DNA of 64,000 bases, taken from NCBI GenBank assembly GCA_964399865.1, contig CAYNRJ010000001.1, forward strand, positions 475,984 to 539,983. Direction: 5' to 3'. Both the position numbers and the translations under genes were made by a program. A model generated the notes under the pieces. It was not told where the DNA came from, made no database searches, and saw only the letters and a program-made list of their open reading frames with translations. Below are positions 1 to 64,000 of this stretch, one piece after another. Numbering within the stretch: position 1 is the first letter of the stretch; every line of letters starts with the position of its first letter. This DNA comes from an uncultured Candidatus Saccharibacteria bacterium. GTDB lineage: Bacteria > Patescibacteriota > Minisyncoccia > Phycocordibacterales > UBA2100.

Positions 1-507
1 TCCTACGAGTGCGAGAAGTAACACGAATAACTGCATACGAGACCCTTTCGTAATTCGTGCGCTCTCCTTAAGAGCTTCGATAGGACCAAGGTTCCTATCA
101 ATAATTATGTACTGTCCGAACTGGTAGGTGAGGATAATGATGATACCTGGGACAATGAGAAGGATAAAACCGATGACCGCAGCAACACCTAACACTATTG
201 AGGATACGAGATAGCTGACGAAAGATTGTGGGTGCCACAATAAATTAATCTTTGCGGATTCAATTGAGTCATGCGCCTTAAGAAGAAACGCTGTGGTTCC
301 CATCCCGAGCAAGGTCGAAGCACCGAAGCTAACGAGAAAGCCTAAGAGACCTCCCATTCCTTCTGTGCCAAACAGACCTGCAACATAATTTATAACTGCA
401 CTCACAATGAACGTTACGATAAGTACGCCGATCAAGAACCATGGGCGTTTCTTGAAGGTTTCCCAACCGAAACGAAAGCACTCACCTACAGAGAGTTTGT
501 TTTGCAT
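1..507 (-). CDS. Multi-pass membrane protein, 3'-partial, running off the window start; tandem paralog of the next gene
   Basis: Reverse-strand reading from ATG (complement 505-507) gives MQNKLSVGECFRFGWETFKKRPWFLIGVL..., near-identical at the N-terminus to the 517-1221 product; hydrophobic throughout. Not in the ORF track because it is partial. Confidence 0.6.
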   Translation of the reverse strand, partial: MQNKLSVGECFRFGWETFKKRPWFLIGVLIVTFIVSAVINYVAGLFGTEGMGGLLGFLVSFGASTLLGMGTTAFLLKAHDSIESAKINLLWHPQSFVSYLVSSIVLGVAAVIGFILLIVPGIIIILTYQFGQYIIIDRNLGPIEALKESARITKGSRMQLFVLLLALVG

Positions 508-516
508 ATGCCATTA

Positions 517-1221
517 CTATACTACGACTGCGGGCGATGGAATTGACTCATCCCCACCCCTCCCCTGAAGCGTCTTGTACGCGTGCGCAAGAGCTATCAT
601 GGAAACCGGAGCACTCACGAGGACACCCACAAAGAGACAAAGAACCCCGTGGAAGTTAATAAGTACTACAAGAATAAGTAGTCCGAATAAAGGAAGGCGG
701 TTTCCCTTTGTTAGACCCCAGCTCTCCTTAAGGGCTGCAATCGGGCGCATTCCTTTATCAATAACAAAGAGACATGCAAACATCCACGCAACAGCGAAGA
801 TAAATCCAGGAATAATGAACAATGCTAGTCCCAGGAGGATCCCCAGGCCCGAGAGGAGGGTTACTCCAACGTATTTCCAGAAATGTGTTGGCGCCCACAT
901 GTCGCCAAGCTGGACAGTCGATACATCTGAAGCAGCCTTAAGAGACACGTTTGTCAAACCGATCTGCACAAGGAAACTAATTGCAAAGACGGCTACGAAA
1001 AGTGCTGCAAACGCCACGACCGTAAACAAAGCACCTACAGCGTCTGGCAGCAGGAACATTGTTAAAAAGGTGACAATCAGGATAACGAATTGGAATACCA
1101 ATCCAACTACTTGATTCGCGGCCATTCCGAGAAGCTGAGTCGCGATAAGAAACCAGGGGCGTTTCTTGAAGGTCTCCCACCCAAACCGGACGCACGCGGA
1201 CGCAGAGAGTTTATTTTGCAT
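517..1221 (-). CDS. Multi-pass membrane protein (DUF-like, FKKRPWF motif)
   Basis: ORF 517..1302(-); start trimmed to the internal Met (MQNKLSASACVRFGWETFKKRPWF) that matches the upstream paralog's start; several hydrophobic helices. Confidence 0.6.
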   Translation of the reverse strand: MQNKLSASACVRFGWETFKKRPWFLIATQLLGMAANQVVGLVFQFVILIVTFLTMFLLPDAVGALFTVVAFAALFVAVFAISFLVQIGLTNVSLKAASDVSTVQLGDMWAPTHFWKYVGVTLLSGLGILLGLALFIIPGFIFAVAWMFACLFVIDKGMRPIAALKESWGLTKGNRLPLFGLLILVVLINFHGVLCLFVGVLVSAPVSMIALAHAYKTLQGRGGDESIPSPAVVV

Positions 1222-1243
1222 ATGCCACCACTCTAGCGAGACT

Positions 1244-2926
1244 TCATGAAGACTGCAACACATCGAGGAGTCTAAGTGCCAGCCCTCCGCGGTATGAATC
1301 ACGCTCGAGCGTGCCTAGAATTCGAGCTTCTCCGCCGGAGGCGGGAGTATGCGTAAAAGTTTCGACAGAACGGAAGAAATCAAACGCGCGAATACGGGTG
1401 CGGGAGCTTCGACTTTCGAGCTGTATTTCCACGTGAGCGCTCTCTTTCCCAAATCGTTTTACACCTGAAACTATCGCATCTGATACAAGAAATACTGGCT
1501 TTGGATTCCCTACTCCAAATGGTGCAAGACGCGAGATATCTGCAAACAATGCCTCCGATGCTTCCGGGAGTGCAATAAGAAAATCTGATTCGCGCATAGC
1601 AACCTCGCGCGAATTCCCCTCAAGTTCTTTTGCCGCCGCTGTGAACACTTCCCCAAGATGATGCACCTTCTCGTTTGAGACAGAAAAACCGCCCGAGTGA
1701 GCATGACCACCGAATTCTTCGAGAACGTCTTTTGCTTTCGTAAAGAGTTCAACTATAGAAAGACTACCGTCTGAACGACACGAGCCCTTGAGGCGTCCGT
1801 TCGCATCCCTTCCCCACATACACACGATGCCACCACGATCTCCCATGATCGAATTTGCAGCGAGTCCCATGAGCGCAGGCTTCCATTCTGGATTTCCGAG
1901 GACCACAACCTTTTCGCCGGCCTGATATCTATCTCGTACCGCTTTGCGTGCTTGCTTCACGACTCCAGCTACAACTCCTTTTCTTTGCGCGTTCAACTCT
2001 TCAAGGTGAGCTGCTAATTTTTCTCCCTCATTTGGATCTTTTGTCGTGAGAAGAGAGAGGGCGAGTTGCGGTTCATCCATTCTCGAGGCCGCATTAATTC
2101 GAGGGCCGATCGAAAATCCGATGTCATCTTCAGTGAGCCTTGCGCGTGGAATGCGGAGACGATTGCAGAGCGCCATAATTCCCGGACGGGGGGATTTTCT
2201 TAAGACTCTTAGACCAAAGTGTACGAGCGCGCGATTCTCTCCGACGAGTGGCACCATATCAGCGACCGTCGCGATCGCGACGAGATCAAGTAACCACTTC
2301 TCCCACCCATCTTGGACCGCGGTGAAACCATCTAGCCCCCTCTTCTTCCCTTCTCGAAGAGTTGCTTGTGCGAGCTTGAACGCCATACCCGCACCGCAAA
2401 GATCACGGAACGGATACGCGCCCAGTTTTGGATTAAGTACAGCAACAGCGTCGGGAAGTGCGCCCGTGATCTCATGATGGTCGGTGACAATCACATCAAC
2501 ACCAAGTTTTTTCGCGTATTTTACTGACTCGATCGCCGTCGTTCCCACGTCGACCGTAATAATGAGTGAAACGCCTCGCTCCGAGAGTTGCTTAATTGCT
2601 TCCTGATGGAAGCCGTATCCTTCACGATCCCGGTGTGGGAGATACACTTCAAAATTTTTATATCCAACTTTCGTAAGAAAATCCGAGAGAACTGACGCTC
2701 CCGGGATACCGTCACAATCAAAATCAGCATACACAGCGATGCGCTCGCCTCCGGTAAGAGCGGCAAGGAAGCGTGTAACCGCCCGCTCCATTCCCTCTAT
2801 AAGGAACGGGTCGTGGGTATCGCGCTCGTAGTCAGGTGTTAAAAAACGCTCTACATCCTTATCCTCTGTGATTCCTCTCTTTCCGAGCAGGGTCCGAACT
2901 ACTTCTGAAACACTCATTCTGCCCAT
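1244..2926 (-). CDS. recJ: Single-stranded-DNA-specific exonuclease RecJ (DHH/DHHA1 family)
   Basis: 560 aa; DHH motif 'VDVIVTDHHE', 'IITVDVG', 'GGHAHSGGF' DHHA1-like segment; typical RecJ length. Confidence 0.85.
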   Translation of the reverse strand: MGRMSVSEVVRTLLGKRGITEDKDVERFLTPDYERDTHDPFLIEGMERAVTRFLAALTGGERIAVYADFDCDGIPGASVLSDFLTKVGYKNFEVYLPHRDREGYGFHQEAIKQLSERGVSLIITVDVGTTAIESVKYAKKLGVDVIVTDHHEITGALPDAVAVLNPKLGAYPFRDLCGAGMAFKLAQATLREGKKRGLDGFTAVQDGWEKWLLDLVAIATVADMVPLVGENRALVHFGLRVLRKSPRPGIMALCNRLRIPRARLTEDDIGFSIGPRINAASRMDEPQLALSLLTTKDPNEGEKLAAHLEELNAQRKGVVAGVVKQARKAVRDRYQAGEKVVVLGNPEWKPALMGLAANSIMGDRGGIVCMWGRDANGRLKGSCRSDGSLSIVELFTKAKDVLEEFGGHAHSGGFSVSNEKVHHLGEVFTAAAKELEGNSREVAMRESDFLIALPEASEALFADISRLAPFGVGNPKPVFLVSDAIVSGVKRFGKESAHVEIQLESRSSRTRIRAFDFFRSVETFTHTPASGGEARILGTLERDSYRGGLALRLLDVLQSS

Positions 2927-2974
2927 TGTACCTCAGTGCTTGATACCGAATACTTCATGGGCCATACTGAACCT

Positions 2975-3385
2975 ATGGCTGACTGCATATTTTGCAAGAT
3001 CGTTAAGGGAGAGCTACCGACAAGCAAGGTCTACGAAAACGACAGGGTGTTCGCCTTCTTAGATATCCATCCGGTGAATGCAGGGCACACTCTCGTGATC
3101 CCAAAAAAACATTCAAAGAACGTCTTTGATGTTGCGCCCGAGGATTGGGCTGCGATGACTGAAGCAGTGCGTATGCTTTCAGAGGTTATCGAAAAAGCAG
3201 TTGGCGCAAACGGCATTAATATCGGCATGAACAATCGCGAACACGCAGGGCAAGTCGTGGATCATGCGCACATGCACATCATCCCGCGTTTCAAAGGAGA
3301 TGGTTTTAAATTATTTCCTCAAAGAATGTACGAGGATAAAGAGGCGGAGACAACGCTTCAGAAAATACACGCTGCCCTAAGGTAA
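2975..3385 (+). CDS. HIT-family (histidine triad) nucleotide hydrolase
   Basis: 'CIFCKIV...', 'HTLVIPKKH', histidine triad 'HAHMHIIPR'. An alternative upstream start at 2936 is possible. Confidence 0.8.
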   Translation: MADCIFCKIVKGELPTSKVYENDRVFAFLDIHPVNAGHTLVIPKKHSKNVFDVAPEDWAAMTEAVRMLSEVIEKAVGANGINIGMNNREHAGQVVDHAHMHIIPRFKGDGFKLFPQRMYEDKEAETTLQKIHAALR

Positions 3386-3401
3386 CGGGTGGCTTAAGTG
3401 A

Positions 3402-5117
3402 CTATTGGCACACAAACTGACAATTTGGACCAGTTCTTCCTACCCATGAACCATCCGAGCACTGCATAGCATCAGCAGTACAAGCAACTGACCCTGTGCT
3501 GCACGCACCTTCATACTTGAACACGGCATTCTCTGCATTCATTGCACAGCGATTTGAATATGTTTTTCCGTACTGACATTCTGCGGGATAGCTTCCTGGA
3601 GCGAATTTAGATATGAGGCAGTAATACGGTGTCGCACATACTGGAGAGTACTCCATTGTGCAGGCTGTAACTGCATTTCCTACCTTTACTGTTGTCGTCG
3701 TTTTCGTTTCCGCACCACCTGCGTCACGCACAACGATTGTTACCTTGTATGTACCCGCGATCGAATACGTATGTGAGAAGGTTGTAGTCTGCACGAATGA
3801 TTCCGCGCGCATACCTGCTGACATAGTTGGCACGGCATAGTACTCATCCCCCCAGGTTATCTGATAACTAAGCTGCTGATTCTCTGGGTCGCTCGCGGAT
3901 ATTGTCCATGTGCCTGCCTGATTCACTGAAAGCGTTGTTGGACCAGAGAACGTAGAAACAACTGGTGGTTTATTTGTTGTGACCGTTCGGTCAAAGTAAC
4001 TAGTGCAGTATGCTTTCTGTGCGATATCGCCCGGCGCACATGCTTTGAGCGTGCACATCCCAGGACCTCCCGGTGTGCCACGTGAGCAAGAATTGCAACC
4101 GTCGTACCACGTTTTGCACTGCGGATCAGACGCAGGGTCGGTTGTTATTGTCTTACATTGTCCTTCGTGTACGAACATCGCGCCTGCAGCGAGCATCTCG
4201 CAGCGGTTACCGTACGTCTGCTGCACAGGATTGCATGGCGCTGTGATGCAGTAGACCTGAGTCTGTCCGCAGACTGGCATATATTCTTTCGTGCACGCCA
4301 TCTGATCTCCGACGATGATCTGCACTTTTCCTACAGTTTCCTGTTGAATTGCTGCGCGGCATGCAACTTGCCCGGCACATGGATCAATAGTGTGAGTAAG
4401 CGTTGCGGTATATGTGCCATTTGCCGTATAGGTGTGAGTGTTTACTCCTGGACCGGTGCACGCATCCGCTGGTGCTGGACAATTTGTCGCAGCCTCGCTT
4501 GATCCATCTCCGAAATTAATTGTGTATGTGTGTCCCGGAGCGCGGAAACCACTGAGCCACGTGTTGAACTTCACTGTAAGCGGTGCAGTTCCCCTCTGAG
4601 GATTTGCAGTAAATCGCTGCGCTGAATTACCGCCTCCGCACCAGATCTTAATTCGTTCACGACTTAGTGGACCGAATGTTCCTATACTCTGAACGCCTTG
4701 TGCAGCTTGCCACTTTGCAACAGCCTGCGCAGTGACGGGCCCAAAGTATCCTGTCGCATTCGCTGAAAAATATCCCTCTTGATTCAAAAATTCTTGCAGA
4801 CTCATCACGTCGTCACCCTGCGCACCAACAGAAAGCGAGCGAGTTAACCGCTCACATACGCGATGCTTTTGGGGATTAGCAGATGGGTTATTGAAGGAGT
4901 CCAGAATGATACTGCTACCGGTAACTGTAGCGTTAGAAGATCCCTGGAGGCCATTCAATTGCTTCGTAAGTTCTGCAACTTTGGCGAGAAGCTCCCTTAT
5001 CTGTGACTGGATCTGCTCGACGGAAGTTACTTGAGCCTCTACTGGACTCGCGAGAAAACTCCCCGAGACGATGAGGATACCTGCGATCCCTATACTGGCC
5101 AAAATTCGCTTATGCAT
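3402..5117 (-). CDS. Secreted protein with a peptidoglycan-binding (PG_binding_1-like) domain plus Cys-rich/PKD-like domains
   Basis: Signal peptide 'MHKRILASIGIAGILIVSGSFLASPVEA'; coiled-coil; 'DDVMSLQEFLNQEGYF...GYFGPVTAQAVAKWQAAQGV' PG-binding motif; many paired Cys. Confidence 0.6.
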   Translation of the reverse strand: MHKRILASIGIAGILIVSGSFLASPVEAQVTSVEQIQSQIRELLAKVAELTKQLNGLQGSSNATVTGSSIILDSFNNPSANPQKHRVCERLTRSLSVGAQGDDVMSLQEFLNQEGYFSANATGYFGPVTAQAVAKWQAAQGVQSIGTFGPLSRERIKIWCGGGNSAQRFTANPQRGTAPLTVKFNTWLSGFRAPGHTYTINFGDGSSEAATNCPAPADACTGPGVNTHTYTANGTYTATLTHTIDPCAGQVACRAAIQQETVGKVQIIVGDQMACTKEYMPVCGQTQVYCITAPCNPVQQTYGNRCEMLAAGAMFVHEGQCKTITTDPASDPQCKTWYDGCNSCSRGTPGGPGMCTLKACAPGDIAQKAYCTSYFDRTVTTNKPPVVSTFSGPTTLSVNQAGTWTISASDPENQQLSYQITWGDEYYAVPTMSAGMRAESFVQTTTFSHTYSIAGTYKVTIVVRDAGGAETKTTTTVKVGNAVTACTMEYSPVCATPYYCLISKFAPGSYPAECQYGKTYSNRCAMNAENAVFKYEGACSTGSVACTADAMQCSDGSWVGRTGPNCQFVCQ

Positions 5118-5254
5118 ACGTAGTAAAAAACTTAGTCTTTAAATAATGATTTTAGTGTAGCACTGGATGAGACGTGCGAGCGGCCAACTTCTTTCCGTTG
5201 CATATCTCCGATTTCGTGGTTAAGTATTCGAAGTCAGAACGCCAGGAGGGCACG

Positions 5255-6037
5255 ATGACAGAAACGTTGAGCATTGAGGCTGCCGAGTCAGATCTGAAGC
5301 AGATTTGGGGACGCATCTACGGCCTCTTATATGGACGAATCGGGTCCAGCACGTTCGAGACGTGGTGTAGGTCCCTCGACTTCCACTCGCGCCAGGGTGC
5401 GACGGTATATTTGTCCGTCCCCACGCGATCGCTGCGTCATTGGATTGCCGGGCATTACGTTTCCGACCTCCTCGACTTGTGGAAGGAGTACGGGATCGAG
5501 AAAGTGGAGATAGTGCTGCGGGGCGTTGAACGCGCTCCCCCGGCGCCACAGATCGAAAAGCCGCGCCGAGTTCCGAGACGAGGAGTCATGTCGAGAGTGG
5601 CTCTAGAGGACCCGCCAAGCGAGCGAGAGGACACAGAAGTACGGGCACGGAAGCCCGCCCGGACTATCGCGAATCGGGACCTGCCGAAGCTCCCGCTCCT
5701 GCCGTCACTCGCGGCCGAGGAGATCGCCGGACTGCGGCAGAGGTACCCTGAGCGCTTTACGATCGATAACGTAGCGAACAAGGTGGCGGCCGCGTTCAAA
5801 ACGACGGAACTGGACATGATCCATCGCAACGAGCAGATCATGCTGCTCGCTCTTCGCATCACCATGCTGATCGCAGTCGAGTTACTGGGGATGGATAAGC
5901 GAGATGTTGCGGACGCACTCCGCATCAACTACATGCGCGTGGCATCTGGACTGAGCCACCTCGAGCGACAGATCACGGCGAATCCGCCCCTGCAGGACGT
6001 GATCGACCGACTGAAGGTGTTCATCCTCCGCGGCTAG
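5255..6037 (+). CDS. DnaA-like protein with an N-terminal domain-I-like region and a C-terminal domain-IV (DnaA box-binding HTH) but no AAA+ ATPase domain
   Basis: ORF 5174..6037 trimmed to MTETLS (strong SD 'aggaggg' 8 nt upstream). N-term 'FETWCRSLDF...VYLSVPTRSLRHWIAGHYVSDLLDLW' resembles DnaA_N. C-term 'FTIDNVANKVAAAF...IMLLALRITMLIAVELLGMDKRDVADALRINYMRVASGLSHLERQI' resembles DnaA domain IV. No Walker A/B. Local GC about 57-58 %. Confidence 0.55.
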   Translation: MTETLSIEAAESDLKQIWGRIYGLLYGRIGSSTFETWCRSLDFHSRQGATVYLSVPTRSLRHWIAGHYVSDLLDLWKEYGIEKVEIVLRGVERAPPAPQIEKPRRVPRRGVMSRVALEDPPSEREDTEVRARKPARTIANRDLPKLPLLPSLAAEEIAGLRQRYPERFTIDNVANKVAAAFKTTELDMIHRNEQIMLLALRITMLIAVELLGMDKRDVADALRINYMRVASGLSHLERQITANPPLQDVIDRLKVFILRG

Positions 6038-6055
6038 TGCCGCCGAAGAATGCGA

Positions 6056-6084
6056 GAGGGCGCCCCATGGGTGCCCTCCTTTTT
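6056..6084. terminator. Bidirectional rho-independent terminator between convergent genes
   Basis: GAGGGCGCCCC-atg-GGGTGCCCTC hairpin followed by TTTTT; lies between the DnaA-like (+) stop and the pgk (-) stop. Confidence 0.6.
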
Positions 6085-7219
6085 ACTTGAGCGCTTCCAC
6101 GCCCGGGAGTGTCCCTTTCAATAGATATTCGAGCATTGCGCCTCCTCCTGTAGATAGAAACCCAAGTTTTTCTTGCGGCACTCCTGTTGCTTCGATAGCA
6201 GCGATGGTGTCTCCTCCTCCAATCACTACCTTTGCTCCTCGCGCGTGGGCGTTTGCTATAAGCTCAGCGATTTGATGCGTGTACGTAATATATCCTTTCT
6301 CGTACATACCTGTTGGACCACTCCACAAAATACTTTTTGCTTCCGCGATGAATGGCGCGAGCATCGCCACTGTCTCGGGTCCAATGTCCACTATCTTGTC
6401 ATCCTCTGTCACACCTTCAGGCTTCTTAACTCCCGCATGTCCATCTGATGTCTCCCCTGTCACATCGATAGGTGCAAGGAACTTTGGATTCGAAAGAATA
6501 TCTTCGCCAGGAAGTTCCTTTGATATGAGCGATCGTCCTACTGGAAGCCCGCGCGCTTTGAATACGTCATTTGCGAGCGCGCCTGTGATGAAGAGATGAT
6601 CATACGCACTAAGGAGTGCATTAATGAGAGGTGCTTTCGTTTCGAATTTTGCGCCGCCAAGGATAGCAAACGAGGGTGATTCTGGAGTGCGTGCTTTATT
6701 TAATTGTTCAACTTCTTCTTTCATAAGAAGTCCCGCGTACGACGGCAAGAACTTTGGAATACCAACCATTGATGCACTCTCACGGTGAGCGCTCGGGAAT
6801 GCGTCACTCACATATAGTTCAGCGAGCGATGCGACCTCGCGCGCAAATGATTCATCGCCCGCTACCTCACGAGCGTCCTGCTGTAAATTCTCCAGAAGGA
6901 TGACGTCGCCTTCTCGCATCGCACTAATCGCACTAGTCACCGCCGGTCCCGATAATGCAGGAACATAAAAGACCGGGAGAAATGCTTTCATCGCCTCCGC
7001 AACTGGCTTCGTGGTGTCCTTCACATCGCGACCGATCTTTGCGATGACTATCACGCGTGCGCCATTTTTCGAGAGGAATTCAATTGTTGCGAGAGAACGC
7101 TTGAGTCGGAATATATCCGATACCTGCCCCTTATCATTGAGTGGAAGATCGAGCCCTGCACGAAGAAGTACACGTTTACCTTTAAGATCACCCGCCGGGA
7201 TTTCGTTGATGCATTTCAT
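6083..7219 (-). CDS. pgk: Phosphoglycerate kinase
   Basis: 378 aa; N-term 'KRVLLRAGLDLPL', 'GGGDTIAAI', 'STGGGAMLEYL' conserved PGK motifs. Confidence 0.9.
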   Translation of the reverse strand: MKCINEIPAGDLKGKRVLLRAGLDLPLNDKGQVSDIFRLKRSLATIEFLSKNGARVIVIAKIGRDVKDTTKPVAEAMKAFLPVFYVPALSGPAVTSAISAMREGDVILLENLQQDAREVAGDESFAREVASLAELYVSDAFPSAHRESASMVGIPKFLPSYAGLLMKEEVEQLNKARTPESPSFAILGGAKFETKAPLINALLSAYDHLFITGALANDVFKARGLPVGRSLISKELPGEDILSNPKFLAPIDVTGETSDGHAGVKKPEGVTEDDKIVDIGPETVAMLAPFIAEAKSILWSGPTGMYEKGYITYTHQIAELIANAHARGAKVVIGGGDTIAAIEATGVPQEKLGFLSTGGGAMLEYLLKGTLPGVEALK

Positions 7220-7225
7220 AAGGCG

Positions 7226-7972
7226 TTATTTTAATGCATCGAGGAGCGCACCAAATTCTGATGCGTGGATACTCGCACGACCGACAAGAAAGCCCGACGT
7301 GTCGCCGTGCGCGAGCATCGCAACTGCGTTCGTTGAATCTACTGAACCTCCATATAAAATTTTCATTTTGTGTCCGATCTCACCATGCAATTCAACAACA
7401 GTTTTGCGTATAAAAATTGCCATCTCATGCATGTCCCTTGGAGCCATCGCGGTCGCTCCCCCAATCGCCCAGAGCGGTTCGTACGTGACGATCACGCGAT
7501 TCACTCGAGCAGAAACATCAGTGAGACCGACACGTAATTGTTCACGAACGATCCCAAAATGTTCTGCGCCTTGGGTCCGTACTTTTTCACCGACGCACAG
7601 AATAGGAATTAGTTTCGTAAAAAGTGCGGCCGTTACTTTTCTTCGAGTATCATCATTTGATTCCCCCATCTCCCTCCTTTCCGCATGACCGATTATGACG
7701 TAGGAAGCTCCTGCCTCTTTTGCTTGTTGCATTGAGATCTCCCCTGTATGAGCTCCGCTTGGTTCAAAATGTGCGTTCTGCGCTGCAAATAAGACTTTTC
7801 CTCCGCGAATTTCTTTCGCGAGCTGACGTAGATACAGAGCAGGCGGAGCAACGACAATCGTCGTATGACTAGCCATACTCGCGAGATGCTTCGTCTCTTC
7901 AAGGAGTCGCTTTGCTTCTCGCCACGAGGGAGGGTTCATCTTCCAGTTCGCGACCACAAGCGATTTTGCCAT
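7226..7972 (-). CDS. tpiA: Triosephosphate isomerase
   Basis: ORF 7226..8284 trimmed to 'MAKSLVVANWKMNP'; 'GHAERR', 'YEPLWAIGG' TIM signatures; 249 aa matches TIM length. The upstream 105-codon extension crosses intergenic repeat A and is taken as spurious. Confidence 0.85.
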   Translation of the reverse strand: MAKSLVVANWKMNPPSWREAKRLLEETKHLASMASHTTIVVAPPALYLRQLAKEIRGGKVLFAAQNAHFEPSGAHTGEISMQQAKEAGASYVIIGHAERREMGESNDDTRRKVTAALFTKLIPILCVGEKVRTQGAEHFGIVREQLRVGLTDVSARVNRVIVTYEPLWAIGGATAMAPRDMHEMAIFIRKTVVELHGEIGHKMKILYGGSVDSTNAVAMLAHGDTSGFLVGRASIHASEFGALLDALK

Positions 7973-8024
7973 TGCCGCGATTGTACCATGCTGCTTCTTC
8001 CCTACCTCAAGCGAGGGACGATGC

Positions 8025-8103
8025 CTCTTGAGGGTCTTCGCAGGCGCGGCGGCGCCGAGACCGAGCGCTGCGCCAGCAGGCGCAGATAGCGACCCGAAAG
8101 AGG
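8025..8103. repeat. GC-rich ~80-nt intergenic element, copy A (second copy at 13253-13333)
   Basis: Direct repeat with about 4 mismatches over ~75 nt; 5' CCTCTT pairs with 3' AAGAGG, forming the terminal stem; lies between tpiA and the PilX-like gene. Confidence 0.7.
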
Positions 8104-8117
8104 TATCGTTCCAAGCG

Positions 8118-9563
8118 TTAATTCTCTCTCCAAAGCGCAAACTTATAGTCCGTCGAAATAATTGGCGTAAACGGTGGCGGAGAAAAGGCGAGCAATTGAT
8201 CGTAGTAATCGTATCGTTGCAAATAACCCGATATCGTAACCCCGCCCGAGACCCACGCTGTTCCCGTGCGGCCATTCGAGACAACTGTCCCTACTGTTGT
8301 GAGTTCGCTTTGTGTCACATACGACGCGTACGATGACCCCACCCTTTGGCTGTTATCGTATGAAGAGCTGTTCGTAAAGAAGTCGCGACCATAGTGCCCA
8401 CTTTGTGCGACGAAGACCCCATGTATTTCCATATCGTCAGGAGACACGAGCGGGATAAGAACGTTGCGCTCGGCAATCACCGTGAGGCCATCCGTTCCAT
8501 CATTTGATGCGTATAAAATGTCATCGCGTAGATATGCGTCCGGACTCGTACTGGAATTATCCGGAGTCGCGGCAACAACGGTTACTTTCCCATTTACTGT
8601 ACCTTCTATCCATACGCGGTCCTCGAAGAAAAGGAGACTGCAGTCAGACGGAATTGCGTATGTTCCAAGGAGCGACTGATTACTAATAGTGCTGTACTCT
8701 GTTCCCCACCCGTACTGACTAGAGGAACTTGGGTGCCCGACGGTCGCAGACACTCTATATATAGTCACTGTGCCATTAGAATTGAAGATAAGATGGTACC
8801 CGCGATTATTCACAGTGCCGGAGGCAGCTGCTCGATAAATTCCTCCCTCGTTTTGAGCTTTAGTCCTAAGGTCCGTAAAATTTACTCCGATTGCAGCGAA
8901 ATTCACATTCGGAACCGGATAGGTCCAGAGCGCTGGGTTACTTCCACTTCCAACGACACCCGGCGCATTTGATTGCGTAGGAGAACAATTGTAGTTCGAG
9001 TCACAGCTCCAAGTCGCTACAGCACTCATGACATCGGAGTTGTGTGTTGCATCCATTCGGACTCCACCGTTCGAGTGATACGGTCCTCGAATGTTTCTGT
9101 CCGGACCCGCCCATACGTTGCTATTTAATAGGTATGAATATTCAGCAACCGAGGGCATCATGTACCGTGCTGAAAGCGTGCGCTTAAATCCTACGCCGGC
9201 GTTCGATCTCCCTTCCGACACAAGATCCACCCATTGCACCGCATCGCATTGAAGATTTGCAGTTGCGGTCACCGTGGCATCCCCTATCTCTCCTCCCTCA
9301 GGATCATCCACATCATAGTCGTATGGACTTACGAGCCCAGTACCGTCATCAAGGATCTCAGGATTATGCGCAAGGAACCATCGATAATATTCAAGACCTG
9401 CTTCCGCAACATGGAGTGCCTGCTCTCTCGCATACAGAGCGCGTCCATATTTAGATTGTGTAAGCGCGTAACTCGAGATCGTTCCAAGAATTAGGCCGAA
9501 CACACCGATGAATGCTACGACGAGCATGACAGTGATCCCTGATTCTGATGTTCTTTTTGTCAT
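8118..9563 (-). CDS. Large type IV pilin-like / PilX-like minor pilin protein
   Basis: N-terminal hydrophobic helix 'ITVMLVVAFIGVFGLILG' followed by a PilX_N-like 'ALYAREQALHVAEAGLE'; 481 aa, Ser/Thr/Asn-rich extracellular part. Confidence 0.55.
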   Translation of the reverse strand: MTKRTSESGITVMLVVAFIGVFGLILGTISSYALTQSKYGRALYAREQALHVAEAGLEYYRWFLAHNPEILDDGTGLVSPYDYDVDDPEGGEIGDATVTATANLQCDAVQWVDLVSEGRSNAGVGFKRTLSARYMMPSVAEYSYLLNSNVWAGPDRNIRGPYHSNGGVRMDATHNSDVMSAVATWSCDSNYNCSPTQSNAPGVVGSGSNPALWTYPVPNVNFAAIGVNFTDLRTKAQNEGGIYRAAASGTVNNRGYHLIFNSNGTVTIYRVSATVGHPSSSSQYGWGTEYSTISNQSLLGTYAIPSDCSLLFFEDRVWIEGTVNGKVTVVAATPDNSSTSPDAYLRDDILYASNDGTDGLTVIAERNVLIPLVSPDDMEIHGVFVAQSGHYGRDFFTNSSSYDNSQRVGSSYASYVTQSELTTVGTVVSNGRTGTAWVSGGVTISGYLQRYDYYDQLLAFSPPPFTPIISTDYKFALWREN

Positions 9564-9566
9564 AGA

Positions 9567-10163
9567 TTAATGACCGACGAGATTTCGGATTGCAGCAGAT
9601 GAACTGAGTACGAACTGATTCGGAAGTACTGCGACGTTCACGTTCACCGCGAGACTGACCTTTACGAATCGAACGCTTGTCCAGTTGGCGAAATTCGTTA
9701 TCTCAGAGCCGAGCTCATCATAGTACCTGAACGTGGCGAGTCCTTGTGCGGTGTTGCGAACATATTGTCCAAGAACTGATGCGGATTCAACGCCGGTGTA
9801 ATCAGGTGGATTTCCCGTTGGCTCCAGAACTCCTCGCATGAGGTTTGTTCCTGAGATGTAGTAGTGCACACGTTCAATCGTCGGATCATTGTCTATGTCC
9901 GCGTAAAAAATGAAATCGTTCGCGCCGATCGAATGAATCGGGAATGCGCCCTGACTTGAGTATGCCGCTTCGCGAATTGTTCTCACCGACTGCTCGAGTG
10001 CACGCTGACCTGTTGTGACCGCTTCTGCTTGTTCGATCGTGTATGCATTCGTTCGATAGAAATATAAGAGCGTCGAAACTATCGCGAGCATCACCATTGT
10101 GAATACTGAGATCCATACTAAGACTTCAATGAATGTCATCCCTCGCTCGTGTTCGTATCTCAT
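9567..10163 (-). CDS. Prepilin-type N-terminal cleavage/methylation domain protein (pseudopilin)
   Basis: 'GMTFIEVLVWISVFTMVMLAI' is a class III signal (G-FTLIE-like); 198 aa. Confidence 0.7.
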   Translation of the reverse strand: MRYEHERGMTFIEVLVWISVFTMVMLAIVSTLLYFYRTNAYTIEQAEAVTTGQRALEQSVRTIREAAYSSQGAFPIHSIGANDFIFYADIDNDPTIERVHYYISGTNLMRGVLEPTGNPPDYTGVESASVLGQYVRNTAQGLATFRYYDELGSEITNFANWTSVRFVKVSLAVNVNVAVLPNQFVLSSSAAIRNLVGH

Positions 10164-11923
10164 AGCGAAGGCAACACTACTGATAATTGGGACTCATTAG
10201 ATACAGTGACCGCACTACTCTCGTACGTCTGATAGCCGGCCTTCGAAACGCTGATCGAATAGGTTGCCGTTTCGAGATCATTAAAGAATGTTTGCCCGCA
10301 TGACGAGGTGGTGAGTGTCGTGTCATATCCTGTTTTGTATAGTCGTACAGATGCTCCTTCGAGAAGGCTTCCCGTATTTGAACGTACATCTACTAGTAGA
10401 GTGTTATCCGTGTATGGGAGGAGGTACAGACGCGTGGTCTGAGAGCCTCCTGGCGTCAAAACTTCTGGCTGAGGGTTACACGAGCCCGCGAGATTGAAGC
10501 CTGTTGTTGTCGCAATTCCGAGTTGGTATGTATCCGCTTCGATACCAGAGAGGACAATCGATGCGCCTGCACCACTGTCATGCGTCGTATTGTATTTGTA
10601 CACGGTCGGACTATTCCCGATCGTCTTCGATCCTCGCATAGAGAATGACTGATTTGGAAGAGCCTCTGGCCCTGACCTGTAGGAAACACTCCACGACTCA
10701 AGTGAAGGTGTAACATCTGGATCATCTGTAAGTAACTCTGCACCAAATCGCAGACTCGTATACGTCCCATGTGGGATCGCGGAGATGTCGATCGGCGAAG
10801 TACTGAAGCCCGCACTATTTCCCGACAAGACCGCGTCCGGAATGAGATTGTCGGTGGTATCGTACACGCGGTACAAAATATCTGTCTGTGCGGGAGTTGT
10901 ATCTTCAAATGAAATAGAATCCCAACCTACGAGCAAATTAGGTGTGAGTGTTACCGAACGCACAGAGCCAGGTGAAACGTATGGAGCCCCACCTGCCAAG
11001 ACCACTTCCCCACCTGAAATATCCGCGCTTGTTGTTGCGGAGACCAAACTCGCATCAGCAAATGAATCATCCCAAGTTCGCACAACATATTGCATGTATG
11101 TCTCGATCGTTTTCGTCGCGGTGAGATCAATTGTAAATGTTGCCGATGTTGTTTGATCATTCACGACAGTCACGTGACGCGGAGTTGGATTTGGGTTTGA
11201 AACACTTACTGGATATGTTTGCGCTGTTGAATATCCTGGCTTTGAAACGGTAATCTGATAATTACTTGCCGCGGGGGCCCCGATGAATGAAACAATTCCT
11301 GCGACATTCGTATACGTCCTGATACTTATCGGGGGTACGGTCCCTGTGTTGATGATATCGATCTGCGCACTTGAAACCGGAATCGCTGCTTCATTTACCA
11401 CACTCACCGTAAGGACTCCCCCCGCAACCGCTGTCTCAACGCCAACAGGTGAAACACGTCCCACGAGTTCCAGGCTTCTCTCACCATTCCTAGAGGTCCA
11501 GGAAACATCGACGCGAATCGTCTTGTAGTCAGCAATAATATCGTTCTCATCAAGAGCCCCGAGACCATCGGCAGGGTCGTCTGAATAAATGACAGAGGTG
11601 CGTCTTGTGTAGGGCACTTCGTTCCACGTAACTGTTTCAGTCTGAGGAACTATGCCCGCGGGAATACCTCCAACGACTCCAATCTGAGGATACGAAAGTG
11701 AACGAAGATACTCCATGCGCTCATTTAATAGAGCAATGGCGCCAGCACGCGTTTTGTTATTCGTAACAACCTCAAGAGAATATTGGAATACCGCCGTTAT
11801 GCCCGCAAAGACTACGAGCATGAGAGCGATCGCAACCATCGAGTCGAGGAGCGTTGCACCTTTTTCTCCAGAGTCCGCAGGAATTATTTTGAATTTCTTT
11901 TGCATAGCTAGGAGCGTACGCAC
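10160..11923 (-). CDS. Large pilin-like protein with a prepilin-like N-terminus and beta-rich extracellular domains
   Basis: 'GATLLDSMVAIALMLVVFAGI' pilin-like N-terminal helix; 587 aa, Thr/Ser/Val-rich; 4-nt overlap with the downstream pseudopilin gene (operon coupling). Confidence 0.55.
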   Translation of the reverse strand: MRTLLAMQKKFKIIPADSGEKGATLLDSMVAIALMLVVFAGITAVFQYSLEVVTNNKTRAGAIALLNERMEYLRSLSYPQIGVVGGIPAGIVPQTETVTWNEVPYTRRTSVIYSDDPADGLGALDENDIIADYKTIRVDVSWTSRNGERSLELVGRVSPVGVETAVAGGVLTVSVVNEAAIPVSSAQIDIINTGTVPPISIRTYTNVAGIVSFIGAPAASNYQITVSKPGYSTAQTYPVSVSNPNPTPRHVTVVNDQTTSATFTIDLTATKTIETYMQYVVRTWDDSFADASLVSATTSADISGGEVVLAGGAPYVSPGSVRSVTLTPNLLVGWDSISFEDTTPAQTDILYRVYDTTDNLIPDAVLSGNSAGFSTSPIDISAIPHGTYTSLRFGAELLTDDPDVTPSLESWSVSYRSGPEALPNQSFSMRGSKTIGNSPTVYKYNTTHDSGAGASIVLSGIEADTYQLGIATTTGFNLAGSCNPQPEVLTPGGSQTTRLYLLPYTDNTLLVDVRSNTGSLLEGASVRLYKTGYDTTLTTSSCGQTFFNDLETATYSISVSKAGYQTYESSAVTVSNESQLSVVLPSL

Positions 11924-11930
11924 GTACCAG

Positions 11931-13151
11931 CTATCCGATGTTTTCCGACAAAGAGTAGATAGGCGAAATCATCGATATCGCGAAGAACCCGACAGCGCCT
12001 CCGATGAAAAGCATGAGGAGGGGTTCAACAATTGTTGAGAGATCTTTTGTTTTTCGATCTACCTCATCTTCGTAGAAGCCTGCAAGACGTTTCAACATTT
12101 CAGTTACTTCTCCGGTCTCTTCTCCGACTGCCATCATCTCCCCCACGAACGCAGGGTAGAGATCTTCGCGACGCGTGAATGCAGTAGAGAGCGGCTGACC
12201 TTGCGAGACATTTGTGCGAGCCGTTTTGATAACCTCTCTGAAGTAAGAATTTTGGACAACTTCGCCTGCGATATCAAGGGAGGCTAGAACATCGACTCCA
12301 GATGAGAGCAGGGATGCGAGCGTGCGAGCAGTGCGGGCTGCATTCACTTCGCGCACCATTGGACCTATGAGTGGCATTTTCAAAAAGAAAATATCTTTAA
12401 TCCGCTTCCCGATAACGGTGCGGCCGCCCATATAGAACGCGCCGCAAAAGGTGACGAGACCAAAAAGTGCGAGCACTGTGTATTCAACGAGAATATTACT
12501 GATCGTAATGATGAGTTGAGTCGAGGCTGGCAATTCCGCATTCATTTCTGCAAAAGTCTGCGCAAGCGTTGGCACGACGTTCACCATCATGAACGCGCCG
12601 ATACCAAAAATCGCAACGACAACAACTGCTGGATACATGAGAGCGCTGCGAATTTTTTTCTTTAACTGATACATGCGCTCCATCTGATCGCCGATTGTCG
12701 CAAGCGCGCCCGAGAGGTCTCCGCTCTCTTCCCCTGCTCGCACCATGGCGACGAACAACTTACTGAACACGTGCGGGAATTTACCGAGTGATTGATGGAG
12801 AGTATCTCCTCGCCGCACATTGGCCGCGATCTCGGAGATGACATGCCCGAGTTTCGGATTCTTCATTTGTCGCTCGAGAACGGAAAGCGCACGCGCGAGA
12901 GCAAGTCCGGCAGCGAGCATTGCGCCTAGATTGCGCGCAAATAATATTTTGTCGTACTCCTTAACACTCCCGATCCTCGAACTCCAGTATGCGAGGCTCC
13001 ACATCTTCTGCCCACCTTCTTCGGACATCGCGACGAGTCGTCCACCCTCTTTTCTCAAAACTTCGTACAACTCAAAACGATCACGTGCTTCCGCGACACC
13101 TTTATATACTTCACCGTCCGTCTTTTCGGCGGTATAGACGTACCGAGTCAT
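11931..13151 (-). CDS. pilC: Type IV pilus assembly platform protein PilC / GspF family
   Basis: 406 aa; two GspF repeats and polytopic membrane regions (e.g. 'PLSTAFTRREDLYPAFVGEMMAVGEETG', 'DLSGALATIGDQMER'). Confidence 0.8.
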   Translation of the reverse strand: MTRYVYTAEKTDGEVYKGVAEARDRFELYEVLRKEGGRLVAMSEEGGQKMWSLAYWSSRIGSVKEYDKILFARNLGAMLAAGLALARALSVLERQMKNPKLGHVISEIAANVRRGDTLHQSLGKFPHVFSKLFVAMVRAGEESGDLSGALATIGDQMERMYQLKKKIRSALMYPAVVVVAIFGIGAFMMVNVVPTLAQTFAEMNAELPASTQLIITISNILVEYTVLALFGLVTFCGAFYMGGRTVIGKRIKDIFFLKMPLIGPMVREVNAARTARTLASLLSSGVDVLASLDIAGEVVQNSYFREVIKTARTNVSQGQPLSTAFTRREDLYPAFVGEMMAVGEETGEVTEMLKRLAGFYEDEVDRKTKDLSTIVEPLLMLFIGGAVGFFAISMISPIYSLSENIG

Positions 13152-13252
13152 TCAATTAATTATAGCGCGCAAAATCTCAAAGAAATGTCTGATGCAAAAT
13201 AAATGTGCAAACATTGAAATGCATTTTCAAATTCAAAAGCGAGGGGTACTGC

Positions 13253-13333
13253 TCTCTGAGGGTCTTCGCAGGCGCGACGGCGCCGAGACCGAGCGCTGCA
13301 CCAGCAGGCGCAGATAGCGACCCGAGGAGAGTA
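13253..13333. repeat. GC-rich ~80-nt intergenic element, copy B
   Basis: Near-identical to 8025-8103; terminal stem here is CTCTC/GAGAG, a compensatory change relative to copy A; lies between pilC and pilB. Confidence 0.7.
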
Positions 13334-13350
13334 GTACTCTGAGCGCCCCC

Positions 13351-15120
13351 CTATTCAGAAATAACGCGGAGCACCTCTTCAATCGAAGTAAGGCCTTGTG
13401 CTGCTTTGAAGATTCCGTCTTCTGCCATTGTGAGCATCCCTTCGCTCTTCGCTTGCTTCTCGACTTCCGCCGCAGTTGCACTCTTCATCACGAGCTCTCG
13501 AATGGTTGGAGTGACTGATAGAATTTCGTAAATACCCTTTCGTCCTGCGTATCCTGTTGGACTTTGCGCACTTTCCTTTGGACGATAGAACGGTACGTTT
13601 TTCCATGTCGCATCTTTTGAAACAACTTTTTCTTCCTTGAGCGCACGAAGAACCGCACCTGTATCTATCATCTTTTCTAAATGAGCCTGCTCGTCGCGCG
13701 AGAGTTCGTACTTCTCTTTCTCGGGAGTAAGGACTCGCACAAGACGCTGACCAATTGCGATGCGGAGAGTTGAGACCAAGAGAAATGGCTCGACTCCCAT
13801 ATCTAGTAGACGCGGTATAGCTCCCGCAGCGGAGTTCGTGTGGAGTGTCGAGAGGACGAGGTGACCTGTGAGGGCGGCGTTAATAGCAAGAGAGGCAGTC
13901 TCCTTATCGCGGATTTCTCCCACCATCACGATGTCTGGGTCCTGACGCACGAGAGAGCGGAGACCGTTGGCAAATGTGAATCCGATCTCAGGACGAACTT
14001 GCGTCTGATTTATTCGTTTCATCTGGTATTCGATAGGATCCTCGATCGTTGAGATGTTTACGTTCGGCGTATTTACGATATCGAGGAGCGTGTAGAGCGT
14101 CGTTGATTTACCAGCGCCTGTCGGACCACAGGCGAGCACCATTCCTGTCGTTGCGCGCATCGCTTCGTGCATGCGATCGAGTCCTACCCCATGAATACCT
14201 ATAGATTCCAATGTGAAACCTGAGATCGAGTCCCGCAGGAGTCGCATGACGATTTTCTCTCCGTAATACGTTGGAAGGACAGAAACACGGAACGAAATTT
14301 TCTCGCCAGCGGACTCTGCTCCGAAACGTCCGTCCTGTGGCAGGCGATGCTCGTCGAGACGCATGCTCGCTAACACTTTTATGCGCGCAGTGATCGCGGC
14401 GGCAGCATGCTTCGGCAGCTCCATTGCGTCGTGAAGAATGCCGTCGATGCGGTAGCGTATAAGTAGAGCGGTTTCCATCGGCTCAATATGTATATCTGAT
14501 GCACCTTGGGCATTCGCGTGACGGATAAGAGTATCAACGACACGCACCGCCGACGCACCCTCAGCCATCTGACGGAGGTCTTCTTCTTTTGTCGGCGCTC
14601 CTCCTTTCTCAAGTGCGGCCATTTCGCGCTCGATCACAGAGCCAAGATTATCCTTGAGCCCCTGCTGATACTGCTTCAGCGCGTATTTGATACTCGCATC
14701 ATCCGTAAGACGTGGGAGGATCTTGAGCCGTGTCTTCTTTTTTATGAAATCGATCGCGGCAAGATCATCGGTATCAAGCATCGCAACCTCAAGCTCATCG
14801 CCGCGGTGACTGTACGCGATGATGTTGTTACGTCGTGCGATAGGCTCGGGAACTAAAGAAAGTGTTTCGTATTTGATGTCAGTTCCCGTGAGAGCGACGA
14901 AAGGAATTCCGAGAATGTACGCGTACGTTCGGCGGAGTTCATCCTCCCCTATTACATTGTGCGCCTTTAAAATGTCGCCAACTGGTTTACCAGATTCTTT
15001 TGCCTCTTTTTCTGCGCTATCAAATGCTTTTGCAGAAACTAACCCTGCATCAGAGAGAAATGATTTGAGATGAGTGTCGCTTATATACATAGCGCTGGTT
15101 TCATTAAAAGTATACCTCAT
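13351..15120 (-). CDS. pilB: Type IV pilus assembly ATPase PilB (GspE family) with N-terminal GSPII_E_N domain
   Basis: 589 aa; Walker A 'GPTGAGKSTT', 'DIVMVGEIRD' Walker B/Asp box, His box, C-terminal tetracysteine-like region. Confidence 0.85.
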   Translation of the reverse strand: MRYTFNETSAMYISDTHLKSFLSDAGLVSAKAFDSAEKEAKESGKPVGDILKAHNVIGEDELRRTYAYILGIPFVALTGTDIKYETLSLVPEPIARRNNIIAYSHRGDELEVAMLDTDDLAAIDFIKKKTRLKILPRLTDDASIKYALKQYQQGLKDNLGSVIEREMAALEKGGAPTKEEDLRQMAEGASAVRVVDTLIRHANAQGASDIHIEPMETALLIRYRIDGILHDAMELPKHAAAAITARIKVLASMRLDEHRLPQDGRFGAESAGEKISFRVSVLPTYYGEKIVMRLLRDSISGFTLESIGIHGVGLDRMHEAMRATTGMVLACGPTGAGKSTTLYTLLDIVNTPNVNISTIEDPIEYQMKRINQTQVRPEIGFTFANGLRSLVRQDPDIVMVGEIRDKETASLAINAALTGHLVLSTLHTNSAAGAIPRLLDMGVEPFLLVSTLRIAIGQRLVRVLTPEKEKYELSRDEQAHLEKMIDTGAVLRALKEEKVVSKDATWKNVPFYRPKESAQSPTGYAGRKGIYEILSVTPTIRELVMKSATAAEVEKQAKSEGMLTMAEDGIFKAAQGLTSIEEVLRVISE

Positions 15121-15160
15121 TGAATCTCTCTATCTTTTTCCACATGGCATACTAGTGGGT

Positions 15161-16459
15161 ATGTACGAAGGACCTGAGAAATCTTTTCCAAAGAAGACCG
15201 GGAAAGAGCACTTGCGAGGCCTTCCGAAAGTAGGTGTCCGAGGCATCGTCAGTAAAGTCGCCTCTCCTCTCTTACTTAAAGCGATTAATAAACATCGAGA
15301 AAAGGCTGCAAAAGCCCTCAAGGAGGGCCAGCGTTTCCCGGACCAATCGGAGCGGGCGCTTATTGATGCCGTTAACGAGATGCTTGCAGGAGAATTCGCT
15401 CGCTTAAGGCGCACGTCGGAAGGCATGGGACGTTACGAACCTTTGCAATATGAACAGGTTCACGTCGTGAGTGGAACTGAGGCGCTTGGAGAAGATTTTT
15501 TCTCGAAGACATACGGTCTCCACCACTCACTTACAGATGTCATTACCCTCGCAGAAAAGACAGAGCTAGAAAGTAAACTCCACTTCCTCACGCATGAGGC
15601 GGTGCATTCCTCGGCATTTGTAACTCACGGTGTCACCCCCCCTTGGGGTTCCAAGGAAAGGAAGAAAGCCGATATGAGTTCGCGAAGCGGATACAACATC
15701 GATGACGCTCGGCAGCGCGGCATGCTCTCCGCCTCAGACGGATCATTTTTGAGCTTTAATGAAGCCGTCGTCGAATCTATCACCCAGAGATTGCTCGCGC
15801 AGCATGCGCAAAAGCTTGCGGGCATCATTCCGAGCATCGATCTACAGAAATTACTACAAGCCGGCGAAAATACATATCGAACTGAGCGCAAAATCCTCGA
15901 CGTATTCATTGAAGAGACGGCAAAAAGAACAGGGGAGGACACCTCTCTCATACGCGAGCGAATTGAGCGGGAGCATTTTGGCGGACACATGATGCACATT
16001 CGCACCATCGAACGCGCCTGCGGCGAGAATTCCGTACTATTACTCTCTCTCTTTAACGGGTACTTTTCGAACAAAGAGGAAGCCCCGGAGCAAGTTAGAC
16101 AATTTTTAGCGACTCCAGTCCCTCGAAAGCGCTATCGCCTCGCGCGATCAATACTCCTAATTGATGATTTTGCCGACTATGTCGAACGAGCTGATTGGAG
16201 AAGCATACGTGCATTTTTGCGACGTCCTCTGCCCACTATGAAAGATGGGGGGTTCGAACGGGATTCCCGGGATACCATCGAGCGGATATATGCAAAACTT
16301 CAGGCCGTAGAGGTGCTAATGGATGGGGAAGTAAGAAAATCGGATGAGCTATTCCGAGCTGTTCGCAACGATGAAGCCGAGGTAATGTCTAAAGTCCGAG
16401 CCTACGAAGCCGTCTTTGGACCAATCGAGCTGCCCGAGCGCCCCTTGCTTGACTTTTAA
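15161..16459 (+). CDS. Hypothetical cytoplasmic protein with an HExxH (HEAVH) motif
   Basis: ORF 15074..16459 trimmed to MYEGPEK to avoid overlap with the pilB start; 'LTHEAVHSSAF' could be a zinc-metallopeptidase-like motif; no other recognisable domain. Confidence 0.4.
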   Translation: MYEGPEKSFPKKTGKEHLRGLPKVGVRGIVSKVASPLLLKAINKHREKAAKALKEGQRFPDQSERALIDAVNEMLAGEFARLRRTSEGMGRYEPLQYEQVHVVSGTEALGEDFFSKTYGLHHSLTDVITLAEKTELESKLHFLTHEAVHSSAFVTHGVTPPWGSKERKKADMSSRSGYNIDDARQRGMLSASDGSFLSFNEAVVESITQRLLAQHAQKLAGIIPSIDLQKLLQAGENTYRTERKILDVFIEETAKRTGEDTSLIRERIEREHFGGHMMHIRTIERACGENSVLLLSLFNGYFSNKEEAPEQVRQFLATPVPRKRYRLARSILLIDDFADYVERADWRSIRAFLRRPLPTMKDGGFERDSRDTIERIYAKLQAVEVLMDGEVRKSDELFRAVRNDEAEVMSKVRAYEAVFGPIELPERPLLDF

Positions 16460-16549
16460 AAAACTTTACCTATACTAATCTCATTCGTTCCGGCTCCAGC
16501 CGGAATTTTCATTAGATAGCTAGGTAAATCTGGAAAACAACACAATAAT

Positions 16550-17815
16550 ATGGCACTTTTTGACCTCAAATCATTGAATTCAGCCCTCGACGAGCTCCAG
16601 CAGGAGCGCGGCATCTCGCGCGATAGCGTTGTGGATGCTCTCGCAACTGCACTCGCAGCCGCATACCGCCGTGAGTACGGAAAGCGCGGTCAAATCATTC
16701 GCGCAACCTTTAATCCTCAGACGGGCGACATGGAATTCCGTCAGGCAAAGATCGTCGTCGACAAGACTCTTGTTCGCGGTGAAGACGAGGAAGCAACAGG
16801 CGATGACGATCATCGCTCACGCTTCAATCCAGAACAGCACATCATGATCGAAGACGCTCGCCGCATTAAAAAGGATGCAGAGCTCGACGAAGAGATCTCC
16901 TTCCCACTCGAAACCCAAGAGGATTTCGGCCGTATCGCAGCTCAGGCCGCAAAACAGGTCATCATGCAGAAAGTCCGCGAAGCGGAGCGTGCATCCATCA
17001 TTTCTGAGTACGGTCAGCGCGAAGGCGAGATCGTCACCGGTCACGTGCAGCGCTTTGAACGCGGCAATCTCTATGTAGACCTCGGCCGCGCTACCGCTAT
17101 CCTCCCCTACGACGAACAGATCCCGGGCGAGAGATACCGACAAGGTGAGCGTGTGCGCGCACTCCTTCTCCGTGTTGACGAAGGACTTCGCGGCACATTC
17201 ATCCGCCTCACTCGCTCTCATCCGCGCTTCCTCGTGAAGCTTTTCGAGACTGAAGTTCCAGAAATGGCAAACGGTATCGTTGAAGCAAAGGGCGTCGTAC
17301 GCGAGCCAGGTAGCCGCGCTAAGATCGCGGTGCACTCTAAAGACGAACACGTTGATCCTGTGGGAGCTCTCGTTGGTCAGCGCGGTGTCCGCGTTGCCGT
17401 TGTGACTTCAGAACTTGGCGGAGAGAAGATCGACGTCATTGAATGGTCTGAGAATACTGGCGATTTCGTCAAAGAAGCCTTGAAGCCAGCGCAGGTTCTC
17501 AGCATCGAACTTCACGAAGACGAGAGTCGCGCAGTGGTTACAGTTGCCGAAGACCAGCAGTCTCTTGCGATTGGTCGCGGAGGCCAGAACGTGCGTCTCG
17601 CCGCTCGTCTCACAGGATGGAAGATTGATATCCGTTCAAATGGTGGCGAACAAGTTGCCGCTGCGGAAGCTGCAGGAGACGTAAAAGTCATGGAGAAAAC
17701 TGAAGAAAAGCTTGCGGATATTGCCGAATTAAAAGGTGAGATGGAAGACGAGATGGATGCAGCTGTTCCAACTCCAGCAGAAGAAAAACCTGCAGAAGAG
17801 CCTACAAAAGAATAA
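16550..17815 (+). CDS. nusA: Transcription termination/antitermination factor NusA
   Basis: 421 aa; NusA N-terminal domain, S1 domain ('GEIVTGHVQRFERGNLYVDLG'), two KH domains, acidic C-terminal tail. Confidence 0.9.
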   Translation: MALFDLKSLNSALDELQQERGISRDSVVDALATALAAAYRREYGKRGQIIRATFNPQTGDMEFRQAKIVVDKTLVRGEDEEATGDDDHRSRFNPEQHIMIEDARRIKKDAELDEEISFPLETQEDFGRIAAQAAKQVIMQKVREAERASIISEYGQREGEIVTGHVQRFERGNLYVDLGRATAILPYDEQIPGERYRQGERVRALLLRVDEGLRGTFIRLTRSHPRFLVKLFETEVPEMANGIVEAKGVVREPGSRAKIAVHSKDEHVDPVGALVGQRGVRVAVVTSELGGEKIDVIEWSENTGDFVKEALKPAQVLSIELHEDESRAVVTVAEDQQSLAIGRGGQNVRLAARLTGWKIDIRSNGGEQVAAAEAAGDVKVMEKTEEKLADIAELKGEMEDEMDAAVPTPAEEKPAEEPTKE

Positions 17816-17836
17816 ACGTTTGTATTAAAAGTCTTT

Positions 17837-17874
17837 GCGATGCGCGCGCCTCAGGTGCGCGCATCGCTTTTTTG
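17837..17874 (+). terminator. Rho-independent terminator downstream of nusA
   Basis: GCGATGCGCGCGCC-tcag-GTGCGCGCATCGC stem followed by TTTTTT. Confidence 0.8.
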
Positions 17875-17899
17875 GATCGCCCCTCGGAAGAAATCCACC

Positions 17900-18304
17900 T
17901 CATTCCCTCGCAGCTCGCCTAGCTTTACGCTCCGCTTCCGCTGCTAACTCGAGCTTCCTCTCGTCAGCCATGAGGGACAATTCGCTTGTCGTACTGATTG
18001 CCGCCCCGATCCCATAACCGACGCCGAGCAGCACCACATTCACCACCCCGAGGACAAGAAGAGAAACCTCGACTGGGGGCTCGGCAGCCCAAACACCGAT
18101 CGCAGCCCAAGTAGTGCAGACAGCGTTAGTTACCGCCAAGAGGATGACCGCAGACCACCACTTCAATCGCGATGGCGCGCCCTTCCTCAATTTCTTGGCG
18201 CTCGTACTTTCGCTCGGATCAGCACGCCTTGCATACTGCCTTGCGTACCAGAAGCCGATAGCTAATGCCGCGACGAACATCACTGCATGCGGGAGAAAAT
18301 TCAT
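17900..18304 (-). CDS. Small membrane protein (3 predicted helices, charged C-terminal tail) in a high-GC islet
   Basis: ORF 17900..18355 trimmed to MNFLPHAVMFVAALAIGFWY; local GC about 58 %, well above the flanking genes. Confidence 0.45.
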   Translation of the reverse strand: MNFLPHAVMFVAALAIGFWYARQYARRADPSESTSAKKLRKGAPSRLKWWSAVILLAVTNAVCTTWAAIGVWAAEPPVEVSLLVLGVVNVVLLGVGYGIGAAISTTSELSLMADERKLELAAEAERKARRAARE

Positions 18305-18380
18305 TGGGCGATCCTCCGTGTGCCTACCAACAGCAAACACTCTTCCTCGATTCACGTCAATCTGCTACACTCTCAGGCAT

Positions 18381-18917
18381 ATGAATCTTTGGCACGATAT
18401 ACCACTCGGCGATAACGCTCCGGAAGAATTTAATGCGATCATCGAGATCCCAAAAGGGAGTCCTAATAAGTATGAGGTGGATAAAGAAACAGGTCTCATT
18501 AAGCTCGACCGAGCCAACTATTCCTCTGCTCCATACCCATTCGATTACGGATTTGCTCCACAAACGTACTGGGAAGATAAAGACCCACTCGATGTCATCG
18601 TTCTCACCACGTTCCCTCTCGCACCAGGCATCCTTGTCACAGTCAGACCCGTTGCTGTCATCGACATGGTTGATGATGGTGATTCTGACTACAAGATCAT
18701 CGCGGTTCCTGTAAATGACAGACGCTGGGACGATGTGCGCGAACTCAAAGACCTCAATAAACATGCTCTCAAGGAATATCAGCACTTTTTCGAGACCTAT
18801 AAGCAGCTTAAGGGTAAGCCTGCCCCTGTAGAGATCCGCGGCATACTAGGAAAAGATGAGGCAATCGCAGCGGTAAAGAAATCGGTGAAGCTCTACAAGG
18901 AGAAATTCAACAAATAA
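18381..18917 (+). CDS. ppa: Inorganic pyrophosphatase (family I)
   Basis: ORF 18114..18917 trimmed to MNLWHDIP; 'NAIIEIPKGSPNKYE', 'DPLDVIVL', 'DGDSDYKIIAVPV' PPase signatures; 178 aa. Confidence 0.85.
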   Translation: MNLWHDIPLGDNAPEEFNAIIEIPKGSPNKYEVDKETGLIKLDRANYSSAPYPFDYGFAPQTYWEDKDPLDVIVLTTFPLAPGILVTVRPVAVIDMVDDGDSDYKIIAVPVNDRRWDDVRELKDLNKHALKEYQHFFETYKQLKGKPAPVEIRGILGKDEAIAAVKKSVKLYKEKFNK

Positions 18918-19042
18918 GCCTGTTTTCTGGATGTCCCCAAAGGGTAATAAGGAGCTGAATTGAACGTCATATAGGGTGTAGGATAAACACTGTATTTCAG
19001 GAGTTTCTCCTTATTACCATTAGATATCTCAATTCAATACAT

Positions 19043-19819
19043 ATGCAATTAACACTACAGCGGACGCTTCTTGTTGCCTTAGGTGTATTACTCATTGCCT
19101 TCGGGACCGTAAGCTTCGCCCACGCAGAGGATGATGCAACGGTGCAGGTTTCTGCAGAGACAACCGTACAGGTAGACGTGCGTACTGCGACAGGGACCCC
19201 TCCGAAGTTTCGTCCTGGCGCACCATTCCAAAACAAACAGCTAAAAGAGTTCAAAGAAAACGCAAAAGATGCAATTAAAGATGTCTCGGCAAAAGCACGA
19301 ATCGAGATGAGAGCAGCAAGTTCTTCAGGAGAGAAAAAGAACATCATGGAGAACCTCCGTGAGAAAAAAGAAGACTTAAAGAATGATCGTAAGGAAAAGA
19401 TGCAAAGCTTTAAGGAGCGCATTCAATTATTGGCACGAACGCACATCGGCGCGTCGATAAACCGCTTCACTGCAGCCATCAACCACTTCGAGAATATCGC
19501 GGAACGAATTGAGTCCCGCATCGATAAGCTTAACGATCGCGGCATCAATACCGTTAACGTCGAAGCTTCTCTTAAAACAGCAGTCGATCTCACGGCAACA
19601 GCTAAAGCGGACGTCGCCGCACTCAAGACTCTCCTAAATTCCGTAACTGACACAAGTGATCCTGCTACAGTAAAGGCTCAGATCCGCGCTGCTATCGAGA
19701 AAGCAACGGCAAGCATAAAGGCTGCGCACCAGGCTCTTATGAAAACCGCTCGGGAGCTCTCCGCGCTCGTGCGTGCCTCTGGAGGAATCAACAGTACAAC
19801 TACAGTTGACGTGCAATAA
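19043..19819 (+). CDS. Secreted coiled-coil protein, unknown function
   Basis: Signal peptide 'MQLTLQRTLLVALGVLLIAFGTVSFAHA'; Lys/Glu/Ala-rich helical body. Confidence 0.55.
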   Translation: MQLTLQRTLLVALGVLLIAFGTVSFAHAEDDATVQVSAETTVQVDVRTATGTPPKFRPGAPFQNKQLKEFKENAKDAIKDVSAKARIEMRAASSSGEKKNIMENLREKKEDLKNDRKEKMQSFKERIQLLARTHIGASINRFTAAINHFENIAERIESRIDKLNDRGINTVNVEASLKTAVDLTATAKADVAALKTLLNSVTDTSDPATVKAQIRAAIEKATASIKAAHQALMKTARELSALVRASGGINSTTTVDVQ

Positions 19820-19838
19820 GTAGGGTACAATATCCTTC

Positions 19839-20189
19839 ATGGAGCAGGCACCGTACACCTCGCCAATCGATCCAGTTCCTAACACCGAACCCGTATCGAA
19901 GTCATCTGCCGGGCCCGTGATCGGAGCAGTTATCGTCATCATAATTCTAGCTCTCGGGGGATTGTATTTCTGGGGAGCAGAGTTGAATGAAGGTCCTGCA
20001 GAACAGCTTCCATTCATTCCAGGAGATGACGGAGCCGTAGTGGAGAGCGAGAGTGATGCCGCGTGGCTTCCCCCTTCAAATGATTCTGATGACGCAGCAG
20101 CGATAGAGGCAGAGCTTGAGGCGACCAACATGAGCGCCTTCGAGAACGAAACTAACGCAGACATGAGTGCAGCTGAATCAAGCTTCTAA
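19839..20189 (+). CDS. Small membrane-anchored protein with an acidic C-terminal tail
   Basis: One TM segment 'GPVIGAVIVIIILALGGLYFWG' then a Glu/Asp/Ala-rich tail. Confidence 0.45.
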   Translation: MEQAPYTSPIDPVPNTEPVSKSSAGPVIGAVIVIIILALGGLYFWGAELNEGPAEQLPFIPGDDGAVVESESDAAWLPPSNDSDDAAAIEAELEATNMSAFENETNADMSAAESSF

Positions 20190-20207
20190 CAAACATCGTA
20201 TTTCAAG

Positions 20208-20244
20208 AAACGCCCGAGGCTATTTTGCCTCGGGCGTTTCGTTT
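20208..20244 (+). terminator. Rho-independent terminator
   Basis: AAACGCCCGAGGC-tatttt-GCCTCGGGCGTTT followed by a T-rich tract. Confidence 0.75.
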
Positions 20245-20258
20245 GCTATGCTCTCGCG

Positions 20259-21326
20259 ATGACACATGACATCAAGAACGTAAAAGTCACCAGGGATGAG
20301 AAGAACTGGGAGGCTGAGATCACAGGAGAGATCCCGGCAGAGGTGCTTAGCAACTATCGCACTGAAACCCTAAAAGAGATGCAGAAGACTGCAAAGCTCG
20401 ACGGCTTCAGGCCGGGTATGGCACCACTCGATCGCATTATCGCGATATACGGCGAGGGAGAGATACTTAAACATGCTGCGGAACACGCGATTCAGCATGA
20501 ATTACCAGAACTTCTTGCTACAGAGAAGATCCTCGCGATCGAAGCTCCTCACGTCACGATCGGAGTCCCTGAAGCTGGTAAACCCCTCCCCTTTACCGCT
20601 CGTGCAGCTCTCGCACCAAAAGTAGAACTTCCTGATTTCAAAAAGATTGCAAAGAAATATCCAGCTCCTGAAAAATCCGAAGTCTCAGATGCCGAGCATC
20701 AAGAAGCTCTCACGCATCTTCGCCGCGAGCGCGCACGCATAGAAAGAATGGAAACTGGCGTGGAGCCAGAAAAGGCCGCGGAGGAGTCGAAAAAGATAGA
20801 GGAAAAAGATCTACCAGCTCTTGATGACGCATTTGTGCAATCTCTCGGCTATGAAAACGCTGAAGCGTTCTCAAATGCACTCCGAGAAAACATTCAAAAG
20901 GAGAAAGACACGCAGGCGCGTGACAAGCGTCGCCAAGGAATTCTGGATGAGCTTGTTAAGGAAGCAAAGATCTCCTACCCAACACTTCTTCGTGAATATG
21001 AATTGAATGACATGGAAGCGCGCCTCCGCGAAGATTTGAGCAGAATAAATCACACGCTTGAACAATACCTTGGTGAAATCAAAAAGACTCGTGAGGCCAT
21101 TAGAGAGGAGTGGAAAGATGCGGCAGATAAGCGCACAAAGATTCGATTAGTGCTTACAGAAATTGCCCGAAAAGAAAACATCGATGCGCCTGCTGAGGAA
21201 CTCGCACACCAAATGGATCATGCAAAGAAACGCTTCCCAGAAGCAGAGGAAGATATGCTTCGAGCGAACATCGCTCACGCAATGAGGAATGAGGCGGTTC
21301 TAAATTTCCTAGAGTCGATCAAGTAA
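20259..21326 (+). CDS. tig: Trigger factor, short form (the PPIase domain appears reduced or absent)
   Basis: N-terminal ribosome-binding domain with 'KLDGFRPGMAPLDRI' (the GFRxGxxP signature); 355 aa versus about 430 aa canonical; a clpP gene follows after an inserted islet. Confidence 0.6.
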   Translation: MTHDIKNVKVTRDEKNWEAEITGEIPAEVLSNYRTETLKEMQKTAKLDGFRPGMAPLDRIIAIYGEGEILKHAAEHAIQHELPELLATEKILAIEAPHVTIGVPEAGKPLPFTARAALAPKVELPDFKKIAKKYPAPEKSEVSDAEHQEALTHLRRERARIERMETGVEPEKAAEESKKIEEKDLPALDDAFVQSLGYENAEAFSNALRENIQKEKDTQARDKRRQGILDELVKEAKISYPTLLREYELNDMEARLREDLSRINHTLEQYLGEIKKTREAIREEWKDAADKRTKIRLVLTEIARKENIDAPAEELAHQMDHAKKRFPEAEEDMLRANIAHAMRNEAVLNFLESIK

Positions 21327-21357
21327 AGGAAGCTCCTGATAGCTCTTAGGAGTTTCA

Positions 21358-21756
21358 CTAGATAAGACCGAAGCCGATAGCAGCTAAATACCCTCCCAAA
21401 ACTACGGCCATAAAGCCGCCGGAGATATACCACTGCGATTTGTTAAACATTCGTATGAGGCGACGCATCCCTGCAAATGGGAGCGAGATGTAGATAATGC
21501 TCTCTAAGATCATGAGCCAACCCATGAGTGTAATCAGTCCTCGCCAATCTGGTGTCCAAATCGGGTGTGCTATTGCGATCGCGAGACCACCCATCAATTC
21601 AACAAGAGCAATTATTAAAATAAGTGCTCTGTTATCGATAAATTCATACACAACTGGTATGAGAGATTTCCGGCGATACATGATGATAAGGCCGGCGATC
21701 AAAAAATAGAGTCCGAGTAATTGCGCAAGAAAAATTGAGAGATCATCCATGTGCAC
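21358..21756 (-). CDS. Integral membrane protein (4 predicted helices), unknown function
   Basis: 132 aa, strongly hydrophobic. Confidence 0.5.
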   Translation of the reverse strand: MHMDDLSIFLAQLLGLYFLIAGLIIMYRRKSLIPVVYEFIDNRALILIIALVELMGGLAIAIAHPIWTPDWRGLITLMGWLMILESIIYISLPFAGMRRLIRMFNKSQWYISGGFMAVVLGGYLAAIGFGLI

Positions 21757-21929
21757 TAGTCTATACTCCTTCGTGCAAAAAATAGGTTTTTATTTTATTA
21801 CTTGTGGATAAAAACGTTTCCACAAGCCTTAACTCGTCACCTTCTCCCATACGGAGGGAGATATTTAAAACAAGAAGCCGCCCACACTATAGAAGTGTCG
21901 CACTGAGCGGACTTCCTTGTGGTGAGCGG

Positions 21930-22247
21930 CTAGCGCTTGATGGCTTCGAGTCGATTCCATTCCTCGGTGAGAGCGAGGGCTATTTTGGCCCGGACCTTTG
22001 GCGACTGACCGATTGCCATACTGACCATGAGGCAGTAGTCGGCCTGGTCACTACGCTCCATCTTGAACTCGGCTTCGGGAGCCACCTGAGCAGCGATCAC
22101 CTCCATCTGCGCATAGGTCTGAGGCGCGTTGAGGCGAGCTGTCTTGAGTTCACCTCCTGGGTACGTGTCGGTGAGAAACCAGCGCGACCTCTTCTTGCGA
22201 TCAATTCCCTTCCACCGCCAGTCATAACTAAGCTTCAAATTCCGCAC
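21930..22247 (-). CDS. Hypothetical small protein in a high-GC islet
   Basis: 105 aa; GC about 58 %; no recognisable motif. The overlapping plus-strand ORF 21804..22394 looks like low-complexity noise. Confidence 0.35.
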   Translation of the reverse strand: MRNLKLSYDWRWKGIDRKKRSRWFLTDTYPGGELKTARLNAPQTYAQMEVIAAQVAPEAEFKMERSDQADYCLMVSMAIGQSPKVRAKIALALTEEWNRLEAIKR

Positions 22248-22432
22248 GGCTTACCTCCCGATTTGAGCGGCCAATACAATACATCATCCTTCCCCATTGG
22301 GGAAGGCCGCAAAAGGTACGTCATCCAAGGAGGGAGAATTGGTCGGTTCTTAAAGCCTTTGCGAACAAGAACCCCGCGTCAAACCATTATTTGACCCATC
22401 TTTTATACTGACGTAGATTATCGGCGGCGCAA

Positions 22433-22708
22433 TTGTGCTGCCTGATGGAGGAAGTCGTGACTGAGCGCCTGGATAAGCGGCATAGCAAGATGGTCGATGG
22501 GCTCGTCAAAAGCCTCAAGAAGCGGAGACTCATCAAGAAGATCCTCCACAAGCAAGGACTCACGGTCCCGGAACCGCCCCCAACTATCGTTGGAATGGTT
22601 CAGCAGGACTACGACCTCTTCAAGTTCAAGGAGCTCGTGGAGAATCTGGCAACCCTGACAATCAAGCGACTCCGCGATGCTCTACAGATGGAGCGAGTTC
22701 CTGGTTGA
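22433..22708 (+). CDS. Hypothetical small basic protein in a high-GC islet
   Basis: 91 aa (possibly about 72 aa from MVDGL); Lys/Arg-rich; followed by a terminator-like hairpin. Confidence 0.35.
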   Translation: MCCLMEEVVTERLDKRHSKMVDGLVKSLKKRRLIKKILHKQGLTVPEPPPTIVGMVQQDYDLFKFKELVENLATLTIKRLRDALQMERVPG

Positions 22709-22746
22709 CTGCCCATTCTACTTAACCGTCCGTTCGAGAACGAAAG

Positions 22747-22790
22747 GTCGCCCTTCGCTCCTCGTCGGGCGGCTTTCGTTTTTTGCTCTT
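22747..22790 (+). terminator. Putative rho-independent terminator at the end of the high-GC islet
   Basis: GTCGCCC...GGGCGGC stem (one G:U pair) followed by TTTCGTTTTTT. Confidence 0.4.
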
Positions 22791-22834
22791 CTGCCAATGT
22801 AGACATCATATTTACGTCATCATTTGCGCGAGAA

Positions 22835-23452
22835 ATGAAAATTGATACACTGCGCCCTATGAATACTCCAACTGCTCAGATGCTTGTGCCAATGGTTATA
22901 GAGAAAACCTCTATGGGCGAACGCGCCTATGACATTTACTCGCGTCTTCTTAAGGAACGCATTATTTTCCTTGGAGGACCGATAGACAGCGACGTTGCGA
23001 ACCTCGTCATCGCTCAACTCCTCTTCCTCCAGTCAGAAGATCCGAAAAAAGATATCTCTTTCTACATTAACTCCCCTGGTGGACACGTATCTGCAGGTCT
23101 CGCCATCCTCGACACCATGAATCACATCCAGCCGAACGTATCTACTGTATGTGTCGGTATGGCAGCTTCTATGGCAGCAATTCTTCTTTCCGCGGGAGAG
23201 AAGGGAAAGCGCTTTGCCCTTCCAAACGCTGAAGTGATGATCCACCAGCCATCAGGCGGCGCTGAAGGAATGGCATCAGATATTGAAATAACGGCAAAAC
23301 AGATATTGAAACTCCGCGAACGCCTAAATAAGATACTCGCCAAGAACACTGGCCAGAAAGTTGAGAAAATTGCGGAGGATGTAGACCGTGATTTCTTCAT
23401 GGATGCTGCAGAAGCAGTGAAATACGGCATTGTGGATAAGGTTCTAAGCTAG
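22835..23452 (+). CDS. clpP: ATP-dependent Clp protease proteolytic subunit ClpP
   Basis: '[33 protein letters not shown]', 'INSPGG', catalytic Ser/His/Asp context ('GMAASMAA'); the true start may be an internal Met (22859 or 22880). Confidence 0.9.
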
Positions 23453-23682
23453 GGTTTAAGCCATATTTTCAGGAAAAAGAGCAGTAAATACCGCCCGACT
23501 ACCCCGTCGGTTGGCGGTCGTGTACTTTGGGGGTATACTGCGAATACACCAGATTAGTATTTATGAAATTTACATTTTCCAGCGCGCAAAGTGCTATGAA
23601 CGCGAGTCTCTTTCTTAACAAGAAACTGAATAGGACAGCCGTTTTTTCGCGTACGTAAAGCTTGGCGTGGAAAACCACGCGT

Positions 23683-25212
23683 ATGTCATTACAAACAATT
23701 CTTATCTTACTCGCAGTAGCGGGTGTTTTCGGTGTCGGATTTGGATATTTCCTCCGCTGGATAATCAGCTTAGGAAAACGAGGTTCGATGGAGCTCGAGA
23801 TCCGTCAGATGCAGATGGACGCAGCCGAGAAAGCAAAACGCATCGTCGAGGAGGCAGAACAGAAGGCAAAAGAAAAAGGAGAGAAGGCTGAAAGTGAACA
23901 CAAAGAACTCGAGCGAGAACTTAAAACACGTGAAGAGCGCCTCGTTCGAAAAGAAGAACTTCTCGACAAGAGACAGGTCAATCTAGACTCTGAGCAAGAA
24001 AATCTTTCGAAAAAGCAGGATGAAGTACAGGTGCTGAGACAAAAAGGCGAAGAACTGATCAAAGCGCAGCAGGAAAAGTTGGAGAAGGTCGCAGGACTTT
24101 CTGCTGAAGAAGCAAAAACAGATCTCCTTAAATCAATCGAGAGACAGTATGAGAACGACCTCGAAGGTCGTATGCGTAAATTAGAGATCGGCACAAATGA
24201 ACGTCTCGAAAAGCGCGCACAAGAAATTCTCACGACCGCGGTGCATCGCCTCGGGAACTCTGTCGTTTCCGACGTTCTCGCAACTACAATCTCTCTCCCT
24301 AGCGATGAAATAAAGGGAAAGATAATCGGAAAAGAGGGCCGTAACATTAGAGCTTTTGAACGTGCTACAGGAGTTGATGTCATCGTCGACGACACCCCAG
24401 GTACGATCACTCTCTCCTCATACGACCCAATGCGCCGCCAAATCGCGCGAATCGCTCTCGAGAATTTGATCCTCGATGGTCGCATCCAACCAGCAAAGAT
24501 CGAAGAGGCTGTGCAAAAAGCTGAGGCAGAAATAAATACCATCATTAAAAAGAAAGGTACTGAAGCAGCGTTCGAAGCTCGTGTACCAAACTTGGATCCA
24601 AAACTCTTAATGATCCTTGGACGTCTCTACTTCCGCACAAGCTACGGACAGAACGTTCTCGATCACTCAGTTGAAGTCGCTCACCTCGCAGGAATGCTTG
24701 CAGAAGAATTGGGCGCAGACCCAGCCGTCGCTCGCGCTGGCGCACTCTTCCATGACATTGGTAAAGCAGTTGACCATGAAGTGCCTGGTACTCACGTAGA
24801 GATCGGACGACGTATTCTGCAAAAGTTCGGCGTAGGAGAACCAGTCATAAAAGCGATGCAGGCACATCATGAAGAGTATCCGTACGAAACTCCTGAATCG
24901 ATGATCGTGCAAGTCGCAGACGCGATTTCCGGTGGTCGCCCAGGCGCACGTCGTGATTCCGTTGAGAATTACATCAAACGCCTTGAAGACCTCGAAGCTA
25001 TTGCAAATAGAGAGCCTGGCGTCGAAAAGACGTATGCAATCGCTGCAGGACGTGAAGTTAGGGTTATCGTTAAGCCTGAAGAGATCAGCGATCTTGATGC
25101 GCGTAAGATGGCACGCGATATCGCGGATAAGATAGAGAAAGAGCTCCAGTACCCTGGAGAGATTAAGGTGAGCGTCATACGAGAAACTCGCGTTATCGAG
25201 TACGCGAAATAG
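23683..25212 (+). CDS. rny: Ribonuclease Y
   Basis: N-terminal TM, long coiled-coil, KH domain ('IIGKEGRNIRAFE'), HD domain ('LFHDIGKAVDHE'); ORF 23662..25212 trimmed to MSLQTIL. Confidence 0.85.
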   Translation: MSLQTILILLAVAGVFGVGFGYFLRWIISLGKRGSMELEIRQMQMDAAEKAKRIVEEAEQKAKEKGEKAESEHKELERELKTREERLVRKEELLDKRQVNLDSEQENLSKKQDEVQVLRQKGEELIKAQQEKLEKVAGLSAEEAKTDLLKSIERQYENDLEGRMRKLEIGTNERLEKRAQEILTTAVHRLGNSVVSDVLATTISLPSDEIKGKIIGKEGRNIRAFERATGVDVIVDDTPGTITLSSYDPMRRQIARIALENLILDGRIQPAKIEEAVQKAEAEINTIIKKKGTEAAFEARVPNLDPKLLMILGRLYFRTSYGQNVLDHSVEVAHLAGMLAEELGADPAVARAGALFHDIGKAVDHEVPGTHVEIGRRILQKFGVGEPVIKAMQAHHEEYPYETPESMIVQVADAISGGRPGARRDSVENYIKRLEDLEAIANREPGVEKTYAIAAGREVRVIVKPEEISDLDARKMARDIADKIEKELQYPGEIKVSVIRETRVIEYAK

Positions 25213-25244
25213 GATTCCCCTACCCGCTTAATAAACGGCTCTAT

Positions 25245-25270
25245 AGAGCGCCAGACACCTCTGGCGCTCT
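25245..25270 (+). terminator. Hairpin (putative terminator) after rny
   Basis: AGAGCGCCAGA-cacc-TCTGGCGCTCT, an 11-bp perfect stem; the downstream U-tract is weak. Confidence 0.4.
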
Positions 25271-25419
25271 AGGTGTTTAAATTGTGCAGTATTTAAGCCA
25301 AAATAGGATGAAAAAACGACTTCTGCGCAAGTTGACATCGCTAAAATACGGCTCAAAATGGGCTTGTTAGGTCGAGCGTAGATGTTTACATCAATTACAA
25401 AAACAAAAACAATATCATT

Positions 25420-25695
25420 ATGGCAAACAAGATGGATTTGGTAGAGAAAGTGGCAGCAACTATAAACTGCACAAAGGCGGACGCTGAACGAGCTGTTGAA
25501 TCTGTTATCGCAACAATTACTGCATGCCTCAAGAAAGGAGAAGAGGTATCGATCGCAGGCCTTGGTATCTTTGAGGCAAAGACTCGCGCAGGACGCATGG
25601 GCAGAAACCCACGCACAGGTGCAACTATTGAGATAAAGGCAATGAAAGTACCTAAGTTCCGCGCTTCAAAGACTTTGAAGGACGCAATAAAGTAA
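25420..25695 (+). CDS. hup: DNA-binding protein HU
   Basis: 91 aa; 'GLGIFEAKTRAGRMGRNPRTGATIEI...VPKFRASKTLK' HU/IHF signature. Confidence 0.9.
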   Translation: MANKMDLVEKVAATINCTKADAERAVESVIATITACLKKGEEVSIAGLGIFEAKTRAGRMGRNPRTGATIEIKAMKVPKFRASKTLKDAIK

Positions 25696-25714
25696 TTTCT
25701 TTAAATCCCTTACA

Positions 25715-25741
25715 AAAATCCCGCTCGAAGCGGGATTTTTG
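25715..25741 (+). terminator. Rho-independent terminator after hup
   Basis: AAATCCCGC-tcgaa-GCGGGATTT followed by TTTT. Confidence 0.75.
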
Positions 25742-25752
25742 CATATATACCA

Positions 25753-25771
25753 GTGCGGGATGGGAGAATCG
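25753..25771. repeat. 19-nt exact duplicate of the tRNA-Gly(TCC) 3' end (acceptor/T-arm segment), a pseudo-tRNA fragment
   Basis: gtgcgggatgggagaatcg is identical to 25840-25858 (the tRNA 3' terminus plus one flanking nt), 87 bp away in the same orientation. Confidence 0.6.
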
Positions 25772-25840
25772 CCCTAACCTCTCGCCTTCGCATCAAGACG
25801 CACTCATGCGCACTACTTATCCCCTCTTCGTTACACTCTG

Positions 25841-25911
25841 TGCGGGATGGGAGAATCGAACTCCCGACCTCAGTTTGGAAAACTGACGTTTTACCATTAA
25901 ACTAATCCCGC
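25841..25911 (-). tRNA. tRNA-Gly (anticodon TCC)
   Basis: Manual cloverleaf: acceptor GCGGGAT/ATCCCGC, D-stem GTTT/AAAC, anticodon stem TCAGT/ACTGA with loop TTTCCAA, T-arm GGGAG-TTCGATT-CTCCC; no encoded CCA. Coordinates +/-1. Confidence 0.8.
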
Positions 25912-25961
25912 GCTCAAGAAGGACAGCATACACTGAATTTCTTTGGAGAGAAACTGGAAGA

Positions 25962-27194
25962 GTGTCAGAATACAAAAGACCTTCTTTCATATCCATGTTT
26001 CTATATATTAAATCCTTACTCGCTCATGTAGTCGCCATAGCGGTCATAGGAGGTGCTGTATTCCTCTTTGTTCGTTCGTACGAGGATTTCGCGAGGAGTT
26101 CGACGACAGCCGTAGTGCAAAAAGTAGCTACCACCTCGATCCAAACTGCGACTTCTTCCGTAGCGGTAATAGCCGAGCCACAAGAGGAGGAAGTAGTCCC
26201 CGCACCTAAGGAAATAGCCCCAATTTCGAAAAAACCAGAGCCTTCCATAGCAGTAGAAGAGCAGATCGCCACTCAACCGACCGCTGAAGAGGAAGACGAT
26301 AGCGTCCGGCGAATACAAAACCCCTACCCTACACCCCCTCTCTCGTTTGAGACCGTAAACATAGAGACGCGGGCGGCTCTCGTTAATATTGCGTGCACAA
26401 CAAGCGTGCGCGGAGTTAAGTCCGTAACTGCGAGCGGCATTATCATCGATCCACGCGGCGTTATTCTCACCAACGCGCATGTCGCCCAGTACGTTCTACT
26501 CGCGCAAAGCCCTCAATCTGGCCTTACGTGCACGATTCGCCAAGGCTCACCTGCGAGATCAGTCTGGAGAGCTGAGATCCTCTATTTTCCACCTATTTGG
26601 ATAGAGAAGCATGCAGAGGACATCACGAAGGACCGCTCAACGGGTACAGGAGAACACGACTACGCATTTCTACTCATAACAAAGCGAGTCGACGGCTCCC
26701 CTCTTCCTCCCTCATTCCCTGCGATCACTCCAGATATCCGTGAAGGCATAGGGTTCTTAGATGATTCTGTACTCAGCGCAAGCTACCCTGCGGAATTTAT
26801 CAGTGGTACGGCCGCCCAATTTGATCTGTACCCTCTTTCAACAGTTACAAAAATCCAAGAATTACTCACCTTCTACGTGGGTAACGTTGACCTCATTTCT
26901 CTTGGAGGTACTGCTGGAGCACAGGCAGGCTCTTCTGGAGGAGCCATCGTTAACGCTTGGAATCGCCTAGTGGGCCTTATCACGACCACAAAAGAGGGAG
27001 AAACGACCGCAGACAGAGACCTGCGAGGTATTACTCTCAATTACATCGACAGGGACCTGACAGCACGAAGCGGACAAAGCCTATCCTCCCTACTTAGCGG
27101 TGATCTATCTAAAAAAGCAGCTGATTACAGGACAAATGAAGCGCCTGCGCTTATAGAACTCCTATTGACTGAGATCGCAAATCATACGATCTAA
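25962..27194 (+). CDS. Membrane-anchored trypsin-like (S1 family) serine protease
   Basis: N-terminal TM 'LLAHVVAIAVIGGAVFLFV'; catalytic-triad contexts 'TNAHV' (His), 'DYAFLLI' (Asp), 'GSSGGAI' (Ser). Confidence 0.65.
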   Translation: MSEYKRPSFISMFLYIKSLLAHVVAIAVIGGAVFLFVRSYEDFARSSTTAVVQKVATTSIQTATSSVAVIAEPQEEEVVPAPKEIAPISKKPEPSIAVEEQIATQPTAEEEDDSVRRIQNPYPTPPLSFETVNIETRAALVNIACTTSVRGVKSVTASGIIIDPRGVILTNAHVAQYVLLAQSPQSGLTCTIRQGSPARSVWRAEILYFPPIWIEKHAEDITKDRSTGTGEHDYAFLLITKRVDGSPLPPSFPAITPDIREGIGFLDDSVLSASYPAEFISGTAAQFDLYPLSTVTKIQELLTFYVGNVDLISLGGTAGAQAGSSGGAIVNAWNRLVGLITTTKEGETTADRDLRGITLNYIDRDLTARSGQSLSSLLSGDLSKKAADYRTNEAPALIELLLTEIANHTI

Positions 27195-27445
27195 TAATAA
27201 TTTCGGGGCGCCGAGAATCGAACTTAAGCCTACTTCCCCTTCGGGGCCACGGATGTGCCCCGCACATCCGGTCAGTTTCTTTGTCGGGCTGCTGGGAATT
27301 TCCCTCGACCTAAGGCTCGCCGTCGCTCACCTTAGTCTGGGCACCGCCTCGCGGTTCGTCCTTCTGGCCTCACATCGCTCCGGCGTTCAATTCCAGACGC
27401 AGGCAAAGTGGGTTTGCCTGCTCACCCCTCATTCACTTCGTTCAA
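27195..27445 (-). ncRNA. GC-rich highly structured non-coding region downstream of tRNA-Pro (possible unclassified ncRNA, or the remnant of an integrated element)
   Basis: No ORF; several strong hairpins on the minus strand (GGATGTGCGGGGCACATCC, CCCCGAAGGGG, GCAGGCAAACCCACTTTGCCTGC); contains a 17-nt tRNA-Pro 3'-end duplicate. The scan excluded RNase P RNA and SRP RNA motifs and did not resolve a tmRNA fold. Confidence 0.3.
27282..27298. repeat. 17-nt exact duplicate of the tRNA-Pro 3' end
   Basis: tcgggctgctgggaatt is identical to 27446-27462; on the minus strand the copy folds as a T-arm/acceptor-like minihelix (GTCGAGGGAAATTCCCAGCAGCCCGAC). Confidence 0.6.
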
Positions 27446-27516
27446 TCGGGCTGCTGGGAATTGAACCCAGTCTACTTGCTCCCAAAGCAAGCGTACTACC
27501 GGTATACGACAGCCCG
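27446..27516 (-). tRNA. tRNA-Pro (anticodon TGG)
   Basis: Manual fold: acceptor CGGGCTG/CAGCCCG (C1:G72, typical of bacterial tRNA-Pro), D-stem GTAT/GTAC, anticodon stem CTTGC/GCAAG with loop TTTGGGA, T-arm CTGGG-TTCAATT-CCCAG; no encoded CCA. Confidence 0.8.
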
Positions 27517-27587
27517 TGCGTCGAGTAAGCATACTAGCACACTCTTAAAGGACATTCCTCCCCTCTCCATGTCCTTTATGATGTCCT

Positions 27588-27989
27588 TTAGATCTCCCCA
27601 TCCAATACCTGTTCAAACAGGCGGCAGCGGGCCGTTTTAGTCGATTCAGACAGTATTACTCCGACCACATCGATTTGGTATTCTCGATCATCACCTGAAG
27701 CCTCCATATATAGGGTCGCCGTTCTGGCAACCTTCCTTAACTTTGACGCATGGACCAATTCCTCAGGCCTGTAGTCCATTTCACGTGAAATGTCGGGCAG
27801 AATTTCACGTGAAATAGCCTTTACCTCTATAAAACGCACCTGGTTATGTATCTCGGCTATTATATCAATCTCTCCCCAGGGCTTTCGGTAGTTCCTCTCA
27901 ATGATCTTGTATCCCTTACCCTCAAGGAACTGACAGGCAATGCTTTCACCTAAGTTGCCGACTTGCCTTCTGTCAGTCCCAACCTTCAT
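27588..27989 (-). CDS. YraN/UPF0102-family putative endonuclease
   Basis: 133 aa; 'GNLGESIACQFLEGKGYKIIERNYR...GEIDIIA...VRFIEVKA' matches the UPF0102 pattern; the CDS itself contains two copies of a 14-bp palindrome. Confidence 0.65.
   Translation of the reverse strand: MKVGTDRRQVGNLGESIACQFLEGKGYKIIERNYRKPWGEIDIIAEIHNQVRFIEVKAISREILPDISREMDYRPEELVHASKLRKVARTATLYMEASGDDREYQIDVVGVILSESTKTARCRLFEQVLDGEI
27778..27815. promoter_or_regulatory. Two copies of the perfect palindrome ATTTCACGTGAAAT (27778-27791 and 27802-27815) inside the yraN-like CDS
   Basis: Each encodes the ISRE(I/M) peptide in-frame; a third copy lies at 28049-28062 in the upstream intergenic region. Confidence 0.5.
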
Positions 27990-28048
27990 ACGTGCATTAT
28001 ATATGCGAAATATGCGGGTTAGCCGCAGATATGGGTACTATTGTGGCT

Positions 28049-28062
28049 ATTTCACGTGAAAT
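28049..28062. promoter_or_regulatory. Third copy of the ATTTCACGTGAAAT palindrome, about 60 bp upstream of the yraN-like start; candidate operator
   Basis: Exact 14-bp palindrome with a CACGTG core, in a 420-bp AT-rich ORF-free region. Confidence 0.45.
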
Positions 28063-28410
28063 GTAGCAAATATCGTAACTACGTAACATAAAATATTCAT
28101 GGACAAGGTAACGCCGCTCTGTGGGCATTATCTCTATATTTCAAGCCATTTTTCTAGGAATATACTCAAATCCCTATAGGATAAAGACACCTAAGGTACG
28201 TATTTTCATGTCCTTTATCCCCATATCCACAGACTTTTCCACAGTTTCTAAGGCTTTTTCATGGTTATTAGTTCCAAAGAGTCTGTTAGATCGGTAGTTC
28301 TCGAGACAATTCGTCCTTGATGTCCTTTAGAAAACAACTCCGGTGATTTGTCAATACTGGAACACAATTTATCCTTGACCGAAAGACTCGTGATGTACTA
28401 GGTTTGCATC

Positions 28411-29448
28411 ATGATCCAAAAAGCAGCGAGACGATCACGATTCGGAGCTGTAACTCTCATTTCAGCGATCTTTTGCGTGGGACTCGCAATGTTTCCAACT
28501 AGCATTTCCGCGGATATTGTTTCCGTACAAACAAGTCAGCTTGGACAGGCGGGAAGTGGCTCTTGTGTTCCGCTCTCAGCCTATGGATTCACACCATATA
28601 TCTACGAAGGATCCCTCCATTCATTCGAATTTACGCTGCCTGACAGCTCGTACGTAGCTATTAGCGGCACGGTAGGGGACTCGTCCATCCCATTCCAACA
28701 AATGACCCGTGGAGGGACTCCTGACGCCCTTCGTATACATGTTGATATAGACAGTACGAGAGTATCAGCATCACTCCCTATCTCTGTCACTTTGCTTTCT
28801 GCTAAGGGAGGCCCTGTATGTATGTCCGTTATACTCATGACCGTCGCGGGCACGGGAAGCGAGCTGCCGCCAGTTATCCCACAGCAGCCAGAACCAGAAA
28901 CCGTACCGCCTGTGGTCACAGTTCCTCCCGTTGTAGTAGAGGAGCCAGAAGAAGTTGAAGGGGAAATCGGTACGGGTACATCTACTCCAGAAATCACCGA
29001 GGAAGAAGGGGGCACGGTGCCGTTCACGATAGCTGGCCTACAGAACAAGATTGTGGATATGTGCCTCGCCGGGAACGCTCCTCGTCTCTGGATCCTCCTC
29101 GTTGCTGTCTATGCCGTCATCGTAATAGTCGCCGTATTTGCTCGACTACCAGCTCCGCAAACGTATTCACTCGGTCAGCGTGCAGCTACCGTATTAGTGC
29201 CATTTGCGCTACTCGCAGCATTCTGGTTCTTTAGCGAAGCTTGCAGAACTGGTATTTGGGCACCGATAGTATCGATCTTGATCGCAATCGCAGGCCTCAT
29301 CGGAATATACTGGAATGATCCTCGCTTCACTGTGTACACGACATGGATCAAAAGCCGTGTCATGAAAACAGAAACACAGAAGCGACTTCCTATCCCAAGC
29401 AGCAAAGCTATCGTCACGCCACCACCGACGAAGAAACCGGGCGCGTGA
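28411..29448 (+). CDS. Secreted/membrane protein with signal peptide, Pro/Val/Glu-rich linker and C-terminal TM helices
   Basis: 'MIQKAARRSRFGAVTLISAIFCVGLAMFPTSISA' signal peptide; 'PPVIPQQPEPETVPPVVTVPPVVVEEPEE'; three C-terminal hydrophobic helices. Confidence 0.55.
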   Translation: MIQKAARRSRFGAVTLISAIFCVGLAMFPTSISADIVSVQTSQLGQAGSGSCVPLSAYGFTPYIYEGSLHSFEFTLPDSSYVAISGTVGDSSIPFQQMTRGGTPDALRIHVDIDSTRVSASLPISVTLLSAKGGPVCMSVILMTVAGTGSELPPVIPQQPEPETVPPVVTVPPVVVEEPEEVEGEIGTGTSTPEITEEEGGTVPFTIAGLQNKIVDMCLAGNAPRLWILLVAVYAVIVIVAVFARLPAPQTYSLGQRAATVLVPFALLAAFWFFSEACRTGIWAPIVSILIAIAGLIGIYWNDPRFTVYTTWIKSRVMKTETQKRLPIPSSKAIVTPPPTKKPGA

Positions 29449-29453
29449 TAGGT

Positions 29454-29480
29454 TTGCCGCAATCAAGAGCTACTGTATAA
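29454..29480 (+). promoter_or_regulatory. Putative sigma70-type promoter for the tRNA-Gly/tRNA-Arg (and cca) transcription unit
   Basis: TTGCCG-16 nt-TATAAT located about 18 nt upstream of the tRNA-Gly 5' end. Confidence 0.45.
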
Positions 29481-29497
29481 TCCCACGCTAGATATAA

Positions 29498-29568
29498 GCG
29501 GGTATGGTTTAGTGGTAGAACGCGTCCTTGCCAAGGACGAGAGCGGAGTTCGATTCTCCGTACCCGCA
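29498..29568 (+). tRNA. tRNA-Gly (anticodon GCC)
   Basis: Manual fold: acceptor GCGGGTA/TACCCGC, anticodon stem CGTCC/GGACG with loop TTGCCAA, T-arm CGGAG-TTCGATT-CTCCG. Confidence 0.85.
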
Positions 29569-29624
29569 CAAAGGAGGAGGAAAAGTAGTAGGAGAAAGGA
29601 GGAATGTTATTTATTATAGGCGGA

Positions 29625-29696
29625 CGCTCCCGTGGTGAAACGGATATCACAGCAGTCTTCGGAACTGCTATTCCAGGTTCGAATCCTGGCGGGAGC
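29625..29696 (+). tRNA. tRNA-Arg (anticodon TCG)
   Basis: Acceptor GCTCCCG/CGGGAGC, D-stem GTGA/TCAC, anticodon stem GCAGT/ACTGC with loop CTTCGGA, T-arm CCAGG-TTCGAAT-CCTGG. Confidence 0.85.
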
Positions 29697-29717
29697 ACAC
29701 GATGCTAAAATGCCGTC

Positions 29718-31184
29718 ATGACTGAGAAGCTCTCGACTCCAAAAGAAATTCTCGAAATCCACACTGCACTTCTTACTGCAGGTTTTGAGTCATACCTTGT
29801 CGGAGGATGTGTGCGTGATCTCATTATTGGACGAGAGCCAAAAGATTGGGACCTAACGACCAATGCAAAGCCCGAAGAAATCCAGGCATTATTTGAAGAG
29901 ACTTTCTATGAAAACGATTACGGCACTGTCGGAGTCGTAACGAAAGCCACCGACCCAAGAATGAAAGTGGTGGAGATAACGCCGTACCGCATAGAAGGGA
30001 AGTACTCGAACGCGAGACATCCGGATGAAGTGCGTTTTAGCGATAATATCCGAGATGATCTGAAGCGACGTGATTTCACAATCAACGCGCTCGCGTATGC
30101 GCCAGACACGAATACTTTAGTAGACGAACATGGTGGTAAGGAAGATATCGCGAGAAAACTTGTAACTACTGTAGGGGAGGCGAGTGAGCGATTCAAAGAG
30201 GACGCACTTCGAATGTTACGTGCCGTGCGGCTTTCTGCGGAATTGGATTTTGCTATCGAAACAAAAACAGCAGCCGCGATCCATGAGTCGGCGTCTCTCC
30301 TCGAAAAAATATCTCGCGAACGAGTGCGCGATGAGTTTATCCGTATAATAGAAAGCCCGCGCCCAATGCAGGCGCTCTACATTTCGCAAAAGCTCGGCAT
30401 CTTAAAATTCATTATTCCTGAACTCGAAGAGGGAATTGGTTGTGCGCAAAACCAAGCGCATGCGTACGACGTGTTCGAACACCTGCTCCGCGCACTTCAA
30501 GGCGCTGCAGATAAAGAATGGTCACTAGAGGTGCGTATCGCAGCACTCCTCCACGATGTAGGAAAGCCAGCTACGAGACGGTGGTCTGACGAAAAGAAAG
30601 ATTGGACGTTCCACGGGCACGAAGTAGTGAGTGCACGCATGGCAAAAAAAATACTCACTGATCTAAGGATGCCGAAAGAAATGATAGAAAAAATTGAAGC
30701 ACTCATTCGGACACATATGTTCTTCTCTGATCCAGATACTGTGACCCTCTCTGCTGTCAGACGCACGATCCGAAACGTCAGTCCTGCAAACATAAAAGAT
30801 CTATTGAATTTGCGTATATGCGATCGCATAGGAACGGGACGACCCAAAGAACAACCATTTCGTCTCCGCAAATATATGTCCATGGTAGACGAGGCACTGC
30901 GCGATCCCGTTTCAGTTTCTATGCTCAAGATCGATGGAACTAGGCTTATGGAGTTGGGGGAGAAAGCGGGACCTCGTATCGGATGGATACTGCACGCTCT
31001 TCTTGAGGAAGTGCTGGATGACCCAAAAAAGAACACGGAAGACTATTTGGAGAAGATGGTTGGGGAATATTCAAAGCTCTCAGACCCCGAATTAAAGAAA
31101 CTTGGTGAGGCAGGGAAAGACCGCCGTACTGAAGAGGAAGAAGCTGCAGTCCGACTGCTTAGAGAAAAACACCACGTCTCCTAA
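29718..31184 (+). CDS. cca: CCA-adding tRNA nucleotidyltransferase (polymerase-beta head) with a C-terminal HD domain
   Basis: 'GGCVRDLIIGREPKDWDLTT', 'RRDFTINALA' nucleotidyltransferase motifs; HD motif 'LLHDVGKP'; immediately downstream of two CCA-less tRNA genes. Confidence 0.85.
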   Translation: MTEKLSTPKEILEIHTALLTAGFESYLVGGCVRDLIIGREPKDWDLTTNAKPEEIQALFEETFYENDYGTVGVVTKATDPRMKVVEITPYRIEGKYSNARHPDEVRFSDNIRDDLKRRDFTINALAYAPDTNTLVDEHGGKEDIARKLVTTVGEASERFKEDALRMLRAVRLSAELDFAIETKTAAAIHESASLLEKISRERVRDEFIRIIESPRPMQALYISQKLGILKFIIPELEEGIGCAQNQAHAYDVFEHLLRALQGAADKEWSLEVRIAALLHDVGKPATRRWSDEKKDWTFHGHEVVSARMAKKILTDLRMPKEMIEKIEALIRTHMFFSDPDTVTLSAVRRTIRNVSPANIKDLLNLRICDRIGTGRPKEQPFRLRKYMSMVDEALRDPVSVSMLKIDGTRLMELGEKAGPRIGWILHALLEEVLDDPKKNTEDYLEKMVGEYSKLSDPELKKLGEAGKDRRTEEEEAAVRLLREKHHVS

Positions 31185-31704
31185 CCAATGCAATAAAACA
31201 CCTAGGAGGCTCGCTTGGGCATGTGTTCAACGGGGCCTAGCGAGCACGGCGGTGCGAGCTCGAGGAAATTTTCAGCAGAAAATTATCCGTGCCCTGGGGA
31301 ATACATGCCCAAAAAGAGCCGAACTACAGCGACAAAAGAAAAAGGCCGTTCCCACGGATAGACACGGATTCAATGATAATCTGTGCCCGTCCGTAAGAAC
31401 GGCCTCTACTTAACGTTCGGTTTAGGATCTAACGTAGGCACTAAACTAAATTTTTGGGATGCTTTGCAATCCCTTGATTACGTAGTGTGCCTGTCGGATT
31501 CCCTGAGTCTTGCGACTCATCTTGCTCTTTTTTCTCTTTTGGCAAGAACGTAGTCCCTGCTTGATGAGTAAGAGGAAGAATTAAAGATCTAGAACGTGTA
31601 AGTTAGGGTCCAAAGCTGTGCTCTGAACTCCCTGTCCTATAGGATAGTTTACTAATGGACAATGTAAAGGACAGGGTGTGGATATCTTTCCCCTTACGTG
31701 TCCT

Positions 31705-32499
31705 TTATACCTCAAGGGATATAGGGCAGTGATCAGAGCCCATCATCTCGGGGTGGATAGCTGCAGCTTTAATACGCTTGGAAAGTGCTTTGGACACAAA
31801 AAAGTAGTCTATCCGCCATCCTATGTTTCTAGCCCTAGAGTTTGCAAAGTTAGTCCACCACGTGTAATACCCCTTTCCCTTAGTAAATAGACGGAAAGTG
31901 TCTATATAACCCTCACTTAGGATCTTATCGACCCCCTCACGCTCTTCCTTGGTAAACCCATGTTCACCCTCGTTCTGTTTCGGGTTTGCGAGATCGTCTT
32001 CTGTATGTGCAACGTTCAAATCTCCGCAGAAAATAACGGGTTTTTGGGCCTCCAAGCGTTTGCAGAACTCCAAAAACGCTGGGTCCCACTGCATATGCCT
32101 TAAAGAAAGGCGACTTAAGTCAGGTTTTGAGTTTGGAGTATAGGCGGTAACGACGAAAAAGTCCTTAAATTCAGCCGTTATTACTCTCCCTTCAATATTT
32201 GGGTTTCCATACTCATCACGCACGAGGTCATATTTCTCCACTATATCTTCTGGAATATCAAAAATGACACTCAGGGGTTTAATTTTTGTGAAAATAGCAG
32301 TACCACTGTATCCCTTACGCCCTTTTGAGGAATTCCAGAACTCCTCGTACTCCGGAAGGTCGATCTCTGCTTGACCTCTCTCCGCTTTCGTCTCTTGCAG
32401 GCAGATAACATCTGGTTTCAGGGTTTCAATCACGGGAAGAAATGCACCTTTCTTATGTACGCTTCGAATACCGTTCACATTCCATGAAACGAGTTTCAT
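31705..32499 (-). CDS. xth: Exodeoxyribonuclease III (AP endonuclease, Xth family)
   Basis: ORF 31705..32532 trimmed to 'MKLVSWNVNGIRS'; 'CLQETK', 'GDLNVAH', 'RIDYFFVS', 'SDHCPI' EEP-family signatures. Confidence 0.85.
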   Translation of the reverse strand: MKLVSWNVNGIRSVHKKGAFLPVIETLKPDVICLQETKAERGQAEIDLPEYEEFWNSSKGRKGYSGTAIFTKIKPLSVIFDIPEDIVEKYDLVRDEYGNPNIEGRVITAEFKDFFVVTAYTPNSKPDLSRLSLRHMQWDPAFLEFCKRLEAQKPVIFCGDLNVAHTEDDLANPKQNEGEHGFTKEEREGVDKILSEGYIDTFRLFTKGKGYYTWWTNFANSRARNIGWRIDYFFVSKALSKRIKAAAIHPEMMGSDHCPISLEV

Positions 32500-32827
32500 C
32501 TGCACACGATACCATTTGATCTCTTCACACAAAAACCAGCCTTAGAAGCATATTCTGTAACGAGCAGACGAGCAGCTTCGTCTTAGCTCTGTACACGAGC
32601 GGTCGTTTACGAGTCTAATTTCTAAAATCACGTATGAAAATTCCAACAAACGTTTTTGGAGAACCGCAAGAAAAGGGCGCGGGGGAGTGGAGTGCGTTCG
32701 ATGTAGTACGTGACGACACTGTGAGCCTATTCCGCGTAAAACTTCCTGATCATCCGCTTGTCCTGAGAGAAAGCGGACACATTCTTCGTATCGTCTATCC
32801 GTTCAATCGAACTCTAAGCGCGGCAAA

Positions 32828-33742
32828 CTAAGAGCGACGTCTTTTGCCGTGAAATGCTTTGTGCACTTCGCGAAGATGTTTGTCTGTGACGTGCGTATAA
32901 ATTTGTGTTGTCGCGATATTCGCGTGTCCTAAAAGTGCTTGGACTGAACGCAGGTCAGCACCTCCTTCGAGTAGATCAGTCGCAAATTGGTGGCGAATAA
33001 TGTGGGGGCTCACTTTTCGCGTGATGCCGGCTTTCACTGCATATCTTTTTACGATCCTTTGCACTGTTCGGACACTCAGGCGTGGAGCATCTTTATCATT
33101 TTTTCCAGGTGCTCCGCTCCCCACGAATAACGCTTCGCCCATATCGCTTCGCTTCTTTAGATATTCAGCGACTGCTTTCTTTGCTGAGGGAGAAAGAAAC
33201 ACTACACGAACTTTCTCACCCTTGCCTCGGACAGAAAATTCATCTCGCGTAAGATCAATGTCTGCATTCAGGGAACATAGTTCCGAGACGCGGAGCCCGG
33301 TCGAGAATAAAAGCTCGAGTATCGCACGGTCCCTAAGCGCAGAGTCGGATTCTCCAACGGGCGCTTTCATCAGACGCTCAAGCTCGTCGGAGGTAATAAG
33401 ATCCAAGTCTCTCGAACCTACTTTCGCGAGCTCGATCTTTTCTGGTTGAAGAGAAACGACATCGATCTTGCGTAAATATTTTAAGAACGCACGAATAGCG
33501 ATCATGTAGTAATTCTGCGTTTTCTTTTTCATTCCTCCTCCTACGCCCGCTTGTCGATTAAGCCACATGCGAAATTCGCGCACAGCAGATTCTGTTACCT
33601 TCGCTGGAGAGGTTATCTTTGTCTGTGCAAGAAAACGGGTGATGTAATGATCATAATTCTCAACAGTCTTTATACTCCTACCTTTTTCTATCTCGAGATA
33701 TTCGAGGAATTGAGTTTTGAGCGCCTTAAGATCCGTTGCCAT
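32828..33742 (-). CDS. Tyrosine site-specific recombinase (XerC/XerD-like)
   Basis: ORF 32828..33835 trimmed to MATDLKALK; catalytic region 'HIIRHQFATDLLEGGADLRSVQALLGHANIATTQIYTHV' (R...H-x-x-R...Y). Confidence 0.8.
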   Translation of the reverse strand: MATDLKALKTQFLEYLEIEKGRSIKTVENYDHYITRFLAQTKITSPAKVTESAVREFRMWLNRQAGVGGGMKKKTQNYYMIAIRAFLKYLRKIDVVSLQPEKIELAKVGSRDLDLITSDELERLMKAPVGESDSALRDRAILELLFSTGLRVSELCSLNADIDLTRDEFSVRGKGEKVRVVFLSPSAKKAVAEYLKKRSDMGEALFVGSGAPGKNDKDAPRLSVRTVQRIVKRYAVKAGITRKVSPHIIRHQFATDLLEGGADLRSVQALLGHANIATTQIYTHVTDKHLREVHKAFHGKRRRS

Positions 33743-33847
33743 TCCTCTAAGTATGCCATGTCGCACAACATAGATTGTCCCGACACATGTCTGTGTCGGA
33801 AAATCTGACGATATTGTGCAACATATACGTCGCACAATATCGACTCC

Positions 33848-34993
33848 TTATTTTAAATATTTTTTCTTTTTAATCTTATCGGGCAGATACGATTCTTTGT
33901 CATAGAGTTTGTACCCCTTGTGATATCCGAGCTCTTTCATTAATTTTGTTGGCGCATTTCGAACTTTCATTGGGATGGGGAGATTGCCGTGCTCTTTTAC
34001 ATCCTCGACTGCTTCAAAATACGCATCGTATGAGGCGCGGCTTTTCTCTGCTTTCGCTAAGTAAGCAACTCCGTGCGCGAGATTAATCGCACACTCTGGA
34101 TATCCGATCGTCTCGCACGCGCGAAAAACTGCGTTCGCAACAACAAGCGCTGTGGGTTGTGCGAGCCCGATATCCTCGCTCGCAAACACAACCATGCGAC
34201 GAGCGATAAATAGCGGATCTTCTCCTGAGTCCACCATACGAGCGAGATAGTAAAGTGCCGCGTCCGGCTGTGACGCGCGCATCGACTTAATAAACGCAGA
34301 GATGGTGTTGTAATGCTCCTCTCCTTTTTTATCGTAGCGTAAATGTTTCGATTGAATTGCTTCTTTAAGAGTCTCGATATTTATTTTTCCGTACAATTTC
34401 TGAGTAGTCTCAAGTGTCGTAATCGCTTGCCGCGCGTCGCCATCTGCCATCCTGATAAGCCAGTCTCTCGCATCTTTTGGTATTTTAAGATTCGTGCGTT
34501 TCAGAATCTTTTCCATCTCAGTTTCCGAATGCATATTCAAAACAAACACACGACAACGTGACAGAAGGGGAGCAATGATCTCAAACGAAGGATTTTCGGT
34601 TGTCGCTCCGACCAGAGTTACGTCTCCTCGCTCCACGAAGGGGAGGAGGAAATCTTGCTGCGCTTTATTGAAACGATGAATTTCATCAATGAAAAGTACT
34701 TTTGGCTTCTCGAACCCAAGAGTTTTTTCGCCACGCCTGTCACCGAGCACCTTTTTTATGTCATCCTTCCCCGAATCAACCGCTGAAAGTTCATGAAATT
34801 CCGCGCCTACGGCACTCGCATATATACGAGCAAGCGTAGTCTTCCCTGAGCCTGGAGGACCCCACAAAATGAACGAAAAAAGCTCTTTTTTATCAATCGC
34901 AACCCGAAGAGGCTTATTTTTAGCGGTCAAATGCTCTTGTCCAACGAATTCATCGATAGTTTTCGGCCTTATTTGTGACGCGAGTGGCTCCAT
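33848..34993 (-). CDS. rarA: Replication-associated recombination protein A (RarA/MgsA AAA+ ATPase)
   Basis: '[14 protein letters not shown]' Walker A, '[16 protein letters not shown]' Walker B/sensor, MgsA C-terminal domain. Confidence 0.85.
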
Positions 34994-35063
34994 GCAGTGC
35001 AGTATACTCCTTAGCCCTTTCTAAAAAGTTGCGCATTCTTTCATATGCGTTATCCTTTCTCTT

Positions 35064-35549
35064 ATGACTAAAATTATTTTGGGTATCATCGTTCTCATCG
35101 CACTCGGTGCGGGAGGATATTACATTTACAAAAATTACTCGCCAGCAGCGCCAGTCGAAGAGACTGCACAGCAAGATACTGTTCAGATCCAAGAAGTTAC
35201 TGCAGGAACAGGAGCAGAGGCAACACCTGGCTCTATTGTTTCCGTGCTGTACATAGGACGTCTTGAGGACGGCACAGTTTTCGACAGCTCAGAAGCATAT
35301 GGTAATGAACCATTAACATTCGTTCTTGGGGCTCCGGGACTTATCCCTGGCTTCCAAATCGGTATAAATGGTATGAAGGTAGGCGGTGAACGAGCAATCG
35401 CAGTCCCAGCATCGCTTGCATATGGAGCAGAGGAAGTGAAGGACGCTACAGGAAAGGTGGTTGTACCTGCAAATTCCAACCTAATCTTCAATATAGGGCT
35501 CGTAAACGTGCAGGCTTCGACTTCGACAGCTACAAGTACGGCGCAGTAA
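35064..35549 (+). CDS. Membrane-anchored FKBP-type peptidyl-prolyl cis-trans isomerase
   Basis: N-terminal TM 'IILGIIVLIALGAGGYYIY'; FKBP core 'VLYIGRLEDGTVFDSS', 'LIPGFQIGINGMKVGGERAIAVPASLAYG'. Confidence 0.8.
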   Translation: MTKIILGIIVLIALGAGGYYIYKNYSPAAPVEETAQQDTVQIQEVTAGTGAEATPGSIVSVLYIGRLEDGTVFDSSEAYGNEPLTFVLGAPGLIPGFQIGINGMKVGGERAIAVPASLAYGAEEVKDATGKVVVPANSNLIFNIGLVNVQASTSTATSTAQ

Positions 35550-35612
35550 TTAACGCCAAATAAGGGCTAAAAAGCTCTTGCGTAAGAGAGGATATTATGC
35601 TATTCTTCTCAA

Positions 35613-35879
35613 ATGCTGACCAAACGCAAGAAACAGCTTGCAATATCAAAGGCAAAGCGCCACGACACTGACACAGGGTCACCTGAAGTGCAGGTTGCGG
35701 TCCTCACTCGCCGCATTGAGGAGCTTTCCGCTCATTTGGATAAAAATCGCAAGGACAAGCACTCACGTCGAGGCCTCCTCGGACTTGTAGCAGATCGCCG
35801 CAAACACCTTAAGTACCTCGAGGGTACGAACAAGCGCGCGTACGGAAGCATCGTAAAGAAGCTCGGGCTTAAGAAATAG
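35613..35879 (+). CDS. rpsO: 30S ribosomal protein S15
   Basis: 88 aa; 'TGSPEVQVAVLTRRIEELSAHL...HSRRGLLGLVADRRKHLKYL' S15 signature; followed by pnp as in many bacteria. Confidence 0.9.
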   Translation: MLTKRKKQLAISKAKRHDTDTGSPEVQVAVLTRRIEELSAHLDKNRKDKHSRRGLLGLVADRRKHLKYLEGTNKRAYGSIVKKLGLKK

Positions 35880-36005
35880 GCCTTCCTCTTTTCGGCAACA
35901 TTTTACGAGAACTCCTTTAAGGAGTACACTCCAGCAAGTTGCATTATAAATTTTAATACGTTTTTGTTTCAATTTTATAGCTCTACAGCTATGAAATGAC
36001 CTTTT

Positions 36006-36602
36006 ATGGCTATCATTAAGCATCCAGAACAACGTGTCGGTGTATTCATCGACACACAGAACCTCTATCACAGTGCGAAAAACATCTATCATTCTCGCGT
36101 GAACTTCGGCAACGTGCTGAAAGATTCAGTTGCCGGACGTCGACTTATTCGAGCTCGCGCGTACGCAGTAACCACAGAAAGTGGCGAGGAAAAAGGATTT
36201 TTTGACGCTCTCGCTAAGATCGGAGTCGAAATGCGAACGAAAGACCTTCAGATATTTGCTGGGGGCGCCAAGAAAGCAGACTGGGACGTGGGTCTCGCTG
36301 TGGATGCAATTACTGCATCTCCCAAACTCGACACTGTTATCCTCGCGACCGGGGATGGCGATTTCGTTCCTCTCGTGCAATACCTTCAAACTCACGGCGG
36401 ATGCCAAGTGGAGGTTGTTTCCTTTGGGCGTTCGAGTTCTGCAAAACTTAAAGAGGCTGCAGACGACTTCCTAGATCTAGACCTAGACCCTCGTCGCTAT
36501 CTCATTAACTACAAAGCTGCGGGAAGCCGCAGAATGCCTTCTAATTCACGCTCGGAGGAAGGGGACGCTCCTGACGTCGGCAAGATAACGGGAGTCGAGT
36601 AG
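36006..36602 (+). CDS. NYN-domain (LabA/DUF88-like) putative ribonuclease
   Basis: 'VGVFIDTQNLY', 'VILATGDGDFVPLV' NYN/LabA motifs; inserted between rpsO and pnp. Confidence 0.7.
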   Translation: MAIIKHPEQRVGVFIDTQNLYHSAKNIYHSRVNFGNVLKDSVAGRRLIRARAYAVTTESGEEKGFFDALAKIGVEMRTKDLQIFAGGAKKADWDVGLAVDAITASPKLDTVILATGDGDFVPLVQYLQTHGGCQVEVVSFGRSSSAKLKEAADDFLDLDLDPRRYLINYKAAGSRRMPSNSRSEEGDAPDVGKITGVE

Positions 36603-36740
36603 GAAATACGTATTTCTTTCCAAGACTTCGTGGTGTGCTATAGTGCCCGCATTAGTCATAACTAGTGGCGGGCGGATAGACAGTTTTGGACCTAGTAGTT
36701 TGTAAGGCCCAATGCTGAAATCCGAACGTCACTCAAAAAA

Positions 36741-38945
36741 GTGATGAAGAAAAAAGAATATTCCGTCGAAATAGGCGGGAAAACGATGACCGCCGAGTTC
36801 AACGACTGGGCGGATCAGGCAAGTGGATCCGTTCTGCTTCGCTACGGAAACAGCGCGGTGTTCGCGACAGTTGTGATGGGGAGCAAGGAGTCAGCTCTCG
36901 ATTATTTCCCACTCTCCGTTGAATACGAAGAGAAGTTCTACGCAGCAGGAGCTATTCTTGGTTCTCGCTTTATGCGTCGCGAAGGACGTCCATCTGACGA
37001 AGCGGTGCTTTCAGGCCGCATTGTAGACCGCACGATTCGTCCGCTTTTCCCGAAAGGACTGAAGCGCGATGTGCAGGTCATTATTTCCGTTCTCGCTATT
37101 GATGATTACGATACAGACATCCTTGCGGTGAATGCAGCATCTCTTGCAATCGCAACCTCAAACATTCCGTGGAATGGACCGGTATCCGCTGTGCGCATTG
37201 GAACAGAAGAGGGAAATGACTCCCTCATCGTCAATCCTACCTACGGACAAAGAAGCGAGGAGTTGCCTCCGAAAGCAAACTTGGATCTTACGGTTTCTGG
37301 AAAAGATGGCCTCGTAAACATGATCGAAGTAAACGCGCGCGAGGTTACGGAATCTGTTCTCGAAACAGCACTCAAGCGTGCGAGCGAAGAGATCGAAAAG
37401 ATCCAGGAGTGGCAGAAAATGATAATTAAGGAAGAGGGTGTTCCTAAGGCAGAATTCAAAAGAGCAGATGATCATCCAGAAATCCCACCAGTATTCGAGG
37501 AATTGGTCACACCAAAACTGAAAGCAACAGGAGGCCTGCTTGATAAGGCAATCCTCGGCGAACTGAAATCAACATGGATGAAAGAGGCCGCACTGAAACT
37601 CCCGGAAACTCTTCCAGGTAAACTCGATCAATACTTTGAGATACGTCTCGACGAGTACGTGCATGAACTTGCAATCAAAGAAGGCAAGCGTGTTGACGGT
37701 CGTGCGCTCGATCAGATCCGCCCACTCTTTGCGCAAGCAGGAGGAATTTCTCCAATGATCCATGGCACCGGACTCTTCTATCGCGGACAGACACACGTCC
37801 TAGCGGCGCTTACACTCGGTGGCCCAGGCGACGCACAGCTGATCGACACGATTGAGTTCCAGGAGAAAAAGAAGACCTTCATGCTCCACTACAACTTCCC
37901 ACCATTCTCCGTCGGAGAAACAGGACGTGTTGGAAGTGCGAACCGTCGCATGATCGGACACGGTGCACTCGCAGAGAAATCTTTGCGCGCAGTGCTTCCT
38001 CCTAAAGAAGTATTTCCGTATACGATCCGTATCGTTGCGGACTGTCTCGCTTCAAACGGTTCGACCTCTATGGCCTCAGTATGTGCGGGGACACTCGCCA
38101 TGATGGATGCCGGAGTTCCAATTTCGAAACCTGTCGCAGGTATCGCAATGGGAATGATGTCCGACTCTTCAAAAAACATTTACAAAGTACTTACCGACAT
38201 CCAGGGTCCAGAAGATCATCACGGGGACATGGACTTCAAAGTTGCGGGCACCGCAGATGGTGTGACCGGAGTACAGATGGACGTGAAAGTAGATGGTATA
38301 CCGATACCAGTTCTCGTACAGGCATTCGCACAAGCGAAAAAGGCACGTCTTGAGATCCTCGAGGTCATCAAGGGAGCAATCGCCGCACCACGTACGGACA
38401 TCTCACCACGCGCTCCAAAGATCCTCTCCACGAAAGTGAAAGTAGATCAGATCGGTCTCGTTATCGGTCCTGGAGGCAAGATGATCAACGGCATCAAGGA
38501 GCGATCAAAGTGTGATGATATTACGATCGAAGATGATGGTTCTGTATTCGTCACCGGTAAAAACGGTGCGGCAGAAGCAGCAATGAAAGAGATCATGGAC
38601 CTCACCCGTGAGTACATGCCGGGCGAGAAGTTCGAAGGCACAGTTACTCGTATGATGGACTTCGGAGCATTCGTAAAAATAGGTGCGAACACAGAAGGCT
38701 TGGTGCACGTTTCAGAAGTCGCACCGTTTAGAATCGAGAACATCGCAGATGCTGTTGCCCTAGGAGATGTTGTACCTGTGTTACTCAAAGAAATAGATGA
38801 GAAAGGACGGTATAATCTTTCTATCAAAGCTGCCGATCCGGAGTGGGCAACCCGAAAAGGTCTCACACCGTCGACTGGTGGTGGAGGAAACAATCATGCC
38901 GGACGATCGAACAGAGGGGACAGGGGTGAACACCGCCGCTTCTAA
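36741..38945 (+). CDS. pnp: Polyribonucleotide nucleotidyltransferase (PNPase)
   Basis: 734 aa; two RNase PH domains, KH ('IGLVIGPGGKMINGI') and S1 ('GEKFEGTVTRMMDFGAFVKI') domains; Gly/Arg-rich C-terminal tail. Confidence 0.9.
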   Translation: MMKKKEYSVEIGGKTMTAEFNDWADQASGSVLLRYGNSAVFATVVMGSKESALDYFPLSVEYEEKFYAAGAILGSRFMRREGRPSDEAVLSGRIVDRTIRPLFPKGLKRDVQVIISVLAIDDYDTDILAVNAASLAIATSNIPWNGPVSAVRIGTEEGNDSLIVNPTYGQRSEELPPKANLDLTVSGKDGLVNMIEVNAREVTESVLETALKRASEEIEKIQEWQKMIIKEEGVPKAEFKRADDHPEIPPVFEELVTPKLKATGGLLDKAILGELKSTWMKEAALKLPETLPGKLDQYFEIRLDEYVHELAIKEGKRVDGRALDQIRPLFAQAGGISPMIHGTGLFYRGQTHVLAALTLGGPGDAQLIDTIEFQEKKKTFMLHYNFPPFSVGETGRVGSANRRMIGHGALAEKSLRAVLPPKEVFPYTIRIVADCLASNGSTSMASVCAGTLAMMDAGVPISKPVAGIAMGMMSDSSKNIYKVLTDIQGPEDHHGDMDFKVAGTADGVTGVQMDVKVDGIPIPVLVQAFAQAKKARLEILEVIKGAIAAPRTDISPRAPKILSTKVKVDQIGLVIGPGGKMINGIKERSKCDDITIEDDGSVFVTGKNGAAEAAMKEIMDLTREYMPGEKFEGTVTRMMDFGAFVKIGANTEGLVHVSEVAPFRIENIADAVALGDVVPVLLKEIDEKGRYNLSIKAADPEWATRKGLTPSTGGGGNNHAGRSNRGDRGEHRRF

Positions 38946-40521
38946 CGGAGCTAACAACAATACTCCTCCAAAACAGAGTGCAAACTTAAGTGATAGCGTT
39001 GAAGAAGCGCGCATTATTGAGGAAACGGTAACACCGGCAAGTAAGCCGGTGCCGCCCTCTATTACTCCGCCACCTGTGGTGCCGCCGCGGCCACTACCTC
39101 CAGTTACAAAGATCGTCCCTCCAGCACCGTCCGTGCCTCCATTAGCTACACCCCAAACCACTGCTCCAAGAGATCAGGTCGTTGCGCCTGAATTAAGAGT
39201 ACCGCAGACTCCGCCAGCAGTACCCCCTATTACTCCTAAAGAAGAGCTCGGTAAACGGGGGATGATTGTGCCCCCTGCATCTTTCGGCTCTTTCGTTCCT
39301 AAACCTGCGGAAGCAATTGGAGAAAAGAAGGTCGTTGCGCCTTCACCTATCGCGGAAACGCGTGTTACCCCGCCACCTTTCACGACTCCTCCCCTCACAC
39401 CTCAACCAGAAAAAGTAACGCCTGCACCCCTAAATGCGCTGACGCCTTCTGAGCCAATCCCAGACGTAGGATTAATGCTGAAAAGTATAAAGCTTCCGGA
39501 AAGACGCGAGGTGCCAGGTAAAGAGGCGCCTGAAATAAAACCAAAAGCGTATGACACTTCGCTTGCCGCAGCAGTATCCGATACTGCAAAAAAAATAGAG
39601 GAAGCTCCAGCAGCAGCCGCCCCAATCCCGAAATCGAGTGTCATGCCACTCCGAACCCTCAAGAATGACTTCCAAGATATCGTGCGAGACCAGAAGATAT
39701 CGCTCGTGCGGGCAGCCTCGATGGAACAAGACAAACAACGAAATGCTAGCCGCCTTACGGGAGAAATTGAACAGAAAGTCGTAAAAAGTCACAGAACATT
39801 TAAAATTGTTGCCGCGACCGTTCTCTTTGTGATTCTCGGTATCGCGGTTTTCGTTGGTGTTCTACTCATTCAGGCTGAGAGAAGCGCTACAACGAACGCA
39901 CCTTCCAACAGCTCAATTCTATTTGCTGAGTCAACCACTCCACTACCGCTCTCAAACCGCTCTTCATTCGACATCAAGAGCGCACTCTCTCAAATGCGTC
40001 GTGGTGAAAGTGCTCTCGGGTCCATTACACGAGTCGTTCCGGTCATAGCAACTGCCCCAGCGGAAGGAAGTACTGCTCCGGGAGCGAGAGAAGCGACGCT
40101 CGAAGAATTCCTTTCTTCTTTGGGGACTTCCGCTTCATCAAATCTCGTTCGCGCACTTGGAGGTCAATTCTTCTTCGGCATTCATACCGTCGACGAAAAT
40201 GCGCCTGTATTCGTGATCCCTGTCACTTCATACGAGCGCGCATTCGCCGGAATGCTTGAGTGGGAGGGCTCGATGAACGCCGACCTATCTCCCGTATTCA
40301 CCTCAGTTCCAAATACGATTGTAGGGGAGGACGGACTTCTTCAAAGGCGTGCATTCGAGGATCTCATTATGCGAAACTATGATACTCGGGCTCTTAAAGA
40401 TAACGCCGGCGTTATCCAGCTTTTCTACGCGTTCCCAACAAGGAACATCCTCATTATCGCTGAAAGTCCCTATTCCTTCGTAGAAGTGCTCGCACGCCTC
40501 AGGGCCGAGAGGAGGATATAG
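38896..40521 (+). CDS. Proline-rich membrane protein, unknown function
   Basis: ORF 38797..40521 trimmed to MPDDRTEG (SD 'ggagg' upstream); long (V/T)PPxxP tracts; one TM 'FKIVAATVLFVILGIAVFVGVLLI'; globular C-terminal domain. Overlaps the pnp 3' end by 50 nt. Confidence 0.5.
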   Translation: MPDDRTEGTGVNTAASNGANNNTPPKQSANLSDSVEEARIIEETVTPASKPVPPSITPPPVVPPRPLPPVTKIVPPAPSVPPLATPQTTAPRDQVVAPELRVPQTPPAVPPITPKEELGKRGMIVPPASFGSFVPKPAEAIGEKKVVAPSPIAETRVTPPPFTTPPLTPQPEKVTPAPLNALTPSEPIPDVGLMLKSIKLPERREVPGKEAPEIKPKAYDTSLAAAVSDTAKKIEEAPAAAAPIPKSSVMPLRTLKNDFQDIVRDQKISLVRAASMEQDKQRNASRLTGEIEQKVVKSHRTFKIVAATVLFVILGIAVFVGVLLIQAERSATTNAPSNSSILFAESTTPLPLSNRSSFDIKSALSQMRRGESALGSITRVVPVIATAPAEGSTAPGAREATLEEFLSSLGTSASSNLVRALGGQFFFGIHTVDENAPVFVIPVTSYERAFAGMLEWEGSMNADLSPVFTSVPNTIVGEDGLLQRRAFEDLIMRNYDTRALKDNAGVIQLFYAFPTRNILIIAESPYSFVEVLARLRAERRI

Positions 40522-40563
40522 GGAAACTTGTCGTCTGTACTCTATCGCTGATAGAATACTCCT

Positions 40564-40923
40564 ATGAAACATTTATCTGAAGAACAGCTAGAAGAACTAC
40601 GGGCAGCGCTCGATGGTGAACAAATAGATATCGAGGAGCAGCTTGCTGAGCATGGCAAGAAAGTAGGCGGTGATTGGCAGGGAACTCCAAAAGGTTTTGC
40701 TCCGGGTGAAGCGGATGAAAGCGAGACAGCTGACCGCATGGAAGAACTCACGATCAATGTGCCCCTAGTTGAAGAATTGGAGCGCCGTCTCAAGGATGTT
40801 AAGGACGCAATCACAAAGTTAGACGAGGGAACATACGGCATATGTGAGAAAAGCGGTGAAGAGATACCGTTTGATCGACTTGAAGCTGACCCAGCCGCAC
40901 GTACGTGCATAAAACACGCGTAG
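40564..40923 (+). CDS. DksA/TraR-family C4 zinc-finger protein
   Basis: 119 aa; acidic coiled-coil N-terminus and C-terminal 'CEKSGEEIPFDRLEADPAARTC' zinc-finger. Confidence 0.6.
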   Translation: MKHLSEEQLEELRAALDGEQIDIEEQLAEHGKKVGGDWQGTPKGFAPGEADESETADRMEELTINVPLVEELERRLKDVKDAITKLDEGTYGICEKSGEEIPFDRLEADPAARTCIKHA

Positions 40924-40942
40924 GCTAGGGTACAATCGTGGT

Positions 40943-42505
40943 GTGTCGAAAGAGCAAAAGATAAAATCAGGATTTGCTCGAGTCTTCGGAGCCCAACCAT
41001 CCTTACCAAAAGGGGTAGTCGTCACTGTTGAATGTGACATCGCAAAGGGTCTCCACGCTTTTACTATCGTTGGACTTCCAGATAAATCAGTGGAGGAGGC
41101 GAAAGATCGTATTTCATCTGCAATAAAAAATACTGAGAAACTTGATTCTCCGAAGAAAAGTAATAAGAAAATTGTCCTATCGCTCGCCCCGGCTGGACTC
41201 AAGAAAGAGGGCGCAGTTTTTGATCTACCGCTCGCGCTATCTTTCCTCCTCGCATCGGAACAAGTGAAATTTAACCCTGAGAAGAAGATGTTCGCAGGAG
41301 AACTTGGTCTAAATGGGGATGTGCGAGGCATTTTGGGAGTACTTTCTATAGCGGTCGCCGCGCGTGACCGCGGATTCACGGATATCTACGTGCCCGAGGA
41401 GAATGTTGAGGAGGCACTCCTTGTGAGCGAGCTGCGTGTGCACGCAGTCTCCTCGCTCGAGCATCTGATATCGGTCCTTAGTAAACCAGAGAAGGATACT
41501 TCTGCCCTAAAGATACTAAAAAGTAATCCGAGCTCTTCTAAAAATGAACAGCAAGATGATTTCGTCCTCGACGAGATCCGCGGACAGGAGTCTGCTAAGC
41601 GCGGCCTCATCATTGCTGCAGCAGGCGCTCACAATATTGCGCTTTACGGACCACCGGGAACGGGAAAGACATTGCTCGCTCGCGCGACTCGTTCAATTCT
41701 CCCCGATCTTTCCGAGGAAGACATGCTTGAAGTGACAAGTATTCATTCTCTCGCAGGAATTTTACAAGGCGGTCCCGTGTTCCGACCTCCATTCCGATCT
41801 CCACACCACACGTCCTCGTACGCATCACTTATCGGAGGCGGGTCGGCATCGCCACGTCCGGGGGAAGCGACTCTCGCACATCGAGGAGTTCTCTTTGCTG
41901 ACGAATTCCCGGAATTTCATAGAGATGTTATCAACGCCCTTCGGGAGCCACTCGAAGACCGTGTCGTTTCAATTTCCAGATCAAAAGGTTCTGCAGTGTT
42001 TCCCGCAAATTTTATGCTAATTGCCGCACTTAATCCGTGCCCGTGCGGATTTTGGGGTACCCCAAGATGCGAATGCATGCCACATCTTGTAGAAAAATAT
42101 CGACGCAAGATCTCGGGACCAGTCGCAGATCGAATTGATATGTGGGTTTCAGTTGGGGAGATGCCTCCCGAAGCACTTCGAGGCATAAAGAGAACAACGA
42201 ACGAGACCGCACTCGCTCGTCGGGCTATTCGCTCTGCGCGTGATTTGCAGCGCAAGCGATACGCAGGGGTATCCGGGGTATCGACGAACGCAGATATGCG
42301 CCCAAAGCACATTGAGCTATTCGCAAATCTATCAGCAAAAGCAGAAGATGCACTTGTTGGGGCTGCAAAGGCAATGAAACTATCGGCTCGCGGCTATCAC
42401 CGCACCATTAAACTGGCGCGAACAATCGCGGACCTCTCGGAGAGCGTAAAAATTGAGCCTTCGCACATGCTCGAAGCACTCCAGTATCGCGCACGTGAGC
42501 TATAA
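40943..42505 (+). CDS. Mg-chelatase-like AAA+ ATPase (YifB/ComM family)
   Basis: 520 aa; Lon-like N-terminal domain, 'LYGPPGTGKTLLA' Walker A, 'VLFADEFPEF' Walker B, C-terminal ChlI domain. Confidence 0.8.
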   Translation: MSKEQKIKSGFARVFGAQPSLPKGVVVTVECDIAKGLHAFTIVGLPDKSVEEAKDRISSAIKNTEKLDSPKKSNKKIVLSLAPAGLKKEGAVFDLPLALSFLLASEQVKFNPEKKMFAGELGLNGDVRGILGVLSIAVAARDRGFTDIYVPEENVEEALLVSELRVHAVSSLEHLISVLSKPEKDTSALKILKSNPSSSKNEQQDDFVLDEIRGQESAKRGLIIAAAGAHNIALYGPPGTGKTLLARATRSILPDLSEEDMLEVTSIHSLAGILQGGPVFRPPFRSPHHTSSYASLIGGGSASPRPGEATLAHRGVLFADEFPEFHRDVINALREPLEDRVVSISRSKGSAVFPANFMLIAALNPCPCGFWGTPRCECMPHLVEKYRRKISGPVADRIDMWVSVGEMPPEALRGIKRTTNETALARRAIRSARDLQRKRYAGVSGVSTNADMRPKHIELFANLSAKAEDALVGAAKAMKLSARGYHRTIKLARTIADLSESVKIEPSHMLEALQYRAREL

Positions 42506-42522
42506 ATACTTGTTCAGGAGAT

Positions 42523-43527
42523 CTAGATTCGATCTTTGTGTTCGGAGAAAAATACCCTGGTCTTTGGAATGCCGAAGGATTTTAAACGTTTCAGTACAAA
42601 ATCGGTCAAAGCTTTTTCATTTTTAAATGGGACAACTTCTCCTTCATCTATAACCGCCCATTGTCCTACTGTCCGAAGCACATCAACTTTATTAAAAACG
42701 ATATGCGTTACACCATTTAAACGCACTGCACGCTCGAGTGTTTGCATGTTCATCCAGTTTGTCTGGCGGCGGCGCCCTGTTGTTGAGCCAAACTCTTCAC
42801 CAACATCCCCAATCTTATCGAACACCTCACCCTCTGGCTGGAATTTCTTGCTCCCAACGTACGTTTCGTAGATCTTTGCAACACCCCACACATCCTCTAC
42901 GGCTTGCGCAGGAAGTCCATTGAGGAGCGCTCCTGCGGTAGTGCAGTGAGACGAAGTGACGAATGGATAATCGCCCCAATCAATATCGAGTCCGAATCCC
43001 TGAGCACCCTCTCCGAGGATATGTATGTTCTTCCCGCTGTACCATTCCTCGTAAAGATCAATGAGGTAGGGCTTCAGTTCAGGAATAGTTTCTGCGCGAA
43101 CTCCGGTACGCCCATACTTATCACGATACGCCGGACCGTTTCCTCGACCTGTTGTACCTACTTTCTTTTCATTATGATCCTCAGCTTTGTGGGCCTCTGT
43201 AATAACGTGTGCATTTTTCGCAATAAAAATCTTTCCAGTAGTTGAAACGCCACCTTCCTCCAACATTTTAATCTCGCGGAAGAATTGCTCGGGGTCTACG
43301 ACACATCCTGACCCGATAATACTTTTTACCCCGAAGAAAACCCCGGCAGGGATATGGTGGGTGACGAATTTCTTTCCCTTGTGGAATATCGTATGCCCTG
43401 CATTGCACCCTCCGTTATAACGGAGGACGTGAGTGTATTTCTTGGTGTTCGACAAATAGTGAGCAACTTTGCCCTTACCGCAATCTCCGTACTGGAGATC
43501 AACGATGACGTCCGTAGTTACAGACAT
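42523..43527 (-). CDS. Adenylosuccinate synthetase-like protein (short, 334 aa)
   Basis: 'GDCGKGKV' (GDEGKGK-like P-loop), 'GGCNAGHTI', 'TTGRGNGPAY' PurA signatures; about 90 aa shorter than canonical PurA. Confidence 0.6.
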   Translation of the reverse strand: MSVTTDVIVDLQYGDCGKGKVAHYLSNTKKYTHVLRYNGGCNAGHTIFHKGKKFVTHHIPAGVFFGVKSIIGSGCVVDPEQFFREIKMLEEGGVSTTGKIFIAKNAHVITEAHKAEDHNEKKVGTTGRGNGPAYRDKYGRTGVRAETIPELKPYLIDLYEEWYSGKNIHILGEGAQGFGLDIDWGDYPFVTSSHCTTAGALLNGLPAQAVEDVWGVAKIYETYVGSKKFQPEGEVFDKIGDVGEEFGSTTGRRRQTNWMNMQTLERAVRLNGVTHIVFNKVDVLRTVGQWAVIDEGEVVPFKNEKALTDFVLKRLKSFGIPKTRVFFSEHKDRI

Positions 43528-43629
43528 GACTGGCCTATGATACCCGCGAACACGAATGAATGCAACGCACCACTAGATGAAAATGCGGACCAAGTTTATG
43601 AAAGCTCGTACGAGATGAATATCCATACC

Positions 43630-44772
43630 TTAGAATGGGTTTCGAGGACCGTTACGTATTTCGAAGTGGACGTGGGGACCCGTGGTCTTTCCGGTAAGAC
43701 CTACGTAGGCGATCACCTCGCCTTTAGCAACAGATTGTCCTACTGACACGACTACACTTGAAGCGTGTGCATAGAGGGTCTGGCTACCGTTGCTGTGACG
43801 AATTACAACATATGCACCATAACCACCGTTCCAACCTGAGTTACGAGCTACGATGACATCGCCATCGGCGGAAGCGAGAATTGGCGTACCGATAGGAGCA
43901 GCGAGGTCAACACCGTTGTATCCATGGATACCCTGAGTGCGGACACCACCGGAGAGAGGGCGCATGTAATAGCCGGCAGATATTGAACTGTTTACGCTTC
44001 CTCCTCCAGAGACTGAGGTTGAGCGTGGAGCAACGGCAACCTTTACTTCGCCGTCCGGAATGATTATTTGAAGCCCCACAGCGAGAGCTGATTCATCAGA
44101 AAGACCGTTGAAACTCGCGATTTCCTGAGCATCACCGCTAAAGTTCTTCGCAATTGATGCAAGAGTATCGTTCTTCTTAACGATGTATTTAACCCCTGTT
44201 ACAGGGAGAATTGTTAGGGTTTGACCAACGCGGATAGTGTCTCGAACTGGGATGTCGTTCGCCCAACGGATGGTGTTTGCGGATACTCCAAACATCTGGG
44301 CAATACCGGAAATCGTGTCTCCCTCTCGTACCACATAGATACTGATAGTGGAGTTTTTAGCTTTCTCGATGTCGGCCATGGTGCCTGATGGGCCTTCTTC
44401 GGGTACAAGAGCTGAATTGTCTACGATTGTGATCTCTCCACCACCTCGAGCTGGAGTTGGGGATATGTTCATCGCGGGTCGCAGAAGCGCCATCGTTTGC
44501 ACGTTGCCGGAGGCCGCCGAATGAAGCTCGCCGCCCTTATTACCCTTGATTGTAGCCACAATACCGCCAAAAAGACTGGCCCGCGTGGTCGCGGGCATAA
44601 AGGTTCCAGCTATAAGAATGAGGGAAACGAGCACTACGAAATAGGTACGCAAGTTTCCCGCAATTGCGGAATTTCGGGGTTTCTTTGTCGTTCTATAGGA
44701 GCTTGCCGGGCTCGGATAGAAGTCTTGTGGGATGTTTTCGATAAGCCATTTAGGCCTTCCTCCATAGCTCAC
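43630..44772 (-). CDS. LysM-domain M23-family peptidase (cell-wall hydrolase/activator)
   Basis: N-terminal TM; two LysM repeats ('YVVREGDTISGIAQMFGVSANTIRWAND', 'YIVKKNDTLASIAKNF'); C-terminal M23 domain with 'HVHFEIR'. Confidence 0.8.
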   Translation of the reverse strand: MSYGGRPKWLIENIPQDFYPSPASSYRTTKKPRNSAIAGNLRTYFVVLVSLILIAGTFMPATTRASLFGGIVATIKGNKGGELHSAASGNVQTMALLRPAMNISPTPARGGGEITIVDNSALVPEEGPSGTMADIEKAKNSTISIYVVREGDTISGIAQMFGVSANTIRWANDIPVRDTIRVGQTLTILPVTGVKYIVKKNDTLASIAKNFSGDAQEIASFNGLSDESALAVGLQIIIPDGEVKVAVAPRSTSVSGGGSVNSSISAGYYMRPLSGGVRTQGIHGYNGVDLAAPIGTPILASADGDVIVARNSGWNGGYGAYVVIRHSNGSQTLYAHASSVVVSVGQSVAKGEVIAYVGLTGKTTGPHVHFEIRNGPRNPF

Positions 44773-44940
44773 CCCAGCCCTGTCGGACTGACGATTATAG
44801 CTATATTGTAAGCCAATATATAACAGTGGCAGAGAGAACAGTAACTATCCAGGAAGGGCTGTGCGTCCACCGTCCCATTCACACTACCTTCAGGAATGAG
44901 TAGCGTCAATCGACCAGAAATGGCGACAGGGGATAACGTT

Positions 44941-44972
44941 TTTGTCAATTTTTCAGTTGTCGCATGCTATAG
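44941..44972 (+). promoter_or_regulatory. Putative sigma70 promoter for uvrD/pcrA
   Basis: TTGTCA-17 nt-TGcTATAGT (extended -10), about 10 nt upstream of the proposed start; coordinates +/-1. Confidence 0.4.
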
Positions 44973-44979
44973 TTCGCTG

Positions 44980-46875
44980 ATGAATCCTCCAGGACAGCAA
45001 AATGGCTTAAATACTGCACAAAATGAGGCGGTTTTACATACAGATGGACCCCTTCTTATCATCGCCGGGGCGGGAGCAGGCAAAACGAGGACTATAGCGC
45101 ATCGGATTGCACATCTAATAGAGAAAGGTGTCCACCCCTCTCGGATACTTGCGGTAACTTTCACCAATAAAGCCGCCCATGAGATGCGAGACAGGGTCAA
45201 TCTTCTAGTTCCAAAAACAGGAGAAATGCCAATGGTAACCACCTTCCACGCCCTTGGTGTACGCATTTTGAGAGAGTTTCATGCCGAAGCCGGAATCCCA
45301 AAAGGTTTCACTATCTGGGATCGTGATGACAGCGTGAAAGCGGTAAAGCGTGCTCTTGAGGCACTTGATATGGGGGATGTGACCCCAAGACAGGTGCTTT
45401 CAGCGATCTCAAGTGCAAAAAGTGATTGCATTTCCGGTAGCGAGTATGCAGCGGATGCAAAGGACTTCCGCGCGCAACGAATTGCACGAGTGTGGGATCT
45501 GTATGAGAAAGCCCTCAGGGAAGAGAGCGCTCTCGATTTCGATGACCTTATCGATCGAACGCTCAGATTATTCGAGACCTCCCCAGAAACTCTTTCGAAA
45601 CTACAAGCCAGGTGGAGCCATGTCCATATTGACGAGTATCAGGACACGAACAAGGTGCAGTACGAGATCGCGCGACTCCTTGCAGGGGAGAGAATGAATC
45701 TGTGCGTCGTTGGAGACCTCGATCAGGCAATCTATACGTGGAGGAATGCTCGACTAGAGAACCTGCTCGAATTTGAGCATGCATTTCCGAACACAAAGAT
45801 CGTTACATTGGAGCAGAACTACCGCTCGACGCGAACAATACTCACAGCAGCAAATGGTGTTATAGAAAAGAACTTGAGACGAAAGCCAAAAAGACTCTTC
45901 ACGGAAAAGGGTATCGGTGAAGCAATAGTCGTCTACGGCGCACAAAACGAAGCAGACGAAGCGTGGTTCATTGCACAAAATGTTCAAAAACTTCTCGAGC
46001 AGGGTACGAAGGCGAGTGAAATTGCAATTCTTTATCGAGAGAATTTCCAATCCCGCGCAATTGAAGAGGCTTTTCTCCACCTCGCACTTCCATACCGCGT
46101 CCTCGGTACACGGTTCTTCGAACGTAAGGAGGTGAAAGACACGCTTAGTTATCTCCGCGCGGGAAGAAATGAGTCTGCGCGCGGAGATTTGGTACGTATT
46201 GCTGCTGTTCCCCCTCGCGGCATAGGTAAAGTGACTCTTGAAAAAATGCTAAAGGGGGAGACGGTAACGGGAGCTTCGGCACTCAAGATCAATACGTTCC
46301 GGCAAACACTCGCAGAAATTAAACACGCGCTCGAAGTACTGCCAGCGTCCGAAGCGATACGATTTACACTGGAGCGCAGCGGAATGGAGACGTTCCTCAA
46401 GAAAGATCTCGAGGAAGGTCCCGAGCGACTCGAGAACGTGCGCGAGCTTGTGAACCTTGCAACAAGGTACGACGACATGATGCCTCCTGAGGGAATAGAT
46501 AAAATCCTAGAGGAAGCCGCTCTTCAGAGCGATCAAGATGAACTGCAGAAACCAATGGACGCAGTGTCACTCATGACAATCCACGCTGCGAAAGGACTCG
46601 AGTTCGACATAGTTTTCATAACAGGACTTGAGCAGGGACTTTTCCCATCAATTCGCGCCGATGATTCCACCCGCGACCCAGAAGAAGAGCGCCGTCTTTT
46701 CTATGTAGCTCTCACGCGCGCACGAGAGAGACTCTTTCTTTCATACGCCAGAGACCGAATGCGATACGGAGAACGAAACCAGACGATGCCTTCAGAATTT
46801 TTCGACGATATTGATGCAAGACTCATGATAGCTCCGAGGAAAGAAGCTCCCGAGAGTGAGGGCATAATCTATTAA
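44980..46875 (+). CDS. uvrD: ATP-dependent DNA helicase UvrD/PcrA (SF1)
   Basis: ORF 44896..46875 trimmed to MNPPGQQNGLNTAQNEAV; 'LIIAGAGAGKTRTIAHRIAHLI' motif I, 'DEYQDTN' motif II, and other SF1 motifs. Confidence 0.85.
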   Translation: MNPPGQQNGLNTAQNEAVLHTDGPLLIIAGAGAGKTRTIAHRIAHLIEKGVHPSRILAVTFTNKAAHEMRDRVNLLVPKTGEMPMVTTFHALGVRILREFHAEAGIPKGFTIWDRDDSVKAVKRALEALDMGDVTPRQVLSAISSAKSDCISGSEYAADAKDFRAQRIARVWDLYEKALREESALDFDDLIDRTLRLFETSPETLSKLQARWSHVHIDEYQDTNKVQYEIARLLAGERMNLCVVGDLDQAIYTWRNARLENLLEFEHAFPNTKIVTLEQNYRSTRTILTAANGVIEKNLRRKPKRLFTEKGIGEAIVVYGAQNEADEAWFIAQNVQKLLEQGTKASEIAILYRENFQSRAIEEAFLHLALPYRVLGTRFFERKEVKDTLSYLRAGRNESARGDLVRIAAVPPRGIGKVTLEKMLKGETVTGASALKINTFRQTLAEIKHALEVLPASEAIRFTLERSGMETFLKKDLEEGPERLENVRELVNLATRYDDMMPPEGIDKILEEAALQSDQDELQKPMDAVSLMTIHAAKGLEFDIVFITGLEQGLFPSIRADDSTRDPEEERRLFYVALTRARERLFLSYARDRMRYGERNQTMPSEFFDDIDARLMIAPRKEAPESEGIIY

Positions 46876-46878
46876 GAT

Positions 46879-47655
46879 ATGGGAAGAAAACTCGGCCAGC
46901 ATTTCTTGAAGGGCACATGGGCAGCTCGCGCTCTCGTCAACGCGGCTAAGATAACCCCGGACGATGTCGTTCTTGAAATCGGACCTGGAAAAGGCGCGCT
47001 CACAAAGGAACTTTTGCAGACCGGTGCAAAGGTAGTCGCGGTAGAGAAAGATGGATCTCTCGTAGAAATTCTTTCTAACACATTTCCATCAGAGATCTCC
47101 TCGGGCGCGCTTTCAATCATCTCTGGAGATATTCGCGACTTCGATCCGACGGCGCATGGACTTCAAAGCGGAAAGTATGTTCTCGCCGCAAACATTCCTT
47201 ACTACATAACAGGGGAGATACTCCGAGCATTTCTTTCTACCGACTCCCAGCCCCGCACCATAGCGCTTCTAATTCAGAAGGAAGTTGCACAAAGAATTAT
47301 TTCTAAACAGGAGTCGATTCTTTCTTTGTCCGTCAAAGCATATGGGAACCCAAAGATCGCGGTCAAAGTTCCGCGTGGAAATTTCTCTCCACCTCCTGCA
47401 GTAGATTCGGCGATACTTGTAGTCGAAAACATCTCAAAATCTTTCTTCTCCGATATACAAGAAGGGGACTTCTTCAAGATCGTACGACTGGGATTCTCTT
47501 CAAAGAGAAAACTGCTCAGTGGAAACCTCGCGCACGGTGGCTACGAAAAATCTGCAATCGCTGATGCATTCACGAGCTGCGAGATCCCAGAGAAAGCGCG
47601 CGCAGAAACTGTTCCGCTCGCTAAATGGAAGTTGCTGGTGCAGAGATTGCGCTAA
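46879..47655 (+). CDS. rsmA: 16S rRNA (adenine1518/1519-N6)-dimethyltransferase RsmA/KsgA
   Basis: 'LGQHFL', 'VLEIGPGKGALT' SAM-binding motif, 'ANIPYYIT' KsgA signature. Confidence 0.85.
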   Translation: MGRKLGQHFLKGTWAARALVNAAKITPDDVVLEIGPGKGALTKELLQTGAKVVAVEKDGSLVEILSNTFPSEISSGALSIISGDIRDFDPTAHGLQSGKYVLAANIPYYITGEILRAFLSTDSQPRTIALLIQKEVAQRIISKQESILSLSVKAYGNPKIAVKVPRGNFSPPPAVDSAILVVENISKSFFSDIQEGDFFKIVRLGFSSKRKLLSGNLAHGGYEKSAIADAFTSCEIPEKARAETVPLAKWKLLVQRLR

Positions 47656-47845
47656 ATGTTGCTTTCTACGTCACAAATAATTTCTATTTGTTACTTCGAA
47701 GCCACCGTCACTAAGCATTTTGTTCGCGCTACACGCTCCAAAATACTAAGTGCGCCGGCCCGACCTCAGGATTTTGCTCATCTAATGAGCAAAATATCCT
47801 TCCGGTTCAGTAGCGCATATCGCAGAGTACGCAGGTACTCTGCGA

Positions 47846-48184
47846 TTATTTACTACTGCCCATCATTGTAATGATCGTGCCCGAGTACGTGATGATAGGA
47901 CGAACACTAAAGAAGCAGTAATACGGAGCGCCCGATAGGCCGAGCACCCACTGCCCAGCGTGACGCGGCGGACCGTACTCATATGTTTTTGTTCTCACGG
48001 TCCACACATACGCGCCGCCCCGTGGCGGTCCCAAGCGAGCGTAAATGGTTGAGTTATGAATACAGGGAAGTACAATCCTTGCCTGGCCCCCGACGGGAAA
48101 CGCGTGAGTAATATAGGGGATTGCAGAAAAAATAATGGTGAATGCGACGATACATGTCCGCAAGCGGAGTGACATATTGCGCAT
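47846..48184 (-). CDS. Doubtful small ORF (possible small secreted protein) in a 580-bp region with raised GC and palindromes
   Basis: 112 aa with an N-terminal hydrophobic stretch; overlapped by other small ORFs on both strands; no motif. May be non-coding. Confidence 0.2.
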   Translation of the reverse strand: MRNMSLRLRTCIVAFTIIFSAIPYITHAFPVGGQARIVLPCIHNSTIYARLGPPRGGAYVWTVRTKTYEYGPPRHAGQWVLGLSGAPYYCFFSVRPIITYSGTIITMMGSSK

Positions 48185-48234
48185 TGTACCACCGCACTAC
48201 TGTTCATTGACGAGGGTTCCTGTAAACTTTCTTT

Positions 48235-49125
48235 ATGAAATTACTTCGTGCTCATTTCATTCTTTTTCTCATTGGAGTTACCGCACTACTCCTTGTGATC
48301 GGTGCGTTCGCACTAAAAGAATATTCGCCAGCTCAAAATACACCTAGGACAATCGCATGGGGAGGCCTTGGAGGCACCCCGTATTATCCACTTTCGGGCG
48401 AAAGAGCGATCGAAAGTAATCCTGCAGAGGAGAATATCTACAGCTCAATTCAAAGCGGGCCGCCGTTCTATTATTCAACGACTAACTCGGAAGCGGCGGA
48501 TGAGGAAGATGACACGTTCGACGTCGACGCGTTTCTTGCATATCTCAAGGGAGAAACGAGGACATCAGAAACTGCGGTCGAGGAGGAAAAACCGCTTTCG
48601 TTTCTTGAGAATCCATACTCATTTATCACAAATGGGGTCTCCTTCCCGAGTAGCTCCCTTACGAAAGAACGCACACCAATACAGCAGGCTTTATATGAGT
48701 ACGGAAATAAGGCTGGAAAGATCATTCAGACATTTGAAGACTCGAATCAAAACATGGCTGATGTAGTGCAGGCACAATCTGAAGATCCGGAAGACCCTCT
48801 TAAGGTCGCTGCCCTTATAAAACTAGCGGACTCTCTAGCAGATGTAGGGGTTTCACTAGAAGAACTCTCCTCTGTTCCAGCAGAAGCGGCCAATCAGAAC
48901 GCCAAACTTGCGACAAGCTATAAAGATATGGGTGCAAAACTTGCGCTCGTGCCTAACGCCATGACCGAAGACAGTAGGGTAGAGACAATGCTTACCTATA
49001 ATGCTGCCGCCGAATCGTTCGTCACAAATTACGTGGCTATCGTCACTCTTTTCTCGATCATGGAGGTCACATTTTCTCCTGATGAGCCGGGTAGTGTGTT
49101 CACTTTCACGATGACAGGGTTTTAA
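48235..49125 (+). CDS. Bitopic membrane protein (N-terminal TM plus ~260-aa extracytoplasmic domain); first gene of the T4SS-like operon, possibly VirB8-like
   Basis: 'MKLLRAHFILFLIGVTALLLVIGAFALK' TM anchor; the architecture (short N-terminus, 1 TM, ~230-260 aa domain) matches VirB8-type proteins, but no sequence signature was recognised. Confidence 0.5.
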   Translation: MKLLRAHFILFLIGVTALLLVIGAFALKEYSPAQNTPRTIAWGGLGGTPYYPLSGERAIESNPAEENIYSSIQSGPPFYYSTTNSEAADEEDDTFDVDAFLAYLKGETRTSETAVEEEKPLSFLENPYSFITNGVSFPSSSLTKERTPIQQALYEYGNKAGKIIQTFEDSNQNMADVVQAQSEDPEDPLKVAALIKLADSLADVGVSLEELSSVPAEAANQNAKLATSYKDMGAKLALVPNAMTEDSRVETMLTYNAAAESFVTNYVAIVTLFSIMEVTFSPDEPGSVFTFTMTGF

Positions 49126-49185
49126 GCCTCGACTGTCCACTCATTGTCCCCACGAAATCCCCAGGAAGCGGTTATACTTTATGCA

Positions 49186-50001
49186 ATGAAAGTAAGCGCG
49201 TTGAAGGGCGTGAGTTTTTCGCGTATGGCGATAACTGCAACACTGTCGATCGCAGCTGTTATTGGAGTTTCTGCGTGGCAACTAACAGCCCCTCTCCGGA
49301 GCGGGGGTGAAGAACTCGCTACCGGGAGTAACGATTCCACTATCACGATGGGTCGGACTGGAGATCCGGATCGTCAGTTTGATTGGCAGAAAAGTCTTGA
49401 GGGAATCTCGTCCGACGATCCAGATGGACTTTCAAATATCGGTGAAAATGTTGTTGAAACTTTGGTTGGTTCATACGTCGCGCTAAAAGACGCGGGAGTG
49501 TATACGCCAGAACAAGGGGCACAAATAGCTGGTGTAATTGCAACAGATCTCAAGGCCGATATTTCATTCCGTCTCTATGACACTGACGACATTAAGACCG
49601 ACACAAGCACTTCTTTCACTCGTTCGCTCGCATATCGAAGCGATATGCGCATCGCCCTCGAGCCTCTTTTGGAAAATCCTACGTATGAACTCGAGATACT
49701 CGGAGGATATATGGAGACTAAGGACCCAAAGTATCTCGCTGAACTGGAGAACATGGTCCGAAATTACAATGTTGCTATCGAGAATGCCGCACAAGTAGTC
49801 GTTCCGAAAGACGCGATCACATACCATATCAGTGTTCTGAACGCACTCTCTGAATTCGGCGCGACACTCGCACAAATGGTTAAGCACATTGACGATCCCT
49901 TCGCTTCTGCGGCGCTCCTTCGGACATTCAATGGCGCAGAGGCAAAAATGTTTACTTCGTTTGATGAGCTCGCAGACTATTTCCGTAAATCTACCTCATG
50001 A
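49186..50001 (+). CDS. Bitopic membrane protein, distant paralog-like of the upstream gene
   Basis: ORF 49144..50001 trimmed to MKVSALKG; TM 'MAITATLSIAAVIGVSAW'; same architecture as the 48235 gene. Confidence 0.5.
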   Translation: MKVSALKGVSFSRMAITATLSIAAVIGVSAWQLTAPLRSGGEELATGSNDSTITMGRTGDPDRQFDWQKSLEGISSDDPDGLSNIGENVVETLVGSYVALKDAGVYTPEQGAQIAGVIATDLKADISFRLYDTDDIKTDTSTSFTRSLAYRSDMRIALEPLLENPTYELEILGGYMETKDPKYLAELENMVRNYNVAIENAAQVVVPKDAITYHISVLNALSEFGATLAQMVKHIDDPFASAALLRTFNGAEAKMFTSFDELADYFRKSTS

Positions 50002-51593
50002 AAACAAGCTCCCTCATTTTCATACCGTTTAAGTTTGCTATCGCAACAATTACTCTGTTTCTCTTACTGACCTCTTTCGCTCAAGCTCAAACAGATACCT
50101 CAACCACCACTGCAGGATTATCGAGCTCAGGTATATTCGACTGCAACAGTAAAGCCGGAGCTGAGGCGATGAGCAGTGTCGGAACAAAAAGCACGATTCA
50201 AAGCTTATATGTCCCAGTTTCTGACGCAGGAGTAACCTTAAACACCGGATCTTTGGTCTACAAGGAATGTGTTCTCGACCCTATAAACACGCGCATGCGA
50301 GAGAACGCTGCTTTCTCGCACGTTCAACTCGGCATAAAGGCGTTTAACAAGGGGGCTGATGGTGAACCAATGTTTATAAAAGATTACATCGCGAAAGTTT
50401 CGGAGCGCAGCGACAAAACATTCCTACGTACATTTGAAGAAGGGGAGCTTGATACACTCAATCCAGCCTTTAAGGATGAAGTTAAGCGCGCGATCGCTGA
50501 AGATTATAAAACTCAGACCCGTGAGCCGAACAAGGTACTAGAATGTTCGTACAAAGGCGATCTCGCAAAAGTATACGCAGGACAACCGGAAGATATTTGG
50601 GGAGCTATCATGGCCATTGCAGAGCCAGCATGTAATCCGGTTGGAGCTTACAATCTCGCGCAAGAATATATTATAGACAATATCGCATCAGATAAGGAAG
50701 AGATGCTCTTCCGCCTTAATAACAGCAACGCCATCAAAGATGTCCAAACATACAACGAGGAGACCGGGCGATACGAGACCCTCACTCCAGGTATCATCGT
50801 TGCTGAAAATGTTCAGCAACTTATAACATCCGGCTTCCGGCAACTTGAGAACGCCGACGAGATAGGTCAAATGGTTGATGCGCTATATTCTGGCCTCTCC
50901 ACACAAGTAGTTTCCGATACTCGAGGACTCGCGGGAGTAACCGAAGGATTCGCTGGCCAGCCTTCTTATCTCGACCAAATTGGTGACACGCTCCGCAAAA
51001 ACCTTCGCGATGCAGCGGTTAATATAGCTTTGGGAATTCTAAAAGGCGCGAAGCAAACCGAGATTACCTATTTCAATGCATTGAATTCGATTGCACTTAC
51101 CCTAACGGCAACGATAGGGGATCTTCGCCAGGCAGAAGCACTATGTTGGGCAGAAGTAGTACCAAAAGCTCAAGTCTATGCAAGTGCAAATAATATTCAA
51201 ATAACCGTTGCTACTTCAACCCAATTTTCACAAGCGGTTATCAATGCACAGATAACATCTCTCGCTTCAACAACGATAACGGATATACGAAAGAGTGAGA
51301 CCGCTCTCTCCCTCATAGATCATTTAATAGAGGGCATTACGAACACGACTTCTCCGGATGCCCAGCGTGTAGCTCTTCAACAGTTAGATTCTCTCGTGGC
51401 ACAAGGAGCCCTACACGGAGAATACGATGCCCAGCAGGCAGTGAAGCGAAGAGATGAGATAAAGCCGGCAATGGAAAATCTCGTGGAAGATACGGTTGTA
51501 GCATGGGCTGATTCTGCTGACGTAAATGTCGGCTGGTGTAACGTCAATAATCCTGCGGTCGCCCAAAAATGGGTCGAGGAGTGGAGAAACTGA
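49998..51593 (+). CDS. Secreted protein (signal peptide), unknown function, T4SS-like operon
   Basis: 'MKTSSLIFIPFKFAIATITLFLLLTSFAQA' signal peptide; 531 aa; 4-nt overlap with the upstream gene. Confidence 0.55.
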   Translation: MKTSSLIFIPFKFAIATITLFLLLTSFAQAQTDTSTTTAGLSSSGIFDCNSKAGAEAMSSVGTKSTIQSLYVPVSDAGVTLNTGSLVYKECVLDPINTRMRENAAFSHVQLGIKAFNKGADGEPMFIKDYIAKVSERSDKTFLRTFEEGELDTLNPAFKDEVKRAIAEDYKTQTREPNKVLECSYKGDLAKVYAGQPEDIWGAIMAIAEPACNPVGAYNLAQEYIIDNIASDKEEMLFRLNNSNAIKDVQTYNEETGRYETLTPGIIVAENVQQLITSGFRQLENADEIGQMVDALYSGLSTQVVSDTRGLAGVTEGFAGQPSYLDQIGDTLRKNLRDAAVNIALGILKGAKQTEITYFNALNSIALTLTATIGDLRQAEALCWAEVVPKAQVYASANNIQITVATSTQFSQAVINAQITSLASTTITDIRKSETALSLIDHLIEGITNTTSPDAQRVALQQLDSLVAQGALHGEYDAQQAVKRRDEIKPAMENLVEDTVVAWADSADVNVGWCNVNNPAVAQKWVEEWRN

Positions 51594-51601
51594 TCTTGCA
51601 T

Positions 51602-54142
51602 ATGGAATACCTAAAACGAATGCTAGGACATCATAAAATAGGAATACTTGCGTCACTCTTCATCGCAATCGTGTTCTCCCCCTTTGTATTCAGTAATAAC
51701 AGCTTCGAGGTAAGCAGCGCGCTGGCAGCAACTCCTGAGGAAATCGCCGCAAGCGAAGGATTTCAAGCAATAATGGCAAACGTTCCGGCAGAAAATCTTG
51801 CCGCCTTCAACGGGTGCTTACAAAACCCTCCAAGTGGTCCATCGATCAATGAAAAACCTAAAGAGGGGCTCGCACTTTTTGCGAGCTATTGTTATGACCT
51901 CACTGTGGGCGAGCTACCTGACGAGTTAGTGCCGGGTTTTAAGCCACCCGAAGGCTATGTGGGCGGATGTGGCCTCAACTTTGGTTGTTATTGGAAAAAA
52001 CTCGTTGCAACCATTGCTTGGATACCGTCTGGACCAAGCGCATGGCTCCTTACTACTGTAGGGCAGTTCTTCAATTACCTCGTCGATCATACTATTATTG
52101 ACTTCAAGGGGACCTTAGAACAAATGGGGGAGAGTATTGATAATGCATGGACTGCATTCCGAGATATTGCGAACATTGTCATCATCGGAATGTTTGTATT
52201 CATTGCTCTCTCTCTAATCCTCGGGCTCAAGGAATACGGCGAGCGGAAAATGATAGCGCGCGTACTCATTGTTGCGGTGTTAATCAACTTCAGCTTACTT
52301 TTCACAAAGTTAATTATCGACGCTTCACACTTTACTGCGTATCAGTTCTACAATGCAGCTGGGAATATTGGTGGCCCCGTTGCCGACGAGGCCAGAGCTG
52401 CGGTTGACATTGAAGACGAAACAATTCCTGCGGCGGAGCCAGGTATCGCAGGTCAATTCTTAGCTGCTATGAGTATTACCCGGGTTGGGGAGATACATAA
52501 CATACTTTTTCAGATGCAGCAGAATGGTAATGGGATGTGGAACACAATACTCTTTGGCTTTTTTATGGGCGTTATGTTTCTCCTTGCTGCACTTGTGCTC
52601 TTATACGGCTGTTTCTTACTGATTGCACGGGGGCTACTCTTAGTATTTCTGATGATGACGGCACCTCTTGCTTTCGCGAGTTGGCTCATCCCCAAATTCG
52701 CAGGAGATGGTTGGAGCAAATGGTGGGATTCACTCTTACGCACTGCGATATTTGCACCTCTTCTGATGATTTTCTTGTGGGCTTCTCTCACTATAGCGAC
52801 TCAAATCAACGAGGCAGGCGAGGGACTGGGAGCGCTGATCGATCATCCTGAAAACGGCATCGGTATCGGGGCTCTTTTCAACTATGTCTTCGTGCTTGGG
52901 TTGCTTTTCATGTCCATAAAACTTGCAAGCAAATTCTCCGGCACAATTGCAGGATTCAGCGTCGCTGCAATGGCTACTGCCGCACCAATCACTCTCGGAT
53001 CGCGAGCGCTCGCAGCTCCACTCCGCGGTATCGGAGGTAAATATGCAACCAAATATCAAGAAAGTCGTATGGATCAAGCAAAGGCCGCTAGAAGGAACGT
53101 CGGGGTCGCTACTGGACTTAGAACGAACGCGTTGAAAGCTGCGCACGATTTCCGAGAAGCTGGTCTGCATGGCTTTGCAGATAGGGAACAGGCGGAGGCT
53201 AAGAAACAACAAAAGATTGCGGAGGAACAGAAGAAAATTGCGGCAATCAAAACAAAACGCGCGATGCGAGGTGCGACAGTTGCCGGGAACAAGATGAATC
53301 TTATGAATACTGAGACCGCTAAGAAGGTGCTCGGGGCAGTGGGGGTTACAGGGTTCATGGCTGGAGCGACGCCAAAGGAAGTACAGAGTTATCACGGAAA
53401 AATTGAAGAGAGAGCCAAGGCGGCGGAGAAAATTGCATCAAAACTTGCTCCAAAGCAAGAAGAAATCGATAAAGCGCGGGATCTTGCGGGAGACAGAATG
53501 AAAGAACAGCGCAAAATTGAAGAGGCACAACTGGAGGCAACAAGAAGGGTGGCTGAGGAGGAGGCCAATAACACAAAGGCTCTTGAGTATTTGCCTGAGC
53601 AATTGGAAACTGCCATTCGAGAATCTACACGAGTTAAGGCAGACGCTGCACGAAATAAGACTGCGATCGATGCCAGTAGGAGGGCAGGCACTATAAGCGC
53701 AGATGAACATCAACGACAATTAAGGATCGAGAATGATCGTGTTAAAGCCGCAGACGCCGCCGTAAAAACTGTTAAAGATCGCATTGACGTTATCGATCAG
53801 CCCGTGAAAGATATTGCAAAAAATATCGAAAAGTTCCGTGGAGAAACAAAAGGTGCAATCGAGAAAGCCAAACATGAAGGGGGTCAGGCTGTTGTAGAGA
53901 GCGGAGCCGGGGTAGCCGAAGTAATCGGTCGACGGTACGGAGGTACTCTGACTCGTATAGCTGGAGCCCTTACTGGAGCCAATGCTCACGTCGCTCACGA
54001 AACGAGAGAAATGTACCTTAAGAATCGCGGTGCGATGAATAAATTAAAGGATATTCTTAAGGGTGCAGGTGTTACGGAGGGAGAAGCTGCGCATGGAGGG
54101 GGCTCAGCACCTGCAGGGGGCGGGGGAGGCGATCATCACTAA
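51602..54142 (+). CDS. Polytopic membrane protein, VirB6/TrbL-like, with a long Lys/Ala/Glu-rich coiled-coil C-terminal tail
   Basis: ORF 51569..54142 (start 51569 or 51602); at least 8 hydrophobic helices in residues ~200-480; an extracytoplasmic Cys-containing loop (GGCGLNFGCYWKK); C-terminal ~350 aa of KAA/EEQ coiled-coil ending GGGSAPAGGGGGDHH. Sits two genes upstream of the VirB3-like + VirB4 pair, as in Gram-positive T4SS. Confidence 0.55.
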   Translation: MEYLKRMLGHHKIGILASLFIAIVFSPFVFSNNSFEVSSALAATPEEIAASEGFQAIMANVPAENLAAFNGCLQNPPSGPSINEKPKEGLALFASYCYDLTVGELPDELVPGFKPPEGYVGGCGLNFGCYWKKLVATIAWIPSGPSAWLLTTVGQFFNYLVDHTIIDFKGTLEQMGESIDNAWTAFRDIANIVIIGMFVFIALSLILGLKEYGERKMIARVLIVAVLINFSLLFTKLIIDASHFTAYQFYNAAGNIGGPVADEARAAVDIEDETIPAAEPGIAGQFLAAMSITRVGEIHNILFQMQQNGNGMWNTILFGFFMGVMFLLAALVLLYGCFLLIARGLLLVFLMMTAPLAFASWLIPKFAGDGWSKWWDSLLRTAIFAPLLMIFLWASLTIATQINEAGEGLGALIDHPENGIGIGALFNYVFVLGLLFMSIKLASKFSGTIAGFSVAAMATAAPITLGSRALAAPLRGIGGKYATKYQESRMDQAKAARRNVGVATGLRTNALKAAHDFREAGLHGFADREQAEAKKQQKIAEEQKKIAAIKTKRAMRGATVAGNKMNLMNTETAKKVLGAVGVTGFMAGATPKEVQSYHGKIEERAKAAEKIASKLAPKQEEIDKARDLAGDRMKEQRKIEEAQLEATRRVAEEEANNTKALEYLPEQLETAIRESTRVKADAARNKTAIDASRRAGTISADEHQRQLRIENDRVKAADAAVKTVKDRIDVIDQPVKDIAKNIEKFRGETKGAIEKAKHEGGQAVVESGAGVAEVIGRRYGGTLTRIAGALTGANAHVAHETREMYLKNRGAMNKLKDILKGAGVTEGEAAHGGGSAPAGGGGGDHH

Positions 54143-54147
54143 TAGGT

Positions 54148-54723
54148 ATGGATACAAAAATGACTCAAGAAGAATTAAATCAGAAATTGCGCGAGCGATT
54201 TCAAGAGATTCCTAAAGTACTCCAAGAGGCTATTACCTCTGCAAACGTAGAGAAACAGTTACGAGAACTCGCCACAAAACATAAGTTGCATGTGGACATG
54301 TGGCAATTACTCGAGAATGAGGTCATCGTTACACTCCTCGGTCTTCAGCCAGCAGATGACCTCGCCGCCAACCTCCAAAACGACCTCGGCCTACCCAAAG
54401 AAGCATCGATTGCGCTCGCAAGAGATGTATCTACGATAGTTTTCGCGCCAGTAAGACAAGAGCTCGAGCGGACACTGGAACATCCTGAGGCAAAGTCCGA
54501 AGAGGAGAGTGACGTTGATACCGTAAGGACACAAATACTTGAGCAAAAGCCTACACCAACTAGTACTTCACTGCCTCCGTTGGTAAAACCAGCGACCCCA
54601 CCCCCACAACCACCCACTCAAAAGATTGAAAGAGGTCCTGCGTCGGGCGCATATGTGCCCGGAGAAGTATCGAGCGCGCGAAAATCGATCGTGGATGATC
54701 CGTACAGAGAAGCGCCGCAATGA
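54148..54723 (+). CDS. Hypothetical protein with a Pro-rich C-terminal region, T4SS-like operon
   Basis: 191 aa; no TM; 'PPLVKPATPPPQPPTQ'. Confidence 0.45.
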   Translation: MDTKMTQEELNQKLRERFQEIPKVLQEAITSANVEKQLRELATKHKLHVDMWQLLENEVIVTLLGLQPADDLAANLQNDLGLPKEASIALARDVSTIVFAPVRQELERTLEHPEAKSEEESDVDTVRTQILEQKPTPTSTSLPPLVKPATPPPQPPTQKIERGPASGAYVPGEVSSARKSIVDDPYREAPQ

Positions 54724-54852
54724 AAAACTAATTTAATTCACTCTGGCGTCAATACGCTAAGAGCTTGCGTGTTATAATTCTGCCACGGGAGACTGGAAAC
54801 TAGCGCTCGTTTTCTCCTCGAAGCTAGCTGCTAGTCCCTGGCAGCTATTTAT

Positions 54853-55353
54853 ATGCAATTTCAGGTACCACAATTCATCGAGGTGGAGGATAAAATCTTC
54901 GGTCCTCTCACATTCAAGCAATTTGTGTATGTCGCAGGAGGAGCCGGGGCAGCCTATCTTTTTTGGCGAACCCTCCCATTCTTTTTTTCCGTCCCCCTCA
55001 TCATGGGGATTGGAGCCCTTGCCGCAAGCTTAGCCTTCTTTAAATACAACGGGCGCCCTTTTATTCTCGCGATGGAGCATGGCTTCTACTATCTTGTACG
55101 AACAAAACTATATTTGTGGAACAACGCGGCAAAAACTGCAAAACCTAGGAAATTAGCGACGAAAGCGACACTACCTACTAGTCAGGTATATGTGCCTACA
55201 CTTTCACAAAGCAAATTACACGAACTGGCATGGAGTTTGGACATTAAAGAACGTATTGCAGGAGGCACCGTTTCAAGCGAAGAGCGAGAAGCGGCCGCCC
55301 CGACAGATAGCATCGTCGCTCCAATACGCACCGCCCGCGATGCGAGAGTATAA
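54853..55353 (+). CDS. Small two-TM protein, VirB3/PrgI-like (directly precedes the VirB4 homolog)
   Basis: 166 aa; 'FKQFVYVAGGAGAAYLFWRTLPFFFSVPLIMGIGALAASLAFF' hairpin of two helices; position and topology as for VirB3-family proteins. Confidence 0.5.
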   Translation: MQFQVPQFIEVEDKIFGPLTFKQFVYVAGGAGAAYLFWRTLPFFFSVPLIMGIGALAASLAFFKYNGRPFILAMEHGFYYLVRTKLYLWNNAAKTAKPRKLATKATLPTSQVYVPTLSQSKLHELAWSLDIKERIAGGTVSSEEREAAAPTDSIVAPIRTARDARV

Positions 55354-55358
55354 AATCT

Positions 55359-56045
55359 ATGCCACCAGGACTTGAAAACTTACGCGACAGAAAGAAATCC
55401 ACTCAAGATTTCGTGCCCGTGCGTGAAGTGCGGGATGGAGTCGTCGTACTTAAGGATGGAGGATTACGCGCAATTCTTCTCGCATCTTCTCTTAACTTCG
55501 CACTGAAATCAGAAGACGAACAGACTGCGTTCATCACGCAATTCCAAAGCCTTCTAAACTCACTGGATTTTTCTGTGCAGATTTTCATAGAGTCTCGCAT
55601 GCTCGATATAAGACCTTACATTGCAACTCTCGAGGAAGCATATAAAAAGCAGCTCGACGATCTGATGCGAATCCAGATCCGTGAATATATAGAATTCATC
55701 AAGAGCTTTACTGAAGCTGCAAATGTCATGACAAAGAACTTCTTCGTCGTCGTGCCGTATTCCGGCGGTCCACAGATCGGCAAGAGTGGGGGAGGGCCCT
55801 CACTCCCATGGAGCAAAAAAAAGAACAGCACTGAGGAGGCGAACAAGAGCTTCGAAGAGCAGGTGACTCAGCTCGAACAAAGAGTATCTGTCGTGCAGCA
55901 AGGTCTGATCCGCACAGGTGTCCGCACTGTTCAGTTAGGAACCGAGGAGGCAATCGAGCTTCTCTACAAAATGTTCAACCCTGGCGAAGAAGGGAAACCG
56001 ATGTCACTTAACAATACCGAAGAGGCGCCCGCGACCAGCCAATAA
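55359..56045 (+). CDS. VirB4/TraC/TrsE-family protein, N-terminal portion (ends at an in-frame TAA)
   Basis: 'QDFVPVREVRDGVVVLKDGGLRAILLASSLNFALKSEDEQ' matches the conserved N-terminal region of VirB4/TrsE-type ATPases; the ORF stops at TAA 56043-56045 and the next ORF starts 3 nt later in the same frame. Confidence 0.65.
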   Translation: MPPGLENLRDRKKSTQDFVPVREVRDGVVVLKDGGLRAILLASSLNFALKSEDEQTAFITQFQSLLNSLDFSVQIFIESRMLDIRPYIATLEEAYKKQLDDLMRIQIREYIEFIKSFTEAANVMTKNFFVVVPYSGGPQIGKSGGGPSLPWSKKKNSTEEANKSFEEQVTQLEQRVSVVQQGLIRTGVRTVQLGTEEAIELLYKMFNPGEEGKPMSLNNTEEAPATSQ

Positions 56046-56048
56046 TGT

Positions 56049-57998
56049 ATGGGATTTAAAGACTTACTGCCATTTGGAAAGAAACCAACGCCGCCCGAGG
56101 CGCGAGTTCTTCCTGTGTTACCTGAGGAAATATACGAAACGGGAGTTCTTGACCTCCAGGATGTCATCGCACCGCACGCACTCCGTGTTAATTCACGTGA
56201 GCTCGACCTCGGCGAGAAGATCGCGCGAACTTTTTTCGTGATCTCTTACCCCCGCTTCCTCACGACAGGATGGTTCGCCCCGATCATCAACATGGACAAG
56301 GTCTTGGATATTGCCATCTACGTCCACCCGATGGACACAAATGAGATGCTTCGAAAGTTCCAGAAAAAAGTGGCTGAGGTGCAGAGTCAGATATCGACAC
56401 GTGAAGAGAAGGGGATGGTGCGAGACCCTATGCTCGATACTGCATACAGCGACTTGGAAACTTTGCGTGACTCTCTGCAGCAGGCACAGGAGCGTATTTT
56501 CGAAGTGGGATTGTACTTAACAATTTACGGTAATACCCGCGAGGAAATCGATAAGGTGGAATCTGAGGTGCGTTCAATTCTCGAATCGCGTCTCGTATAC
56601 ATTCGTCCTGCACTATTCCAACAGGAGAGTGGGTTCAGAAGTGTCTTGCCGCTCGCTACCGATGAGCTTGATGTCCATACAAAACTCAACTCCGCTCCTC
56701 TCTCTTCGATCTTTCCATTCATATCATTCGACCTTACGAGCGATCGCGGCATCCTCTATGGCGTCAACCGCCACAATTCTTCTCTCATTCTCTTCGATCG
56801 TTTCTCGATGGAAAACTACAACTCGGTCACCTTCGCAAAATCCGGTGCCGGCAAGTCGTACATGACCAAGCTCGAGATATTGCGATCTCTCATGTTCGAA
56901 ACCGAGGTTATCGTAATCGACCCAGAACGCGAGTACGAATATCTCGCAGAAACAGTGGGCGGGCGATACTTCAACATCTCACTCTCCTCTGAGCACCACA
57001 TAAATCCATTCGATCTTCCTGTCCCTCGCGAGGATGAAAACCCATCAGATATTTTGCGCAGTAACATCATTACTCTCGTAGGACTTTTCCGCATTATGCT
57101 CGGGGGCCTTACGCCTGAAGAAGATGCGATCATTGATAAAGCCATAACCGAAACCTACGCATTGAAAGACATCACACCGGACGCGAACTTTGCCGCAATA
57201 GAGCCACCGCTTCTCTCTGACTTTGAACTGGTACTTTCCGGACTAGAAGGATCGGAGTCGCTCGTCGCTCGTCTTTCTAAATATACGAAAGGAACTTGGT
57301 CGGGATTCATGAATAGACCAACGAACGTCGACATGAATAAGAGATTGATTGTTTTCTCGGTCCGCGACATGGAGGATGACTTGAAACCAATTGCGATGTA
57401 CATCATCACACATCACATTTGGAATGCGGTTAGGAAAGAATTGCGTAAACGTCTTCTCGTCATCGATGAGGCGTGGTGGATGATGCGTTCAGAAGATACC
57501 GCATCATTTCTCTATTCCGTTGCTAAACGAGGACGTAAATACTATCTCGGAATTTCAACCATTACCCAAGACGTATCCGACTTCCTCAATTCGCCGTATG
57601 GAGTTCCGATGATAACTAACTCTTCTATCCAAATACTTCTACGCCAATCTCCGACATCCGTTGACCTCGTGCAATCAACATTTAAATTATCCGATGAGGA
57701 AAAATACCTCCTGCTTGAATCCGATGTGGGGGAGGGAATATTCTTTGCGGGCCTTAAACACGTAGCGGTAAAAGTTATCGCATCATACACAGAAGATCAA
57801 ATCATCACGTCCGATCCATCTCAGGTTCTCGCGATCAGGAAAGCTAAGAGGGATCTTGAAGATGCAAATTCAGGTGAAGCACCCCCGCTTCCAGAGGTCA
57901 AAAAAATCCCTGAAATGCCGGATCGCCCAGTTGCGCCCCAAACCCCAGCCGTTCCACCCGCACCAAACATCGCGCCACCCAAAGACATGGCAATATGA
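56049..57998 (+). CDS. VirB4/TraC/TrsE-family T4SS ATPase, central and ATPase portion
   Basis: 649 aa; Walker A 'TFAKSGAGKSYMTKLEI', Walker B 'RLLVIDEAWWMM', 'GISTITQDVSDF' helicase-like motif; in frame with and contiguous to the 55359 ORF, the two together being about 877 aa (typical VirB4 length). Confidence 0.75.
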   Translation: MGFKDLLPFGKKPTPPEARVLPVLPEEIYETGVLDLQDVIAPHALRVNSRELDLGEKIARTFFVISYPRFLTTGWFAPIINMDKVLDIAIYVHPMDTNEMLRKFQKKVAEVQSQISTREEKGMVRDPMLDTAYSDLETLRDSLQQAQERIFEVGLYLTIYGNTREEIDKVESEVRSILESRLVYIRPALFQQESGFRSVLPLATDELDVHTKLNSAPLSSIFPFISFDLTSDRGILYGVNRHNSSLILFDRFSMENYNSVTFAKSGAGKSYMTKLEILRSLMFETEVIVIDPEREYEYLAETVGGRYFNISLSSEHHINPFDLPVPREDENPSDILRSNIITLVGLFRIMLGGLTPEEDAIIDKAITETYALKDITPDANFAAIEPPLLSDFELVLSGLEGSESLVARLSKYTKGTWSGFMNRPTNVDMNKRLIVFSVRDMEDDLKPIAMYIITHHIWNAVRKELRKRLLVIDEAWWMMRSEDTASFLYSVAKRGRKYYLGISTITQDVSDFLNSPYGVPMITNSSIQILLRQSPTSVDLVQSTFKLSDEEKYLLLESDVGEGIFFAGLKHVAVKVIASYTEDQIITSDPSQVLAIRKAKRDLEDANSGEAPPLPEVKKIPEMPDRPVAPQTPAVPPAPNIAPPKDMAI

Positions 57999-59059
57999 AA
58001 AAGGCAGCAGCGCCATTCCTATTTCTTGCGCTTATTTTTTTCTCACTGCTAGTGCCCAGCACTCCTGCCCACGCTCAATTAGTGTTCCCCGGGACAACAC
58101 CAGATCTCGCTCTTGAAGCAGTGCCCGAAAACCCTCGACCGAATTCAAACATTACTCTTCGGATAAGAAGTGTGCTGCTCGACCTCACCCAAAGCGAGAT
58201 CACGTGGTACGTGAATGGCACTGTTACAAGTACTGGTATTGGGATTACTGAAACTAGCGTAGCAACGGGAGCGCTGGGAACAGAGACCCGGGTGCGTGTT
58301 GAAGCAATTGGAGAAGCAGGGAGCGCTTTTGCCGTTGGGGTATTTCGTCCTACTGACATAGATCTTCTGTGGGAGGCTGATTCGTATGTGCCCCCATTTT
58401 ATCGAGGTCGCGCGCTTCCATCTGCGGGAAGTACCGTTCGCTTATTTGCGGTACCTCGATTTACGAGAGTCGGATCTACTTCCTTTTTACCATCGAGTGA
58501 ACTCATGTATACCTGGAAAAGGAACGATCAAACTATTCCAAAGGCATCTGGCTTCGGAAAAGACACGGTCCAAATTGAAACGTCCATTATATCGAGCGGC
58601 GACGTTATATCCGTAGAAATAGCAACCGCAGACGGGATACTGGAAGGATCTGCTTCGGTACGGTTACCTTCGGTAGAACCTTCTCTCGTGTTATACGAAA
58701 ATCATCCAGTCTTCGGGGTTCTGTATCACCGTGGATTGCAGAGCCCTGCCTCAGTCACTGAGTCCGAAACAACATTTATAGCTGTTCCGTATTTCGCGCC
58801 TACTCGAAATCCTGATAACGGGTCACTCATTTATAAATGGCGGGTTGGTAACTCATCTATACCAAGCAGTTTTACGAAACCTAGCGCAATCACAATCAAC
58901 GCAGAGGGAACAAATGGTGTAGCTCTCATACAGCTCGCCGTTACACACGCGTCGAATTTCTTACTGAACATACAGAACGCATGGGCCGTGACTCTCGCTG
59001 GAACAGACACATCAACCACTGTGAGTCCTTTCACGGACCCTTTCACAAGTGGTGAATAA
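57995..59059 (+). CDS. Secreted beta-rich protein (signal peptide, Ig-like repeats), T4SS-like operon
   Basis: 'MKKAAAPFLFLALIFFSLLVPSTPAHA' signal peptide; 4-nt overlap with the VirB4 stop. Confidence 0.55.
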   Translation: MKKAAAPFLFLALIFFSLLVPSTPAHAQLVFPGTTPDLALEAVPENPRPNSNITLRIRSVLLDLTQSEITWYVNGTVTSTGIGITETSVATGALGTETRVRVEAIGEAGSAFAVGVFRPTDIDLLWEADSYVPPFYRGRALPSAGSTVRLFAVPRFTRVGSTSFLPSSELMYTWKRNDQTIPKASGFGKDTVQIETSIISSGDVISVEIATADGILEGSASVRLPSVEPSLVLYENHPVFGVLYHRGLQSPASVTESETTFIAVPYFAPTRNPDNGSLIYKWRVGNSSIPSSFTKPSAITINAEGTNGVALIQLAVTHASNFLLNIQNAWAVTLAGTDTSTTVSPFTDPFTSGE

Positions 59060-60317
59060 TACTATGCGTATACGTATACCGACATCACTCCTCCGTTACA
59101 CTCTGATACTTCTTGTTGTTTTACTATTTGGCATCCTCTTGTGGTGGTATTTCTTCCTCGGAGCCAAACAGGATTCACTGGAAGCGACTGATGACGGAAG
59201 GGGAGCAGGAGTAGAGGCGCCTTCTTTCGGAAATGCGATCGGGAGCACGTACGGCAATATTGTTTCAAGCATAGGAGCGGCCATATCAAACACGAGCGAG
59301 GAAGAGCCTGCCGCTCCACAAACAACCCCGCCTTTATGGCATGCGGCGAAAAGCCCTGTGGCAGGCGCAAGCTTTATTTTAAATGGAACTACGACCGCAA
59401 TCCGCTTCGTAGAACGAGGTACGGGATACGTTCTGGAGGCAAATCCTGAAACAGGGGAGCTTACTCGCATCACGAACACCCTCATACCACGCGTATACGA
59501 AGCTTACGTAGGAGCTAATGGAAGTCTTATTTTGCGAAGCCTGGATGAGGCTGACAATATCGTAACGAGTGCCGGACAAATAGTTGCAACAACTTCTGAA
59601 GATGTCGCACCAAAGCCCCTAGCTTTGCGTCAATTACCCTTAAACATTCGTACGATCGCTCTGCACCCCGAAGGAGAAGAGGTTTTTTATATTGAACCCG
59701 GATACTCTGTGGAAGACGAGTATTCCATTGTTCGGGCCGCATGGAACGGCACCGCGGTTAAACGTATCGGTACGGTGGGTATTTCGGGTTGGCAAGCAAA
59801 GTGGCTCTCCGACGATCGAATAATATTGACACAGAATGCAGGCGGCACATCGAATTATGCATATGAATTAGCGGCAAACGGATCACTCGTGCGCCTCGCA
59901 AATCCCGCAGGCGGACTAGTAGTACTACCTCGTCCAAACTCTAAAGCGTTACTCTATGGCAGTGCCTCGAACGGCTTCCTCCTTTCAGTTCTCACAGATG
60001 CAAACGCGGATCCCAAGACACTTTCTATCCGCACCACCGCTGATAAGTGCGTATGGTCGCCTAGCGCTGTTCTAATTGTGTACTGCGCAGTCCCACAAAC
60101 TCTACCAGGAGCAGATTTCCTAACCGCTAGAGCGCAGGGGACAGAACATACTGCCGACACCTGGTGGAAAATCGATATACGAACAGGTAGAGCAGAAATT
60201 TTACCCGTCGAAACTATGCCTCAAGTGGATGTCGAGAATCCTATAATGGATCCGTCTGGGAAATACCTACTATTTACGAACAGTCGCGATAAATCGCTTT
60301 GGTTGGTACGTATCTAA
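59049..60317 (+). CDS. Membrane-anchored protein with a beta-propeller-like (TolB-like) extracytoplasmic domain
   Basis: TM 'LLRYTLILLVVLLFGILLWWYFF'; repeated beta-strand blades ('GTGYVLEANPETGELTRITN', 'GKYLLFTNSRDKSLWLVRI'); the start may be at 59064. Confidence 0.5.
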   Translation: MVNNTMRIRIPTSLLRYTLILLVVLLFGILLWWYFFLGAKQDSLEATDDGRGAGVEAPSFGNAIGSTYGNIVSSIGAAISNTSEEEPAAPQTTPPLWHAAKSPVAGASFILNGTTTAIRFVERGTGYVLEANPETGELTRITNTLIPRVYEAYVGANGSLILRSLDEADNIVTSAGQIVATTSEDVAPKPLALRQLPLNIRTIALHPEGEEVFYIEPGYSVEDEYSIVRAAWNGTAVKRIGTVGISGWQAKWLSDDRIILTQNAGGTSNYAYELAANGSLVRLANPAGGLVVLPRPNSKALLYGSASNGFLLSVLTDANADPKTLSIRTTADKCVWSPSAVLIVYCAVPQTLPGADFLTARAQGTEHTADTWWKIDIRTGRAEILPVETMPQVDVENPIMDPSGKYLLFTNSRDKSLWLVRI

Positions 60318-63300
60318 AGTATATGAGCACGACACTTACTCTGAAGAAAATATTGGTCGGCGGCGCTCTTGTACTACCGTGTCTCATTAGCACGTTCACC
60401 CTCTCCCTTCCTTCTGTCGAGGCAGCGGACATATCTCCTTCGTGTGCTGATCGAGCAGACGGATTCATCCCGCTTGCGTGTGTCGATAATACTGTACTTG
60501 GAGATTTATACGCCACGGGTGATGTTGCGCCCGATGCGGAATTTAGTGGAAATCTTACCGACTACGTTGGAAGAATATTCTTCTTCGCTATCACAATCGG
60601 GGGAGTGCTTGCAGTCCTTCGTGTTGCCTGGGCTGGGTTCTTATACATAACAAGTGATCTGTGGCACACAAAGGAACGCGCGAAAGAGATGCTACGGGAA
60701 ACCGTACTCGGACTCTGTCTTTTGCTTTCAGTCTGGCTTATCTTGAACCAGATCAACCCGCGGATTCTAAGTCTCGACTTTAATTTCACACCGCCTGCGG
60801 AAGATGTCGGGGCAGATGATCCTGATTCACCTGGACCTGCCACTCCACAGCCAACCCAGGCACAGATGCGAGTGATGCAGACCTTGGGGACCTACCGATC
60901 TTCGTGGAACCTCTCACCACTACCAGCTCAGAGTTGCGCCTCTCCAACTTCACTATCGATGGGTAATTACCTTTGTTTCGAAAGCTGGCATCACTGCGAA
61001 GCGGTTGCTGAGGTAGAAGGCGCTAGCTGCACATTTACGCCGACCGCCGAGATCCCAAGCCCATTTTTTGATCCTACCCTCGGACCGAACGGGGGATACT
61101 GGCGCCCAACTATAGTCATTTGGAACGGTGACAGATACCATTCTGAAGAGGATTGTCTTGCGGCTAGACCCCAATACAACGAATGCGAATCTGTCGCATA
61201 TGATGCTCCCATAGGCACATACTACCCGAACGCCGAAACCCCACCTGGCTGGTGTTATTTAGATACATGGTTACCAGATGGCAAATATTGTGACCCTTCG
61301 TGGACTGAAGATGCGTGCCGCGCAGCAGGGAATGCTTACGGCTCAAACATCGGAAGCCGGTGCGATGAGTCTGGCACCGAAAATTCTTATGTTAGTACAT
61401 ACACCGAGATACAAAATGATTCACTAACTTCGGGCGCGCCGCGATATTGCATTCTAGAGTCCGGTGCATACCGCTGCTTCCTTTCCTCAGAGAGCTGTAA
61501 CGAGGCAGGCGATGACTGCTATAGAATCGGGAATTGGGAAGTGAAGCTTAATGGAGTTACGGCCATTCTCGATACGAGAGGTACTGTGAACCGATTTCAG
61601 ACCGCAGCGCTTAGTTGGGAGCCGTCCGTTGGGGCGGATCCGTCTGTAATTGAAGACGCTCGTGAATCTTTTAGAAATTACTGCGAGACTAGGGCAAGCG
61701 CTACGTACGTTGCGGCTGAGGGAAATGAAACCCGTGACTTCTGCCCAGTCTCCATTCCTGGTCCGAATACCGAAAATTTCTACACCTCATGGAATGCGGT
61801 TCCCGAAAACAAGTGGTGCTACAACCCTGTCGGCACTGAATTTTATTGCCCCGGTAACGAAAATGCGTGTATAGCTGCGGTCGCAGAAATTGGATATACA
61901 GACGTTTCCTGTGAATACAAACCTGCGAGATCAACAATAACTCAACCTGGCTTTGTATGCGGACAAGGCGGGCCAAACCAATTCTATTGCGGATTTAAAA
62001 ACGTCGCAGCATGCGCCGCATACGACACTCCACCTCTTTCTAATTGCGCACTAATACCAGAAATTCCTGACCCTACCTACACATACGCGCCGGCAAATCC
62101 AAATCAAACTGATCCGCCACAGACAAATACCCCAGAAGAAGTGGGGGCCGACCCAGCAGTCACCTATGACAGTAACGTTATACATGACACCCCGATTCTC
62201 GGATACACATGCTACCTACTATCAACCTCAAGATACCAATGTTATCGAGGAGGACCGATTGCTAACCCACCACCGCACTCACAGGCATTCAGTCCGGGAC
62301 CGCTGACTGGGTATTACTGCTTCTCGATGAACAACACATCGTCTCCGTATTACAGTTGTTACACGGGAGCGATAACGTGCGCTCAAGCTGCACAAGCAGT
62401 TGGTAAAACATGCGCCCTCGCATCTCTCCTGCGAGAACCAGGTCCGACTTTACAATGGAGTCAATCGCCGCGCTTAGAACAATATTGTTTCGCAGCAAAT
62501 GAGGGCGGATATGGATGTGTCGCAAATGAAGCGGCATGTAACACTTTCGCTGTCAGGGAAGGGAAAACCTGTACCCTTGCGACATTAAGAAATCAAAATG
62601 GTAGTACGGTGAGCACGCCCGCATCACAACCCGGAGTAGGATTACCTCCTCCAACGAGAACGGGGGCTACGTCCGTAATTCCATCGGCGGAAACGCCAAC
62701 CGAAACACTTGATGAATTACCTCCAAAAGACAACGTGTCGTTGTGGGGTCGCGCAATACAACGTCTTTTTGAGCTATGGGAATTACTACGACATCCTTCC
62801 GAATGGACGGCTGAATTCCGACAAATGGTGGAAGGTTTCCTAGGTCGGGAAGAGGAAACAACTATTGAAGCTGAGGTTGTAAATCCTCCAGCGGAGCAAC
62901 CTGTTGCTCAAATATCCACGCCGCCTAACACTCCTGTTGCTCAAACATATCCCTATTTCCAGCTCCCGGCAGGACAGTGGTGTCATAGGGTAGAGGGAAG
63001 TAATCCTCGCGCATATCAATGTTCCGGGGTGCGCGCCGCCTGTGAGGAAGGCGGCCAAACCTGTTTCCGAGCGGATGCGGCATCAACAATCCGTTCCGCA
63101 TCAGGAGGATCCGTGAGCTCTGCGATTGCGGCGGGCGGAGGGTATTGCACCGTACTTACTAGAGGAGTAAGCAACGCGATGTACTGTGGTTTCGCATCTG
63201 CCGAATCCTGTACTGAGTTTGTTCTAAATTCGAGCAGCCAAACTCAGACGACGACATCTTGTGACACTTATTGTCCAGCAGAGCTTCAAGCAGGGGCCGC

Positions 63301-63514
63301 ATCTCAAGGGGCAACGTATCAATGCAATATTACAGTCGGATCCTGGTGTTATGAAATATCGAAACCGACAAGCGCAACAACATTTGGCAGACGATATCAT
63401 TGCGCCGTAAATGAAAATATCTGTAACACTGCTCGCTCAGCGAACAATCCCGCGCCGATCAATAACAGCACCTGTCTTCAGTTTGGACCTTACGGACCTA
63501 CCCTTACGTCTTGA
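60299..63514 (+). CDS. Giant cell-surface protein: N-terminal VirB2/TrbC-like pilin module (signal peptide plus 2 TM helices) fused to a ~900-aa ectodomain made of about 10 cysteine-rich repeat modules
   Basis: Signal peptide '...LPCLISTFTLSLPSVEA'; 'YVGRIFFFAITIGGVLAVLRVAWAGFLYITS...RAKEMLRETVLGLCLLLSVWLILNQI' matches TrbC/VirB2 hairpin topology; repeats of the form [YWF]-x-C-x(7-11)-C-x(4-6)-C-x(7-14)-C (e.g. YLCFESWHHCEAVAEVEGASC, QYCFAANEGGYGCVANEAACNTFAVREGKTC). An alternative start lies at 60323. Confidence 0.6.
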   Translation: MVGTYLKYMSTTLTLKKILVGGALVLPCLISTFTLSLPSVEAADISPSCADRADGFIPLACVDNTVLGDLYATGDVAPDAEFSGNLTDYVGRIFFFAITIGGVLAVLRVAWAGFLYITSDLWHTKERAKEMLRETVLGLCLLLSVWLILNQINPRILSLDFNFTPPAEDVGADDPDSPGPATPQPTQAQMRVMQTLGTYRSSWNLSPLPAQSCASPTSLSMGNYLCFESWHHCEAVAEVEGASCTFTPTAEIPSPFFDPTLGPNGGYWRPTIVIWNGDRYHSEEDCLAARPQYNECESVAYDAPIGTYYPNAETPPGWCYLDTWLPDGKYCDPSWTEDACRAAGNAYGSNIGSRCDESGTENSYVSTYTEIQNDSLTSGAPRYCILESGAYRCFLSSESCNEAGDDCYRIGNWEVKLNGVTAILDTRGTVNRFQTAALSWEPSVGADPSVIEDARESFRNYCETRASATYVAAEGNETRDFCPVSIPGPNTENFYTSWNAVPENKWCYNPVGTEFYCPGNENACIAAVAEIGYTDVSCEYKPARSTITQPGFVCGQGGPNQFYCGFKNVAACAAYDTPPLSNCALIPEIPDPTYTYAPANPNQTDPPQTNTPEEVGADPAVTYDSNVIHDTPILGYTCYLLSTSRYQCYRGGPIANPPPHSQAFSPGPLTGYYCFSMNNTSSPYYSCYTGAITCAQAAQAVGKTCALASLLREPGPTLQWSQSPRLEQYCFAANEGGYGCVANEAACNTFAVREGKTCTLATLRNQNGSTVSTPASQPGVGLPPPTRTGATSVIPSAETPTETLDELPPKDNVSLWGRAIQRLFELWELLRHPSEWTAEFRQMVEGFLGREEETTIEAEVVNPPAEQPVAQISTPPNTPVAQTYPYFQLPAGQWCHRVEGSNPRAYQCSGVRAACEEGGQTCFRADAASTIRSASGGSVSSAIAAGGGYCTVLTRGVSNAMYCGFASAESCTEFVLNSSSQTQTTTSCDTYCPAELQAGAASQGATYQCNITVGSWCYEISKPTSATTFGRRYHCAVNENICNTARSANNPAPINNSTCLQFGPYGPTLTS

Positions 63515-63523
63515 GGTTTGCCT

Positions 63524-64000
63524 TTATTCAGCAGCGTACTTGATAACGACGCGGCGATTTCGTCCCTCACCTTGAGATTCCGTTTTGATATTTGGTGCGC
63601 CAGAGAGAGTTGAGTGGATGATGAGACGTTCGTATGAACTCATCGGTGTAAGCTCCACATCGTATTGAAATGACCGCGCTCTTTCTGCCATCATCAGCGC
63701 TTTTGTCTGGAGATCCTTTATCTGTTTCGTCTTATACTCATTAACATCAACGAGGAAGTGGAGAGGTCCGCCCCCGTGTGAATCTGCCCCTTCGGAAGGA
63801 GCCGGGGCTGCAGCCTCTTTATTCTTAGGGAATAGCTGTTTCTCTGCGATCTTTTTAACTAGCATATCGAGCGCCTGCAACGTGTCTCCACGCATACCGA
63901 TAAGCGCACGGCCGTCTCCCGCCTCTATGGAAAAGATAACCTGACCTGCTATTTCACTCTTTGTAATACCAGAGAAGGGGACACCGAGCGCAGTGAGAAG
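63524..64000 (-). CDS. khpB: KhpB/Jag (EloR) RNA-binding protein, KH plus R3H domains; 5'-partial (N-terminus beyond the window end)
   Basis: C-terminal R3H 'LTPMSSYERLIIHSTLSG...IKTESQGEGRNRRVVIK'; reading the frame upstream of the listed Met gives a KH-like 'ALIGMRGDTLQALDMLV' with no stop up to the window edge. Confidence 0.65.
   Translation of the reverse strand, partial: LLTALGVPFSGITKSEIAGQVIFSIEAGDGRALIGMRGDTLQALDMLVKKIAEKQLFPKNKEAAAPAPSEGADSHGGGPLHFLVDVNEYKTKQIKDLQTKALMMAERARSFQYDVELTPMSSYERLIIHSTLSGAPNIKTESQGEGRNRRVVIKYAAE

What the first reader, a model, noticed from the sequence alone, without database searches (positions are those of the whole stretch)
25753..25911. tRNA-Gly(TCC) is followed 87 bp downstream by an exact 19-nt copy of its own 3' end
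gtgcgggatgggagaatcg occurs at 25840-25858 (the tRNA 3' terminus plus 1 nt) and again at 25753-25771. Partial tRNA 3'-end direct repeats are the classic scar of integrase-mediated insertion into tRNA genes (attL/attR). Here the two copies bracket only ~68 bp, which contains a 4-bp stem-loop (CGCA-ctca-TGCG). This may be the remnant of an element that has been deleted down to its att sites, or a tRNA-like minihelix used as a processing or termination signal. The same pattern recurs at tRNA-Pro (separate finding).
Basis: seen in the sequence. Interest (0 to 1): 0.5.

Follow-up and report, generated by a model that had tools for sequence, protein, structure and literature searches.

The report
Decayed copy of tRNA-end element
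The 19-base repeat behind tRNA-Gly is real: it is the far end of a broken copy of a small, gene-less, folded element that sits behind many different tRNA genes in these tiny (CPR) bacteria, always ends in a copy of its host tRNA's tail, and matched no catalogued family in my searches.

Summary
An exact 19-nt direct repeat (25753-25771 and 25840-25858) brackets 68 nt downstream of tRNA-Gly(TCC), which lies on the minus strand. The same layout at tRNA-Pro(TGG) has a 17-nt repeat and 145 nt between the copies.

The window comes from a Candidatus Kaiserbacteria-type genome (Patescibacteria). The Pro insert is a full-length member of a family found in at least 120 metagenome contigs and in 14 places in 80 related genome loci, always in tRNA 3' flanks. 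It has no ORF and follows at least 20 tRNA isoacceptors. Its 84-86-nt core shows strong base-pair covariation. It ends in a copy of the host tRNA from T-loop G57 to the discriminator, and it often carries a 5' arm antisense to the host tRNA 3' end.

The Gly spacer keeps the first ~43 and last ~25 nt of such an element and has lost ~77 nt in between, so it is a dead remnant. An orthologous empty site (L016) shows that the Pro copy is a 162-nt insertion.

Best reading: a small insertion element specific for tRNA gene ends, moved by an unidentified trans-acting enzyme. An integrase island "deleted to its att sites" is not supported. The family is absent from Rfam 15 and the phage and plasmid collections.

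The parts
25840..25911 (-). tRNA-Gly(TCC), the host gene. Its last 19 nt (25840-25858) are repeat copy 1.
   Evidence: ARAGORN; Rfam tRNA 73.7 bits at 25841-25911.
25825..25839 (-). Leader of the remnant element (agagtgtaacgaaga). It carries the family motif AACGAAG, also present after tRNA-Pro.
   Evidence: the same motif occurs in L005, L014, L020 and L193.
25819..25824 (-). GGGGAT, a remnant of the 5' arm that is antisense to the acceptor 3' strand (ATCCC).
   Evidence: Aligns with GGGGATG or GGGATG of L020 and L037.
25797..25818 (-).
   Evidence: Aligns with the AGC-stem-CUGC-stem-GCGU hairpin of full-length members.
25772..25796 (-). Last ~25 nt of the type-A core (..GGCGAGAGGTTAGGG). About 77 nt between this piece and hairpin H are deleted relative to intact members.
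   Evidence: Alignment A4 shows one internal gap of ~77 columns; nhmmer hit of 25752-25789 to model positions 124-161, E = 5e-4.
25753..25771 (-). 3' arm: exact copy of tRNA-Gly positions C56-A73 plus one base (repeat copy 2).
25713..25741 (.). Perfect 13-bp hairpin flanked by an A-run and a T-run. It looks like a bidirectional terminator shared by the tRNA/remnant (minus strand) and the HU gene (plus strand). In relatives without the element it directly follows the tRNA.
   Evidence: Inverted repeat I24; empty sites in L005, L025, L039 and L040. The consensus terminator scan did not list it.
27446..27516 (-). tRNA-Pro(TGG), host of the intact element.
27301..27445 (-). Intact type-A element, made of leader 27429-27445, 5' arm GGGGTG 27423-27428, hairpin H 27397-27422, anti-T-arm CTGGAATTGAAC 27385-27396, and 84-nt core 27301-27384.
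   Evidence: Covariance-model hit 27283-27398, 101 bits (this sequence was in the training set); coordinates checked; RNA fold z = -2.5.
27284..27300 (-). 3' arm of the Pro element: exact copy of tRNA-Pro A57-A73.
   Evidence: L016 has the orthologous empty site.

Best explanation
The 19-nt repeat is the distal, target-derived end ('3' arm') of an internally deleted, dead copy of a small ORF-less element. Members of this family sit at the 3' end of tRNA genes in Kaiserbacteria and other Patescibacteria.

An intact member consists of:
- a subfamily-specific 5' part that starts at the tRNA end, often with an arm antisense to the host tRNA 3' end;
- an 84-86-nt core that folds, on the tRNA-sense strand, into four or five covarying helices;
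- directly after the core, a copy of the host tRNA from T-loop position 56/57 to the discriminator (or to CCA where CCA is encoded).

Shown: family membership, the insertion relative to an orthologous empty site, the host-matched arms, the covariation, and the ~77-nt deletion in the Gly copy.

Inferred: the family spreads as a non-autonomous insertion element. It enters at the tRNA gene end and leaves the tRNA intact, and the tRNA tail ends up duplicated. This happens either through cuts staggered between the T-loop and the gene end, or through an RNA or single-strand intermediate whose ends are set by the tRNA-like fold. A trans-acting enzyme not encoded in the element would catalyse the step. 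The antisense 5' arm is then kept matched to the adjacent tRNA by hairpin (quasipalindrome) template switching. After insertion, copies decay by truncation of the arm and by internal deletion, as at tRNA-Gly.
For: - Intact copy in the same window: the tRNA-Pro element has the same leader motif.
- The Gly spacer aligns to both ends of intact members with a single ~77-nt gap (nhmmer E = 5e-4) and has no core.
- Empty versus filled sites: the L016 tRNA-Pro is directly followed by the sequence that follows the 3' arm in the window, which implies a 162-nt insertion. Many relatives have tRNA-Gly followed directly by the terminator.
- Spread: at least 120 metagenome contigs. Of 130 hits, 89 lie less than 400 nt downstream of a same-strand tRNA, covering 20 anticodon classes, with arms equal to the host tail.
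- In 861 kb of related loci, all 14 covariance-model hits are in tRNA 3' flanks.
- Boundaries: the left boundary is sharp at G57, and the repeat-length mode is 17-19 nt.
- Tandem arrays occur.
- Cores 91-93% identical sit behind different tRNAs.
- Arms decay without compensating changes in the 5' arm.
- Structure: 91.9% of cells paired against 72.3% in shuffles; covariation score 0.529 against 0.182; 0 of 500 shuffles reach either.
Against: - No enzyme was identified. The window holds only one Xer-like recombinase and no reverse transcriptase or transposase.
- Unpaired nucleotides are strongly conserved across divergent copies, which could mean a host function rather than selfish spread.
- Similar cores at different tRNAs could come from gene conversion rather than new insertions.
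- Where CCA is encoded, the duplication includes it (L148, L154). This fits a boundary set by function or RNA processing better than a fixed cutting distance, but rests on two cases.
- Many copies have a terminator-like hairpin between the tRNA and the core, so co-transcription is not assured.
- The metagenome sample was selected with a core pattern, so decayed members and other subfamilies are under-sampled.
- The taxonomy of the metagenome contigs was not determined.
Confidence: 0.65

Rival explanations
1. The family is a host-beneficial, tRNA-linked structured RNA rather than a mobile element. It would be made with or next to the tRNA, for example as a tRNA-like minihelix RNA processed by RNase P, 3' processing enzymes and the CCA-adding enzyme, or as a regulator pairing with the tRNA 3' end. 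The Gly copy would then be a pseudogene of it.
For: - Covariation with G-U pairs outnumbering A-C about 4:1 in the well-aligned helices, on the tRNA-sense strand.
- Invariant unpaired motifs (CGGAG, GGUGCCCAG, GAGAG) across divergent copies.
- The 5' arm tracks the host T-loop even at positions absent from the element's own 3' arm: GTCC hosts have GGAC in 6 of 6 cases.
- Some copies stand alone behind promoter-like motifs.
- In the window, the terminator follows the 3' arm.
Against: - Presence is patchy at orthologous loci.
- There are many decayed or truncated arms with no compensating change, an internally deleted copy, and tandem arrays.
- Terminator-like hairpins often lie between the tRNA and the core.
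- Only a minority of tRNAs carry the element (18 of 162).
Confidence: 0.2
2. This is a classical attL/attR scar. A tyrosine-integrase island or prophage integrated into the T-loop of tRNA-Gly carrying its own tRNA 3' end, and was later deleted almost completely.
For: - The identity block runs from the T-loop to the tRNA 3' end, the intact tRNA faces the insert, and a displaced 3' fragment lies in direct orientation. This is the layout described for tRNA-targeting islands (PMC4383910).
- The duplication includes CCA where it is encoded.
- A tyrosine recombinase gene exists in the window at 32828-33835.
Against: - The same ~145-nt ORF-less sequence with fixed ends recurs behind 20 anticodon classes of tRNA in many genomes. 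Independent deletions would not leave the same remnant each time.
- No integrase or cargo lies between any pair of repeats examined. L109, the single 2.3-kb case, has no mobility genes.
- There were no hits in viral contigs or in the phage or plasmid collections.
- An element-borne tRNA end would create chimeric tRNAs on every change of host tRNA.
- The window recombinase looks like the housekeeping Xer next to mgsA (the Xer assignment is my inference from its domains and neighbour).
Confidence: 0.08
3. The downstream copy is the remains of a tandemly duplicated tRNA-Gly gene, or an unusual second tRNA.
For: The 87-nt period is close to tRNA plus spacer. GGGGAT in the spacer resembles the tRNA 5' end GCGGGAT.
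Against: - ARAGORN and Rfam find no second tRNA even at E <= 10.
- The spacer aligns to the element family, not to the tRNA body.
- The copy starts abruptly in the T-loop, exactly as in more than 70 family members.
Confidence: 0.03

Closest known systems
tRNA-targeting genomic islands and prophages of tyrosine integrases (attL/attR with a regenerated tRNA and a displaced 3' fragment; Islander, PMC4383910)
   Same: An intact tRNA faces the insert. The direct repeat runs from the T-loop to the tRNA 3' end, the displaced copy decays, and tandem occupancy of the same tRNA occurs.
   Different: The insert is 130-165 nt (up to ~230 nt in one subfamily), with no integrase or other ORF. It has a conserved single-strand fold with covariation and occupies 20 anticodon classes of tRNA with closely related cores. 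It also has an antisense 5' arm.
MITEs and other non-autonomous insertion elements
   Same: Small, ORF-less and multi-copy, with a patchy distribution. They are flanked by direct repeats of target sequence and accumulate dead copies.
   Different: There are no conserved terminal inverted repeats; the only inverted repeat is made of host tRNA sequence. The duplication is 17-19 nt and follows the tRNA gene end. Targeting of tRNA 3' ends is strict. Stems evolve by compensatory change while the loops stay fixed. No autonomous parent was found.
Casposons (Cas1-type integrase; Aciduliprofundum boonei, PMC5137440)
   Same: Insertion at the 3' end of a tRNA gene next to the T-psi-C-loop segment, with a long target duplication (15 bp).
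   Different: The casposon duplication overlaps the tRNA by only 5 bp. Casposons are large and have terminal inverted repeats, Cas1 and PolB. None of these features was seen here.
SINE-like, target-primed retroposons and reverse-transcriptase-dependent elements
   Same: No ORF, a long duplication, dependence on an upstream promoter, and a conserved RNA-type fold with an invariant 3' junction. A tRNA-derived sequence sits at one end.
   Different: No such system is known in bacteria (my knowledge). There is no A-rich tail and no 5'-truncated copies among 67 examined. The link to a reverse transcriptase is only anecdotal: a DGR-type enzyme lies within 0.3-4 kb in 3 of ~120 loci.
Folded single-strand recombination sites (integron attC, CTX-phage attP) and guide-bearing transposon RNAs (IS110 bridge RNA, TnpB omega RNA)
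   Same: The structure is conserved more than the sequence. Segments complementary or identical to the target lie next to a conserved scaffold. The 17-19-nt target-identical tail directly after the scaffold looks like a 3' guide.
   Different: The attC R''/R' boxes are absent. Both arms cover the same target segment on opposite strands rather than its left and right halves. No recombinase or nuclease gene is associated. A guide matching the adjacent intact tRNA gene would target the element's own locus. These comparisons rest on my recall of those systems.

Membership tests
tRNA-integrating genomic island / prophage att scar | An intact tRNA followed in direct orientation by a displaced fragment of its own 3' end | tested here: met
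   19-nt (Gly) and 17-nt (Pro) exact copies.
tRNA-integrating genomic island / prophage att scar | A tyrosine integrase gene and cargo between the repeats, in this genome or in relatives | tested here: not met
   There are 68 and 145 nt between the repeats, with no ORF. Relatives carry 130-230-nt inserts. The L109 2.3-kb case has no mobility domains. There were no viral, phage or plasmid hits.
MITE | Conserved terminal inverted repeats specific to the element | tested here: not met
   The left end varies by subfamily while the right end is conserved. The 5' arm / 3' arm inverted repeat consists of host tRNA sequence.
MITE | Many dispersed copies flanked by target duplications | tested here: met
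   At least 120 contigs; duplications match the host tRNA tail.
Casposon or casposon-derived element | Cas1-type integrase, terminal inverted repeats, and a 14-15-bp duplication lying mostly beyond the tRNA end | tested here: not met
   The duplication lies inside the tRNA, G57 to discriminator. There are no terminal inverted repeats and no ORF. A Cas1 acting in trans was not searched genome-wide.
Target-primed retroposon (SINE-like) | Reverse-transcriptase partner, 5'-truncated copies, and variable duplications | tested here: inconclusive
   Duplications are 17-19 nt with some variation. There is no truncation inside the core in 67 copies. A DGR-type reverse transcriptase lies near 3 loci only.
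tRNA gene / tRNA pseudogene | A cloverleaf recognised by tRNA finders, or homology to the tRNA body | tested here: not met
   ARAGORN and Rfam (E <= 10) find nothing at 25753-25839 or 27284-27445. The Gly spacer aligns to the element family instead.
Any Rfam 15 RNA family | A covariance-model match | tested here: not met
   No relevant hit at E <= 10 for the window region or for L037.
The tRNA-end element family defined here (type A) | The 84-86-nt core with helices P2-P5 | tested here: not met
   For the Gly remnant, the covariance model R1 gives 9.3 bits, E = 0.72; the core is deleted. The Pro copy meets the feature at 101 bits.
The tRNA-end element family defined here (type A) | A leader/5' arm/hairpin H at the tRNA end, and the core terminus ..GAGAGG..GGG followed by the host tRNA tail | tested here: met
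   Alignment A4; nhmmer E = 5e-4; exact 19-nt arm.

The most novel reading that the evidence does not exclude
The family is a new class of miniature mobile element, or mobile RNA gene, specialised for tRNA gene ends. Its single-strand fold carries a target-antisense arm and a target-identical 3' tail next to a conserved scaffold. Insertion would then be directed or primed by nucleic-acid pairing with the tRNA gene and carried out by a trans-acting enzyme not yet identified (a reverse transcriptase, a Cas1-like enzyme or a recombinase). Specificity would be reset automatically at each new tRNA.
Probability: 0.3. Interest if true: 0.85.

Novelty: new variant of a known kind. Interest (0 to 1): 0.62.

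Why it matters
- Annotation: partial tRNA 3' ends behind tRNA genes in Patescibacteria need not signal prophages or islands. Here they mark a compact element family that current RNA and mobile-element catalogues do not contain.
- Biology: the family shows how a very small element can occupy the one type of site that every genome must keep, by leaving the tRNA intact and duplicating its tail. Its host-matched antisense and sense arms raise the possibility of pairing-directed targeting.
- Practice: copies are presence/absence markers between close relatives. They create repeats and palindromes at tRNA genes, and may help explain local rearrangements such as the flipped tRNA orientations seen among relatives.
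- If the core turns out to be a functional RNA, it would be a new structured RNA class tied to tRNA genes in a poorly understood phylum.

Tried and rejected
- Chance repeat: rejected by shuffles.
- Second tRNA, tmRNA or known RNA: ARAGORN and two permissive Rfam scans found nothing.
- Core as the decayed antisense of a tRNA body: no similarity beyond the T-arm, judged by eye.
- Group I intron in a tRNA: the Patescibacteria introns described in PMC13011429 lie in the anticodon loop and are much larger. Not relevant here.
- Integron attC-like boxes: the 5' arm ends in ATCGAAC, which resembles the inverse core site, but the expected GTT... partner at the 3' end is absent. Rejected from reading the sequence.
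- Population polymorphism in the same strain: the Logan contigs carrying the identical HU or YraN proteins break inside the tRNAs, and the protease was not on record. Uninformative.
- Autonomous parent: L109, the only 2.3-kb case, has three ORFs without mobility domains and looks like a local duplication.
- Reverse-transcriptase link: a DGR-type enzyme lies next to a stand-alone copy in L094, with homologues in L196 and L144, but no template/variable repeat pair lies nearby. Kept only as a lead.
- Literature: five full-text searches found no description of such elements.
- Terminator scan: it did not flag the obvious hairpin at 25713-25741, so I rely on the inverted-repeat result.

Full report
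**1. The observation**

tRNA-Gly(TCC) lies on the minus strand at 25840-25911 (ARAGORN; Rfam tRNA 73.7 bits, ending at the discriminator 25841). GTGCGGGATGGGAGAATCG occurs exactly at 25840-25858 and 25753-25771. Read on the tRNA strand, this is CGATTCTCCCATCCCGCAC: T-loop C56 through discriminator A73 plus one base, repeated 68 nt downstream of the tRNA.

Shuffled sequence gives a mean of 0.03 matches even with three mismatches allowed. The parallel case at tRNA-Pro(TGG) (minus strand, 27446-27516) is also real, with a 17-nt copy at 27284-27300 and 145 nt between the copies.

**2. Where the window comes from**

The neighbours are trigger factor, ClpP, RNase Y, HU, a trypsin-like protease, a YraN-type protein and the CCA-adding enzyme. 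RNase Y retrieves 80 loci from Candidatus Kaiserbacteria, Paceibacterota and other Patescibacteria genomes at 62-87% identity. The same tRNA order Gly(TCC), Pro(TGG), Gly(GCC), Arg(TCG) recurs in many of the closer ones. The window is ordinary chromosome with no transposase or reverse transcriptase and a single Xer-like recombinase.

**3. The repeat belongs to a family**

- In the window plus 80 loci, 18 of 162 tRNAs are followed by a copy of their own last 15 nt with at most 3 mismatches. Many also have an inverted copy of the T-arm 25-55 nt downstream.
- The intervening sequences are homologous to one another and to the window's Pro insert.
- Of 130 hits, 89 lie less than 400 nt downstream of a same-strand tRNA, covering 20 anticodon classes: Gly, Glu, Arg, Ile, Lys, Pro, Cys, Trp, Ala, His, Phe and one tRNA that ARAGORN labels 'Stop' (tta). 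Most of the remainder are at contig ends. About ten copies genuinely stand alone, some behind promoter-like motifs.
- In nearly every case the bases after the core terminus ..CGNRGGN|GATTC equal the host tRNA's T-stem 3' strand, acceptor 3' strand and discriminator.
- A covariance model built from the core finds 14 places in 861 kb of the Kaiserbacteria-type loci. All 14 are in tRNA 3' flanks, and two strong hits were not used for training (L008 at 99 bits, L054 at 82 bits).

**4. Anatomy of an intact member (window Pro copy)**

| Part | Coordinates | Sequence or length |
|---|---|---|
| Leader | 27429-27445 | contains GAACGAAGTGAA |
| 5' arm, antisense to the acceptor 3' strand | 27423-27428 | GGGGTG |
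| Hairpin H | 27397-27422 | in most members a 9-bp stem with a CUGC loop |
| Anti-T-arm | 27385-27396 | CTGGAATTGAAC |
| Core | 27301-27384 | 84 nt |
| 3' arm | 27284-27300 | 17 nt |

The core is 84-86 nt in 55 of 67 non-redundant copies. The part between the tRNA end and the anti-T-arm is 12-285 nt long and differs by subfamily.

**5. The core is a conserved single-strand fold**

On 82 sequences RNAalifold predicts 25 pairs, 19 of them with compensatory double changes. The named structure has 91.9% of cells paired against 72.3% in column shuffles. Its covariation score is 0.529 against 0.182, and 0 of 500 shuffles reach either value. Controls with the partner slid by 1-3 columns give 35-49% paired.

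In the well-aligned helices, G-U pairs outnumber A-C about 49 to 12 (my count). The strand that folds is therefore the tRNA-sense strand. Unpaired motifs (CGGAG, GGUGCCCAG, GAGAG) are almost invariant. Rfam 15 has no matching family, and blastn finds nothing in the phage or plasmid collections.

**6. The 5' arm**

- The 5' arm is the reverse complement of host positions 53-64 and, in many copies, also of 65-74 and a few trailer bases. It is split by hairpin H. L005 is the clearest example, with 22 of 22 positions matching.
- It follows the host even at T-loop positions that the element's own 3' arm lacks. All six hosts with GTCCGATTC have GAATCGGAC, and the host with GTTCGAATCC has GGATTCGAAC.
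- Where the 3' arm has drifted from the host, the 5' arm agrees with the host at 45 positions, with the arm at 10 and with neither at 30. There is thus no sign of compensation toward the element's own arm.
- In many copies the tRNA 3' end, a terminator-like palindrome and the 5' arm form one long perfect palindrome (L179, L153, L085, L129, L150).
- My inference, not a test: this arm is kept matched to the adjacent tRNA by hairpin (quasipalindrome) template switching, an established mutational route. That would explain how it becomes host-specific without selection.

**7. The Gly spacer is a deletion derivative**

The spacer aligns with intact members at its first ~43 nt (leader, GGGGAT, degenerate hairpin H) and its last ~25 nt (..GGCGAGAGGTTAGGG) plus the arm. 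A single internal gap of ~77 columns removes the anti-T-arm and most of the core. A profile of the family hits 25752-25789 at E = 5e-4. The covariance model of the core does not hit it, and its fold is no better than shuffled sequence.

**8. Insertion is shown by empty sites**

In L016, which has the same tRNA-Pro allele, the tRNA is directly followed by aaaagcatttgaccgg.. In the window that sequence follows the 3' arm. The window therefore carries a 162-nt insertion made of 145 nt plus a 17-nt duplication.

For tRNA-Gly, relatives with the same tRNA tail (for example L040, and also L005, L025, L039) have the tRNA followed directly by the terminator and the HU gene. In L016, L020 and L037 the terminator follows the arm.

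**9. How it probably works**

Shown:
- DNA of fixed right end and defined left end is present or absent at tRNA ends.
- The tRNA stays intact.
- The tail from G57 (C56 when the core ends in C) to the discriminator, +1 or +2, is duplicated. The mode is 17-19 nt and the left boundary is sharp.
- Arrays of complete and partial units occur.
- Cores 91-93% identical sit behind unrelated tRNAs: Ile and Pro-CGG, Gly-TCC and Arg-TCT, Glu and Gly-CCC.
- Arms are often cut short abruptly.

Inferred: the family is a non-autonomous insertion element served by an enzyme encoded elsewhere.

Both repeat copies match each of 20 anticodon classes of host. A mechanism that duplicates target sequence therefore fits more simply than conservative recombination with an element-borne tRNA end, which would create chimeric tRNAs at every host change. 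Candidates are staggered cuts, or priming on the target by the element's tRNA-like tail.

Against a simple fixed-distance cut, the duplication includes CCA in the two hosts that encode it. Similar cores could also reflect gene conversion. Whether the folded strand acts as RNA or as single-stranded DNA is open. In the window the terminator follows the arm, so the element should be co-transcribed, but many other copies have a terminator-like hairpin before the core.

**10. Comparison with known systems**

- The layout copies that of integrase islands in tRNA genes (PMC4383910), but the defining integrase and cargo are absent.
- Casposons also insert at a tRNA end next to the T-psi-C segment with a 15-bp duplication (PMC5137440). 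That duplication lies mostly beyond the tRNA, and casposons have inverted terminal repeats and Cas1.
- MITEs share the size and copy behaviour but have element-specific inverted ends.
- Resemblances to SINEs, attC sites and guide-bearing transposon RNAs are functional analogies only.

**11. Verdict**

The finding is real and is explained as a relic. The family it belongs to appears undescribed, judged from Rfam, the phage and plasmid collections and five literature searches. It is unusual enough to merit follow-up. The mechanism remains unproven.

Noticed in passing
window 27203-27283 (minus strand): Downstream of the Pro element's arm lie a hairpin, a small CCCC-GAA-GGGG hairpin and GTTCGATTCTCGGCGCCCCGA (27203-27223). 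This last piece is the 3' end of the other, commoner tRNA-Pro(TGG) allele of relatives. The same block follows tRNA-Pro in L016 and L081. It may be a displaced fragment of an older tRNA-Pro allele or a third element type.
   Followed up: partly
L007, L008, L010, L012, L013, L015, L018 and others versus the window: Single tRNA genes are flipped between close relatives. tRNA-Gly(TCC) is on the RNase Y strand just upstream of the protease gene in some genomes, and on the opposite strand facing HU in the window and others. tRNA-Arg and tRNA-Pro also flip. The cause is unknown; the inverted tRNA-end repeats of these elements are one candidate.
   Followed up: no
L041 11380-11510 (downstream of tRNA-Pro): Three tandem 43-nt units follow the tRNA. 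Each is a short hairpin (ccaccgtaaggtgg) followed by the tRNA-Pro tail from the T-loop to the 3' end. This is a minimal form of tail duplication with no core.
   Followed up: no
L094 70-1077; also L196 2123-2946 and L144 5954-6181: A 335-aa reverse transcriptase (RVT_1) with the LGxxxSQ motif, which I recall as typical of diversity-generating retroelements, lies 300 nt upstream of a stand-alone element. Homologues lie 1-4 kb from elements in two other contigs. No template/variable repeat pair was seen.
   Followed up: partly
L013 13044-13280, L008 12238-12500, L016 8043-8190: A second subfamily (type B: AAAAATAACGAG-hairpin-CGACTATATTTTTGTAG ... CTTAGTGAGCTGACGC|CGATTC) shares the GAATCGAAAGGCGGAG junction with type A. 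It scores 20-35 bits with the type-A model and can sit in tandem with a type-A piece. L016 looks like a hybrid of the two.
   Followed up: partly
window 27778-27793, 27802-27817, 28049-28064: The palindrome ATTTCACGTGAAAT occurs three times, twice inside the 5' part of the YraN-type ORF and once upstream of it. It looks like a set of operator sites.
   Followed up: no
window 27546-27590, 28203-28217, 28315-28329; also L008, L010, L013, L018 downstream of tRNA-Pro: A repeated TAAAGGACA / TGTCCTTTA motif lies around the tRNA-Pro / YraN intergenic region and is conserved in relatives.
   Followed up: no
window 48235-63514: A run of co-oriented ORFs is mostly without Pfam hits. It includes a PrgI-family protein (54853-55353), a VirB4/TraG-type P-loop ATPase (56049-57998) and a 1071-aa protein with a T4SS pilin domain (60299-63514). 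This is a type IV secretion or conjugation-like cluster.
   Followed up: no
window 32828-33835 (minus strand): This is the only tyrosine recombinase in the window (Phage_integrase plus SAM-like N domain, 335 aa). It lies next to an MgsA/RarA ATPase and is probably the housekeeping Xer. No link to the elements was tested.
   Followed up: no
L001, L002, L203 (Logan contigs of the same strain): Short-read assemblies of this organism break inside the tRNA genes, for example at window position 25868. This is probably because tRNA k-mers are shared between community members. It hides these loci from population analysis.
   Followed up: partly
L083 ~9280, L114 ~7700, L145 (upstream of stand-alone or first-in-array elements): A shared motif AAAAAGTTCGCGC followed about 10-15 nt later by a TAnAAT-like box precedes several elements that lack an upstream tRNA. 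It may be a lineage-specific promoter.
   Followed up: no

Follow-up and report, generated by a model that had tools for sequence, protein, structure and literature searches.

Two probable tandem units derived from tRNA 3' ends downstream of tRNA-Pro(UGG), one of them a member of an apparently uncatalogued family linked to tRNA and tmRNA genes in Patescibacteria

The spacer that follows tRNA-Pro(UGG) in the window (the whole 64-kb stretch of DNA analysed here) is best explained, at modest confidence for the explanation as a whole, as two tandem units derived from tRNA 3' ends, of which the first is a dispensable passenger transcribed as a tRNA trailer and the second an older remnant. The first of them, unit 1 (27284-27445, minus strand), is almost intact and belongs to a tRNA- and tmRNA-linked family of Paceibacteria, here called type A. 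This family is large and apparently uncatalogued, and its members lie 3' of tRNA and tmRNA genes in Patescibacteria. Unit 2 (27198-27283, minus strand), called type B and delimited by comparison with the tRNA-Pro alleles and spacers of relatives, is, to judge from its sequence, an older and decayed copy of the 3' half of tRNA-Pro.

The tRNA-Pro(UGG) gene itself, which does not encode the CCA, was called at 27446-27516 (minus strand) by ARAGORN and by the Rfam tRNA model (59.2 bits), as expected from the original prediction, and its allele in the window reads CGGGCTG...CTGGGTTCAATTCCCAGCAGCCCGA. The flanking genes in the window encode RNase Y, an S1-type protease, a YraN-like protein and the CCA-adding enzyme; together with their homologues, they assign the window to Candidatus Kaiserbacteria (Paceibacteria, Patescibacteria). 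The segment sits between convergent genes. A gene of the Phage_integrase family is located 5 kb from the segment (32828-33835), with the domain make-up of a XerC/D-type housekeeping recombinase. The GC content of 0.58 across 27250-27499 agrees with the earlier estimate of about 60 %, and further perfect hairpins are present as had been anticipated, at 27399-27421 and 27250-27270 (9 bp each) and at 27309-27335 (6 bp, CTAAGG/CCTTAG). The segment had been described as free of ORFs; this is right in that no credible gene is present, and wrong in that a single ORF of 91 aa (27253-27528, plus strand) runs through it and overlaps tRNA-Pro. No terminator-like site, that is, no hairpin followed by a T-run, is found in 27195-27445. 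In searches with Rfam 15, at the gathering threshold and at E <= 10, the window gives only the tRNA itself and noise; within the segment, cmscan at E <= 10 gives no match to tmRNA, RNase P, SRP or 6S RNA and ARAGORN finds no tmRNA.

The exact 17-mer TCGGGCTGCTGGGAATT occurs twice in the 64-kb window, once as the 3' end of tRNA-Pro (27446-27462) and once at 27284-27300, against a chance expectation of about 1e-5 for an exact 17-mer repeat in 64 kb. The duplication of the tRNA 3' end is thus real and exact, and only its coordinates needed correction, by 2 nt from the 27282-27298 originally given.

This duplicate forms the end of unit 1, which lies on the same strand as the tRNA gene, starts at the tRNA-Pro 3' end, closes with a 17/17 copy of that end and has a split complementary 5' arm. 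The covariance model R2, the seed of which comprised 41 metagenome sequences and excluded the window, aligns from end to end (model positions 1-108) with 27290-27398, at a score of 88.9 bits (E 1.6e-22). Read along the minus strand, the unit begins with a leader, UUGAACGAAGUGAAUGA (27429-27445), which is 17/17 identical to that of locus L018 and contains the motif GAACGAAGUGA, found right after the tRNA in many family members. The leader is followed by the P0 5' strand GGGGUG (27423-27428), which is complementary to the copied acceptor 3' strand save for one mismatch to the present allele, and by hairpin 1 (27399-27421), which has a 9-bp stem and the loop CCCAC (CUGC in most members) and sits at the acceptor/T-stem junction of the 5' arm. 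The P1 5' strand UCUGGAAUUG (27388-27397), assigned from covariance model alignments and helix covariation, is the complement of the T-loop and T-stem 3' strand. The core consists of the P2/P2a/P2b arm (27346-27384, from RNAalifold and covariance model alignment), with a conserved CGGAG...CGAG internal loop and a partly mismatched P2b, and of the P3 arm (27302-27341, from the family alignment), the loop of which, GAGCGACGGCGAG at 27316-27328, is nearly invariant in the family. The unit ends with IR-R (27284-27300), the exact 17-nt copy of the tRNA-Pro 3' end from T-loop position 55 to the discriminator, which supplies the 3' strands of P1 and P0. In the window, P1 pairs as CUGGAAUU/AAUUCCCAG with one bulged C, and P0 as GGGGUG/CAGCCC with one mismatch; because of these two defects, the P2b mismatches and the unusual hairpin 1 loop, the window copy is considered slightly decayed. 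The local T-arm/acceptor-like minihelix that had been proposed for the duplicate is not borne out, as GTCGAGGGAAATTCCCAGCAGCCCGAC forms only a weak hairpin of 3-4 bp, and in the family consensus the same bases are the 3' strands of P3, P1 and P0, which pair with the distant 27388-27397 and 27423-27428.

The family was delineated with a metagenome scan for a pattern in which the 5' arm motif is joined to the P3 loop, yielding at least 120 pattern matches. Among the matches listed, a tRNA on the same strand immediately precedes 57 of 80 loci, with at least 26 isoacceptors represented, and most of the tRNA-linked loci carry a 17-nt copy of the 3' end of their own tRNA with 0-2 mismatches. Four further loci among those listed, from Paceibacteria, follow tmRNA genes and copy the tmRNA 3' end, while the remaining ones include two that follow tRNA-like 3' ends uncalled by ARAGORN and three chance matches in coding sequence. 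Several of the listed metagenome loci belong to tandem arrays, and in L223 tRNA-Val, tRNA-Pro(CGG) and tRNA-Ala stand in a row, each with its own tailored unit. The covariance model gives 97 matches in the metagenome loci drawn from the matches listed, and model R1 gives 35 matches in 80 syntenic genome loci, none of them from its seed, with the L018 element at 93.5 bits. Rfam 15 at E <= 10 matches only tRNA, tmRNA and noise in the window, in eight relatives and in the canonical member L202, and no description of the tRNA-tailored family was found in the literature, including by searches with its motif strings.

MAFFT alignments of the first relatives (A2-A5) contained variable hairpins too inconsistent for modelling, a problem solved by the metagenome sets A6 and A7. 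In alignment A6, comprising the window element and 42 metagenome members, RNAalifold predicts 31 pairs, of which 25 show compensatory changes. The fraction of pairing cells is 90.2%, compared with 67.3% in shuffles (0/500 as high) and 31-45% in slid controls, and the covariation score is 0.635, compared with 0.22 in shuffles and 0.07-0.17 in slid controls. The tRNA-sense strand is favoured as the folding strand because G-U pairs (54) outnumber A-C pairs (26). Members share a three-way-junction core of about 90-110 nt closed by a long helix. The 3' strand of this helix repeats the final 17-22 nt of the neighbour, beginning at T-loop position 54-56 and extending 1-3 nt beyond the discriminator, and its 5' strand is the reverse complement of that copy, interrupted by a hairpin exactly where the acceptor part meets the T-stem part. 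In P1, a T-stem 5'-like strand followed by AAUCG pairs with CGAUU followed by the T-stem 3' strand, and its sequence tracks the adjacent tRNA. The junctions are conserved as GAA(A/C) for J1/2 and GG(U/G)G for J2/3, together with the CGGAG/CGAG internal loop of P2/P2a/P2b and the P3 loop described above. Hairpin 1 is present upstream of P1 in 62/78 members, with a modal stem of 9 bp, 53 distinct stems, and the loop CUGC in 27. Pairing of the CUGC loop with the AGCA loop of P2b as a kissing interaction was considered and rejected: the loops are complementary in the majority form, but their variants lack covariation by eye.

The outermost helix P0 is found in 24/56 members as a complement of the acceptor 3' strand (<= 1 mismatch), 23-25 nt upstream of P1, and often complements the discriminator and the next 1-2 genomic nt as well. 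In 5/5 informative cases, in which the acceptor stem holds a non-Watson-Crick pair, P0 complements the 3' strand instead of reproducing the tRNA 5' strand. The 5' arm thus amounts to the 3' end copied in inverted orientation, with hairpin 1 splitting it exactly at the acceptor/T-stem junction. Templating of the arm by mature tRNA, in the manner of a primer-binding site, was rejected, since the arm complements the genomic nucleotides after the discriminator and not CCA.

Unit 2 is composed of a leader, a hairpin (27250-27270), the mini-hairpin CCCCGAAGGGG (27236-27246), a degenerate T-arm (27211-27227) and an acceptor 3' strand with discriminator (27203-27210), and also holds remnants of the variable loop and anticodon stem. 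It has neither a D arm nor a 5' acceptor strand and is not called by ARAGORN. Its stretch 27203-27223 (GTTCGATTCTCGGCGCCCCGA) matches the 3' end of the commonest Kaiserbacteria tRNA-Pro allele at 21/21 positions, rather than the window's own allele. Type B units also follow tRNA-Pro in five relatives (L005, L019, L025, L068 and L077), and the unit 2 hairpin GGATGTGCGGGGCACATCC recurs exactly in L068. The unit ends 8 nt from the protease stop codon, the position of the tRNA end in insert-free relatives, and thus appears to mark the end of the ancestral tRNA-Pro gene.

Two further elements related to unit 1 are present in the window, both on the minus strand. The first, recognised by sequence comparison at 25753-25839, is an internally deleted relative of unit 1 that follows tRNA-Gly(UCC) (25840-25911) and ends with a 19-nt copy of the tRNA-Gly(UCC) 3' end (25753-25771). 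The second (47691-47843) is a solo divergent member with no adjacent tRNA, matched weakly by R2 at 47723-47819 (19 bits) and assigned by eye to subfamily A3; it has a hairpin with a CUGC loop followed by a core similar to those of the L012 and L022 elements.

The history of the site was examined in 80 genome loci encoding the protease homologue, which keep the gene order tRNA-Gly(UCC), protease, tRNA-Pro(UGG), then tRNA-Gly(GCC) and tRNA-Arg. In five of them (L003, L004, L014, L017 and L024) the site is empty, with the protease stop codon only 3-23 nt from the tRNA-Pro 3' end, and the 251-nt spacer of the window is therefore an insertion relative to these loci. Six others (L008, L009, L018, L021, L022 and L012) have spacers of 150-250 nt after tRNA-Pro, which share internal motifs with the window and close with a 13-19-nt copy of their own genome's tRNA-Pro 3' end, starting from T-loop position 54-56. 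Many relatives carry the segment, and no Rfam family explains it; the original prediction had named as refuting it an Rfam match that accounts for the whole segment, or absence of the segment from all relatives together with flanking element genes, and neither was observed. The orthologous tRNA-Pro site is occupied by three subfamilies, different ones in different lineages. Among these elements, the one in the window is most similar to that of L018 (76% identity, against 62-64% for those of L008 and L009); unlike the elements, the window's protease is closer to the L008 and L009 proteases than to that of L018. Some copies are truncated, mutated or internally deleted, and some form tandem arrays. 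Across the 80 loci and the window, an exact copy of the tRNA's own 3' end (>= 11 nt, within 400 nt downstream) follows 37/176 tRNAs (Gly-UCC 15, Pro 15, Arg 5, Gly-GCC 2), and units after different tRNAs have a common architecture. Core identity within one locus (0.64) is barely above that between loci (0.60), and there is hence no sign of recent bursts as in typical MITEs. Exact-protein matches gave short contigs only, broken inside the tRNA.

The closest known construction is the RtT RNA of E. coli (RF00391). Downstream of tyrV, three copies of the 19-nt tRNA-Tyr 3' end are spaced 178 nt apart, and each has a 10-nt inverted complement, GGGGAAGGAT, about 100 nt upstream, the pair forming the closing helix of the predicted fold. 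As in the present family, the RtT unit follows a tRNA gene on the same strand and terminates in 17-19 nt duplicated from the tRNA 3' end, beginning in the T-loop. Its multi-hairpin core is closed by an inverted complement of the T-stem 3' strand located about 100 nt upstream; its hairpin loop CGAGCGNCNGCGAG resembles the P3 loop, and it likewise occurs in tandem arrays, with one unit between the two tRNA genes. By contrast, RtT was seen here only at the E. coli tRNA-Tyr locus, as the 178-bp repeats of tyrT/tyrV, its copy includes the encoded CCA, and its unit carries the small tpr ORF, whereas the present family, in another phylum, is found behind tmRNA and at least 26 tRNA species, with hairpin 1 splitting its 5' arm and with a core unlike that of RtT. 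The Rfam RtT model finds four E. coli units at 133-137 bits, while the same library gives no RtT match in the window; even at E <= 10 (gathering threshold 45 bits), RtT matches nothing in the window, L202 or eight relatives. Conversely, R1 scores RtT at 8 bits, on the CGAGCGNCNGCGAG hairpin only. Membership of RtT fails on these grounds despite the same unit design, and the family appears to be built like RtT and is not homologous to it by any test run. RtT has been described as taking part in tyrT transcript processing and as probably modulating the stringent response, by a mode of action unknown to the authors (10.1101/2024.07.17.603846).

Other known systems share fewer features with the family. 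The tRNA-like mascRNA (MALAT1 3' end), the tRNA-like domain of tmRNA and YrlA resemble it in having an acceptor-like helix, a central hairpin and a T-stem-like helix in tRNA order, and the family adjoins RNAs handled by tRNA-processing enzymes. They differ in that the T-loop of the family is replaced by a three-way junction, and that the family unit has no free NCCA-type end because the discriminator and the following nucleotides are paired; Rfam matches to these RNAs are noise at most. MITE-type small repeats, such as the Correia elements of Neisseria, form hairpins in transcripts and are, as the present family, small non-coding sequences with inverted repeats at their borders and a patchy distribution. 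The inverted repeats of the family, however, come from the neighbouring tRNA and are not element-specific, its copies within a genome are diverged, and its structural covariation is strong. A MITE identity was rejected, given arms that follow the neighbouring tRNA and the lack of near-identical copies per genome.

The explanation that we favour, with the modest confidence given at the outset, treats unit 1 as a passenger. On this view, transcription of the tRNA would run on through unit 1 as a 3' trailer or spacer, self-folding of the unit would keep the anti-tRNA arm from pairing with the tRNA, and the unit would then be excised in the course of tRNA processing. The element, which is possibly mobile, would be dispensable for the tRNA, and would be gained, replaced, duplicated and lost as a passenger is. 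Copying at the DNA level probably maintains the match between its arms and the neighbour; conjectured routes are gene conversion involving the direct repeats and, inside the inverted repeat, template switching. Co-transcription in the window is supported by the lack of a terminator between tRNA-Pro and the element. Many members have a canonical terminator between tRNA and element, which argues against efficient co-transcription in those cases. The earlier idea of an unclassified structured ncRNA co-transcribed with tRNA-Pro fits unit 1, as part of a covarying family with no Rfam entry and, in the window, no intervening terminator.

A serious rival, to which we give tentative credence, is a host function in tRNA metabolism, on account of the old diverged copies, the long-term selection on structure, the terminators, and the lack of a mobility enzyme. 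Here the element would be a host-beneficial RNA module, the three-way junction of which binds a protein or small ligand, and the closing helix of which either competes with the tRNA 3' end for the anti-tRNA arm or acts as a tRNA-shaped punctuation or processing site; the maturation or stability of individual tRNAs and tmRNA would thereby be coupled to a signal. A host-useful RNA would be expected to keep its structure and loops over long times, as seen here, and this counts against the passenger view: covariation is strong, the junction and loop nucleotides are nearly invariant across a whole bacterial class, and copies in one genome are of low similarity. The tailoring of the arms to each tRNA, flanking nucleotides included, the presence of units as spacers inside a tRNA cluster and the link of RtT to tyrT transcript processing and the stringent response (10.1101/2024.07.17.603846) point in the same direction. 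Against a host function, orthologous tRNAs of close relatives lack the element, which follows only 37/176 tRNAs in the syntenic loci, decayed or truncated copies are common, and terminators often precede the element; in the window copy itself, P1 is bulged, P2b contains mismatches and the hairpin 1 loop is altered. On the side of mobility, neither a mobility enzyme nor an autonomous version was found among the 264 tRNAs examined.

It is improbable that the repeats are attL/attR scars, left by integrative elements with tyrosine recombinases that entered tRNA-Pro at its T-loop and anticodon loop and later lost their bodies, with no role at the RNA level. The direct repeats do begin inside tRNA loops, the T-loop for unit 1 and the anticodon loop for unit 2, and extend a few nucleotides beyond the tRNA end. 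These two loops are reportedly the sublocations favoured by tRNA-targeting integrases. Filled and empty sites exist among relatives, with the distal copy positioned at the tRNA end of the empty sites, and the Phage_integrase-family gene at 32828-33835 is only 5 kb away. However, that gene has the housekeeping make-up noted above, and arrays apart, the 3' end of none of the 264 tRNAs recurs beyond 400 nt downstream. The repeats of the family are only 110-170 nt apart (145 nt between them in the window), with no recombinase gene inside, and the inverted copy, hairpin 1 and the covarying three-way junction are unexpected of att arms. Scans of viral contigs for the core and the type B motif, which bear on a phage attP origin, gave chance matches in coding sequence or nothing. 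The suggestion of an att-type duplication is therefore retained as to the direct repeat from the T-loop and the empty sites, and not as to an integrase-bearing or viral version, which was not found among the 264 tRNAs or in the viral-contig scans, or to the inverted copy and core, which it leaves unexplained. A divergent housekeeping RNA (tmRNA including permuted forms, RNase P, SRP or 6S) or a set of terminator hairpins is very improbable: the GC-rich hairpins do lie between convergent genes and 27211-27227 is T-arm-like, but cmscan at E <= 10 and ARAGORN are negative, the third pair of the tmRNA-like GGGGUG/CGCCCC is G-C and not G-U, none of the hairpins has a T-run after it, and the family model together with the tRNA-Pro remnant accounts for the full segment.

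For decades RtT has stood as an unexplained peculiarity of one E. coli tRNA locus, and a far larger set with the same build is now indicated, with hundreds of diverged copies after most tRNA species and tmRNA in a major uncultivated lineage and with covariation that defines the fold. The family provides a comparative handle on elements that copy tRNA ends, is a candidate for a new Rfam family, and raises the question of how the match of both arms to the neighbouring tRNA is upheld. More speculatively, the family units and E. coli RtT might form one widespread class of tRNA-tailored RNA modules, in which a helix copied from the adjacent tRNA or tmRNA clamps a conserved three-way junction that binds a sensor ligand or protein, and which act specifically on the maturation or stability of that neighbour, or the family might be a new mobile element that rewrites its arms from the adjacent tRNA. 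For annotation, such units explain GC-rich 'non-coding' spacers and pseudo-att repeats beside the tRNA genes of Patescibacteria.

Two further relatives of the three-way-junction element family, whose arms copy the 3' end of a neighbouring tRNA, lie within the window. The first, at 25753-25839 on the minus strand, is an internally deleted relative of the element in unit 1 (the family member after tRNA-Pro(UGG)), and is located directly after tRNA-Gly(UCC) (25840-25911). Its last 19 nt repeat the 3' end of tRNA-Gly, and it is followed by a bidirectional terminator and by the HU gene (25420..25695), which runs convergently. The second, at 47691-47843 on the minus strand, is a solo and divergent member scoring 19 bits with the covariance model of the family, has no adjoining tRNA, and is flanked by ksgA (46879..47655) and a 112-aa ORF (47846..48184) lacking a Pfam match. 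The surrounding ~580 nt (47656-48234) contain no supported gene and no Rfam match.

In the compared loci, a cluster of tRNA-Val(CAC), tRNA-Pro(CGG) and tRNA-Ala(CGC) (L223, 2435-3445), probably transcribed as one polycistronic RNA, carries behind each tRNA an element tailored to it, so that the elements serve as spacers within this transcript. The element is also found behind tmRNA genes, with the tmRNA 3' end copied (L202, 2400-2765; L161, 2603-3175; L187), so that its association is with genes ending in a T-arm and acceptor stem generally. The same arm logic, involving inverted and direct copies of the tRNA 3' end, is obeyed by 'type C' elements (L050, L065, L072 after tRNA-Gly, and L220), which contain a second core, unrelated to that of the main family, in the order GAAUCGAAGCC, hairpin, GGGGUACUGAAACUGUAAG; two such units occur in tandem in L072. 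In the E. coli tyrT/tyrV repeat RtT (L285, NC_000913 1286000-1288000), every unit contains GGGGAAGGAT, the inverted complement of the tRNA-Tyr T-stem/acceptor segment, as well as a hairpin, CGAGCGCCAGCGAG, resembling GAGCGACGGCGAG, the loop of the core helix P3 in the Paceibacteria element.

Elsewhere in the window, a stretch of ~1 kb upstream of clpP (21757-22834) contains only dubious ORFs, including a 196-aa ORF without a Pfam match, and gave nothing against Rfam at E <= 1; a decayed gene, or an RNA gene not recognised as such, could lie here. Three copies of the palindrome ATTTCACGTGAAAT (27778-27817 and 28049-28064), two within the yraN-like gene and one upstream of it, look like an operator-type repeat. 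Two Logan short-read contigs encoding the identical YraN protein (L001 and L002) both stop inside the tRNA-Pro gene; these assemblies break at this locus.

Comparison of tRNA-Pro(UGG) in the window (27446-27516) with that of relatives revealed alleles that vary by lineage through paired acceptor- and T-stem changes (CGGGGCG, CGGGCCG, CGGGCTG and CGGGGTG). The downstream copies sometimes keep an allele other than that of the present tRNA, as in unit 2 of the window (a decayed copy of a tRNA-Pro 3' half), L005, L020 and L239, hinting that the tRNA 3'-end repeats record, or participate in, the replacement of tRNA-Pro(UGG) alleles.

Follow-up and report, generated by a model that had tools for sequence, protein, structure and literature searches.

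A conserved 9-bp box family, putatively protein-binding, at predicted stable-RNA promoters of uncultivated Kaiserbacteria/Paceibacterota

The window, a 64-kb stretch of DNA from a Candidatus Kaiserbacterium (CPR) analysed here in its whole length, contains seven exact copies of the 9-mer TGTCCTTTA (TAAAGGACA on the other strand), all inside a 4.2-kb segment (27546-31707), with none in the remaining window or in the 11 kb past its ends. The expectation from shuffling the window is 0.46 copies, and none of the 100 shuffled sequences reached seven. One-mismatch variants were not enriched over the whole window (16 vs 11.3 expected) and the signal is thus local. The copies form three clusters, located 3' of yraN beside a tRNA-Pro promoter, in the spacer between yraN and a gene for a 345-aa membrane protein, and in the cca/xth spacer (Table 1), which together define a conserved 4-kb island ~35 kb from the predicted oriC. 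TGTCCTTTA is the commonest form within a family of boxes (other-strand sequence TA(A/T)NGGACA) that mostly follow a 12-bp phase, with canonical DnaA boxes interleaved and three parS-like sites adjacent. A preliminary description of this DNA had located the motif correctly at 27546 (minus strand), 27570, 27582, 28209 and 28321 (plus strand), but its third locus, given as 31645/31679, was 20 nt too low, the copies being at 31665 (minus) and 31699 (plus). The inverted repeat that it described at each of the three loci, with a 15–25-nt spacer, agrees with our measurements (three pairs, spaced by 15, 19 and 25 nt), and its imperfect copy near 28182 is ATAAAGACA at 28181-28189. It had also recognised two motifs common to 28161-28240 and 31630-31700, and both are there: CCTATAGGATA (at 28173 and 31636), itself a variant box (TATAGGAtA), and ATATCCACA (at 28223 on the plus and 31677 on the minus strand), a near-DnaA box that is real and conserved, most relatives having a perfect TGTGGATAA.

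Table 1. Features of the island, in window coordinates.
Feature	Position	Strand	Basis or remark
tRNA-Pro(UGG), downstream of box-bearing promoter	27446..27516	-	starts at 27516
Predicted extended -10 (TGC-TAGTAT), tRNA-Pro promoter	27531..27536	-	sequence and relatives; inferred
Box TGTCCTTTA, tRNA-Pro promoter-proximal	27546..27554	-	exact match; ends 9 nt upstream of -10 hexamer
Tandem boxes TGTCCTTTA-tga-TGTCCTTTA, 12-bp phase	27570..27590	+	exact copies at 27570 and 27582
Two parS-like palindromes (ATTTCACGTGAAAT), within yraN coding sequence	27779..27814		TTCACGTGAA kept inside yraN of relatives
Third parS-like palindrome, upstream of yraN	28050..28061		relatives: GTT(T/A)CTTAAGTAAC at same place
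Second palindrome GTAACTACGTAAC, after third parS-like palindrome	28075-28087		sequence
Degenerate boxes TATAGGAtA and aTAAAGaCA, orientation opposite to 28209 box	28173..28189	+	sequence
Box TGTCCTTTA overlapping first of three tandem DnaA boxes (TTATCCCCA, ATATCCACA, TTTTCCACA)	28209..28243	+	sequence
Single box TGTCCTTTA, ~90 nt upstream of 345-aa membrane protein gene start codon	28321..28329	+	exact match
Candidate structured small RNA, ~300 nt	31337..31634	-	folding and covariation
Long terminator hairpin at small-RNA end, then U-run	arms 31343-31370, 31378-31405	-	sequence/folding
Palindromic variant boxes TGTCCTATA/TATAGGAtA, over -10 and predicted small-RNA start	31633..31646		sequence
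Predicted sigma-70-type promoter of small RNA	31641..31668	-	promoter prediction and relatives
-10 TATCCT of this promoter	31646-31641	-	sequence
Variant box TGTCCATTA, in 16-nt promoter spacer	31661-31653	-	sequence
-35 TTTACA (box 3' end plus CA)	31668-31663	-	part of predicted small-RNA promoter
Box TGTCCTTTA, box 1 of small-RNA promoter	31665..31673	-	exact match and relatives
DnaA box (ATATCCACA; most relatives TTATCCACA), 3 nt upstream of box 1, same 12-bp phase	31677..31685	-	sequence
Inverted box TGTCCTTTA; TTA is complement of xth stop codon	31699..31707	+	exact match

On the minus strand, the TAA of TAAAGGACA serves as the stop codon of both yraN (27588-27590, from the second box of the tandem) and xth (31705-31707), and most relatives have one or two boxes that touch or overlap the stop of yraN. 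The neighbouring tRNA-Pro promoter keeps its -10 in relatives as (G)CTAGTAT/ATAATAT, and the layout box-N9-(TGn)TAGTAT also occurs in L005, L008, L012 and L054. In the next spacer, three tandem DnaA-like boxes span 28215-28243; the array, (T)GTCC(T/G)-TTATCCACA-T(A/G)TCC(A/C)CAGAG-TT(G/T)TCCACA-GTTT, was found in 40 sequences, and relatives have (G)AACGGACA or TAYGGACA 20–26 nt upstream of it. A near-copy, cGTCCTTgA, precedes the 28321 box, whose place is also taken by a box in many relatives. We call the ATTTCACGTGAAAT palindromes parS-like from their likeness to the parS consensus, tGTTTCACGTGAAACa.

A predicted minus-strand promoter in the cca/xth spacer, composed of the DnaA box, two boxes and the -10 element, is conserved among relatives, with the consensus layout TTATCCACA-N3/4-TGTCC[TTTACA]-N3-TGTCCNNTA-N6-TAttnT. 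A -10 element at an offset of 16–19 was present in 49 of 67 such spacers, the -35 TTTACA in 39/67 and the second box in 40/67; TANNNT stood at offset 18 for 43 of 66 minus-strand boxes. Between the DnaA box and box 1, 21 loci have a 3-nt gap and nine a 4-nt gap, and 'Type A' relatives carry a TNNNGGACA box immediately 3' of the -10. Of 49 related spacers, 24 contain an inverted partner like the box at the xth stop, and 20 lack one (two or more mismatches). The arrangement upstream of tRNA-Pro resembles that of this promoter; the distance from box to -10 is unequal, 6 nt here and 9 nt at tRNA-Pro. Downstream lies a conserved, previously undescribed candidate small RNA, with a minimum free energy of -120.8 kcal/mol compared with -72.9 for shuffled sequences (z = -9.7). 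Homologues occur in 38 related spacers (215–255 nt in the aligned relatives), compensatory changes affect 22 of the 32 predicted pairs (in 17 of the 38 homologues), and a comparison of 31337..31634 with Rfam gave no match.

Across 80 related genomes, TGTCCTTTA is ~30 times more frequent than expected (252 copies vs ~8 in 1.17 Mb of related loci) and occupies the same three syntenic places. In 48 syntenic loci the three zones contain 49, 38 and 78 copies and the far flanks, ~600 kb in total, only eight. This enrichment at constant places can be attributed neither to chance nor to a small dispersed element, the other possibility raised in the preliminary description: the copies are syntenic, with just those eight in the far flanks and none elsewhere in the window. 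The boxes are kept base for base at orthologous positions in species whose surrounding intergenic DNA is unalignable, and the bases beside the 9-mer are not conserved. Among family members in the related loci, TAAAGGACA accounts for 246 copies, TATCGGACA and TATAGGACA for 59 each and TAACGGACA for 30; the mean for a 4-mer prefix is 7.4. On this comparative basis, dozens of uncultivated Kaiserbacteria/Paceibacterota genomes maintain the box at the three places, and TGTCCTTTA is a real DNA box of putative protein-binding type, presumably the preferred form of a 9-bp site read base-specifically by a DNA-binding protein.

Scanning metagenomes for two boxes in 12-bp phase gave 120 loci, 60 of them by cca/xth and four by yraN; at least nine others lay inside one gene family. 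Three members of this family picked by protein similarity alone all had boxes at the gene start and two to three tandem boxes in the linker, with almost none elsewhere across 17–21 kb. The peptide KG[QH], the translated box, occurred in 233 of 240 proteins of the family vs one of 149 controls, and in tandem in 126/240 vs 0/149. These ~250–290-aa proteins begin with a helical bundle, continue through a disordered linker and end in a winged helix which, in a structure model with pLDDT 81, superposes on the winged helices of BlaI/MecI, ArsR and MarR; the whole protein matches winged-helix repressor folds weakly (E 0.02–0.1), as it does the Pfam families HTH_DeoR and Penicillinase_R (under the curated cut-offs). 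The family ranges over Adlerbacteria and Paceibacterota, as does the cca/xth box module. The window and the 10 kb on either side of it yielded no member, and none of the members listed bears the name Kaiserbacteria; by phylogenetic bracketing, we infer that the regulator is present in the window's own genome. The Paceibacterota-wide family is the most likely reader of the boxes, and the same boxes at the start and in the linker of its own gene suggest autoregulation. A DnaA-like paralog was also considered; it is a genuine protein with DnaA domains I and IV, but its fast evolution and the lack of boxes around its gene make it an unlikely binder, and the winged-helix family fits the role better.

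The boxes might instead be lineage-specific low-affinity or ATP-DnaA sites, with DnaA nucleating on the canonical box and spreading over the phased TGTCC-type sites, which would make the island a DnaA-titrating or inactivating locus or part of a split origin. They are indeed 9-mers that share T1, A3 and A7-C8-A9 with TTATCCACA, and TGTCC is common to them and the local variant TTGTCCACA; their fixed 3–4-nt distance from a DnaA box and strict 12-bp phasing would also suit DnaA-nucleated assembly, next to a spacer with a triple DnaA-box array, adjoining parS-like sites, in an origin-proximal locus. Precedents exist in the oriC-proximal DnaA-box clusters (DBCs) of Bacillus subtilis (PMC3245932) and in datA/DARS of Escherichia coli (PMC4585315), where asymmetric 9-mers, facing either way, are likewise clustered in intergenic DNA close to the origin; here, true DnaA boxes are interleaved and one cluster sits in a promoter, as at DnaA-regulated genes. 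However, positions 2, 4 and 6 of the box break even the relaxed consensus TTWTNCACA, the DnaA of this genome has a canonical domain IV (PRQ, RDHTTV), and TAAAGGACA surpasses the DnaA boxes in both uniformity and frequency whereas weak sites should drift. The yraN 3' cluster has boxes and no DnaA box and, unlike in those precedents, the GGACA box lies outside the DnaA-box consensus; it does not occur between dnaA and dnaN, where oriC is predicted, and it goes together with a winged-helix gene. We consider this explanation improbable. That the island itself is the chromosomal oriC, with the boxes binding an origin-specific accessory factor, is very improbable, although it holds the strongest DnaA-box cluster within ~85 kb and three parS-like sites, and GC skew is more negative on the left flank than on the right in 21 of 22 loci, with a GC3-skew shift of the same sign. 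In fact, the spacer between dnaA and dnaN, ~35 kb to the right, combines DnaA boxes, eight NTN triplets after them that are complementary to 3'-NAT-5' DnaA-trios, and an AT-rich stretch, the signature used to recognise origins (PMC8287927). The DnaA boxes of the island have no trio run after them, the skew is negative throughout the window without a sign change, and the flanking genes point toward the locus (convergent); the island is not oriC.

Two other explanations involve the box pairs themselves. Inverted pairs begin at the stops of both minus-strand genes, yraN and xth, as would be expected of RNA hairpins, terminators or stabilisers, at their mRNA 3' ends. Yet the pairs have no U-run after them and were not called by a terminator scan, their loops measure 13–44 nt and often enclose a DnaA box, deviations in an arm are never compensated (and the partner arm may be missing altogether, as in the 20 spacers above), and many copies are single or tandem, so that we find this highly improbable. 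Even less credible are sites of recombination or mobile elements (targets of a XerA-like tyrosine recombinase, or ends of small repeats), which would explain the tRNA inversions: a tyrosine recombinase gene adjoins xth, tRNA orientation flips between relatives, tRNA-Pro 3'-end fragments lie close by and Logan contigs break in tRNA-Gly. The tRNAs flip, but the boxes stay, and tRNA-Arg, which flips most, has no surrounding boxes; the spacing of inverted boxes varies, there is no 6–8-bp core with 11–13-bp arms, and copies are syntenic across species with 50–76% cca identity. LAGLIDADG-like genes are sporadic in relatives and could be connected to rearrangements.

Among known systems, BlaI/MecI, ArsR/SmtB, MarR and CtsR (the latter with direct repeats) are autoregulated winged-helix repressors with several operators over a promoter. 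The boxes share with the operators of these repressors their short, conserved, tandem or inverted arrangement across -35 and -10, the candidate's own gene carries the boxes, and the C-terminal domain of the candidate can be superposed on BlaI/MecI, NolR/HlyU and MarR. Unlike in these repressors, each box is an asymmetric 9-mer, set in 12-bp phase and also found single; extra tandem boxes lie in the coding sequence of the candidate (read as KGQ/KGH), which has an N-terminal four-helix-bundle domain, a long linker and no above-threshold Pfam match. The 'pho box' of PhoB/OmpR consists of direct TGTCA-like half-site repeats about one helical turn apart that end 6–10 nt upstream of the -10 and replace or overlap the -35. 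The direct repeats upstream of the -10, at the -35, are alike here, but the repeats follow a 12-bp instead of an 11-bp period, with TGTCC as half-site and frequent inverted copies, and the candidate protein has no receiver domain. Caulobacter DnaA binds at the parS centromere (PMC6667618 and work cited there), and DnaA boxes directly beside parS-like sites, a few tens of kb from the origin, are found here in the sequence too; the island differs by a third, more abundant box type and by sites that overlap stable-RNA promoters.

The preliminary description took the motifs for operator sites, which holds in kind, given their orthologous base-for-base conservation and two sites over core promoter elements. 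Its targets were mostly mistaken: the boxes at yraN and xth are at the 3' ends of these genes, and the promoters that they would occupy are those of tRNA-Pro and of an unannotated gene for a small RNA. Promoter control accounts for only part of the copies: no promoter is recognisable at the boxes between yraN and the 345-aa gene or at the inverted copies that adjoin the stops of yraN and xth. Overall, we assign a probability of roughly 0.6 to the reading that the boxes act at stable-RNA promoters and are read by the candidate winged-helix family, together with DnaA. Tandem boxes in 12-bp phase would fill the -40 to -20 region of the tRNA-Pro and small-RNA promoters, with an in-phase DnaA box just upstream of the latter, and nearby boxes in inverted orientation would probably allow cooperative binding. 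Their positions would fit repression, activation being the other possibility. Given the tandem boxes in the promoter region and the in-phase DnaA box, the box-bound protein would most likely set, with DnaA, the output of these stable-RNA promoters.

The 9-mer TGTCCTTTA and its complement TAAAGGACA occur seven times in the 64-kb window, always between positions 27546 and 31707, against a chance level of 0.46 copies in shuffles of the window; none of 100 shuffles reached seven. Its one-mismatch variants showed no window-wide enrichment, and no copy was found outside this 4.2-kb span in the other ~70 kb examined. The preliminary description had located these boxes accurately everywhere but at the third locus, where the true positions are 31665 and 31699, and the words that it reported as shared between two intergenic regions are indeed present, CCTATAGGATA at 28173 and 31636 and ATATCCACA at 28223 and 31677. 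A protein search with cca among GTDB species representatives retrieved 80 related loci (64–76% identity), mostly named Candidatus Kaiserbacteria or Paceibacterota, in which the gene order around the boxes is kept and the 9-mer reaches 252 copies in a total of 1.17 Mb versus ~8 expected. In 48 syntenic loci its copies are distributed as follows: 49 in the zone just 3′ of yraN, 38 in the spacer between yraN and the gene of a 345-aa membrane protein (37 of them sharing one orientation), 78 in the cca/xth spacer, and only 8 in ~600 kb of far flanks. The bases on either side of the 9-mer showed no conservation among relatives. Among NNNNGGACA words in these relatives (mean of 7.4 per 4-mer prefix), TAAAGGACA leads with 246 occurrences, followed by TATCGGACA (59), TATAGGACA (59), and TAACGGACA (30). 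Word counts and synteny argue that the 9-mer is the chief form of a selected box family, TA(A/T)NGGACA (GGACA boxes), and not a dispersed repeat.

The alternative that the boxes are degenerate copies of a small dispersed element, raised in the preliminary description, is contradicted by the seven copies lying within 4.2 kb and by their syntenic positions in 48 loci; synteny and geometry also rule out a REP/MITE or a recombination site. The arrangement of the boxes as inverted pairs might instead reflect an RNA hairpin or terminator. Of 49 related spacers, however, 20 lack the partner arm (at least two mismatches), and deviations in one arm are never compensated in the other. The terminator scan did not call the inverted pairs, which are not followed by a U-run, and their loops are long and often contain a DnaA box. 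A scan of viral contigs for the inverted pair gave 57 matches, mostly AT-rich phage hairpins or coding repeats. Literature searches for the 9-mer or for oriC in CPR bacteria returned nothing relevant.

The three box clusters define an island of ~4 kb, and each has its own architecture. The cca/xth spacer of relatives carries a compound module, TAT(A/C)GGACA-nTG-TAAAGGACA-N3/4-TGTGGATAA(C)-N1-25-TGTCCTTTA, whose TGTGGATAA part represents a perfect DnaA box. Three DnaA boxes stand in tandem in the yraN/345-aa-gene spacer, the first of them overlapped by a GGACA box; this array lies at 28209-28243 in the window and is kept in 40 sequences. The usual form 3′ of yraN is TAAAGGACA-tyc-TATCGGACA-N-TGTCCTTTA, and this cluster contains no DnaA box. 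The GGACA box does not fit the DnaA-box consensus (TTATCCACA or the relaxed TTWTNCACA), since TAAAGGACA differs at positions 2, 4, 5, and 6, whereas the neighbouring TTATCCCCA, ATATCCACA, and TTTTCCACA do match it. The two perfect TTATCCACA boxes of the window lie away from the island, one at 21803-21811, exactly between divergent ORFs of unknown function (21358-21756 on the minus strand and 21804-22394 on the plus strand), and the other at the end of clpP (23431-23439).

Features of the box island and of related loci.
Feature	Position	Strand	Remarks
DnaA_N protein, 260 aa	5252-6037	+	DnaA domain I and DnaA-type DNA-binding domain, without AAA+ module
Trypsin-like protease	25962-27194	+	
tRNA-Pro	27446-27516	-	
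yraN	27588-27989	-	
parS-like palindromes ATTTCACGTGAAAT	27779-27790, 27803-27814, 28050-28061		three copies in 283 bp
345-aa membrane protein	28411-29448	+	
tRNA-Gly	29498	+	
tRNA-Arg	29626	+	
cca	29718-31184	+	
Candidate structured small RNA	31337-31634	-	between cca and xth; own predicted promoter and terminator
Palindromic variant box	31633-31646		over -10 element and start
Variant box	31661-31653	-	inside -35/-10 spacer
Predicted small-RNA promoter	-35 31668-31663, -10 31646-31641	-	
xth	31705-32532	-	
XerA-like recombinase, mgsA	after xth	-	
jag-yidC-rnpA, then dnaA-dnaN with likely oriC	L146 (stretch beyond the window's right end) 16103-17957		window-equivalent ~65.2-67.0 kb

The island also holds, ~37 kb from dnaA, parS-like palindromes that occur nowhere else in the window and are conserved inside yraN in relatives. 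We take the parS consensus to be a 16-bp palindrome, tGTTTCACGTGAAACa, clustered near the origin, a description that ATTTCACGTGAAAT fits. The two sites within the yraN frame encode a repeated ISRE(I/M) peptide. Beside the upstream site lies a second palindrome, GTT(T/A)CTTAAGTAAC in relatives and GTAACTACGTAAC in the window (28075-28087), and an element ATATGGCTnAAAATA is also conserved in the same spacer. We saw no ParA or ParB genes in the window.

The position of the boxes with respect to predicted promoters provided clues about their role. On the minus strand of the cca/xth spacer, TANNNT is found at offset 18 from the box in 43 of 66 copies; a -10 element lies downstream of the box in 49 of 67 spacers, and in 39 of these 67 the last four box bases plus CA form TTTACA as -35. 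A second box follows 3–4 nt downstream of the first in 40 of the 67 and a DnaA-like box precedes the first by 3–5 nt in 32, with DnaA-like box, second box, and -10 element all present in 27. In front of tRNA-Pro, a predicted extended -10 element, TGC-TAGTAT (27536-27531), lies 9 nt beyond the end of the proximal box (27554-27546), a layout that, with TGTCCGATA ahead at a 12-bp phase, was seen again in several relatives. From these positions, binding of a protein would either block recognition of the -35 element or substitute for it at both promoters. The initial proposal of operator sites fits the boxes at the predicted small-RNA and tRNA-Pro promoters, which are conserved and overlap core elements, but not those that lie between yraN and the 345-aa gene.

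The predicted minus-strand promoter of the cca/xth spacer is followed by a conserved non-coding stretch of ~300 nt, a candidate new small RNA. Its predicted fold in the window has an energy of -120.8 kcal/mol compared with -72.9 for shuffles (z = -9.7), and its 3′ end is a long hairpin (arms 31343-31370 and 31378-31405) followed by a U-run. Homologues were found in 38 spacers forming one BLAST cluster; in an alignment of 17 of them, double changes leave 22 of the 32 predicted pairs intact, and the loop of one hairpin, CCUC(U/C), is invariant. This pyrimidine loop resembles an anti-Shine-Dalgarno sequence, which suggests pairing with Shine-Dalgarno regions. Rfam gave no match in the window and six related loci, either at gathering score or at E values up to 1–10.

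A metagenome scan for TAAAGGACANNNTAAAGGACA yielded at least 120 loci and led to a candidate for the protein that reads the boxes. Among the 120 loci listed, 60 adjoin cca/xth and 4 adjoin yraN, the lineages reaching cca identities as low as ~50% and G+C contents of 31–56%, and at least nine of the remaining ones fall in a single family of 250–290-aa proteins with the C-terminal signature SEKTIQREL..L...G.V.K.G.RRW..Y. The genes of this family carry boxes both at the start codon and within the linker, being translated there as KGQ, KGH, or KD. As an unbiased test, three members were picked by protein similarity alone: all three had boxes at the gene start and 2–3 tandem boxes in the linker, and hardly any elsewhere in the surrounding 17–21 kb. 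They share the same setting: recA, ftsK on the minus strand, the gene itself on the plus strand, a DnaA box, a long leader, a PG-binding-domain gene, and rplJL. The DnaA box downstream of the gene is perfect and is followed by a TATACT promoter-like site and the conserved leader (from 10952, 10880, and 10965 in the fetched loci L268, L269, and L270, respectively, plus the following ~450 nt). The leader, gccagctagccgatgggacg...gtcggatagtg..., precedes the PG-binding-domain gene and may represent a further structured RNA or else a riboswitch. KG[QH] was present in 233 of the 240 listed family proteins versus 1 of 149 unrelated proteins, and tandem KG[QH]xKG[QH] in 126 of the 240 versus none of the 149.

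An AlphaFold (AF2) model of the candidate (pLDDT 81) shows a helical bundle at the N terminus, joined through a disordered linker to a C-terminal winged helix (H175-196, H201-207, H213-226, E229-232, E239-242). The modelled C-terminal domain superposes on MecI/BlaI at 2.1–2.6 Å over ~64 residues, as expected for a winged-helix fold, and also on NolR/HlyU and MarR. The best Pfam hits, HTH_DeoR (E = 0.011) and Penicillinase_R (E = 0.036), did not reach the curated cut-offs, and a few database members of the family have precomputed PF08220 matches. Family members are common across Paceibacterota and Adlerbacteria. No member was found in the window or within 10 kb of it, nor was any Kaiserbacteria-named one among the 240 matches listed; we infer that the regulator is present in the window's own genome. 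The genomic association of boxes and family is strong in relatives.

Other potential box binders were less convincing. YraN is unlikely because it has been described as a D-loop nuclease of natural transformation (preprint 10.1101/2024.02.06.579203). The DnaA_N protein, which the preliminary description had considered as a DnaA-like paralog, resembles its structural counterparts (model TM scores of 0.86 with 4tps and 0.88 with 3pvp), but the recognition residues are not kept, INYMRV replacing RDHTTV in the base-contacting motif. Its nearest homolog is only 33% identical, with recognition residues differing even there, and no boxes lie near its gene. HTH/LAGLIDADG-like proteins adjoin boxes in some relatives, but their occurrence is sporadic and the window has none. 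Altogether, the GGACA box is probably the operator of a clade-wide, probably autoregulated, candidate winged-helix regulator, located beside DnaA boxes in a parS-bearing, origin-proximal island; at least two of its predicted targets are probably stable-RNA promoters, one of them that of the candidate new small RNA.

The DnaA boxes and parS-like sites suggested that the island could itself be oriC, a reading ruled out by the signature found between dnaA and dnaN and by a GC skew without sign change. Basal unwinding at oriC involves a DnaA box, at least three DnaA-trios within 16 bp, and then an AT-rich region (PMC8287927). No trio periodicity follows the triple DnaA-box array of the island in 40 sequences. 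The right end of the window contains an R3H/Jag gene, and rightwards of it lie yidC, rnpA, and then dnaA and dnaN (window-equivalent ~65.4–68.1 kb). The dnaA-dnaN spacer contains TTATTCACA and aTATTCACA, as well as GTATCCACA, GTA, and then CTA ATA ATA GTA ATA GTA TTT ATA, eight NTN triplets that are the complement of 3′-NAT-5′ trios, and an AT-rich stretch. It matches the DnaA-box plus DnaA-trio origin signature (PMC8287927) and is the likely oriC. We found neither GGACA boxes nor parS at this locus, and the DnaA of this genome has canonical recognition residues in its DNA-binding motif. GC skew is negative throughout the window, as expected if forks from dnaA-dnaN move leftwards through it. 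In 21 of 22 loci the skew is more pronounced on the left side of the island than on its right, with GC3 skew shifting the same way; this is a shift in magnitude only, without any sign change at the island in the window or the 22 loci. From these features we conclude that the island is origin-proximal, at 35–39 kb, and not the origin. Directly left of jag-yidC-rnpA-dnaA lies a T4SS/pilus-like cluster of plus-strand genes (48235-63514) with PrgI, TraG/VirB4-like P-loop, and T4SS-pilin domains among proteins of unknown function.

The tRNA neighbourhood of the island is variable. Downstream of tRNA-Pro, on the minus strand (27203-27223 and 27284-27300), we found copies or fragments of tRNA 3′ ends: the tRNA-Pro 3′ end is duplicated (AATTCCCAGCAGCCCGA), and a fragment GTTCGATTCTCGGCGCCCCGA corresponds to the 3′ end of tRNA-Pro in other Kaiserbacteria. 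These copies look like scars of past integrations at tRNA-Pro. tRNA-Gly(UCC), tRNA-Pro, tRNA-Gly(GCC), and tRNA-Arg flip orientation among relatives while protein genes remain fixed (window 25840-29698; around positions 3800-9960 in the fetched loci L005-L083). The HTH and LAGLIDADG-like genes beside flipping tRNAs are sporadic in relatives, with none in the window. The related loci L001-L003 share an end point 215 nt upstream of cca, within tRNA-Gly(GCC) (window ~29503), where many GTDB contigs from independent assemblies also stop; this points to variation between strains in the fast-evolving gene of the 345-aa surface protein or to a repeated tRNA.

The regulator gene lies beside ftsK and recA and its targets beside xer, yraN, mgsA, and parS. 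A rather doubtful possibility is that the winged-helix protein and DnaA co-assemble on the phased boxes of this parS-bearing island near the origin, forming a CPR-specific chromosome-cycle switch that would couple replication and segregation status to the output of a regulatory small RNA and of tRNA, or that would titrate or inactivate DnaA as datA does, the box protein playing an IHF-like role. Under such a chromosome-cycle role, the neighbourhoods of regulator and targets would mark the winged-helix protein as a regulator devoted to the cell cycle in these reduced genomes. To our knowledge, hardly anything is known about how members of the Candidate Phyla Radiation, which cannot yet be grown alone, control their genes and cell cycle. 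The outcome is a regulatory module that is concrete enough for testing and is shared by a large CPR clade. It comprises a 9-bp operator of defined sequence, a candidate for the cognate regulator, unusual in having operators inside the sequence that encodes it, a structured small RNA that is a candidate new one and has an invariant CCUCU, anti-Shine-Dalgarno-like loop, and a constant spatial relation to DnaA boxes and parS sites. Its parts are open to synthesis, in vitro tests, or the use of existing metatranscriptomes without culture.

Follow-up and report, generated by a model that had tools for sequence, protein, structure and literature searches.

Dimers of the bacterial partition protein ParB load onto DNA at parS, a centromere-like sequence that is part of textbook biology. 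Intragenic auxiliary operators are known from lac, gal and purR. In the Bacillota, a paralog of ParB, Noc, reportedly binds a site of its own, the NBS ATTTCCCGGGAAAT. The chromosomal parS consensus, TGTTNCACGTGAAACA, is present in most bacterial chromosomes (PMC7022226), and a survey detected a parB on the chromosome in 84% of bacterial orders (PMC12704722). The optimal parS of B. subtilis is TGTTTCACGTGAAACA; natural sites are partially degenerate, and one of those in B. subtilis lies in the parB coding sequence itself (PMC4333373). In S. pneumoniae, a parS site at -1.6 degrees lies near comCDE, and spreading of ParB lowers expression of the competence genes (PMC4488948). Here we analyse palindromes of closely similar sequence in and upstream of yraN, in a 64-kb stretch of DNA that we call the window.

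An exact-match scan of the whole window found the 14-bp palindrome ATTTCACGTGAAAT three times, each time at yraN. The features at this locus are:

27588-27989, minus strand: yraN, encoding a UPF0102 / PD-(D/E)xK nuclease family protein of 133 aa (Pfam PF02021 UPF0102, E=3e-21)
27778-27791, no strand assigned: parS-like site 1, an exact match inside yraN, read on the minus strand as the codons I-S-R-E-M
27779-27790: the 12-bp core TTTCACGTGAAA of site 1
27802-27815, no strand assigned: parS-like site 2, an exact match inside yraN, codons I-S-R-E-I
28049-28062, no strand assigned: parS-like site 3, an exact match, intergenic, ending 59 nt upstream of the yraN ATG
27996-28001, minus strand: a TATAAT hexamer, read from the sequence, 6 nt upstream of the yraN ATG

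The chance expectation of the 14-mer in 64 kb is 0.29 copies (the mean of shuffled sequences), and three or more copies occurred in none of 100 shuffles. Allowing up to two mismatches added zero further matches within the window, and the 12-bp core at up to three mismatches stayed at chance level in the remainder of it. The two intragenic copies are in frame, reading A-ISRE-ILPD-ISRE-M, and lie 24 bp apart centre to centre, with site 2 placed straight after the catalytic E-V-K motif of yraN. A sequence-only reading had reported three perfect palindromes, two in yraN and one about 60 bp before its start codon. Their positions, frame and spacing were given accurately, and the last distance is 59 nt from an ATG that the ortholog alignment supports. 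The third palindrome can also be read as Y-ISRE-I in a 43-aa ORF at 27997-28128 (minus strand). This ORF is most likely spurious, because the palindrome yields xSREx in any open frame.

The closest relatives of this yraN belong to Candidatus Kaiserbacteria, and the identical protein is found on a 613-kb contig. An alignment of 29 orthologs (64-77% identity) showed strong conservation of the peptide [V/I]SRE-x4-[V/I]SREMDYRPEE. Aligned to PDB 3FOV, the only solved UPF0102 structure, YraN is covered as far as E-V-K-A, immediately ahead of the site that comes first in the protein. AlphaFold2 models YraN with a mean pLDDT of 85; residues 61-74 are a loop in which no secondary structure is predicted, and pLDDT is 58 over residues 61-70. 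In protein order, the first of the two sites, I59-E62, runs from the end of the E-V-K beta-strand into the loop, and the second, I66-E69, is within the loop. A segment of such low predicted order is a plausible place for a peptide imposed by the DNA.

Upstream of the gene, the TATAAT hexamer is possibly the -10 box of a leaderless yraN mRNA, and site 3 would then lie outside the transcript. Hexamers resembling TATAAT or TATACT occur 6-10 nt ahead of the ATG in many orthologous loci. A consensus promoter scan returned another -10 candidate for yraN, at 28156-28127.

Conservation and coding of the sites

To follow the sites across relatives, we assembled 80 related Paceibacterota loci from species-representative genomes (1.22 Mb; 39-74% YraN protein identity). 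Across 81 loci and 1.29 Mb, the core TTTCACGTGAAA at up to one mismatch gave 238 sites where 2.8 were expected, and 230 of the 238 fell in the interval from -2 kb to +1 kb around the yraN start, the flanks to 10 kb being empty. Every locus had at least one site, 73 had at least two and 49 at least three. An intragenic yraN site was present in 70 of the 81 loci, two such sites in 38, and in most loci the core was kept at the position homologous to site 1. An upstream copy (up to one mismatch, within 200 bp of yraN) was found in 66 of 80 loci, at distances to the predicted ATG that range from -13 to -152; further sites lay in spacers, up to 2.4 kb away from yraN. A generic repeat, which the sequence-only reading had named as an outcome that would undo its proposal, was rejected: the window holds no other match at up to two mismatches, and the motif is missing from the flanks of the 80 relatives' loci.

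Local codon usage predicts TCA-CGT-GAA for 1.3% of SRE tripeptides, whereas 84 of the 100 in the yraN loop are written this way. The residue before the tripeptide varies (V/I/G/F/L), yet its codon ended in TT in 86 of 100 cases, with valine written GTT in 47 of 52. The residue after it varies too (S/M/I/N/T/K), yet its codon began with A in 92 of 100 cases, with serine written AGY in 19 of 22. Because codon ends are fixed next to variable residues, it is the amino acids that bend to preserve the DNA string TTTCACGTGAAA. The neighbouring cca gene provided an internal control in the window, and some relatives carry cores of their own in it:

29718-31184, plus strand: cca, encoding the CCA-adding enzyme, divergent from yraN
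Relatives with cores in cca: L017, L035, L037, L042, L052-L054, L057, L059-L061, L064, L065, L070, L073, L074, L077, L080

The window cca codes the peptide K-ISRE-R as AAA ATA TCT CGC GAA CGA, without the palindrome. The cca genes of relatives hold 27 cores (18 of 71 genes), at positions that are non-homologous between lineages, with 26 of the 27 giving xSREx in translation. Sites thus seem to have been gained more than once in the neighbourhood of yraN.

Conservation of [V/I]SRE-x4-[V/I]SREM among orthologs is also what one would see if the protein needed ISRE twice and its palindromic coding were accidental. We give such coding constraint or chance a negligible probability. Synonymous positions are fixed (84% against 1.3%), neighbouring residues change in ways that preserve the DNA, the intergenic copy is conserved as well, and the ISRER of the window cca is written with other codons. 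Coding constraint as the only cause is refuted by the codon counts, the conserved intergenic copy and the cca control, and the same three lines show that the sites are maintained by selection at the level of the DNA, independent of coding. Conservation of the peptide with synonymous scrambling of the palindrome, against which the sequence-only reading had set its proposal, was not seen: orthologs keep the DNA itself. Its suggestion that one sequence serves both as protein-coding DNA and as a DNA target holds for the intragenic copies, which do both.

Selection on the nucleotides might also act through pairing. The two intragenic copies could form a 14-bp mRNA hairpin, or one of them could pair with the upstream copy; the constraint would then lie on RNA or on a DNA cruciform and would serve to control translation or stability. 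The yraN mRNA segment 27765-27830 (minus strand) does fold at -26.1 kcal/mol (z = -5.6 against shuffles). However, the hairpin requires a pair of intragenic copies, present in just 38 of the 81 loci, and a compensated symmetric change was found in 1 of 44 sites with two mismatches, which is about chance. Copies also lie on other transcripts (cca, spacers), the upstream copy is probably outside a leaderless transcript, and an Rfam scan gave only tRNA, with no match at the sites. We regard a pairing constraint as extremely improbable. The hairpin at 27765-27830 is a side effect of two parS sites lying 24 bp apart and is not conserved as such, though it might influence translation of yraN.

Likeness to parS and its possible reader

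The three palindromes are very probably chromosomal parS sites, the centromere read by ParB. All three match the central 12 bp of parS exactly. In distant loci (L049-L080), the symmetrised consensus of the sites outside the yraN ORF is TGTTTCACGTGAAACA, canonical parS. As a positive control we took loci around real parB genes, obtained from a metagenome scan with a ParB alignment that returned only non-CPR loci; these 80 loci carried 61 cores where 1.75 were expected, and almost all of the cores had tg..ca flanks.

The outer positions are less regular. The window sites match 12-13 of the 16 positions of the canonical 16-mer, with A/T at +-7 instead of G/C. In Kaiserbacteria-like loci the 12-bp core is equally strict and positions +-7/8 are relaxed, which accounts for the window arms ATTTC...GAAAT. 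Outside the yraN ORF, position +-7 is unconstrained in this group (A 31, G 31, T 30, C 8%), whereas G/C accounts for 69% at this position in the distant group. Since this position is not G/C in the window and is unconstrained in its group, the reader protein would have a relaxed or altered outer specificity. A further point against parS is that linkage to a single gene across a class-level clade is tighter than mere nearness to the origin predicts.

A palindrome of this kind, with a central CG, could also be the operator of a dedicated transcription factor other than ParB, with cooperative binding or looping between promoter and intragenic sites controlling yraN. The upstream copy in 66 of 80 loci and the absence of the motif from the rest of the 64-kb window would fit such control, and lac, gal and purR supply precedents for auxiliary operators inside genes. 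We nevertheless consider it improbable. In the wider clade the sequence is that of canonical parS, and the site keeps no constant distance from the ATG (-13 to -152) or from the putative -10 box. Sites occur in the cca coding sequence, at lineage-dependent positions, and in spacers; no conserved regulator gene is adjacent in relatives' loci. The spacing of intragenic pairs tracks codons, not helical phase: 30 pairs are spaced by 24 bp and the others by 27, 15 or 39 bp, all multiples of three.

These observations divide the functional claims of the sequence-only reading. Its proposal of a dimeric-factor site stands to this extent: the palindrome is functional and belongs to a type that dimeric helix-turn-helix proteins bind; the part that made it a promoter operator falls with the variable position and the parS core. 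Autoregulation of the nuclease finds no support, given that same core, the range of distances and the copies in cca and spacers. Nor does the spacing of about two helical turns, on which cooperativity or looping had been proposed, indicate helical phasing: 24 bp is a distance of 8 codons, and the other spacings also occur.

As a further alternative, YraN might recognise or cleave the palindrome in its own gene, in autoregulation or self-targeting. The motif accompanies yraN at every locus, and the PD-(D/E)xK fold is common to restriction enzymes. By contrast, the available part of a preprint describes YraN as a single-stranded DNA endonuclease that acts with ComM on transformation D-loops, and in that part sequence specificity goes unmentioned (bioRxiv 10.1101/2024.02.06.579203). 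Across bacteria, moreover, this sequence serves as the ParB site, around parB genes too, and the association with yraN is explicable by sites frozen into a conserved gene near oriC. A YraN that acts on its own gene is thus an unnecessary assumption, and we hold it to be very improbable. The window also encodes ComM, a Mg-chelatase-like helicase, at 40943-42505 (plus strand), 13 kb from yraN.

If the palindromes are parS, the ParB of this organism would bind them, and a Kaiserbacteria ParB that binds ATTTCACGTGAAAT or GTTTCACGTGAAAC is implied. From parS, ParB would spread or slide, organise the origin region and recruit SMC. On this view the sites would serve chromosome segregation, and they might also influence the expression of yraN. 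Paceibacterota, including Ca. Kaiserbacteria, would keep a compact cluster of two to five sites at one locus, one upstream of yraN, one or two inside it and others often in cca or spacers. The intragenic sites would use the sole open reading suited to a loop, xTT-TCA-CGT-GAA-Axx, that is, [V/I]-S-R-E-x.

We searched for the genes of such a system. A motif search with the regular expressions GERRxRA and KGGxGKT found no ParB or ParA in the window or in relatives' loci, and queries of Spo0J (B. subtilis, T. thermophilus) and Soj run in phmmer gave no match among all ORFs of the window and loci. No homolog of either protein was thus detected in the 64-kb window or within +-10 kb of yraN in the 80 relatives (1.22 Mb). 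Pfam annotation around dnaA in two relatives (L083, L085) was also without ParB or ParA. These negative results are the weakest side of the parS explanation. A literature search for ParB or parS in Patescibacteria returned no paper. As indirect evidence, the strict conservation of a canonical centromere sequence points to a canonical reader.

Predicted distance to oriC and neighbouring motifs

In three relatives (L014, L057, L062), dnaA lies 5.5-9 kb from yraN. The distance is about 43 kb in CAZUVH010000001.1, and in the complete Kaiserbacteria chromosome CP066682.1 the two genes, at about 147.4 kb (yraN) and 87 kb (dnaA), are 60 kb or 7% apart. Gene order in CP066682.1 and CAZUVH010000001.1 runs T4SS-like cluster, jag, yidC, rnpA, (rpmH), dnaA, dnaN. 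The window has its own T4SS-like cluster at 48235-63514 (plus strand), with a TraG-like P-loop ATPase, a T4SS pilin-like protein of 1071 aa and several ORFs without a Pfam match. The contig bearing the last protein of the window (L087) continues with jag, yidC and rnpA, in the same order that precedes rpmH/dnaA in L083 and L085. This synteny of T4SS-like cluster, jag, yidC and rnpA therefore predicts dnaA/oriC at about 65-67 kb in window coordinates. Some 38 kb would then separate the sites from the origin, which is 6% of the length of the 613-kb contig, and we infer that the cluster is origin-proximal. Elsewhere in the window, the only Pfam match of a 287-aa protein (5174-6037, plus strand) is the DnaA N-terminal domain; it is without an AAA+ or DNA-binding domain.

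The spacers between dnaA and dnaN were located in two relatives:

L083, 11348-11566: dnaA-dnaN spacer
L085, 11366-11620: dnaA-dnaN spacer

Both spacers end in ...CCACACC-TAGTAGTAATAATAG-TTTTTATAT, where TAGTAGTAATAATAG is a run of TAG/TAA triplets beside an AT-rich stretch; as a pattern, the end reads ...CCACACC(A/G)C-TAGTAGTAATA(ATA)G-...TTTTATAT. We take this arrangement to be a DnaA box followed by DnaA-trios and an AT-rich unwinding element. The dnaA-dnaN spacer is likely to be the oriC of Kaiserbacteria.

Several other motifs surround the parS-like sites in the window:

28215-28243, plus strand: three DnaA-box-like 9-mers, TTATCCCCA, ATATCCACA and TTTTCCACA, about 160 bp from site 3
27546-27555 (plus strand), 27569-27578 (minus strand) and 27581-27590 (minus strand): the 10-mer TAAAGGACAT, at and past the yraN stop codon
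28208-28217 and 28320-28329, both minus strand: the 10-mer TAAAGGACAT, making five exact copies in the window that together bracket yraN
Relatives with TAAGTAAC just upstream of the upstream parS: L006, L014, L024, L025, L031, L038, L042, L043, L046

DnaA boxes at up to one mismatch are a feature of the locus across the clade. In 81 loci, the 500 bp upstream of yraN hold 168 of them, a density of 4.2 per kb where chance would give 0.21, and the typical arrangement is two or three in one orientation, 8-12 or 20 bp apart. Further DnaA-box-like 9-mers are found in the window at 29052 and 31677, both on the minus strand. An oriC in the spacer upstream of yraN was considered, on account of the conserved DnaA-box cluster and of GC-skew, and then put aside. 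A left/right skew difference around yraN appears in 46 of 48 loci but is confounded by divergent genes, the cumulative skew of the window shows no switch at 28 kb, and a trio-like element is found at dnaA-dnaN. Given that element in the relatives' spacers, the cluster at 28215-28243 is probably not oriC.

The second motif is densest at the other end of the gene. AAAGGACAT at up to one mismatch occurs at 6.6 per kb just past the yraN stop, in 67 of 81 loci, and at 2.4-3.4 per kb upstream of yraN, in both orientations and with variants that fit WAWRGGACA. A plain terminator is unlikely for TAAAGGACAT/AAAGGACAT, because the sequence is conserved and not its pairing alone. Near copies of TAAAGGACAT are present at 31665 (plus strand) and 31698 (minus strand). 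The third motif, TAAGTAAC, at times in the form of the palindrome GTTACTWAGTAAC, sits directly next to the upstream parS. Its enrichment there is about 100-fold: the 300 bp ahead of yraN contain 30 copies, from 26 loci, and the other 1.26 Mb contain 15. In the window, 28075-28087 reads GTAACTACGTAAC.

Together, parS, the three-DnaA-box cluster, TAAAGGACAT and TAAGTAAC could form a conserved module on both sides of yraN across Paceibacterota, a chromosome-organising or replication-control locus apart from oriC, similar to DnaA-box clusters or datA-like sites, at which loading of ParB gates expression of yraN. We put this forward tentatively, as a rather unlikely reading. If it were true, DNA uptake and recombination would be coupled to the cell cycle through YraN, and the SRE...SRE loop of the enzyme would be dictated by the centromere and not by what the enzyme needs.

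Comparison with known systems

The cluster is best explained as an element of known type, parS, that is previously undescribed for this lineage in the literature searched. On that explanation, it would give a first picture of where the centromere lies in a large, uncultured and genome-reduced bacterial lineage. A centromere anchored in a conserved gene would be a clear case of a DNA-binding site that constrains codons and even neighbouring amino acids. The sites might also serve as a handle for finding origin regions in fragmentary CPR assemblies, and, because their outer positions are relaxed, as a testable system for ParB specificity. We further hypothesise a tie between ParB and a gene of natural transformation, in organisms presumed to rely on taking up DNA.

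Chromosomal parS/ParABS systems of B. subtilis, Caulobacter, Streptomyces and other bacteria share the 12-bp core TTTCACGTGAAA with this locus, and the full 16-bp consensus appears in distant Paceibacterota. Those systems likewise have clustered copies a few percent of the chromosome from dnaA/oriC. They differ in that the window and its close relatives lack G/C and T/A at positions +-7/8, and in that the cluster here sits at yraN/cca and not beside parAB, with no parB in the sequence examined.

The Noc-binding site is also a 14-bp palindrome with the outer arms ATTTC...GAAAT. The centre here is CACGTG, however, and not CCCGGG; Noc is said to be limited to Bacillota, and the clade consensus here is that of parS. 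The lac O2, gal OI and purR operators likewise pair palindromic intragenic sites with a site near the promoter. Each of those operators has its dedicated repressor and keeps a fixed arrangement around one promoter, whereas the geometry here is variable and the sequence is that of a centromere.

The parS of S. pneumoniae near comCDE resembles this locus in lying close to a natural-transformation gene, which here is yraN, reported to encode a D-loop nuclease. The pneumococcal site is 5 kb from its operon, whereas sites here lie inside the gene. In the intragenic parS of B. subtilis spo0J (parB), as here, the site is itself coding sequence (PMC4333373). The host gene here is instead yraN, often with two sites 24 bp apart in one loop, and the arrangement is kept over a class-level clade, where it visibly shapes the codons and the neighbouring residues.
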